From: Chiloscyllium plagiosum
Taxonomy: Eukaryota
Reading direction: 5' to 3'
Assembly: GCF_004010195.1 (NCBI RefSeq)
Contig: NW_025214133.1
Location: 1-39,568, forward strand
Length of the DNA stretch: 39,568 nt
A program made the position numbers and the translations under genes. The notes below the pieces were generated by a model. The model searched no databases. It was not told where the DNA came from and worked only from the letters and a program-made list of their open reading frames with translations. Numbering within the stretch: the first letter of the stretch is position 1; each line of letters opens with the position of its first letter. Of the stretch, positions 1 through 39,568 are shown one piece after another.

Positions 1-1385
1 GGAGGAGGACAAACTGTGGGGAATAACAAGCCTCTTAGTTTAACCTCTGTCGTGTGGAAAATAATTAAATCTGCTATCAAAGAAGGAACATCAAAGTATC
101 TAGATAGTAATCATCCCATTGGGCAGACACAGCACCGGTTCTTAAAAGGCAGGTCACGCTCAGCTGATTTATTTTAATTCTATAAAGTCATTACGAACAT
201 GCGGATCCAGTAGTTGTGGTCTATACTAGATTTGCAAAAGGCAGTCAATACAGTGCCTCAAAAATGCTGCTGCGTAAGGTAAAGATGAATGGAGTTACGG
301 GTAATGTATTAACATGAATAGAGCACTGGTTAGCGAACAGGAAGCAGAGTGGGATTAAATTAGTATTTCTCTGGTTGGTGTTCACTGACTAGTGGTGTCC
401 CTCTGGGATCGCTGTTGGGACGCAATCCTTCACAATGTATATCTTTGTTACAGAGTTGAGCCCATGTGTCGTGTGTCAAAGTTTGCGGATGACACTAAGT
501 TGTGTGGTAGGGAAAAGTGTGCAGAGGACTGCGAAACTTTGCAAAGGGACATAGATAGATGGAGTACAATATTCATTACTGTGAAACCATCCGTCTTGGT
601 CGGAATAGCAGTATAAAGGATCATTATTTGAATGTTAAGAGAAAACTTGGAGCATGCTTCTGTGCGCAGGGACGTGGGTCACCGTGTGCATGAATCACAT
701 ACTTTTGCTTTGAGGGTGCAATCTGTAATTAAGAGGGTGCAATCTGTAATTTCTCGTACATTGCTGAACAGATTGAGTTTAAAAGCAGGGAAGTCATGTT
801 GCAGCTGTATACGATGCTGATGAGGGGACAGATGGACTACTGCATGAAAGTGTGGTCTCCTTACTGAGAAAGGAAATACTGGCACGAGAGTAGATGCAGA
901 GGTGGTTCACTCGGTTGATTCCATAGTTGTGGGGCTTGGCTTGTGAGGAGAGACTGAGTGGACTGGAATTATATATTGACTCGAAATTAGAAGAATGACG
1001 GGACGATCTTATAGAAACATATATAATTATGAAGGGAATACATAAGGCAGAAATAGGAGAAGTATCCACTGGCAGATGAAACAGACACAAGAGAGCGCAA
1101 CCTCAAAATTAAGGGGAGCAGATATCGGAAAGTTGAGAAGGAACTTCTTGACGAAGAAAGTTGTCAATCTGTGAAATTCCCTGTCCACTGAAGTAATTGA
1201 GTTTTTGTTACAGAATGTTATTGAAGCCAAGGTCGACTTTGTTCTTTCAAAAGTAAAATAATTTATGGTTATGGTGAGAGGACGTTTATGTAGAGCTGAG
1301 GCCATGAAAACATCAGTCATGATCTTGTTGAATGAACGAGCGGACTTGACGAACCAGATGGCCGACTCCTGTTCCTATTTCTTAT
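1..1385 (+). mobile_element. Decayed CR1-type LINE: RT region of ORF2 to 3' tail, cut by the window edge
   Basis: Frame 1 reads GNNKPLSLTSVVWK...GQTQHRFLKGRS (CR1 consensus NYRPVSLTS / SQHGF.KGRS). ORF 392-616 contains SKFADDTKLCG. It ends in GGCCGACTCCTGTTCCTATTTCTTAT. Multiple stops and frameshifts. Confidence 0.92.
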
Positions 1386-2832
1386 AAGAACAAAGAAAGG
1401 ACAAAGAGAATTTACAGTCCAGGAACAGGTCCTTCGGCCCTCCAAGTCTGTGCCAATCCAAATCTACTGTCTAAACCTAATTCATAACGATCTGTTTCCC
1501 TCTGCAACCCATCTACTCATGCATTTGTCCAGACGCATCTTAAATGAATCTATCGTGCCTACTTTTACTACCTTTTCTGGGAACGCGTTCCAGACACCGA
1601 CCAACTTCTGAGCGAAGTTCTTGTCGCGCGAATCCCCCTTAAACAATTCTCGTCTCGCCTTGAACTCATGACCTCTCGTTATTGAATCCCTCACCCTGCT
1701 GAACCTTTCATGATTGTGTGGACATCAACCAGCCCCCAAATCACGTTTTTACGAATGAAAACAATCCTAACTTACTCAAAATCTCTTCATAGCTAGCACC
1801 TTCCAAACCAGACAACACCCTCATAAACCGTCTCTGTGCCCTCTGCAAAGCATCCTCATCCTTTTTGTAATGTATCGACCAGAAATGTACACAATATTCT
1901 AAACGCTACTGAACCAAATTCCTGTACAGTTGTAACATGAAATACTAGCTGCTTTACTCAATACCCTTTCTGATGAAAGCAAGCATACTATATGCCTACT
2001 GGACCATTCTATTCAACTGTGCAGCCACCTTCAGGGTACAACAAATCTGAACTAAAATATTTCTCTGCTCATTAAATTTCCCTAAGGTTCGTCTGTGTAT
2101 AGTACAGTTCGCTCTAGAATTAGACTTCCCAAAATGCTTCATCTCATATCTGTCCGGATTGAACGCCATCTGCCAATTCGCCAATGAACTGTCTAGTTTA
2201 TCTATACTCTGCTGTATTCTTTGATTGTCCCCCATGCTTTCTGCTACTCCGCCAATCTTCGTGTCGTCTGCAAACTTACTGACCAGACAACCATGCCTTC
2301 TTTCAGATAATTAATGTATCACAAACAATAATGACCCCAGCACTGATCCCTGTAAAAGACAACTGGTCACCTTTCTATATTTCGAGAACCTCTCATCAAC
2401 TACTACTGTCTGTCTGCTTTTGCGCAATACGTTCTTTAGCGACGTGGCTAGAAAACCCGCCATACCATGAAACTTCACTTTTTCCATTAAATTACAATGG
2501 GAAATCTTATCAAACGCATGAATAAATTCGATGTAAATGACATCTACGTCCCTTCCTTCATCGATGATCTCTATCAATCCCTCAATAAGTTTTGTTAACT
2601 GGTAAGGCACAATCTTCCCCGCAAACAAACATGTTACCTATCACTTAAGAACCCAGTCATTTCCAAATGTAAATAGATTCGACTTCTCAGTACATTCTCC
2701 AGCAACTTTCCCATCACTGACGTCAGGTTCACTGATTTTTAGTTACGTAGAATATTTCACTTGTAGAGGGGACAACATTAACAACTCTCCATTCCTACGG
2801 TACTTCACGTGTGTTTAAGGATGCTGCAAAGT
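1386..2832 (-). mobile_element. 5'-truncated decayed CR1-type LINE inserted in the tail of the preceding element
   Basis: Minus ORFs read DVIYIEFIHAFDKISH...LQGSVLGSLLF (2311-2628), WQMAFNPDRYEMKHFGKSN (1996-2235) and TRGHEFK...VGVWNAFP (1482-1694). FADD is encoded at ~2263-2277. The tail reads AAGAACAAAG on + at 1386. Confidence 0.92.
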
Positions 2833-2919
2833 ACTTATGTTCTTATGTAATGGGGAAAGAAGTCATCACGTCACATGAAATGGGAATCATATTTGAGAAA
2901 CTGACATATACTTACAGAG

Positions 2920-4070
2920 AAGCAATGGATACAATGCACTTGGATTTTCGGAAAGGTTTTTGATAAAGAATCTGACCTAGTGTGCAAAGTCAATGATTAT
3001 GGGAATGGGGCTCAAGTGTGGACATAGTTTTAGAATAGGAGAGCTGGCACGAAACAGTGAACAGAAATATAATTATCTGTTTGAAGTGGAAGCCTCATGA
3101 AATGTCGCAGAAAATAGTGTTTGGGCCCCGGCTATTCTCAATATTTGTCAAAAATTGGGTTGTGGGTATCAAATGCAATATATGCCAGTCTGCTGTTGGC
3201 ACTAACGAATGTTGCATTGTGAGTGGGTGAGGTCGATTGTAAAAAGCTCCAGGGTGATTGGGACAAGTGCAATGAATTGGAAAATATGTTACTGATGAAA
3301 AACAATGTGGATAGATGTGACATTGTCCACTTAGATTTGAACAACAGAACAGCAGTCTAATTGGGAAAAGGATTGGTTAAAAATGTTGATCGTCAAAGGA
3401 ACTTGTGTTCTTTTATTTTTGTTTTCTTCTGTACAGACCTCCGAGGTCCGTGCAGGGCAGTTTACGCTGAAGCCAAAAGTCAATACTGGAATGGCATCGG
3501 CACACTGACCAGTGTACATGAATTCACGAGTGGGTAGCTGTATCATTGGACAGGATCTGGATCCCCCTGTACACCAGTCACTGAAAGCAATATTGCAGGA
3601 GCGAAAAGCACTTACAATGGTAAATGATGCGTTGACTCATTTTTGAGACGGCAGGTTTGTTGTGGAAGCAGAGTCAGGGTCAAGTCAGCCGATACCCCGA
3701 AACCTTGGGGTTTGGAAAATGAGAAGAGATCTCAATGAAATATATAAGACTGTGACACTGATTGGAAGCATATATGCTAAGTCCCCATGCAAGGATGTCT
3801 GAAACAAGGAGCCACACTATTAGGTACAGGCAGACGACTCTGCATTCAAATAAGAATAAATGTTTGATTCAGAGATTATGAACCTGGGAATTCTCACCCA
3901 CGTAAAGCTGTAGAAGAGAAGGCACTGAATATAAGGATTCCGAGAAACTGAAGGGAGAGGGAGAGAGCTGGAGTATGCAGTGTGGAAAAAGAATCAGCCA
4001 TCATTATGTTGGTTTGGGTGGAAAAAGTCGAAGGACCAAAGGAAATACGGCAGTTCCTATTTTACACTTT
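2920..4070 (+). mobile_element. Old, heavily decayed CR1-type LINE fragment (RT to 3' end)
   Basis: Remnant motifs: LDFRK(A)FDK at ~2939-2968, LGP.LF.IF at 3121-3150 and VHQSLK at ~3569-3586. CR1-like 3' UTR at 3990-4065. Boundaries approximate. Confidence 0.75.
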
Positions 4071-4084
4071 CTCAAGGCCAATCG

Positions 4085-4200
4085 CATTAATGGATGAGTA
4101 CATTGGAGGTAAAATTGGACTGAGGAGATGTCCGACCAACAACTAGGATGGGAACGATCAATGTGCTGAATGGCCTACTCCTTTTCCGAAGTTTCTGTAC
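4085..4200 (+). mobile_element. Short CR1-like 3'-end remnant
   Basis: GCTGAATGGCCTACTCCT...TTTCTGTA resembles the 3' terminus of the other CR1 copies in the window. Confidence 0.5.
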
Positions 4201-4639
4201 AGTCTGCGGGAAAGCCCTGTAAAAGTTGTGTCAAGCTCTCAGATGTTTGGAAGGAGGCTTCTGCAGAATCGACTGGAATGTGTTTCCCATTCCTTTTTCC
4301 GATACTGAGACTGGTGCCGGGTGTTGTGTCCGCTATAATTCGTTAATACCTCGAAGCAGTTTGGTGCAATTGACTGTCTTTCTTGGCTATTTCAGAGACA
4401 ATTGAAGAGATTATCATTTTTTTTTCTGTTTGCTGGAGTAATGCTTATGGCAGACCAGTAAAGTACGAGAGATTCCCTTCCAGAAAATACATTGGGGAAG
4501 CAAATTGGTGTTTGAAATCGACATTAGCTTCAAGGTCACTACGGCTAAAAGCAGATTTTGGATCACGATATTTTAGTATTTGTTTTCTTTTATTTGACCT
4601 CCACCAGCTTTCAGCGTAGTAGTCTGGTCTGGATTAGTA

Positions 4640-5480
4640 ATCCAGTGATATTTCCACAACAACACAATCTCCACATCGGCACCTATTGGAAACTACACTC
4701 TGTAGGTTAATTCAATGCTGGCTGACTCCCCTATCAAAAAGAACTTCCACCAATTTGATTATCGTGATGACACTCAGGAGGTGTCAATTAGTCAGATTGT
4801 AATTATTCTCCTCTTCAGGAACTGGACATAGTTGAGTAATTTTCCATATTGCTCGATAGATGTAAGAGTTGGAGCTGGAATAAAACAGCTTCCCTAGGGG
4901 CATGACTTATTGTGCAACACAAGTCTTCATTCCTATTGAAGGAATAATGTCAGAACCCATTGTTTTGCCTTAACCAATGTGTTCAGCTGTTTCTTAATGT
5001 CACGTGACAGTGAATCTATTAAGTGAAGACTGGCATCTGTGATTCTGTGTGCACAATGGCGAGGGTGGTCAAAACTTCTGGCTGAGGATGGTGCCAATAC
5101 TGCATTCTTGACGTTTACACTGATGTTCAAGTCGTCCTCCAGTACTTAGAATACGGATATTTGTGGTGCCCTCTCCGCCAGAGAATTGTTTAACTGTCCA
5201 TCACCATTTATGACTGAATTTAGTAGATCTGTTGTCCTGTTTGTCTTGGGATCATTTCGTCCTCTCGATCACATGTTAGTACCACTGTTTTGAAGGCAAG
5301 CAGTCAAGTGAATTAACTTGAAGGGGTTACATCACCTTTTGGTACACATGGTTCTATCCCTGGCATGTTCACCCACACCCATCACTGAACCACAGATCGG
5401 CTGGATGTTAATGATAGACTGAGGGATTATCCCGAGGAAAATGGTACAGTTTGCACTTGAATATAATTCTGCTTTTGTTG
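4640..5480 (-). mobile_element. Decayed non-LTR retrotransposon ORF2 fragment (Jockey-group, CR1/L2-like, distinct from the main CR1 family)
   Basis: Minus ORF 4933-5130 contains DIKKQLNTLVKAK. Adjacent frames give remnants of the KAxGPD.IP..LKTC and IIKLVE pre-RT motifs. Boundaries approximate. Confidence 0.65.
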
Positions 5481-6613
5481 CTTTTGTGGTCTACAACATC
5501 ACATCAATGTAGGAATTCTGTATTTAACGAAATTCGGAGACCCAGATCATTGAACGCATTTAAAGAGGATATTTCACTTAGAAATGAATTGAGTGCGATG
5601 AAAATCAGTAATGACAGAGGAGTTTGAGAGTCATGGATTTTTAGAGTCATGCAATATGCAAACAGACCATTCAGCCCACTCGTCTATGTTCACCAGTTTT
5701 CCAAAACTAAACTAGTCATATTTTACTTCTTTTGGTACACAGCCCTAGAAACCTTTGTTGTTCATGCAGTGATCTAATTATCTTCTATACTTTGTAATTG
5801 TATGAGTCTCGACCACTTGCTATGACAGGTCCTTACATATATACACTACGCTCGTGAATAAGCATCTGCCCCTTCGATCACTTTTATGTCTCTTCCCTCT
5901 CACCTTAAACCAACACTCTCTGGTTTTGGACACTTCAACCTGGGGAAATGAACTTGCCTGTCCATCCGCTCCATGTGCCTCATGATTTTGTAAATCTCTA
6001 TAACGTCACTCTTCAGCCTCCTGTGCAAACGGAGCAAAATCCCAGCCTGTCCATTTCCCTCTAAACCTCCAATTTCTTTCGCATCATTTTAAAAATGTTT
6101 GTTCCCCTTTCCAGTTCATTACATCCTTCCTATAGCAAGGCGACAAGAATTGAACTCAGTACTGCAAATGCGGCATTCTCTTGAACAGCCACAACGTGAT
6201 GTCCCAGCTTATGTACTCAGTACTCTGACGATGAAGGTAAGAATATCTAATGCCTTCTTCACTGTCCCGTCTACCAGTATCTCCACTTTCAAGGAAATGT
6301 GCACCTGCAGCCTGGGTCTCTCTGTTTGACAACACTACCCAGTGCCCTCCCGTTAACTGTGCAAATCTCGCCCTAATTTTCTAACAAAATGCAACACCTC
6401 GCATTTATCTGCATGAAGCTTCATCTGCCATTGCTCGGCCCACTGGTCCAGTTGATCAAGATCTCATTGTTCTCTTAAAAAGCCTTTTTCACTGTTTACT
6501 ACAACACCAAATTTGGTTTCGTCTACAAACTTACTATTCACGTTTCCTATATTCTCAGCCCAATTATTTCCCAAAACGATGAACAACAGTGGCATGGTCC
6601 TCTGGCACATGGT

Positions 6614-7601
6614 NNNNNNNNNNNNNNNNNNNNNNNNNNNNNNNNNNNNNNNNNNNNNNNNNNNNNNNNNNNNNNNNNNNNNNNNNNNNNNNNNNNNNNN
6701 NNNNNNNNNNNNNNNNNNNNNNNNNNNNNNNNNNNNNNNNNNNNNNNNNNNNNNNNNNNNNNNNNNNNNNNNNNNNNNNNNNNNNNNNNNNNNNNNNNNN
6801 NNNNNNNNNNNNNNNNNNNNNNNNNNNNNNNNNNNNNNNNNNNNNNNNNNNNNNNNNNNNNNNNNNNNNNNNNNNNNNNNNNNNNNNNNNNNNNNNNNNN
6901 NNNNNNNNNNNNNNNNNNNNNNNNNNNNNNNNNNNNNNNNNNNNNNNNNNNNNNNNNNNNNNNNNNNNNNNNNNNNNNNNNNNNNNNNNNNNNNNNNNNN
7001 NNNNNNNNNNNNNNNNNNNNNNNNNNNNNNNNNNNNNNNNNNNNNNNNNNNNNNNNNNNNNNNNNNNNNNNNNNNNNNNNNNNNNNNNNNNNNNNNNNNN
7101 NNNNNNNNNNNNNNNNNNNNNNNNNNNNNNNNNNNNNNNNNNNNNNNNNNNNNNNNNNNNNNNNNNNNNNNNNNNNNNNNNNNNNNNNNNNNNNNNNNNN
7201 NNNNNNNNNNNNNNNNNNNNNNNNNNNNNNNNNNNNNNNNNNNNNNNNNNNNNNNNNNNNNNNNNNNNNNNNNNNNNNNNNNNNNNNNNNNNNNNNNNNN
7301 NNNNNNNNNNNNNNNNNNNNNNNNNNNNNNNNNNNNNNNNNNNNNNNNNNNNNNNNNNNNNNNNNNNNNNNNNNNNNNNNNNNNNNNNNNNNNNNNNNNN
7401 NNNNNNNNNNNNNNNNNNNNNNNNNNNNNNNNNNNNNNNNNNNNNNNNNNNNNNNNNNNNNNNNNNNNNNNNNNNNNNNNNNNNNNNNNNNNNNNNNNNN
7501 NNNNNNNNNNNNNNNNNNNNNNNNNNNNNNNNNNNNNNNNNNNNNNNNNNNNNNNNNNNNNNNNNNNNNNNNNNNNNNNNNNNNNNNNNNNNNNNNNNNN
7601 N
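6614..7601. other. Assembly gap (988 N)
   Basis: Run of N. Confidence 1.
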
Positions 7602-7735
7602 CCATTACTGCCTCTTCTGTAATTTGACCTCGTTTCAAAACATCACATTATTTTGTTTCCCCGAGTTCCCTCGCGTTCATGTCTTTCTCCACAGTAAGAA
7701 ATGATGCAATATATTCGTGTAGGATCTCACCCATC

Positions 7736-8813
7736 CACCAGGAGAAAGATGGAAGGCAGCGGAGTCGGGTTGATCAAGTCCTTGGGAAGTGTGTGTAACC
7801 AGCGTGGCCAGGCACATATAGATTGTATTGTTGAACTGGTAACAGTGTTTATGTGATTGTTTTTTCCAGTTTTGCACAAAGGTCTGAAATGCTTTGCATT
7901 TTGCATTTGTTTTTTTTTGTTAGTTTTCAATGTTGTACAAAAATTCTGAACAATGGGTGGGATGGGGGATGGGATGCATTTCTATGTAAGATTGCTTCAC
8001 AAGTGTCATCTTGTAAATTTCCAATCTCCTCATGTTCATTGATTTGACAATAAACCTCACAAACCTAATTTATCTCCCGTCGTTCCACACAGAGACTTTT
8101 GAAGATGTGGGTGTACCTTTCGGAGAATGAAAAGCAGCAGAACAACAAGATACAGCACCAAGTGTTCTCAGTAAGACAACAATTTAACACTGTGTCAAAT
8201 AACTCGATTAGCTCATTGCCTGGAGTAAAAAAAAAACAAATTTGAAACCTGCCGTTCATTTCAATTATACCCTGGAAAAATAATTCTAATCAAATTTGAA
8301 TTGAGTATATTGACAATCTTAAAATCCAAGGATACAATCCCATTCTCTGGGGTAAAGGACTGGGGGGACATTGAGCAGGGTTGGGAGGAGAACTGCCAAG
8401 TCCAAGCCTGTAACAGACGGCTTGAAAACAAAACTCACTTTAAAGTACCTTTTCCATCAGTAACCTGAAACAAAGAAATTCTGAACAAGGAGAGCGAAGA
8501 CACATAAAGATTCAAAGACAAGAGACTAAAACTATCTGGTTTTGAGATAAGAAGTTGTTTGTTTTTATAAACCTTAATTGGGAGTTTAATCGGACAAGTA
8601 TGATGGAAGGGAAAGTAAAAGATAGCTTAGAGAAAGAAATTGTAAATAGTGGTCAGTTGATTGTTCTCCGTTATACTTTAAGAAATAAAGTTGTTCATTT
8701 TTACTTTATATTGTTCTTGGCCACTCAATCTTTTACAGATTGCCGCACGTTATAAATCTTTTCTGAATTGCTGGTTTTAAATTAAGCAGGAGAGTTTACC
8801 CGGTGTCGTAAGA
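7736..8813 (+). mobile_element. ~1.08 kb non-coding insertion in the CR1, probable solo or partial LTR
   Basis: It interrupts collinear CR1 ORF2 coding sequence. AATAAA at ~8684 is followed by a T-rich tract. It ends GGAGAGTTTACCCGGTGTCGTAAGA (TAACA-like terminus). No clear 5' TG and no TSD seen. Confidence 0.55.
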
Positions 8814-9158
8814 CATGGCTCTATGTTTTTAAGAGGCTCTATTCTCTCCCTAGTTTCCCTTAAGCCTTTAAGACTATTGTCGAAACTCTTTTGATACTCC
8901 TTAACCTAACCAGCCAAAACTATTTCATGCCCCTTTCTTTACCTTATGGTTTCCCTTGGAAATCAACTCGAGCACCCCGTACACTCAAGGGATTCACTTG
9001 ATCCCCGCTTTCGACAGGTGACGTTTCGATCCTTCTTTTTCCTTGACCAGAGCTTCCATAGCCACGTCATATGCTGTTTCTACTGATGCATGCATGGCCC
9101 TACACACTAATAGGAACATGCTGTTCCTGAAAACTCATTATCTAGCTTTTGAAAGACT

Positions 9159-9360
9159 TCAGGTAAAAACAATGACTGCAGATGCTGGAAAGCAGATTCT
9201 GAATTAGTGGTGCTGGAAAAAAACAGCAGTTCAGGCAGCATCCGAGAGCAGTAAAATCGACGTGTATTCCTGATGAAGGGCTTTTGCCCGAAACGTCGAT
9301 ATTACTGCTCCTCGGATGCTGCCTGAACTGCTGTGCTTTTCCAGCACCACTAATCCACAA
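9159..9360. mobile_element. Short palindromic Penelope-like (PLE-derived) non-autonomous insertion with 12-bp TSD
   Basis: TSD TTTTGAAAGACT at 9147-9158 and 9361-9372. Inverted arms at 9201-9263 and 9293-9356. Same family as 35868-35996 and 39444-39568. Confidence 0.8.
9266..9301 (+). ncRNA. Minimal type I hammerhead ribozyme motif
   Basis: CTGATGA (9270-9276), A, GGGC-TTTT-GCCC, GAAA, CGTC. Core and stem II intact; stem I weak (TC/GA). Confidence 0.7.
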
Positions 9361-9684
9361 TTTTGAAAGACTCCCACTTTCGTGCGTCCCTCTATGTGTA
9401 CACAGGTTCCCCCTAATAATTTGTTAGAAGTTCCTGCCTGATACCATCAAAATTAGCCTTGTCCTGATTTTAATTTTATCTCGTGGGCCAGGCCTAACAT
9501 CTTCCAGAAGTATTTTGAAACGAAGAGAATTACACTCACTGGTCCCAAACTGCTCTCAATCCAACATCTCAGTCAATTGAACTGCATTATTTTCTCAAAT
9601 GAAATAAAGTTGAGGCCTAGACTTGATCAACCATGGTGTTAGTGGATGGTAAGGCGGGCATTAGGTATCGAGTATCTGCATAAA

Positions 9685-9790
9685 ACTGTGTGTATATGTC
9701 TGTGTGCATGTGTGTTTTTATCTGTGTTTTTCTGTTTCTCATTGTGTGCTTTAGTCTATTAATGTGTGTATCTCTGCATCTGCATCTCTG
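9685..9790. repeat. Degenerate TG/TC-rich low-complexity tract
   Basis: Interrupted TGTG and TCTG runs. Confidence 0.6.
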
Positions 9791-9830
9791 AGCATTTTTG
9801 TTTCGATTGTTTTGGCAGTCAATCCATTGA

Positions 9831-9970
9831 CATAGAGTCATAGAGATGTACAGCAAAGAAACAGGCCCTTCGGAACAACCCGTCCATGCCGACCAGATAT
9901 CCCAACCCAATCTAGTCCCACCTGCCAGCACCTGACCGATATCCCTCCAAATCCTTCCTATTCATATAGC
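9831..9970 (-). mobile_element. Short CR1 3'-end fragment
   Basis: CATAGAGTCATAGAGATGTACAGC...AAACAGGCCCTTCGG is the reverse complement of a CR1 tail. Confidence 0.8.
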
Positions 9971-10223
9971 AAACAAAATGTCCCTCCTTCTCTCACTCTC
10001 TCGCCACTTATCTTTCACTTTTGTCTTTAAAGTGATTTATTGCTACCTTCTGCTGGCTGCCCCCCTCCAATACATAAGCAGCAGCTTTATTTCGAAAAGA
10101 AATCAAAGATAGTGACTCCCTCACACTTGAATTGAATTGGTTTGATTGTTGTGTGCACTCTAATGGATGCAGTTAAAACTTTGAATATCCTCTCTTTTTG
10201 CACCATATTAGCTCGAAGATTCA

Positions 10224-10550
10224 GGCAGCACGGTAGCTCAGTGGTTCGCACTGCTGCCTCATAGCGCCAGGGACCCACTTTAGATTACAAACTGTCTGTG
10301 TCGAATTTGCACATCCTTGCATGCCCGTGTGGGTTTCTGGTGGGTGCTCCGGTTTCTTCACACAATGCAAAGAAGTGCAGTTTAGGTAAATTGATCTTGC
10401 CAAATAATCCATAATGTTCAAGGATATGTAGGTCAGGTGGATGAGTCAGGGGCAAATGTCGAATAATAGGCTAGGGGAATGAGTCTCGTTGGGTTACTCT
10501 TCAGAGGGTCGGCGCTGACTTGTTTAGTCACATGAACTGTTTCCTCACTG
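10224..10550 (+). mobile_element. tRNA-derived SINE (HE1-like) with CR1-type tail
   Basis: Head GGCAGCACGGTAGCTCAGTGGTTCGCACTGCTGCCTCATAGCGCCAGGGACCC (Pol III A box), core TTTGCACAT...GTGGGTTTC...GGGTGCTCCGGTTTC, tail CTGTTTCCTCACTG. Confidence 0.88.
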
Positions 10551-10885
10551 CATTTAGAACCACTATAGTTTAAAAAGAACAGGTCATTTGTCCCAATAAT
10601 TGCACACCGAAGCTCCAAAGAGTAATTCACCCACACACATTCCTCTACTACATAACATTTATCCCTTACTAATGCACCTAACCTACCCTCTCCCAACGCG
10701 ATGGCCAATTTAGCGTGGCCAATTCCTGCACATATTTGGATTGTGGAAGAAATCCGCAGGACTTGGAGGAAACCCGTGCAGACACGTGAAAATGTGCAGA
10801 CCCCACAAAGACAGTCTCCCGAGGCTGGAATTGAACCCGGTGCTGTGAGGAAGTCGTTGTAACCAGGGAGTCACCTTCCTGCCCC
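10551..10885 (-). mobile_element. tRNA-derived SINE (HE1-like), opposite orientation
   Basis: Aligns by eye with 28708-29014. B box GGAATTGAACCC (rc GGGTTCAATTCC) at ~10827-10838. Confidence 0.85.
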
Positions 10886-11029
10886 CTATAGAGATTCGAT
10901 GTCTAGGTACAGATAATCAAAGATTTGGTCCAAATTTGAAAGAATAATAGTTGAAATTGTGGAATAAGAAAGAAAGGATAAAAAAAGAAAAAGAACTCGA
11001 TTTCCAGTGCCTTACATCCCAGTCTATAC

Positions 11030-11275
11030 CAAGAGCACAGACTGCACCACGCCCTGCCTCCAGACCGCAGCAGACCAGTCTCCAGACTGCACCGGACCCG
11101 TACCGGGCCCATTCCCAGGCTGTACCAGGCACAGGCTTCAGACCGCATCGGTCTCAGACTCCAGCCCACTCTGGGCCCAGTCTCCAGACCGCACCGGGAC
11201 CAGTGTCCTTACAGCACCAGACCCAGTCTCCATACATCACCAGGCTTCAAAACCCGGAGATCCGCACCAGCCTCC
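11030..11275. repeat. Degenerate GC-rich minisatellite, unit ~CCAGTCTCCAGACCGCACCGGGAC (~22-26 bp)
   Basis: CCAGTCTCCA recurs at ~11075, 11177 and 11223. CAGACCGCA recurs at ~11061, 11139 and 11185. Confidence 0.7.
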
Positions 11276-13903
11276 GTTCCGGAATTCCACTCCTGAATTT
11301 CCATCCAAATAATTCTTAAATGTTAAATGATTGACACCAATCTCCAGAAAAGAATAAAGTAAACTATAAAATGAAGAAAGGGCAGAGCAGAGGAGATCGG
11401 GCTTGAAAAACCCAATATGCCGCCACCTTTTGGACATTTCCCGACTGCTCCGTCTTCAAAGAATAAATTTGGAGACTCAGAGAAATTTTGTCCAATTCCT
11501 GCAATGCTGTCCGTGAGATATAACAGAAGGAGATAAACATGCACATTGTTGTCCCAATGCTATCATTGAGTTGTTTCAGGAATTTCCCATACATTTTCAT
11601 AGAAATTTCGCAGAATGCATTAAAAAAAAACGAAAGTTAGCGTAAGTGTCAGAAAATTCATCTCAACCTCTTCCAAAGTGGTTGACTCACGGTGACCTTG
11701 GATACATTTGTACTGTTCTGTTCTACATACCTACTAGTACTTGACAGATATCGAGTCTGAGTTTACAAATCAATGCACTTTTCTGGTCTATATGGCTCCC
11801 TGTGTAAGTCCGATACTGAGTCATGTTTTTCTGATAAGTGCACCACTGCGGTCTTCATAGTTCCCTGTACTCGACAGAAATCTAATCCGCGTTTATACAT
11901 CAATGCACTTTTCTGGCCTGTATACCTTCCTGTGAAGGACCAATCCTGTTTTATTGAAGAATGCACTGCTATGGCCTTTCGAGCTTCCTATGGAGGACAG
12001 ATATTTAATCAGTGTTTAGAGATCAGTGCACTCCGTTGGTCTGAAGAGTTCCCTGTGCTGAAGGGATATCTAATCTGTGTTTATAGATCAATGCGCTTTT
12101 CTTCTCCGCACAGCGCCTGGTGCTGGACGGATATCTGGACTGGTTTTACAGACCAATGCATTGGCGTGGGCTTCATAGTTCTCCGTGCTGGACAGATATC
12201 AAGTCCAGGTTAATGGATCAATGCAGTGCTGAAGGCTGCATAGTTCCCTGTGCAGGACAGATATCTTGATCTGTGCATTGCTGTGGACTGCGAAGTTTCC
12301 TGAATGAGACGGGTATCTAGTCCGGGATTATAAATCAATGCACTGATCTAGTCTGCATAGCCACCCATGGTGGACAGATATCTAGTCCGGTGTTTTAGAT
12401 AAATAGCTCCCGTGCCAAAAACATACATCTTGGCTGAGGTTACAGATCAATCCACTGTTGTGGTCTGCATAGCTCTCCTTGCTGGACAGATATCCTATTG
12501 CGGTTTTCTGGATCAATGCACTTTTCTTGTCCGCATAGCTCTCCATATTGGACAGTTATCTAGTCTGAGTTTGTAGATCAATGAATTTCTGTGCTCTGCA
12601 TAGCTCGCAGGACTGTAAAGATGTCTACGAGGAGTTTATATATGAATGCAGCGCTGTGATTGGAATAGCTGCCACTGATGGATAGTTATCCACTCCTGAT
12701 TCATTGATCAATGCACTGTTGTCGTCTTCATAGCTCCCCGTGTTGGACAGATACCACGTCAGGGTTTATAGACCAATGCAATGTTGTGGTCTGCACAGTA
12801 CGTTGCGCTGGATAGAGATCAACATCGGGTTTATTGATCAATTTATTTATGTGTCTGTATAGCTCCCCGTGCTGAACAGATATCTAGTCTAACTGATCTG
12901 ACTCCATCGATCAATGCACTGCCTTCATCTGCATAGCTCCCAGTGTTGAGAATATATGTAGTCTGGGTTTATAGATCAATGCACTACTGTGATCAGCATA
13001 ATTCTCTGTGCTGGACAGATATCTAGTCCGGGTTTATTAATGAATGCACTGCTGTGGTCTGCCCAGCTCCCAGTACTGGATAGATATCTAGGCCGGGTTT
13101 GTAGATGAATGAACTTTTGTGGTCTGCATAGCTCCCCATGCAGGACGGATACCAAGTCCGGTGTTATAGATCAATGCAATTATGTGGTATGTGTAGCTCT
13201 CCGTGCTGAACAAATGTCTAGTTGTATAAATTAATGCACTCGAGTGGCCTGCATAGCGTTCGTTCTGGACAGATATCTAATCTAGGTTTTTTTTTATCAG
13301 TGCACTGCCGTTGTCTATCTAGCTTCCCGTGCTGGACAGATATCTCGTCCGTGTTTATTGATGAATGCACTGCTGTGGTCTGCATAGTCCCCTGTGCTGG
13401 ATAGGCATCTAGTCCAGGATTATGACTCAATGAACTGCTGTGGTCTGCATAGCTCCCCGTGAAGGACAGATACCGAGACAGGTTCTCGATATCTCATTCG
13501 GGTTTTTTGATCAATACACTGCTGTGTTGTGCACAGGTATGTGTAGTTGGACAGATGCACAATCAACGTTTAAAGATCAATACACTAGCGTGTGTTGCAC
13601 AGATGTGTGTGCTGGACAGATGTCCCGTCCAGGTTTACAGTTCAATGCACGTGGCGTGGTCTACACATCTCGCTGTACTGACTTTTATCTACTCCTTGGA
13701 TACAGATCAATGCACTACCATTGTCTGCATAGCTCCGTGTGCTACACAGATATGTAGTCGGGGGTTATAGATGAATGCATTAATGCTGTCTGCATAGCTC
13801 CCTGTCCTGGACAGATATCTACATATTTGCGAGTTTTGAGAAGATTTGAAGCTAAGGTTGACGTTCTGGATGTAGGCTTCCCCGCTGAGCTGGAAGATCG
13901 TTT

Positions 13904-13943
13904 CCAGAAGTTTCGTCACCGTAATAGGTAACATCTTCAGTGA
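13904..13943 (-). ncRNA. Minimal hammerhead ribozyme motif (stem III mutated)
   Basis: Minus strand: CA CTGAAGA T GTTACC-TATTAC-GGTGAC GAAA CTTC TG. Confidence 0.62.
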
Positions 13944-14426
13944 GCCTCCAGGCGACGCACTGCGGTTGATTCCTGCTTTCTATTTATATGTTTAGGCTTT
14001 CTTTGGGTTGGTGATGTCATTTCCTATGGTTCTGTCATTTCCTGTGGTGATATCATTTCCTGTTCTTTTTCTCAGGGTGTGGTAGGTAGGGTCTAACTCG
14101 ATGGCGTTGTTGATAGACATTTGGGTGAAATTCCATGTTTCTTGGAATGCTTGTGGATGTCTTGTTTTACTTGTCCTAGGATGGGTGTGTTGTCCCAGTC
14201 GAAGTGGTGTCCTTCCTTATCTGGATGGAAGGATACCAGTGAGAGAGGGTCATGCGGTTTTGTGACTAGCTGAACTCTATCGCCCAACACATCGAGTTAC
14301 ACCGCATCTACCACCCCTGAGAAAAAAGAACAGAAAATGACACCACAAGAAATGACATCACCAACCCAAAGAAAACCCAACCATAAACAAACAGCAGGAA
14401 TCAGCAGCAGTGCTTCAACTGGATGC

Positions 14427-14466
14427 CCACTGAAGCTGTTACAAAGGAGGGTGACGAAACGTCTGG
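14427..14466 (+). ncRNA. Minimal hammerhead ribozyme motif (core A9 mutated)
   Basis: CCA CTGAAGC T GTTAC-AAAGGAGG-GTGAC GAAA CGTC TGG; stem I CCA/TGG. Confidence 0.6.
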
Positions 14467-16029
14467 AAATTAACCTTCCAGATCAGCGAGAAAACCTACA
14501 ACTAGACATCTAGTTCGGCTTTATACATCAATGCCCTTCTGTGGTGTGCATATTTGCCTGTGATGAACAGATACCTAATGCTGATTTATAGATAAATGCA
14601 CTTCTGTGGTCTGCATAACTCCCCGCGCTGGACAGATTTCCATTCCCGTTTATGGATCAGTGCACTGCTATTGTTTGCATAGCTCCCTGTGCTGGGCAAG
14701 TATACACCTCCGGCTTTACAAATCAACGCGATGCTGTGAACTGCACAACTACCTGTGCTGGACAGATATCTAGTCTGGGTTTATATCTCAATGAACTGCT
14801 GTGGTCTGCATAGCTCTTGGTGCTGGACAGATATCTAGTCTGCATTTATAGATCAATATACGTTTGTGATCTACACAGCGTTGCACATTCGTCAGATTGC
14901 TTGGTTAGTCCGAGGAGAGGCTGTCCTCCATAGTCCTCCGTGCTGAACGGATATCTCCTCTGGGTTTAGGGTGTCGGGGATGGTTTGTGAGGTGAACTGA
15001 GGATGTGATGCAACTTACTATTTTATCAGATCTGGATATAGATTTTGTTCTCATTCTTTTGAACCCTCCATCTCTCACTCCATTAATGATGCTGTGTGAC
15101 CGTGTGCAAAGCATCATGCTGCTGAATACACACTGTCCTGGCAGCAGCCACAGCCTCTTCATGTAAACACAGTCAGCCATTCCCATGGGCTTTGGGTCTC
15201 CACGTAAAAGGAAAGGATGACCTGACGGACAAAGGCCGTCCCCTTGCTACAATATTCAAAACACCTTCCCCCTCGCAACTCCCCTCCGCAAACCATACGC
15301 ATCAAAGTATCCCGTGTGTACGGAGGGCAATGGGGGCACCTGGAATGCCAGGATGCAAACTATCAGGGACAATGAGCAACACTTCTGATGTCTGAACGGG
15401 TCAGAGTGAATCCTCCAGCACACAGACTGCATCGCTAAATCCTGTCAGATCTCTCCATTTATGTGTTATATAGCCTTTTCATATTGCTGAAGAAAATAAC
15501 AGGTTCAAGGTTACCCACGTTATATTCTAGCTATAATTGTTATTTAATGCTTATTCAATTAGAGATTCTCTACTTGCTCTTGCTAACTTCAGTTCATGCC
15601 TATCTTTGTTTGAATACATTTGTTCCATTTCTCGAAACAATTGATATGATTAGGAAATAGGTGAGGCGCCAGCGCTGGACACTGTGTCGCTGCAGTAGTT
15701 AACTTGCGTTAAACTGAGAAAGACTGAATATTCCTTAGTTTATGCCTGCTCCCGGCTCAGTAACCAGTCCTCACCTTATTCCTGTGTAGCAACTTTGAAA
15801 GGGAATTATTCCCTTCCATTTCCTGTGTAACAGGCATAAGAGATTAAAAAGATCTGCTTCAATTGCTGAGTAACAAACTCGAATGGCTAAATGTTTTTAT
15901 TCCGTTTCTGCTTAAAATACTTGATGGGCTGAATACCCTGCTTCAGTTTAGGTGTAATTGTGAATGGTGCTGATTATTTTGGAAATATCAATGAAGAGCC
16001 CAATTCTGACATTATGACGGAGGTAAGGC

Positions 16030-16750
16030 CATTGATTCTGCAGCTGCTGATAGCCTGCAGTGCCTCATGGATGCCCAGTTTGCATTTGCTCGTGTCTTTA
16101 GATGTATGTCCTTTTTCGAAGGAGAGTGCCACATAATACAGTGGGCGGTATATTCAATATGAGGAAAGGACTTCCCCGCCGCCAGGACTGTGTGCTGGGT
16201 GCTCCTAATGATACTGTTAGGGACAGATCAATCTGTGACAAGTAGTTTGGTGGCCATGTTTTCATCTTATTGGATCCCCCATCATTTCTCATTGTCTGGC
16301 TGTTGCATATTTCAGACTTTGCACTGTTTAGTCAGTGGTGGGCCTGTGGAGACTCTCTTGCTGATGGACATTGAAGTGCAACACCCAGAGTAAATTATAT
16401 GTCCTTGTCACCCTCAGTGATGCCTCTGATTTGTTTTCAACATCCGGGAAACTGATTCATCTCCGAGGGGAGGTGTGGAGGGCCCGACATGTTTACCAGC
16501 AGCATATTTCGTTGACCTTGTCTGACCTGTTAAAATGAGATATCCCCGGTTCTGGAATCCAGGTTTTGGATTCCAGGGTAACTCCATTCCTGATTGTATC
16601 CCAATGTGTTCCCGCCACTGGTGGGTATGTCCTGTCGGTGGGACAGAATGTACCCAGGAATGGTGATGGCAAGTTGGGAAGCGTTACCCATCCGATCCTT
16701 ATCCTTTCGGTATGGCAGTTTCAGACCGTTTCCTGACCAGTCAATACAAG
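16030..16750 (-). mobile_element. Decayed non-LTR retrotransposon APE-endonuclease fragment (possibly the same family as 4640-5480)
   Basis: Minus strand ~16620-16670 translates ITIPGYILSHRQDIPT. An SD(H)-like region (SIRSTQHTVL) lies at ~16183-16216. Boundaries approximate. Confidence 0.65.
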
Positions 16751-16789
16751 TAATAAAGGTAACAATGGAGTAGGAAATAATAGTTTAAA

Positions 16790-17030
16790 AAGCTGAATGA
16801 AAGGAGCTCTATCTGAATGTGAGTTGTATTCGCAAAACATGCTGAGTGAATCAATGTATATTTTGAGTAAAATGGATAATGGTATTAGAAAGACATGACT
16901 ACAGTGTGACTGATATTGGGAACTGAATATCTAGGACATTTTACAGCTGTGAATGTTAGAGATGAAAAGTAGGTGGGGGAAATAGCTTAATAAATTATTA
17001 CATCTACATAATCATTAAAGAGGATCTTAC
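16790..17030 (+). mobile_element. Decayed CR1 ORF2 N-terminal endonuclease remnant
   Basis: CTCTATCTGAATGTGAGTTGTATTCGC gives LYLNVSCIR (consensus LYLNARSIR). TGGGAACTGAATATC gives WELNI. A GGG.AL-like motif lies at ~16970-16990. Confidence 0.6.
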
Positions 17031-17547
17031 AAACAATGCCTGAGGTGTTATCTTTATCTTATTCATTTTTATGTTCACTGTGCCAGTTGAGTTACGTTTG
17101 GGAAGGGATTGCCACCGTGAGGCTGAGTGGGTCTCACCAAACTTAATAGGCGAAACAGCTTTACGAGTCTGTCACATTCTGTACTCGACATTTCCAGGAA
17201 CGTTCTTTTGCCAACATTTCCCGGAACATTGTGTACTGGGGATTCCTTGTAATAGATGAAAAGTAGGTGGGGGAAATAGCTTAATAAATTATTACATCTG
17301 CATAATCATTAAAGAGGATCTTACAAACAATGTCTGAGGTGTTATCTTTATCTTATTCATTTTTATGTTCACTGTGCCAGTTGAGTTACGTTTGAGAAGG
17401 GATTGCCACCGTGAGGCTGAGTGGGTCTCACCAAACTTAATAGGCGAAACAGCTTTACGAGTCTGTCACATTCTGTACTCGACATTTCCAGGAACGTTCT
17501 TTTGCCGACATTTCCCGGAACATTGTGTACTGGGGATTCCTTGTAAT
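16960..17547. repeat. Head-to-tail 294-bp tandem duplication (16960-17253, 17254-17547)
   Basis: Direct comparison shows four substitutions. The duplicate ORFs at 17071 and 17365 are offset by 294. Confidence 0.97.
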
Positions 17548-17720
17548 ATTCTACCACCGATATTCCGGGAAATTATATAACTGACATTCACAGGATCGTT
17601 CTACAAGTGCAATTCTCTGGAACATTCTATAACTACCATTCACTGGATATTCTATAACTGATATTCCCCGGAAATTTCTGTGTCAATTGTTACCTGTAAC
17701 ATCCTTGTCCAGACATTATT
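17468..17720. repeat. Highly degenerate ~25-bp tandem repeat (~GACATTCCCCGGAACATTCTATAACT)
   Basis: ACATT/ATATT..CCGGAA..ATTCT motifs recur about every 25 bp. The first units are also in the duplicated copy at 17174-17253. Confidence 0.6.
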
Positions 17721-18019
17721 TGTAAACGGTGAGACGGCTGTGAAATGAACACAAAATAAAATCCTGGGGGAAGAGATCCCAATCCAGGGAGAAGGCGATG
17801 CTGTTCTTATGATTGTGTGTTTGTGGAGGGAGCGTTACTTGTGTTTTAGGACACATTTTTGTCAGCCATTCAGACCTAACCATTTGTTTTTTCAGCTCCA
17901 GTTATTTCAATATATCTCTGAACACAGTGACACGCTTGAAAATCACACTGGCTCCCCAATCAAACTTGTCACTTTATCTAGAGGATGATACATCATGTGT
18001 TTGTTTTCCTTCCTCACAG

Positions 18020-18927
18020 TTAACATATTGACGCTCTACGTCCTACTTTATAAAGATTGTGGATTGTCTCCATGTGTCAGACGTTATCAAGGTGCCATGG
18101 CAGTGGCGGATCTACTGGTCATTATCCTCGACCTGATATTGAGGCACATTCCCATTGTTCATGACGAAGATTTTTATTTCCTGAAGTTTATCCCCGTGTG
18201 TAATATCCACGTCGTCTTGCTTTATGCAGCCACTGACTGTTGTGTCTGGTTCACTGTGGCATTCACCATTGATCGGTTTGTGGTCATTTGTTGCCAGAAG
18301 CTGAGAAGTAAATTTTGCAGTGAGAAAACGGCGGCTTTGGCTCTTGGAGCAGTGACTATGCTAAGCATTGTAAAGAACATTTTCTGGTACTTTCTACTCA
18401 CTCCACGGTATTGGCTGCAGAACACCAGGTGGTTTTGTGATGTAAAAGGATATGTTCGATACTCCCGAGTCTGGGTCGCAATCGAGTTCCTCCATCATAT
18501 TCTAACTCGGGCTCTCCCATTTCTTCTCATTCTGCTACTCAATGTATTCACCATCAGATACATTTTAGTGACCAGCAGAGCCCGCAGGATACTCCGTGTT
18601 CACACCAATGGGGACGCTCAGTATGACACCAAAATAAGAAATTGAAAAATATCCATAATTTTATTGTTTGTAATCTCGGCCAATTTCATCCTGCTATGGT
18701 CAACGTTAATGGTGCATTCTATATGGTACCGGATGTGGCATAGTGTGGAGATCGCTGTGTATCTACATCCCTTTGTGAGGGAATTGGGATTCATGTTGCA
18801 GCTCCTCAGTTGCTGCACAAACACCGCGATTTATGCCGTGACCCAGACTAAGTTCAGACAGCAGCTGAAGAATGTATTGAAACATCCCTGTACCCAAATT
18901 CATCAATCAATCAAATTCTCTCATTAA
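18020..18927 (+). pseudogene. GPR139/GPR142-like class A GPCR, main coding exon (end of TM1 to C-terminus), with one in-frame stop at 18643-18645
   Basis: Splice acceptor TTTTCCTTCCTCACAG ends at 18019. Translation: (V)NILTLYVL...CGLS...AMAVADLLVII (TM2)...DCCVWFTVAFTIDRFVVICC (TM3, DRF)...LPFLLILLLN (TM5)...KIRN*KISIILLFVISANFILLW (TM6)...LQLLSCCTNTAIYAVTQTKFR (TM7/H8). ORFs 17995-18645 and 18664-18927 share a frame. Confidence 0.88.
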
Positions 18928-19138
18928 TCAATCCGTCCTCATTTCATTCAATGTTTCTGCATGAACTCAGCCTGTCCCCAATGTAAAAACTGGGGGGTAG
19001 TGCAGGTTCGTACAAACTTATCCCACAAGTGTTTAAATTGACATATTTCAAGGTTTCTCTCAACTCAGAGCCTGTGAGAAAAGGCATCATCCTACAGACT
19101 GTATAAATCACTTCAATTTATAAACAACAAAAATACAC

Positions 19139-19144
19139 ATTAAA
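19139..19144 (+). promoter_or_regulatory. Candidate polyadenylation signal (ATTAAA) for the GPCR
   Basis: Hexamer ~210 bp after the terminal TAA, with a GT-rich element at ~19169-19181. Motif evidence only. Confidence 0.3.
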
Positions 19145-22100
19145 AAGTGCCAAGCAGCAGAGGGAACTCTGTTGTTGGTTGCCCTTGTATTGAAGAAGCA
19201 GTGCTGGAGACAGACAAACTCAGGCCCACGTCCCGGTCATCAGGGAGTGGAGGGGACCGGGGCCTGAGCTACGAAGTAGTGTTTAAGTTACTCTGTTCAT
19301 ACTTTCACCTCTAGGTCACACACTCCGACCTGGCCTCAGCAGAATTTATCTCTCTACCATGTTCCCCCATTTCCGTTCAACCACATCCGTCTCTCTCTCT
19401 CTCTGTCTCTATTTCTCTCCCCATAACTCATTCCCCCTTGCACCCCTTCTCCCTGTCACTGCCATTCTACCAGAGTGGCAAAGAGTGCGAGAGAGAATGA
19501 GAGAGAGAGAGATGAAGAGAGGGCCAGGGAGAGAGATCGTGGGGAGGGAGGGAGAGGCAAGGTCGAGAGAGAGAGGGTGCAGAATGAGAGGTGGAGAAAG
19601 AGAGGCAGGGGAGAGCGAGATAGAGGAAGGTGGGCGCATGGAGAGCGGGGAAATGGGGAGAGGGAGGGCGCAGAGTGTTGGAGAGTGGGGACTGGTGAGA
19701 GTGAGGGTGGAGCGAGAGACGAGGACAAGAGAGGAAGATGGGGAAAACGAAGGACGGGAAGATAGAGCGGTTTGGGGAGTGAAAAGGGAGATGGAGAAGG
19801 AGAGAGCTTAGGAGATGGAAAGAGAGTGTGGATTGGGAGGGAGAGAGAAGGACCGAAGAGATAAAGAGTTTTGCGATAGGGAGAATTGGCAGATAGAGAT
19901 GTGGGACAGAGGGAGCAGAGAAAGAGTTGGGGAGAGAGAGAGAGAGACGTGTTTGCGAAAGGGTTGCAAGAGAGAGGGTGGAGAGACAGGGGGAGAGTAG
20001 GGGTGAGATAGATGTGGGGTAGAGGCAGAGACAGGGAGAAGAGAGAGAGGGATGAGAGAGTGAGCTTGAGAGGGACAAACAAGACGGGAGAGACAGGAGG
20101 AAAGAGAGAGAGGTGTGGAGAGACAGAGGTGGAGATAGAGAGAGCGTATGTGGAGAGGGAGTGGGGAAGAGAGTGAGAAAGTGGCAGAGTGAGAGAGGGG
20201 GAAACTGCTTGATGAGAGTACAGGGAGCGAGAGCGAGAAAGGAATGGGGTTAAATCAGGCGGAGTGAGAGAGACAGAGAGACGGGGAGAGAATTAACACG
20301 AGGTGCAGATAGAGAGGGATGGAGGAAGAGAGGGAGAGCGAGTTAGTGGAGTGAAAGAGAGTGCAGGATGAAGAAAAAGAGTGGAGGATAAAGAGGGAGG
20401 TAGACTGGGAGGTGATGGACAATGACGGAGAGAGAGGGAGTTGTGTAGGCAGAGAGAGAGTGGAAGGGAATTGGAGAGTGGAAGAGAGAGTGATGGGCGG
20501 TTTCAAAAAGAATGACAGAGACAGGGAGTGGGATAGAGAGAAAAAGTGGGATGGGGAAGAGCAACAGAGAGTGTGGGACGCCGTTGGAGAAATAGAAAGA
20601 TATAATAGGTGGGGTATAGAAGAGAGTGTGAGTGGGTGGGGTAGAGAGACAGAAAGAGTGGGAGATGGTAGGGAGAGAGCGTGGCAGTGGCGTACAAAGA
20701 GAAAGTGGGAGGGGCATGGAGAGAGAAAGTGATGACTGAGGGAGAGATATAAGGAGGAATTTAGAGAGAGAAAGTGGAAGAGAGAGGAAGGTGAGGCGGA
20801 TAGAGAGAGTGGTTGGGGTAGAGTGAGGGGGAAGGGGTTAGAGACAGAAGAAGGGAGTAGGTCGAATTGGACGTTTTGAAGGCTGATACAGAGCGAGGGA
20901 TGGGGAGGGGGTTGCATAGAGAGAGAGAGAAGGGAGGTGGTAAAAGACAGGGAATAGGCTGAGACAGTGGAAGGGGAAAGAGAGAGAGAGGGTGAGGGTG
21001 AGTGGGGGAAGACAGCGAGAGAGTGTGAAGAAGGCAGATTGAGACAAAGGGAGTGCGATGGAGCAGCGAGGAGAGAGAGAGGCGGAGGTTGTTGGAGGAA
21101 GATTGAGCGTGAGTGGCAGTGTAGTATAGAGAGAGAAAATGAAAGTGGAGGCCAGTAGACAGATAATAACAGTGGGAGGTTGCACAGAGGAATTGGGAAG
21201 GCAGTCGAGGGAGAGAATGAGGTTTGCGTGAGAGATGTTCGGAGGGAGATAGAGACAGAGAGGGAACACAGAGACAGTAGGAGACGAGTAGAGAGAGAAC
21301 CGGAGGGCGTTTAGAAACCGAGAGTTGGAGGAGGTACAGAGAGTGAAATACCAAGGGATATTGGGTCGAGAGAGAAAGTAGTCATTGCAGAGACAGCGAG
21401 ATGGAGGGTGTAGAGGGAGTGGGAGTGGTGAGGAGATCGAAACTGAGGCATTGGGAAGAGAGAGAGTGCGGGGAGTGGAGAGGGTCGGGTGTGTAGAGTG
21501 AGAGAGTGTGTGGGAGGGAGTAGAGGGACAGTGTTGGAGGGGTTAGAGAGTGTGTGTGAGAGGGGAAGAGAGAGAGCGTGTGGGGGTATAACGAAAGAGA
21601 GGGAGAGAGAGAGTACATGATAGTGGTATAATGAGATTGAGAAAATGGCGGTGTGAAGTGAGAGAGGGAGAGGGAGAGGGGGAGGATGCGGAGAGAGAGT
21701 GGAAGTGGAATAAGGACACAGGGAATGATAGGTAGGGGAGAGAGAGGATGGTAGAGAGTGTGGGACGTCGTAGAGAGAGAGAGGGAGAGAGTGTGAGCGG
21801 GGGCGAGAGGGAGACATTTGGAGTGAGGTAGAGAGAGAGCAGGAGTAGACACGGAGAGAAGGGGAGAGGATAGAGAGAGAAAGTTGGGGAAGAGAGAGAG
21901 TGTGGTGATGGACAAAGTTGAAGGGGTAGAGGAGGAGACAGTGGGAGGGATAAGAGAGTGCGAGGTGTGTCAAGGAAGTGAAAGTGAGAGTGGAGGGAAG
22001 AGAGAGGGATAGAGAGCATCAGGGGTATAAAGAGATAGTGGGATGAGGGTAGTGAGCGATAGGTGGAGGTAGAGAGATTGTGCGACGGTGGTAAAGAGAG

Positions 22101-24011
22101 AAAGTGAGTGAGATTGGGGTAGAGAGAATGAGTAAGTGTGAGGGAGTAGAGAGAGATGTGTGGAGGTGTTAGAGAGGGAGAGAGTGGGGAGTGTAGAGAG
22201 ACAGAATTCGGGACTGAGGTCGAGAGAGTATTTGCGAGCGCGAAAGAGAGAGAGTGGGATAAAGAGAGAATGGGGGATGTGTGGAGAGAGTTCGGGACTG
22301 GTGGAGAGATCGTGGGAGAGGGGTAGAGGGAGAAAGTGAGAGGGGTCTACAGAGAGAGTTTAGGAGCAGGTACAGAGAGAGTGGGAGAGCGGAAGAGGGA
22401 GAGAGAGACTGTTCAGTGGTAGACGGAGAAAGTGAGAGGAGTGGGGTATTCGAGAGAGAGGGAAGATGCTAGAGATAGGGAGAGTGGGAGAGAGTGAGAG
22501 AGAGAGATTGAGAGTGCGTGATGGTATAGAGAGAGGGGACAAGATGGAGAGAGAGTGGGATGGCGTTATGGAGAGAGAAGGGGAGAAAAGGGTGTTGAAT
22601 GAGAGAGACAGAGAGAGAGCGTATGACGGATCGGAAGAGAGAGTGGGAAGGTGTAAAGAGAGAGAGAGCGAGAGAGTGTGAGGCGTAGAGAGAAAAAATG
22701 GGAGAGATATAAACTGTAAGGATGGTAGATACAGGGCGTGGTAGTGCATACAAAGAGAGAGATGGGGAAAGTGGGGGGTAATAGACAAAGTGAGAGAGTG
22801 GTTGGAGTGACTAGAGAGAGGGAAGGGTGGAGTGTGTGGTAATGGGGCAGCGGGAGAGAATGGGAGTGGGTCGAGTGTCAGTGAGTGGGATGGATTTGGA
22901 ACGCGAGAGTGTGGGGTTTACGTAGAGAGAGACGGATAGAGAAAGAGACAGTGAAACGGTGTAGCAAGAGAGAAGGTGGAAGAGCGAGGGATAGTGGGAA
23001 GTGGGCAGTGAGTGTGGGGGTTGTGAGAGGGGATAGAGACAGAAAGAGAGTGGGTACAGAATGGGGAGTGGGAAGAGATATCGAGAATGGAAGAGTTTTG
23101 CACAGAGAAAGAGAGTAACAGGGGATTGGAGAGAGTGGGAGTCGAGTTAAGAGAGAATGGCTGAGACCGGGAATGGAGTACAGACGAAGAGTGGAAGAAG
23201 GAAGAGAGGGCGAGGTATGACGGTGTTGGAGGGAGATAAAGAGAGTGCGACAGTGCAGTAGAGAGAGAAAAAGTGAAAGTGAAGGGAAGTAGAGTGACAG
23301 AAAGTGGGAAGGGGTAGAGAGAATGGAAATGGTTTGGATGGAGAGAGTGGGCTTTTAGAGAGATACTATGAGTGAATAGAGAGAGAGGTTGCAGATAATG
23401 TGGGAGGCGAGTAGAGAAAGATATGGAGGTGTGTATAAAAGTCGAGTAGGAGAGGGTAGAGAGAGATAGACACAGAGAGTGAGGGGGTTGACAGAGAGTG
23501 GACGGGTGTGGGATTTAAGAGAGATTTTAGGATGGTGTAGAGAGAGAGGGTAGAGAGTATGGGAAGTGGGTAGAGAGAGAGAATGGGAGGGACTCTAGAA
23601 AGAGAGTGAGAGGATGTACAGACAGAATTAGAAATAGCGAGAGAGTGAGTGGGAAGAGGGAGAGAGAGTGGTGGAGGATGTAATGAGAGAGATTATGAGT
23701 GTGTGGAGAGAGTGTGAGATGGGTAGAAGGAGAGACTGGGAGTGGATAGATAAAGTGGGATAGCAGTACGCAGAAAGAGAGACAATCAGCGGCTTCAGAA
23801 AGTGAGTGGGGGAGTACAGAAGGTTGAGAGGGATGAGTGTGTGAAAGGAGAGGTGGTGAGTGTTGGAGTTGAGTTGAGAGAGAGAGAGAGATTGGAAGGG
23901 AGTAGGAAAAGGGAGTGGGCAGATAAAGAGATAGCGAGTGAGGGTGGGAAGGGTGCCCAGAGAGAGGTTTGGATATCGGTAGAGAAAGAGTGGGGTGGCA
24001 GAGAGAGAAGT

Positions 24012-24263
24012 CATGATTTGGAGATGCCGGTGTTGGACTGGGGTGTACAAAGTTAAAAATCACACAACACCAGGTTATAGTCCAACAGGTTTAATTGGAA
24101 GCACACTAGCTTTCGGAGCGACGCTCCTTCATCAGGTGATAGTGGAGGGCTCGTTCGTAACACAGAATTTATATCAAAACTTTACAGTGTGATGTAACAG
24201 AAATTATAAATGGAAAAATTGATTGTCTGTTTAGCCTTTCATCTGTTAGAATACAGTGAAACT
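24012..24263 (-). mobile_element. Penelope-like element terminal fragment (third family)
   Basis: Complex-sequence island in the GA tract (TGATTTGGAGATGCCGGTGTTGGACTGGGGTGTACAAAG...) carrying a hammerhead motif on the minus strand. Confidence 0.75.
24104..24138 (-). ncRNA. Minimal type I hammerhead ribozyme motif, intact
   Basis: Minus strand: CAC CTGATGA A GGAGC-GTC-GCTCC GAAA GCTA GTG. Stem I CAC/GTG, 5-bp stem II, palindromic AGCT stem III, CUA cleavage triplet. Confidence 0.8.
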
Positions 24264-27200
24264 ATCAGAGAGAGAGAGGAGTAGAGACAGAGTGAGTGAG
24301 GGTACAAAGAGAAATGGAAGGGGTGTTGAACGGGAGGGAAAGAGAGTGAGGTAAATTTGTGCAGAGAGAGAGTCATCGGGAGACGAATGAGAATGGGAGT
24401 GGAGTAAAGAGAGAGTGAGTGGAGTACAGACGGAAAGAGAGGAAGTTGGTAGAAAGAGACAGAGTGGGAGGGGGCTGGAGAGAGAAATAGAGTGCGGAGG
24501 AGTGGTGAGAGAGAATGTGGAGGGGTCGTGGCAGATATACATTGGGTTGGGGAATAGTGAGAAAGTGTGTGGGAGGGGATGAGAGAATGGAGTGTTTTAA
24601 ACATGGAACGTGGGTGAGTAGACAGCGAGAAGGAGGTGTCGAGACAGAGAGACTGGAAGGTGGTATGGAGAGAGAGTGAGGGAGAAAGAGAGTGAGAATT
24701 GCAGGGGCATATACAGAGAAAGCGAGAGAGAGGGAGGTGGAAGAGAGAGAGTGAGAGAGAAGGAGGGGTATTGAAAGAGGGAGACAGAGGAGGGTGTAGA
24801 GAGCGAGAGAGAGACAGTTGGGGCGTGGTGGAGAATGAGAGGAGGGAGTGGGTAAAGCGATAAAGAGAGGGACGGGTAAAGACAGATAGTGAGTGGGCGT
24901 AGAGAGAGTGAGATTAGTAAGTTGTGGAGAGAGAGACAGAGTGTGGAGGGGGTAAAGAGAAAAATAATTGCAGGGAGATAGAGAGGGAGGTGGTAAAAAC
25001 AGAGAGTGAGCTTGAGAGGGTAGAGGGAGCAAGGTGAGGAGGGTAGAGAGAGAGTGGGATGTGTAGAGTGAGAGATAATGTGGGAGAAGTTAGAGAGACA
25101 GTATGGGAGGAGGTGGAGAGAGCGATTGCGAGAAGGGTAGGGGAGAGCGAGTGTGGGGGTATTGAGAGAGTGAGAGAGGCGGTTATGGATAGAGAGTGGT
25201 ATTGCCGTATATGGATAGAGATTGGCAGAATTGGTAGAAAGAGAGAGAGGAAGACAGGGTCGTGGGGTTGAGCGGTTTGAGGTAGTGAGAGAGGGAGAAG
25301 GATAGTGGAAGAGGGAGGGGGTTGAGGGAGAGAGTTAGAGAGAGAATGGAAGGGTGGAAGAGTGAGACTGTGGGAGGTGGTACAGAGAGAGGTACAGAGA
25401 GAGTGGGGAAGACAAAGAGAGACAGTGGGTAGGGTGCCGAGAGAGTGGGAGGGAATAGAGAGAGAGCGGGAGAATAAGAGACCGTTTGAGACAGAGCGCG
25501 GGGTGTAGAGAGAGAGAGTGGGAGACGGGCAGAGGGAGAGATAGAGTGTGAGTGGGAGTGGGTAGAGAGAGAGTGAGTGTGAGGAGGAGAGAGTGCAATG
25601 TGGGGACGGAGTAAAGACAGAGAGAGAGAAGTGTTGTAGAGTTAGTGTCTGTGGGAGTATAGTGGGGATTGGAGTGGGAAAGGAGTAGGGACGGAGTGAG
25701 GGAGCATGATAAAGAAAGAGAATACGACGGGTTTGGAGAGAGAGTGCGGGGGAGGGAGTAGAGAGACCATGGGAAATGGGTAGAGGGAGAGCGAGAGTGG
25801 GAGGTGTAAAGAGAGTGTGAGTAGGAGAAGGTAGACAGAGAGAAAGAAGAACGGCCTAAAAGTGATAAGGAGAGACGGAAGATGGTAGGGAAAGCCAGAC
25901 TGGGTGCCAGAGAAAGACTCAGAGAGAGAGTGGAGTTAGGGTGCAGGGAGTGAATGCGAGGAATGGTGCGAGAGAGAGTTGGATAGCAGGATAGAGAGAC
26001 TGAATCGGTTTGGAGGTGTTCACAGAGAGAAATGCGTGGGTCGAGAGACGGGTGGGAAGGTGATACAGTGACTTTAGGTGGGGCAGAGAGAGTTAAAGAG
26101 GGAGACGGCAACAGATAGAGAGAGGGAGGGAGTAGAGGGCAAAAGAGGGAGAGACAGAGTGGGAGGGTGGTGGATATAGAGAGTTTCAGAGTGTACAGAA
26201 ATAGATAGAGAGAGAATGGGAGTGGATTGAGTGAGGATGGGTGGCTGTAGAGAGAGAGAGTGGAAGGGGATAGAGAGAAAGAGTGCTCGACAGAAAGCCT
26301 GTGAGGCGTGAAAGAAAGAGTGAGAAATGTATGGTGAGACAGAGTGGGATTGGGGTATAGATACAGGGAGAGGGGCAGGGGTAGGAGAGACAGTGGGAGT
26401 GGGATACGGTTAGAAGGGAGAGAGGGATGGATAGAATTTAGATAGAGAGCGACAGGGAGAGAGAGTGGTGGGTAGAGAGAGAGGTGGAGACGGGTAGAGA
26501 GACAGTGGGAGGATGTTGGAGGGAGAGAGTTTGGGGTACAGAAATATACATTGAAATTGAGAAGGTCAAGGCAAAGAGAGGCACGGGTGGGGTGGAGAGA
26601 GAGAGTGGGAGTGGTTTGAGGAAAAGGGTGGGAACGAGGTAGACAGGGCTGGGGTGGTGTAGAGGCAGAGTGTTGGTGTTAAAGAGAGAACGGGGGAGAT
26701 AGTGGTGGTGGTGTAGATAGATACAGACTGGGATAGATAAAGGAAGCGAGAGTCGGGTGTACAGAGAGATAGAGAGAATGAAGGAGAGCGAGGGAGAAGT
26801 TAGAGAGAGAGGGTCGGAGGGGATTAGAGGGAGAGAAAGAATGGGAGAGGGTACAGAGAGAGGTAGAGAGAGACTGTGAGAGGGTAGAGAAAGTGACATA
26901 GTTTGGGTCTCGAGAGAGAGTGGGAGTGCGCAAACAGAGAGATAAAGCGAGGGGTTTATGGAGAGATAGTGAGAGGGGTTAGCGCGAGAGAGCAAGAGTG
27001 AGGGGGAGTAAGAGTGGGGGTGTAGAGAGAGAGTGTGGGACAGACTAGAGAGAGACAGTGATGTGGTGGAGAGCGCGAGTGCGAGGAATGAAACAGAGAC
27101 CAAGAGCATGAGTGAGAGGGATATCGCGGGAGTGGTGTTGATGGAGAGTGTGGTAAAGAGAGAGTTTTGGGGAGTGGGGGTGTGTCGGAGAGAAACAGAG

Positions 27201-28707
27201 AGTAAAAGGGAGGAAGGGAAAGTGAGAGAGGCAGGGGATTCAGAGAGATAGTGGGACGAGGGTAGAGGAAGATAGAACGGAGCCAAAGTGGGTGAATGGA
27301 AAAGAGAGTGTGGGAGGGGTTAGAGAAATACCGAGAATTTGGGTGAAGAGAGAGAGTTGGAGGACGTAGAGAGACAGGAGAGAGAGAAGGCGTTAGAGAT
27401 AAAGACAGAGCGGGTCGGAGGGTTTAGAGAGCGATTGTGAGGCGTTAGACAGAGAAAAAAGGAGGGGGTAAAGACAGTTAGAGGTTGAGTGTCGGGTAGA
27501 GAGAGACAGACAGAGAGACAGTGCGGGGGAAGACAGAGAGAGTGGGAGGGGGATGAGACAGAGAGAAAGTGGGATGTGGTAGAGGGAGAATGATTGTGAG
27601 GGAGTAGAGAGACTTGGGGAGGTGGTAGAGAGAACATAAAAGGGAATAGAGAAAGAGAGTGGGAGTGCGGAAAAGAGCAAGAAAGAACGAGAGCTATTGG
27701 GAGTAGAGAGAGTGAGAGTGAGAGTGGTTTCGACAGAGAGAGTGTGTAGAGACAGAGAGAAAGGGAGTGGAAATAGAGTTGGAGAGAGAGTAGGAGAGGG
27801 ACGGAGGGACCGAGAGTTTGGGTGGTGTATAAGGGAGAGAGAGTTGCAAGGGGATAGAGGCAGAGTGTGAGTGGGATAGGGAGCGAGAGTGGGAGGCGGC
27901 TAGAGAGAGAGAAAACGAGGGTGTATGCAGAGAAAGAAGGAGGTGGTCCGCAGAGATAGAAGGTGGATTGGGGATGAGAGTGCGAGACAGAGACATAGAG
28001 AGAACGGGAGGGATAGAGAGGGAGAGAGAGGGTGGTGCAGAGAGAGAAAAAAAGTGGGAGGAAGGGAGAAAGAGAGAGTGAGGGAATAGAGAGAGGGAGA
28101 TGTGAGGAGTGTGTAGAGAGAAAGAGTGGAGGGTGTAGAGTGAGAGAGTAATGGATTGGAATCGGGGAGAGTGTGGGAGCTGTATAGAGAGAGAGTGGGG
28201 CAGGTGTGGAGGGAGACTGCGGGTGAGGGTGTGGAGAGAGAATGGGAGAGAGGTAGAGGGAGACGGAGATGGCGAGATGTCGATAGAGTGTGTGGCAGGG
28301 GTAGACAGAGACAAAGAAGGTAGAGCTAGAAAGAGAGATGGCGAGAGCGTGGAGGATAGGAAGAGTGAGAGTGGGAGCAGACAAAAAGACAGAGACAGAG
28401 TGGGTGGGCGTATAGAGAGAGAATGAATGGGACTGTGATAGAGAGTGGCATGGCGGGAGAGAGAGTGGGGAGGAAGGGTTGTAGAGAGAAAACAGAGAAC
28501 GAGGGAGAGAGTGATGGGGCAGAGAGAGAGAGAGAGGTGGGGTGGACAGGCAGAGAGAGAGAGAGTAGGATGGGGTAGACAGAGAGTGAGGGAAAGCGTT
28601 TTAGACAGCGAAAGGGAGGATGGGTGGTAGAGAGCGAGTGGGAGGGTATAGATAGAGAGAGGGAGAGGGAAAGAAAGAGACTGGGAAGGGTTAGAGGGAG
28701 AGAGTAG

Positions 28708-29014
28708 ATTTAGATTAGATTACATTACAGTGTGGAAACAGGCCCTTCGGCCCAACAAGTCCACACCGACCCGCCACGCACCCATATCCCTACATTTACC
28801 CCTTACTTAACACTACGGGCAATTTAGCATGGCCAATTTACCTAACCTGCACATCTTTGGACTGTGGGAGGAAACCGGAGCATCCAGAGAAAACCCACGC
28901 AAATACGGGGAGAACGTGCAAACTCTACACAGTCAGTCGCCTGAGGCGGGAATTGAACCCGATTCTCAGGCGCCGTGAAGCAGCAGTGCTAACCACTGTG
29001 CCACCGTGCCGCCC
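28708..29014 (-). mobile_element. Full-length, relatively young HE1-like tRNA-derived SINE with TSD
   Basis: Minus 5' end GGGCGGCACGGTGGCACAGTGGTTAGCACTGCTGC, B box GGGTTCAATTCC, (TCTAA)n tail. TSD GAGAGAGTAG (28698-28707) / GTGAGAGTAG (29015-29024). Confidence 0.93.
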
Positions 29015-31765
29015 GTGAGAGTAGGAGAGAGAATGGAAAGGTGTAAGAAAGAGAAAATGGGAGAGGGTACAGGGAAAGTTGGAGTGAGCGTGGGAGGGGG
29101 TAGACAAAGAGAGATTGGGATAGGTATCTAGAGGGATGAATGGAGGGGCAGAGAGAGTGGGCGAGTGAGGCAGTGAGCGAAAGAGAATGGGAGGGGAATA
29201 GACAGAATCTGTGAGGTGGGAGGAGAGACGGAGTAGGTAGACAGACAGAGTGGCAGTGATGTGCAGAAGAGTGTGCGGGGGTGTGCTCAGAGAAAAAGAG
29301 AGGGAGTGGGGGAGAGGGAGAGAGTGTGGGGAGAGAGAGAATGCATTGTGGCATGGATAGAGAGGGTTAGGGATGTGGGGAAAAGAAAGTGTGGAGGGGA
29401 AAAAGAGTGAATGAGCGTGGGGTAGAGAGAGAGTGGGAAGGTGTAAGGAGAGAGTGGGAGGACATGGAGAGAGATATGATTGTGGGAGGGAATAGAGAGA
29501 GAAAGTTAGGGTGTGTTGTGAGAGAGAGTGTGACAGGGGAAGGCGGGTGAGAGAGTGGGAGAATGTGTGCAGAGAGACAGCTTGCGAAAAGAGGAAGAAG
29601 CGCAGAGTAAGAGAGTGTGGTTGGGTGGTAAAGAGAGAGATGGTAGTGGATAGTGTCAGAGTGGCAGAGAGCTGATGTGTGGAGTGATAGACGGAGTGGG
29701 TGGGAACACGAGAGAGAGAGAAAGAGTATGTAGAGAGAGGGATGGATAGAGAGACAGAGCTTGGGAGTGGACAGAGAGAGAGAGCGGGTGAGAGAGAGAA
29801 GTTGTGTGGGTGGTGGTAGGGGATTGGGGAGTAGAGATAGAGTACGGGATTGTTAAAGAAGAAGTGAGAGGCAAATATTGGAAGTGATGTAGATACACAG
29901 AGTGTGGGGTAGAGAGAGATTCGGAGGAGTATAGTGAGATTGAGGGTTTGAAAGTGAGAGAGAGTGAGTTGGTAGAGAGCGTGTGGGAAGGATTATAGCG
30001 AAAGAGAGTTGGATAAGATACAGAGCCAGATAGAGATAGAGAGGTAGGGGGTAAAGAGAGGATGGGGTGTGTAGAGAAGGAGTAAGATGGGTAGAGAGAG
30101 AGTGTGAGTGTGGTAGAGAGAGGGAGACGTGGAGAGACAGAAAGAGGAAGTGGAGAGAAAGGAGGATGGTGTAGAGAGAGACAGAGAGAGTGGGATGGGT
30201 AGAGGGAATGATTTGTTGGATAGAAGATAGAGACAGAATTGGGGGTGTATAGGGAGACAGTCGGAGGGTGTAGAGACAGCGCGAGAGGCAGTGCGATTAG
30301 AGAGAGACTGGGAGTTATTTGAGGGATGGGAACGAAGCAGAGAGAAATGGCGTAGAGAGAGAGAGAGCTGTGGATTAAAGAGACTAAGAGGATGATAATG
30401 CTGTGGATTAGAAAGTGACAATGGGAGGAGGGAAGACAGGGAGAGAGAAGGAGGGATGGAGAGAGAGTAAGAAAGTTGGAGGGGCAGTGAGAGTAGACGG
30501 GGATAGAGAGACGCAGAGACAACGTGGGAGGGTGAAGACAGAGTGTGAGGGAAGGGAAAGATAGGGAGGTGGGGAAATAAAGACACTGAGAGTGAGGCAG
30601 TGTGTAGGGGAGAGAGAGTGTGGAGGGGAAGGATCGAGTGAATGGCCGTAGTGTACAGAGAGTGTGGGAAGGGGTCTGGAGAGAGTGTAGGCGGGTGTAG
30701 AGAGAGATATATTGGTTGGAAGGGCTTAGAGAGAGAGAGTTGGTGTGTGATGTGAGAGTGCGGGAGTGGAATGTGAAAGAAAGAGTGAGAGAATGAGTGT
30801 GGAGAGAGATGGTTGGGGAGAGAGAGAGAGACATAGCTTGGGAGTGGGTAGAGAGAGAGCGAGGGAGAGGGTTTCGAGTGAGACAGAGAGTTGGGTGTGT
30901 GGACAGAAAGAATGGCTGGGAGGGTGATGCGATTGTGAGAGCGAGCATGAGTGCATAGAGAGAGTGAAGGGTAGACAGAGACAAAGCCTGGGAGGGGAAA
31001 ATAGAGAGACGAGCGGGCAGAGATTGAGATTTTGTGAGTGGTAGAGAAAGACAGCGTGGGTGTAGAATGAGATAGTGCGGGGTTATTAAAGAAGGAGTGA
31101 GAAGCAGATATTGGGATTGGTGTAGATAGATAGAGTGTGTGGGAGGGGAAGATTCGCAGAGTATGGAGAGATTGAGAGAATGAAAATGAGAGAGTGAATT
31201 GACAGAGAGAGTGGTCAGGATCATAGAGAAATTGAGAGAAGGGAGGGGATAAAGAGACAGATGGAGAGACAGTGGGGGAAGGGAGAGAGTGGAGGTGTAG
31301 AGAGTGAGTGGGAGCGGATAAAGAGAGGTAGGAATGGAGAGAAAGAGAGAGTATGAGATTGCAGATGGTGCAGACAGAGAGAGTGGGAGGGGCACAGAGA
31401 GTGATCAGGTGGAATGTAGAGAGAGACAATGAGGCATGTATGGAGAGAGAGGGGGCAAGATTAGAGAAATAGAGAGAGAGGCATGGGAGACAAAGAGAGA
31501 GTGGGAGGCGGTGGAGAGTGTGGGATTTTATTGAGGGAGTAGGATGAGGAGGAGTGGTGAGGAGTGGAAAGAGAGAGTGCGAGTGAGTTAACGAGTGAAA
31601 AAAGAAGATAGTGGGTGTCGTGTAGATAGGTAGATCGTGGGGTAGAGGGATAAAGAAAGAGTGGGAGGGTGTACAGACAGATAGAGAGAGTGGAAGAGAG
31701 AGGGGAGAGGGTGGAGAGAGTGGGAGGGGTTTAGAGGCAGAGAGAGGGAGAGAGGCAGAGAGCCA

Positions 31766-31803
31766 GAGAGCGTGAGAGCGTGAGAGCGTGAGAGCGTGAG
31801 AGC
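31766..31803. repeat. Perfect (GAGAGCGT)n octamer microsatellite running into an 11-N gap (31804-31814)
   Basis: Direct reading. Confidence 0.9.
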
Positions 31804-34269
31804 NNNNNNNNNNNAGCAGAAGGGAGTTAGAGCGCGTGAGTAGGTTGGGGATAGAGAGAGAGGGAGAAAAGGAGGGAGGGGAAGAGAAAGAAAATGTGTC
31901 GGCAGAATAGTTTGCTTGAGATTGGAAGGGGTAGGAAGAAAGACCAAGAGAGCGGGGGGGGGTTAGTGAGGGACAGAGTGGACGTTATTAGAGAGAGTAT
32001 GTGTGAAGGGGAGAAGAGAGGGTAAGAGACAGAAAGTGGGATTGGGTTAGAGAGAGAGTGGATGTGAGGGAGTAGTGAGAGAGAGTTGTGGAGTAGGTAG
32101 AGAGACTGAGAGATTGACCGTGAGTGTGGAGGAACGTGGGGTAGAGAGAGTGAGAGTGGCGTGGAAAGACAGAGGGACAGAGCGACCGCGAGAGTAGAGG
32201 GGGTAGAGAGAAGGGGAGAGGTAGAATCTGACACAGAGAGTGTGGGCTGGGTGTGAGAAAGGGGGTAGAGAGAGACAGGGGCACGTGGGGAGGTGGTAGA
32301 GGGAGAGACATGGGCGTCTGGAGTGTGTGAGATTATGGGAGGAAGTTGATGAAGAGTGTGGACGTGGAATAGAGAGAACGCTACAGTGGAAGTTTGTCCA
32401 GCGAGAGGGATGGGGAGAGAGCGGGTGTGGGAGGGAAGTAGCGAGAGAGTGGGCGAGATTAGCGAGAGACAGTAGTGGGGTGTAGATAGAGAGAGTGCGA
32501 GGGGGTTAAAGAGAGAGAGAATTGGACTCTGGGAGTAGTGTAGATAGATAGAGAGTGGAGTAGAGAAAGTGTGATGGAGGGCTATATTGAGAGATAGAGC
32601 GTGAAAGAGAGAGGGGAAGGATTAGAGAGGGAGAGTGGCGGAGTAGAGGGAGAGAGTGGATGGATGTTAAAGAGGGAGAGTGGGAGTGGGTAGAGGAAGT
32701 GAGTAGTGGGGGTGCAGAGAAAGAGAGACAGGGTTGACGTTGAGAGTCTGAGACCGAGAGGAAGGGGATTGAGACTGACAGAGGAAGTGGGCAGAGAGAG
32801 AGAGAGTTGGAGGAGGTTGAAGAGCGAGAGTACAGGGGTGTGGAGAGAAAGAGTGTGAAGTGATTAGAGAGAAAAACAGAATGTGTCGGTGGGGATATAG
32901 ACAGAGTGGGAACGGGTTAGAGAGGGAGAGTGGGAGGGGGTAGATCGAGAGAGAAGGTGGGAGAGAGAGAGAGTGCGTGATAGAGGGGTAGAGGGAAAGC
33001 GGTTGTCAGGAAGACTGAGAGAAGTGGGTGTAGAGGGGAAGACAGCGAGACAAGAGGGGTAGAGAGAATGCAAGAGGGAGAGAGAGACGGTAGAGACAGA
33101 GAGAAAGTGACACGGTGGTAGAGAGAGTGTGTGTGGGAGTCGAGAGAGAGTTGGAGAAGGATAGCGAGAGAAAGTGGGAATGGAGTGTGAGAGAGTTTGA
33201 GGGGTTGAGAGATTGTGTGAGATGTGAATAGATAGAGAGGGAGAGGGACAGGTGATGAAGGGGCGAGTGAGAGTGGGGTTTAGACTGAGAGGGAGGGTGG
33301 AATGGGGTAGAGAGTGAAAGTGAGAGAGGAATAGAAAGAGAGCATGATTGAGGTGGAGAGACGAGAGAGTAGGTGTTAGGGGATAGAGAATGAAAGACAT
33401 TTTGAGGGGGCAGAGAAAGTAAAAGTGGGGTGTAAAGAGAGAGATTGTGGGAGAGGGAATAGTGAAGGTGGGAGTAAGGTAGGGAGAGCGCGAGAGTGGA
33501 ATGGTTTACAGAGAGACGATGGGAAAAGAGAGTGAGTTGGTGGTATAGAGAGAGGGGAAAATATATATATAGAGACATTGGTAGGTAAAGAGGCACTGGG
33601 GTGTAGAGTGAAGTGGAGGTTGGTACAGAGAAAGAGAACGAGGGAGCAAGAAGAGAGAAAGTTAGGAGAGAGAGTGTGTGAGGGTATGGAGAGAGGGTGA
33701 GAGGGGTGATAGAGAGTGAGAGTGGAAGGGGCAGAGAGAGAAAGAGTGGGAGGATTAGAGTGAGTGTGTGAAGTCTAGGGAGACGGAACGAGTGGGAGTG
33801 GGTAGAGATAGAGAGAGTGAGACGTTGGTAAAGAGAGAGATGGGGAGAAATAGAGAGAGTGGGCTGGACGTTGAAACACAGCGAGAAAGAGATAGTGAGA
33901 GGTGGAGAGTAGATTGGGAGACGTGGAGCGGGGTAGAGAGAGTTTAGGAGGATGGTATAGACAGAGCTTGAGTGGGAGTGGGTGTAGGAAAAGTGAGACC
34001 TAGATTGGGAGGGGTGAGGGGGGAACGGGAGAGGGAGGAGGGTACAAAGAGCGACAGTTGGATGAGGATAGAGAGAGTTTCGGGAAATAGATAGATGGAC
34101 CGGAAGAGGGTCAGAGCATTTTTGGGGGAGAATTGGAGTTGAATGAGAGACAGTGGAAGGGGATAGAGGAAGAGAGAATGGGAGGGTGGTAGAGAGAGAA
34201 AGAGTGGGAAGCTGCATAGAGGGAGACAGAAATGTAGAGAGAGAGAATGAGGGGAAAAGAGTCAGAGAG

Positions 34270-36473
34270 GAACATAGAACATAGAACATTACAGCGCAGT
34301 ACAGGCCTTTCGGCCCTCGATGTTGCGCCGACCTGTCATACCAATCTGAAGCGCATCTAACCTACACTATTCCATGTACGTCCAGGCGCCTGTCCAATGA
34401 CAACTTAAATGTACTTAAAGTTGGCGAATCTACTACCGTTGCAGGCAAAGCATTCCATACCGTTACTACTCTGAGTAAGGAAACTACCTCTGACATCTGT
34501 CCTATATCTATCAGCCCTCAATCTATGCCCCCTCGTGCTCGCCGTCACCATACTTAGAAAAAGGCTCTCCCTGTCCACCCTATCTAACCCTCTGATTATC
34601 TTATATGTCTCTATTAAGTCACCTCTCACCTTTCTTCTCCCCAACGAAAACTGTCTCAAGTCCCTCAGCCTTTCCTCGTAAGACCGTTCCTCCATACCAG
34701 GCAACATCCTAATAAATCTCCTCTGCACCTTTTTCAAAGCTTCCACATCCTTCATATAATGCGTTGACCAGAACTGTACACAATACTCCAAGTGCGGCCG
34801 CACCAGAGTTTTGTACAGCTGTAACATAACCTGCTGGTTCTGGAACTCGATCTCTCTATTAATAAAAGCGAAAACCCTGTATGCCTTCTTAACAACCCTG
34901 TAAATCTGGGTGGCAACGTTCAAGGATCTGCGTACCTGGACACCGAGATCTCTCTGCTCATCTACACTACCAAGAATCTTACCATTAGCCCAGTACTTTG
35001 CATTCTGGTTACTCCGACCAAAGTGAATCACCTCATTCTTGTCCCCATTAAACTCCATTTGCCACCTCTCAGCCCATCTCTGCTGCTTATCTATGTCTCT
35101 CTGTAACCTACAACATCCTTCATCACTATCCATAACTCCACCGACCTTAGTGTCGTCTGCGAATTTACTAACCCACCCTTCTATGCCGTCATCCAGGTCG
35201 TTTATACAAATGACGAACAGCAGTGTACCCAACACCGACCCTTGCGGTGCACCACTAACAACTGGACTCCAAGATGAACATTTTCCATCAACCACCAATC
35301 TCTGTCTTCTTTCAGCAATCCAATTACTTTTCCAAACTGCTGCACCTCTCATAATCTCATTCCTCCGCATTTTGTACAGTAGCCGACTGTGGTGAACCTT
35401 ATCAAACGCCTTGCTGAAATCCATATACACCACATCAACCGATTTACTCTCATCTAACTGTTTGGCCACCTTCTCAAGTACTCAATAAGATTCGTGAGGC
35501 ACAATAAACTTTCACAAAACCGTGCTGTCTATCCCTAATGAAATTATTCTTTTACAGATGATTATAAATCCGACATCTTAGAACCTTTTCCACCACTTTA
35601 CCAACAGCTGAAGTAAGGCTTACTGCTCTATAATTACCAGGGTTGTATCTACTCCCCTTCTTGAACAGGGGAACCTCATTTGCTATCTTCCAGTCTTCTG
35701 GCACTCTTCTTGTACACAATGATGATTTAAAGATCAATGCCAAAGGCTTGGCAATCTCCTCCCTGACTTCCTTGAGGATCCGAGGATAAATCCCATCCGG
35801 CCCGGGGAACTTATCTATTTTGACACTCTGCAGGATTTCTAATACCTCTTCCTTGTGAACCTCAATCTATTCCTGATGAACGACTTTTGCCCGAAAGGTC
35901 GATATAACTGCTCCTCGGATGCTGCCTGAACTGCTGTACTCTTCCAGCACCACTAATCCAGAATCTGGTTTCCTGCATCTGCAGTCATTGTTTTTGCCTC
36001 AATCCCACGTAGTCTAGTAGCCTGTATCTCAGTATCCTCCACGACAACATTTTCCTTTTCCTCGAATGAATATTGTCGAAAAATATTAATTTAGTGCTTC
36101 CCCTATCTCCTCTGACTCCACACACAACTTCCCACTACTATCCTTGATTGGCCCAAATCTTACTCTTGTCATTATTTTATTCCTTAAATACAGAAAGAAA
36201 GCCTTTGGGTTTACCCTGATCCTAACCGCCAACAACTTCTTATGTCTCCTGCTGGTTCTCTGAGCTCTCTCGTTAGGTCTTTCCTGGCTACTTTGTAACC
36301 CTCAAGCTCCCAAACTGAGTCTTCTGTTCTCACCCTAACATAAGCTTTCTCTTTCTCTTGACCAGAGAATCCACTTCCTTCGTAAACCACGGCTCCCGCA
36401 CTCTACATCTTCCTCCCTGCCTGAAAGATGGATACTTATATAGGACACTCAGGAGCTTTACCTTGAATAAGCT
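34270..36473 (-). mobile_element. 5'-truncated CR1-type LINE with a well-preserved RT domain
   Basis: ORF 34405-35469 reads VDVVYMDFSKAFDKV...PQGSVLG...SKFADDTKVGG...LYKTLVRPHLEYCVQFW. ORF 35552-35743 reads WKIANEVPLFKKG...NYRAVSLTS. Tail (AACATAG)n on +. Confidence 0.97.
35868..35996 (+). mobile_element. PLE-derived short insertion with degenerate hammerhead motif and 8-bp TSD
   Basis: TSD CCTCAATC at 35860-35867 and 35997-36004. CTGATGAA-CGACTTTTGCCC-GAAAGGTC at 35873-35900, with stems II and III mutated. Confidence 0.85.
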
Positions 36474-36477
36474 ATGT

Positions 36478-36525
36478 TGGCACAGTGGCATAGTGGTTAG
36501 CACAGCTCCCTCACATCGCTAAAAA
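36478..36525 (+). mobile_element. 5' head of an HE1-like SINE, cut by the gap
   Basis: GGCACAGTGGCATAGTGGTTAGCACAGCTCCCTCACA matches the head of the 28708-29014 SINE. Confidence 0.75.
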
Positions 36526-37282
36526 NNNNNNNNNNNNNNNNNNNNNNNNNNNNNNNNNNNNNNNNNNNNNNNNNNNNNNNNNNNNNNNNNNNNNNNNNNN
36601 NNNNNNNNNNNNNNNNNNNNNNNNNNNNNNNNNNNNNNNNNNNNNNNNNNNNNNNNNNNNNNNNNNNNNNNNNNNNNNNNNNNNNNNNNNNNNNNNNNNN
36701 NNNNNNNNNNNNNNNNNNNNNNNNNNNNNNNNNNNNNNNNNNNNNNNNNNNNNNNNNNNNNNNNNNNNNNNNNNNNNNNNNNNNNNNNNNNNNNNNNNNN
36801 NNNNNNNNNNNNNNNNNNNNNNNNNNNNNNNNNNNNNNNNNNNNNNNNNNNNNNNNNNNNNNNNNNNNNNNNNNNNNNNNNNNNNNNNNNNNNNNNNNNN
36901 NNNNNNNNNNNNNNNNNNNNNNNNNNNNNNNNNNNNNNNNNNNNNNNNNNNNNNNNNNNNNNNNNNNNNNNNNNNNNNNNNNNNNNNNNNNNNNNNNNNN
37001 NNNNNNNNNNNNNNNNNNNNNNNNNNNNNNNNNNNNNNNNNNNNNNNNNNNNNNNNNNNNNNNNNNNNNNNNNNNNNNNNNNNNNNNNNNNNNNNNNNNN
37101 NNNNNNNNNNNNNNNNNNNNNNNNNNNNNNNNNNNNNNNNNNNNNNNNNNNNNNNNNNNNNNNNNNNNNNNNNNNNNNNNNNNNNNNNNNNNNNNNNNNN
37201 NNNNNNNNNNNNNNNNNNNNNNNNNNNNNNNNNNNNNNNNNNNNNNNNNNNNNNNNNNNNNNNNNNNNNNNNNNNNNNNNNN
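36526..37282. other. Assembly gap (757 N)
   Basis: Run of N. Confidence 1.
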
Positions 37283-37897
37283 TAGAGAGAGAGGGATGTG
37301 GGGAGAGAGAATGTGATGGACGTAAAGAGAAGGGGAGGGTTTAGACAGAAAGTCAGACAGAGAAAAAGAAAGAAGGAGGGGTAGAGAGAGATATAAGGGG
37401 TACAAAGGGAGAGAGTGAGTCGAGAGAGAGTGTCGGAGGATGCAGGCAGAGAGAGACAGAGATAATGGGAGGATAATAGAGAGACTGAGTGGGTTGACAG
37501 TCGACGGATAAAGAGAGTGTGGAGGGTTGTATAATGTGAGAGAGTGTGAGGAGTAGTCAGAAAGAGACAGTGAAAGGGGATACAGCGAGAGAGAATGGGA
37601 GGGAGGGAGAGAGTGGGCAAGCGTAGAGAGAGAGGGATCGGTTAACACGAGTGAGGGAGAGTTTGAAAGTGGTGTAGAGACAGAAAGAGAGAGAGGAATA
37701 CAAAGACAGAGAGTGGGAGCGCAGTACAGACAAAACGAGGGAGGGATGTGAAGGGAGAGTGTGTGGGACGGGATAGAGAGTACGGGTAACAGAGATAGTA
37801 GAGGGTAGACAGGTAGAATATGGGGTAAAGAGAGACACAGAGAAAAAAAACACGAGAGAAGGGGTAGAGAGAGAATGAGGGATATAGAGACAGAGAG
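37283..37897 (+). repeat. Continuation of the GA-rich tract
   Basis: Same composition and motifs as 19472-34268. Confidence 0.9.
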
Positions 37898-39443
37898 GAA
37901 TATAGAACATAGAATATTACAGCGCAGTACAGGCCTTTCGGCCCTCGATGTTGCGCCAACCTGTCATACCAATCTGAAGCCCATCTAACCTACACTATTC
38001 CATGTACGTCCAGACTCTTGTCCAATGACGACTTAAATGTACTTAAAGTTGGCAAATCTACTACCGTTGCAGGCAAAGCATTCCATATTGTTTCCACTCT
38101 GAGTAAAGAAACTACCTCTGACATCTGTCCTATATCTATCACCCCTCAATCTATGCCCCCTCGTGCTCACCGTCACCATACTTGGAAAAAGGCTTTCCCT
38201 GTCCACCCTATCTAACCCTCTGATTATCTTATATGACTCTATTAAGTCACCTCTCACCCTTCTTCTCCCCAACGAAAACAGCCTCAAGTCCCTCAGCCTT
38301 TCCTCGTAAGACCGTTCCTCCATACCAGGCAACATATAGTAAATCTCCTCTGCACCCTTTTCAAAGCTTCCACATCCTTCATATAATGCGTTGAGCAGAA
38401 CTGTACACAATATTCCAAGTGCGGCCGCACTAGAGTTTTGTACAGCTGTAACATAATCTCCTGGTTCTTGAACTCGATCTCTCTATTAATAAAAGCTAAA
38501 ACCCTGTCTGCCTTCTTAACAATCCTGCAAATCTGGGTGGCAACTTACAAGTATCTGTGCACCTGGACACCGAGATCTCTCTGCTCATCTACACTACCAA
38601 GAATCTTACCATAAGCCCAGTACTTTGCATTCCGGTAACTCCAACCAAAGTGAATCACCTCACTCTTGTCCCCATTAAACTCCATTTGCCACCTCTCAGC
38701 CCATCTCTGCAGCTTATCTCTGTCTCACTGTAACCTACAACATCCTTCATCACTATCCACAACTCCACCGACCTCATCCAGGGCGTTTCTACAAATGACG
38801 AACTGCAGTGGACCCAACACCGACCCTTGCAGTACACCACTAACAACTGGACTCCAGGATGAACATTTCCCATCAACCACCAACCTCTGTCTTCTTTCAG
38901 CAGTCTAATTAATTTTCCAAACTGCTATACCTCCCATAATCTCATTCCTCCGCATTTTGTACAGTGGCCGACTGTGGGGAACCTTATCAAACGTCTTGCT
39001 GAAATCCATATACACCACATCAACCTGTTTACTATCATCTACCTGTTTGGCCACCTTCTCAAGAACTCAATAAGATTTGTGAGGCACGATAAACCTGCAT
39101 AAAACCGTGCTGTCTATCCCTAATGAAATTATTCTTTTACAGATGATTGTAAATCCGACATCTTAGAACCTTTTCCACCACTTTACCAACAGCTGAAGTA
39201 AGGCTTACTGGTCTATAATTACCAGGGTTGTATCTACTCCCCTTATTGAACAGGGGAACCACATTTGTTATCTTCCAGTCTTTTGGCACTATTCCTGTAG
39301 ACAATGATGATTTAAAGATCAATACCAAAGGCTGGCAATCTCCTCCCTGGCTTCCAGAGGATAAATCCCATCTGGCCCGGGGAACTTATCTATTTTGACA
39401 CTCCGCAGGATTTCGAACACCTCTTCCTTGTGAACCTAAATCC
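37898..39443 (-). mobile_element. CR1-type LINE, duplicate of 34270-35867, with a deletion removing the FADD motif
   Basis: Collinear with the first copy at offset ~3628. ORFs 38033-38410 and 39137-39328. It reads CCGACCTCATCCAGG at ~38768, where copy 1 has ~40 extra bases. Confidence 0.96.
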
Positions 39444-39568
39444 ATTCCTGATGAAGGGCTTTTGCCCGAAACGTCGATTTCACTGCTCCTCGGATGCTGC
39501 CTGAACTGCTGTACTCTTCAGCACCACGAATCCAGAATCTGGTTTCCAGCATCTGCAGTCATTATTTT
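39444..39568 (+). mobile_element. PLE-derived short insertion with intact hammerhead core (39448-39475), running to the window end
   Basis: CTGATGA A GGGC-TTTT-GCCC GAAA CGTC. Same insertion site in the CR1 as 35868-35996. Confidence 0.85.

What the first reader, a model, noticed from the sequence alone, without database searches (positions are those of the whole stretch)
24104..24138. Intact minimal hammerhead ribozyme hidden in the GA tract
Seen: the minus strand reads CAC-CUGAUGA-A-GGAGC(GUC)GCUCC-GAAA-GCUA-GUG. All core nucleotides are present, with a 3-bp stem I, a perfect 5-bp stem II and a stem III reduced to the palindrome AGCU. Established: Penelope-like retroelements carry minimal type I hammerheads with a palindromic stem III, thought to work as dimers. 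Inference: this is the best-preserved ribozyme here, with predicted cleavage after CUA (between + coordinates 24107 and 24106).
Basis: partly seen in the sequence, partly recalled or inferred. Interest (0 to 1): 0.7.

Follow-up and report, generated by a model that had tools for sequence, protein, structure and literature searches.

The report
Penelope-type minimal hammerhead, lone copy
This is a real minimal hammerhead (self-cutting RNA) motif of a kind already described in Penelope-like jumping genes; it sits in a short, lone, probably inert piece of a very common repeat that landed in a GA-rich stretch, so it is ordinary.

Summary
The 35-nt motif is present exactly as described on the minus strand (24138-24104), and the predicted cut after CUA lies between 24107 and 24106. 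It is more than chance: a general descriptor finds 4 motifs in the window against 0.01 per shuffle, and only this one passes the strict version. It is not part of the GA tract. It lies inside a 257-bp insertion (24009-24265) bounded by a 10-bp direct repeat, a member of a high-copy dispersed family (31,590 contigs of one run match it; three organism labels hold it). It meets all four sequence hallmarks of the minimal hammerheads of metazoan Penelope-like elements. The same motif, bar two loop bases, occurs in two marine contigs beside Penelope-type endonuclease and reverse-transcriptase remains. The link to an autonomous element in this genome was not shown. This copy is probably inert: no AGCU partner in the window, stem I lost in natural flanks, a weak CUA triplet, and it was itself copied across the cut site. 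Cleavage and expression were not tested. Known kind, low interest. One lead: A-to-G changes at core adenosines in two probable RNA data sets.

The parts
24104..24138 (-). Minimal type I hammerhead motif: 3-bp stem I, core CUGAUGA, extra A, 5-bp stem II with 3-nt loop, GAAA, palindrome AGCU, A17
   Evidence: Sequence; shuffle test
24106..24107 (-). Predicted cleavage site, after C16.2-U16.1-A17
   Evidence: Hammerhead numbering; cutting not tested
24108..24111 (-). AGCU palindrome (15.1-16.1), can form stem III only with a second copy
   Evidence: Sequence; AGCU/AGCU duplex -2.5 kcal/mol
24009..24265 (-). 257-bp insertion of a high-copy dispersed repeat, read as a truncated or solo Penelope-like terminal repeat (pLTR)
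   Evidence: Composition; contig depth confined to about 24007-24260; direct repeat at both ends. The pLTR label is inference
24009..24103 (-). 3' part of the element with a long hairpin; 3' ends of family copies cluster at 24012-24017
   Evidence: Loose ends with unrelated flanks, agreement 0.37-0.41, in three runs; fold
24139..24265 (-). Upstream part of the repeat, AT-rich, no long reading frame, held at lower depth; 5 changes private to this copy in 24139-24216
23999..24008 (+). Candidate target-site duplication CAGAGAGAGA, left copy
   Evidence: random pairs of tract points give a repeat of 10 bp or more in 0.4% with 4 nt of slack
24266..24275 (+). Candidate target-site duplication CAGAGAGAGA, right copy

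Best explanation
The motif is the minimal, dimer-type hammerhead of a Penelope-like retrotransposon family, carried in a lone truncated terminal-repeat copy. In the parent element, two copies in one tandem transcript would pair through their AGCU palindromes to make stem III and cut after A17, probably weakly and helped by the element's protein (inferred from the literature). This copy arose by target-primed reverse transcription that began in the tail near 24009-24017, ran across the uncut (or re-ligated) ribozyme, and stopped about 127 nt beyond it, leaving a 10-bp duplication in the GA tract (ends, span and repeat shown; mechanism inferred). Alone in its locus it most likely does not cut (inferred).
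For: All four hallmarks listed by Cervera and De la Pena 2014 that can be read from one sequence or family are present: core, extra base between 9 and 10.1, G10.1-C11.1, palindrome at 15.2-16.2. High-copy dispersed family: 31,590 of 13,220,409 contigs in X15, 15,669 of 2,290,627 in X1, 4,149 of 953,466 in X2, with one shared end and unrelated flanks. Depth falls away from the 3' end, as expected for 5'-truncated copies. Joints to the opposite strand occur, as described for Penelope elements. Two marine contigs carry the motif with only the loop changed. There stem I extends to 5 bp outside the search pattern. L002 has upstream a C-terminal frame with CX4CxxC whose nearest Atlas clusters are GIY-YIG proteins (score 0.97; family on 23-34% of members), and L001 has an RT fragment (RVT_1, E 1.5e-05, below Pfam's cut-off). 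Inertness: no second AGCU motif in the window; stem I pair probability 0.84-0.89 for the bare 35-mer but 0.02 or less in all 5 longer contexts; double hammerhead -16.3 kcal/mol against -18.2 for two monomers and -30.3 for a stem-II duplex; CUA is in the second-lowest triplet class (PMC8879150, passage). In X15 core G12 and C11.1 decay like other CpG sites (6.3% and 11.7%).
Against: No RT or endonuclease frame was tied to this family in this genome: no genome is held and the island has no long frame. The 33/35 identity with L001/L002 is set by my search pattern; their flanks are barely alike (14/40 upstream, 6/40 downstream, ungapped), and L001 and L002 are near-identical over 677 nt, so they count once. 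The RT piece in L001 lies on the opposite strand. No compensatory change was seen inside this family at 4% or more. This copy shows 0 private changes in 24044-24138 against 5 in 24139-24216 (Fisher p 0.017, chosen after the fact), which could mean constraint, although 0 of 5 in the 35-mer alone is unremarkable (p 0.32). Folding energies leave out the tertiary core and proteins.
Confidence: 0.82

Rival explanations
1. The lone copy is cut in cells in trans: with so many family copies in transcripts, two RNAs meet through AGCU, helped by element protein or chaperones, and cut host transcripts that carry the repeat.
For: Core fully intact and family very abundant. The anole Penelope hammerhead cut only when the element's protein was added (PMC11167929).
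Against: A 4-bp trans helix of -2.5 kcal/mol, stem I lost in context, no energetic gain for the dimer. The same paper found no reads ending at the cut site. 8 of 9 frog dimer elements did not cut in vitro (bioRxiv 2026.07.22.740005). The motif is antisense to the nearest host frame, 17989-18645 +.
Confidence: 0.08
2. The 257-bp unit is a separate non-autonomous element (retrozyme- or SINE-like) that replicates through its own ribozyme, not merely a truncated Penelope end.
For: No coding remains, a candidate 10-bp duplication, very high copy number. Several long pieces end at 24133-24138, the front edge of the ribozyme (table 8).
Against: Not tandem: no tandem array over the island and no second copy in the window. 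The length of copies varies, and the 5' end of this copy lies 127 nt past the ribozyme. Animal retrozymes are themselves reported to derive from pLTRs, so the two readings overlap.
Confidence: 0.12
3. Chance match to a short consensus.
For: Only 35 nt; no Rfam hit; folding z-score only -1.32.
Against: Shuffle tests. Among 29 loose-pattern hits in prokaryote and viral collections, 1 had a stem II of 4 bp or more and none had stem I of 3 bp, unlike this motif. Other families in the window keep the same fold with other stems and an ACGU palindrome.
Confidence: 0.01

Closest known systems
Minimal hammerheads (min-HHR) of metazoan Penelope-like elements (Cervera and De la Pena 2014, PMC4209133; read: parts 1-2 of 4 of the text, parts 1-2 of 3 of the supplementary PDF)
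   Same: Type I topology, core, extra base after A9, G10.1-C11.1, palindromic 15.1-16.1 with no loop, short stem I, mostly solo copies in a high-copy family. The AGCU palindrome occurs in 5 of the 56 rows of their Fig. S3 without added loop bases (e.g. S. mansoni 1, painted turtle).
   Different: None of the 56 rows has this sequence and none is from a cartilaginous fish. AGCU followed by A17 with no added loop bases is not among them. Association with a full element was not shown here.
PAc (Poseidon) hammerhead of the green anole (Frangieh et al. 2024, PMC11167929; read: parts 1-2 of 4)
   Same: pLTR hammerhead followed about 100 nt downstream by clustered element ends in a stem-loop region; inserted copies span the uncut ribozyme.
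   Different: In PAc the reading frame starts inside the ribozyme; no such frame was found here. The nearest protein context for this motif (L002) has the CX2-5CxxC linker that Poseidon lacks (PMC8557442, passages).
Non-LTR retrozymes of animals (bioRxiv 10.64898/2026.07.22.740005, read: parts 1-3 of 5; PMC7229834, search listing only)
   Same: Non-coding 250-350-nt unit with a type I hammerhead, pLTR-related; solo 'monomers' are described as dispersed derivatives.
   Different: Retrozymes are defined by tandem units with two or more hammerheads; this is a single copy.

Membership tests
min-HHR of metazoan Penelope-like elements | Core CUGANGA...GAAA...UH in type I order | tested here: met
min-HHR of metazoan Penelope-like elements | [quoted passage not shown] | tested here: met
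   A at 24128; feature
min-HHR of metazoan Penelope-like elements | G10.1-C11.1 pair closing stem II | tested here: met
   24127 with 24115
min-HHR of metazoan Penelope-like elements | Palindromic 15.1-16.1, no stable monomer stem III | tested here: met
   AGCU at 24111-24108
min-HHR of metazoan Penelope-like elements | Member of a large dispersed genomic family | tested here: met
   thousands of contigs in each of three runs, shared 3' end with unrelated flanks; depth is not a copy number
min-HHR of metazoan Penelope-like elements | Compensatory changes within the family | tested here: inconclusive
   None at 4% or more (only CpG, loop and A>G/T>C changes); stems differ yet pair between the window's families
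min-HHR of metazoan Penelope-like elements | Lies in the pLTR of an element with RT and GIY-YIG endonuclease | tested here: inconclusive
   No genome held; shown only indirectly through L001/L002
min-HHR of metazoan Penelope-like elements | Site-specific cleavage as dimer, not as monomer | not testable with these tools
   Needs in vitro transcription
Neptune/Nematis-type Penelope-like elements | CX2-5CxxC linker before a C-terminal GIY-YIG domain | tested here: inconclusive
   Present in L002, another organism; no protein of the window's family was available
Non-LTR retrozymes | Tandem units, at least two with complete hammerheads | tested here: not met
   No tandem array over the island; only the self-match in the window. 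Tandem arrays elsewhere in the genome not tested
Canonical type I hammerheads (Rfam families) | 6-bp stem I with loop contacts; match to a curated model | tested here: not met
   Stem I is 3 bp; no Rfam match up to E 10

The most novel reading that the evidence does not exclude
Transcripts of this family, folded into long hairpins by inverted copies, are A-to-I edited at the ribozyme's own core (A15.1 and A17), which would switch the hammerhead off. Alternatively, RNAs with dead cores survive because intact ones are cut. Either way this family would offer an in vivo test of whether Penelope minimal hammerheads cut in vertebrate cells. Basis: A17>G 52% and A15.1>G 43% of depth in X2, 5% each in X1, against 2.4% and 0.9% in X15. 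A>G/T>C changes make up 12 of 32 and 12 of 28 listed places in X1 and X2 against 4 of 25 in X15. The runs are from different organism labels, their RNA status is a guess, and a few strongly expressed copies could give the same picture.
Probability: 0.12. Interest if true: 0.55.

Novelty: new member of a known kind. Interest (0 to 1): 0.14.

Why it matters
By itself it matters little: it adds one more family member to a class described in 2014, and this copy is one of very many. Its value is as material. A very abundant family with an intact consensus core allows two open questions to be tested with public data: whether these minimal hammerheads ever cut in cells, and whether host RNA editing disables them.

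Tried and rejected
Rfam, whole window and island: no hammerhead hit; the curated models evidently do not score this minimal form. Own-genome search: no genome held, so no copy count and no search for the autonomous partner. Exact-motif scans of viral and prokaryote collections: 0 hits. Looser scans gave 21 and 8 hits, none with both stems, rejected as chance. Expression: no RNA holder listed; the one raw RNA run laid, X21, gave 0 of 8,328,510 reads (about 6% of the run), which the tool marks as no test; neither counts for or against. No place with many molecule ends was found, but contigs cannot show ends. Opposite-strand joints at 24104-24105, next to the cut site (4 of the 15 rows shown, 39 more not shown), were considered as a trace of cleaved templates but left open: single contigs, and a 2-bp deletion variant at 24102 breaks alignments there. 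The MAFFT alignment of 7 motifs was misaligned, so no pair count was run on it. Pfam found nothing for the L002 frame; the PDB search for the L001 RT piece found nothing; the Atlas gave RVT_1 on only 19% of the top cluster, so its Penelope type rests on my reading of its motifs. Lunse et al. 2017 was not held; it is known to me only through the review PMC6765202 (passages). Literature searches for hammerhead + cartilaginous fish (1 unrelated paper), shark + Penelope + Neptune (1 unrelated), bamboo shark + Penelope (2 listed, not read) and A-to-I editing + Penelope + hammerhead (0) found no description of this family; the library lacks most subscription journals, and Repbase/Dfam were not searchable. 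Supplements of the bioRxiv retrozyme paper, which lists families for one cartilaginous fish, were not seen and may hold this family.

Full report
Observation. The minus strand of 24104-24138 reads CAC CUGAUGA A GGAGC GUC GCUCC GAA AGCU A GUG. In standard numbering all core positions are present, an extra A lies between A9 and G10.1, stem II is 5 bp with a 3-nt loop, positions 15.1-16.1 are the palindrome AGCU, position 17 is A, and the predicted cut lies between 24107 and 24106. A general descriptor finds 4 motifs in the window (+9270, +39448, -24135, -13940) against a mean of 0.01 in 300 local shuffles; the strict form finds only this one, and 1 of 300 shuffles gave any hit. Rfam does not detect it, and the bare fold is not unusually stable (z -1.32).

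Context. The motif is not GA-tract sequence. It lies in an island of 54% purine in a tract of 80%. The island has no tandem structure, no second copy in the window and no long reading frame. It is bounded by an exact 10-bp direct repeat at 23999-24008 and 24266-24275; random pairs of points in the tract give such a repeat in 0.4% of trials with 4 nt of slack. I read this as a target-site duplication around a 257-bp insertion, 24009-24265; 8-10-bp duplications are reported for rotifer Penelope elements (PMC3846280, passages). The window looks like vertebrate intergenic DNA: a 7tm_1 frame and an RVT_1 frame. The label 'shark-like' comes from earlier AI notes on this genome and was not tested by me.

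Family. Nineteen of 24 listed runs, under three organism labels and 8 studies, hold the island or part of it. Laying 4 of them at 85% likeness placed 31,590 contigs of X15, 15,669 of X1 and 4,149 of X2 on it, and no read of X21 (no test). Depth is confined to about 24007-24260. At 24012-24017 many contigs run off into unrelated sequence (agreement 0.37-0.41), the mark of a shared element end at many sites. Depth over the ribozyme is 8-22% of the peak near 24073-24083 and falls again to 5-30% of that just upstream; the tool warns that depth is no copy number, and a subfamily with other upstream sequence contributes to the drop. In X15 the only variants at 4% or more inside the 35-mer are at CpG sites and the loop, including G12 (6.3%) and C11.1 (11.7%), so copies decay after insertion without protection of the core. 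No compensatory change appears at that threshold. This copy has 5 private changes in 24139-24216 and none in 24044-24138 (p 0.017, post hoc; p 0.32 for the 35-mer alone); a young copy from a minor source element fits this as well as selection does.

Link to Penelope-like elements. A metagenome scan found 2 contigs with the same motif and another loop. The identity is fixed by the pattern, the two contigs are 99.6% alike over 677 nt, and the flanks are barely like the window's. What is independent: stem I there extends to 5 bp, L002 carries 750 nt upstream and in the same direction the end of a frame with CCNTKCKTC whose nearest Atlas clusters are GIY-YIG proteins, and L001 carries an RT fragment on the opposite strand. 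A CX2-5CxxC linker before a C-terminal endonuclease marks Neptune and Nematis elements (PMC8557442, passages). For the window's own family no protein could be reached, since no genome is held.

How it most likely works. Shown: anatomy, ends, family abundance, and the fact that this copy spans the cut site, so its template RNA was uncut or re-ligated. From papers: min-hammerheads did not cut as monomers and cut weakly as dimers (PMC4209133); the anole element's hammerhead cut only with its protein, cutting was not needed for insertion, and reverse transcription began inside a stem-loop downstream (PMC11167929); 1 of 9 frog dimer elements cut in vitro. Inferred: in a tandem transcript of the parent element two AGCU palindromes pair to complete stem III and allow cutting after A17. 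For this lone copy I expect no activity: no AGCU partner in the window (the neighbours carry ACGU or ACUU), stem I probability 0.02 or less once flanks are added, no energetic gain for the double hammerhead (-16.3 against -18.2 kcal/mol for two monomers), and CUA ranks low among triplets (PMC8879150). These energies ignore tertiary contacts and proteins.

Comparison. It works like, and by every sequence feature tested is, a min-HHR of metazoan Penelope-like elements; position in a pLTR of a full element and dimer cleavage remain unshown. It is not a retrozyme by the tandem criterion and not a canonical type I hammerhead. None of the 56 motifs in Fig. S3 of the 2014 paper is this sequence or from a cartilaginous fish, and four searches found no paper on this family, but repeat libraries and preprint supplements were not available. 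Of 187 earlier notes on this genome, 104 fit a look-up for these words; they are unchecked AI notes, not support, but they show how common such motifs are here.

Lead. In the two runs guessed to be RNA, A>G/T>C changes are over-represented (12 of 32 and 12 of 28 places, against 4 of 25 in X15). In 14 of 15 such rows each run exceeds X15, against 3 of 10 and 1 of 10 for C>T/G>A rows; rows were listed only if they reached 4% in some run, which favours such differences. In X2 they hit A17 (52%) and A15.1 (43%). G at 17 blocks cutting (PMC3138052, passages). This looks like A-to-I editing of hairpin transcripts, but the organisms differ and no matched DNA was available.

Verdict. Real, correctly described, new member of a known kind, probably inert at this locus. 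Interest 0.14.

Noticed in passing
window 9263-9303 + and 39441-39481 +: Two copies of another hammerhead family (4-bp stem II, ACGU palindrome, C17, 2-bp stem I); the first sits at the centre of a palindromic insert with 51-nt arms at 9196-9246 and 9311-9361.
   Followed up: partly
window 13900-14480: Penelope-like remnant with two inverted, decayed hammerheads (-13940 palindrome broken; +14430 A9 changed) around broken frames that resemble the end of a GIY-YIG domain (my reading of the motifs).
   Followed up: partly
window 24044-24216, runs X1 and X2: Excess of A>G/T>C variants in runs guessed to be RNA, including core positions A15.1 and A17; possible A-to-I editing.
   Followed up: partly
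window 24133-24138 and 24104-24105: Family contigs often end, or join to the opposite strand, at the front edge of the ribozyme and just past the cut site (tables 5 and 8).
   Followed up: partly
window 19400-34300: About 15 kb of strongly skewed, degenerate GA-rich sequence (GC skew about 0.78) with a loose 20-25-nt period, interrupted by this insert and by another at about 28700-29000.
   Followed up: no
window 11681-14909: Diverged 65-bp tandem satellite, interrupted by the Penelope-like remnant.
   Followed up: no
window 17989-18645 +: 218-aa open frame matching rhodopsin-family 7tm_1 (E 2.9e-10), apparently incomplete; a 294-bp tandem duplication lies upstream at 16960-17548.
   Followed up: no
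window 34405-35481 - and 38033-38482 -: LINE-type reverse-transcriptase remains (RVT_1, E 1.2e-16 for the first); CR1-like by my recollection of the motifs.
   Followed up: no
L002 1-109 and 983-1091; L001 619-727: A 109-nt piece at the start of the endonuclease-side frame recurs inverted upstream of the hammerhead, a rearranged Penelope-like structure in an unrelated marine contig.
   Followed up: no
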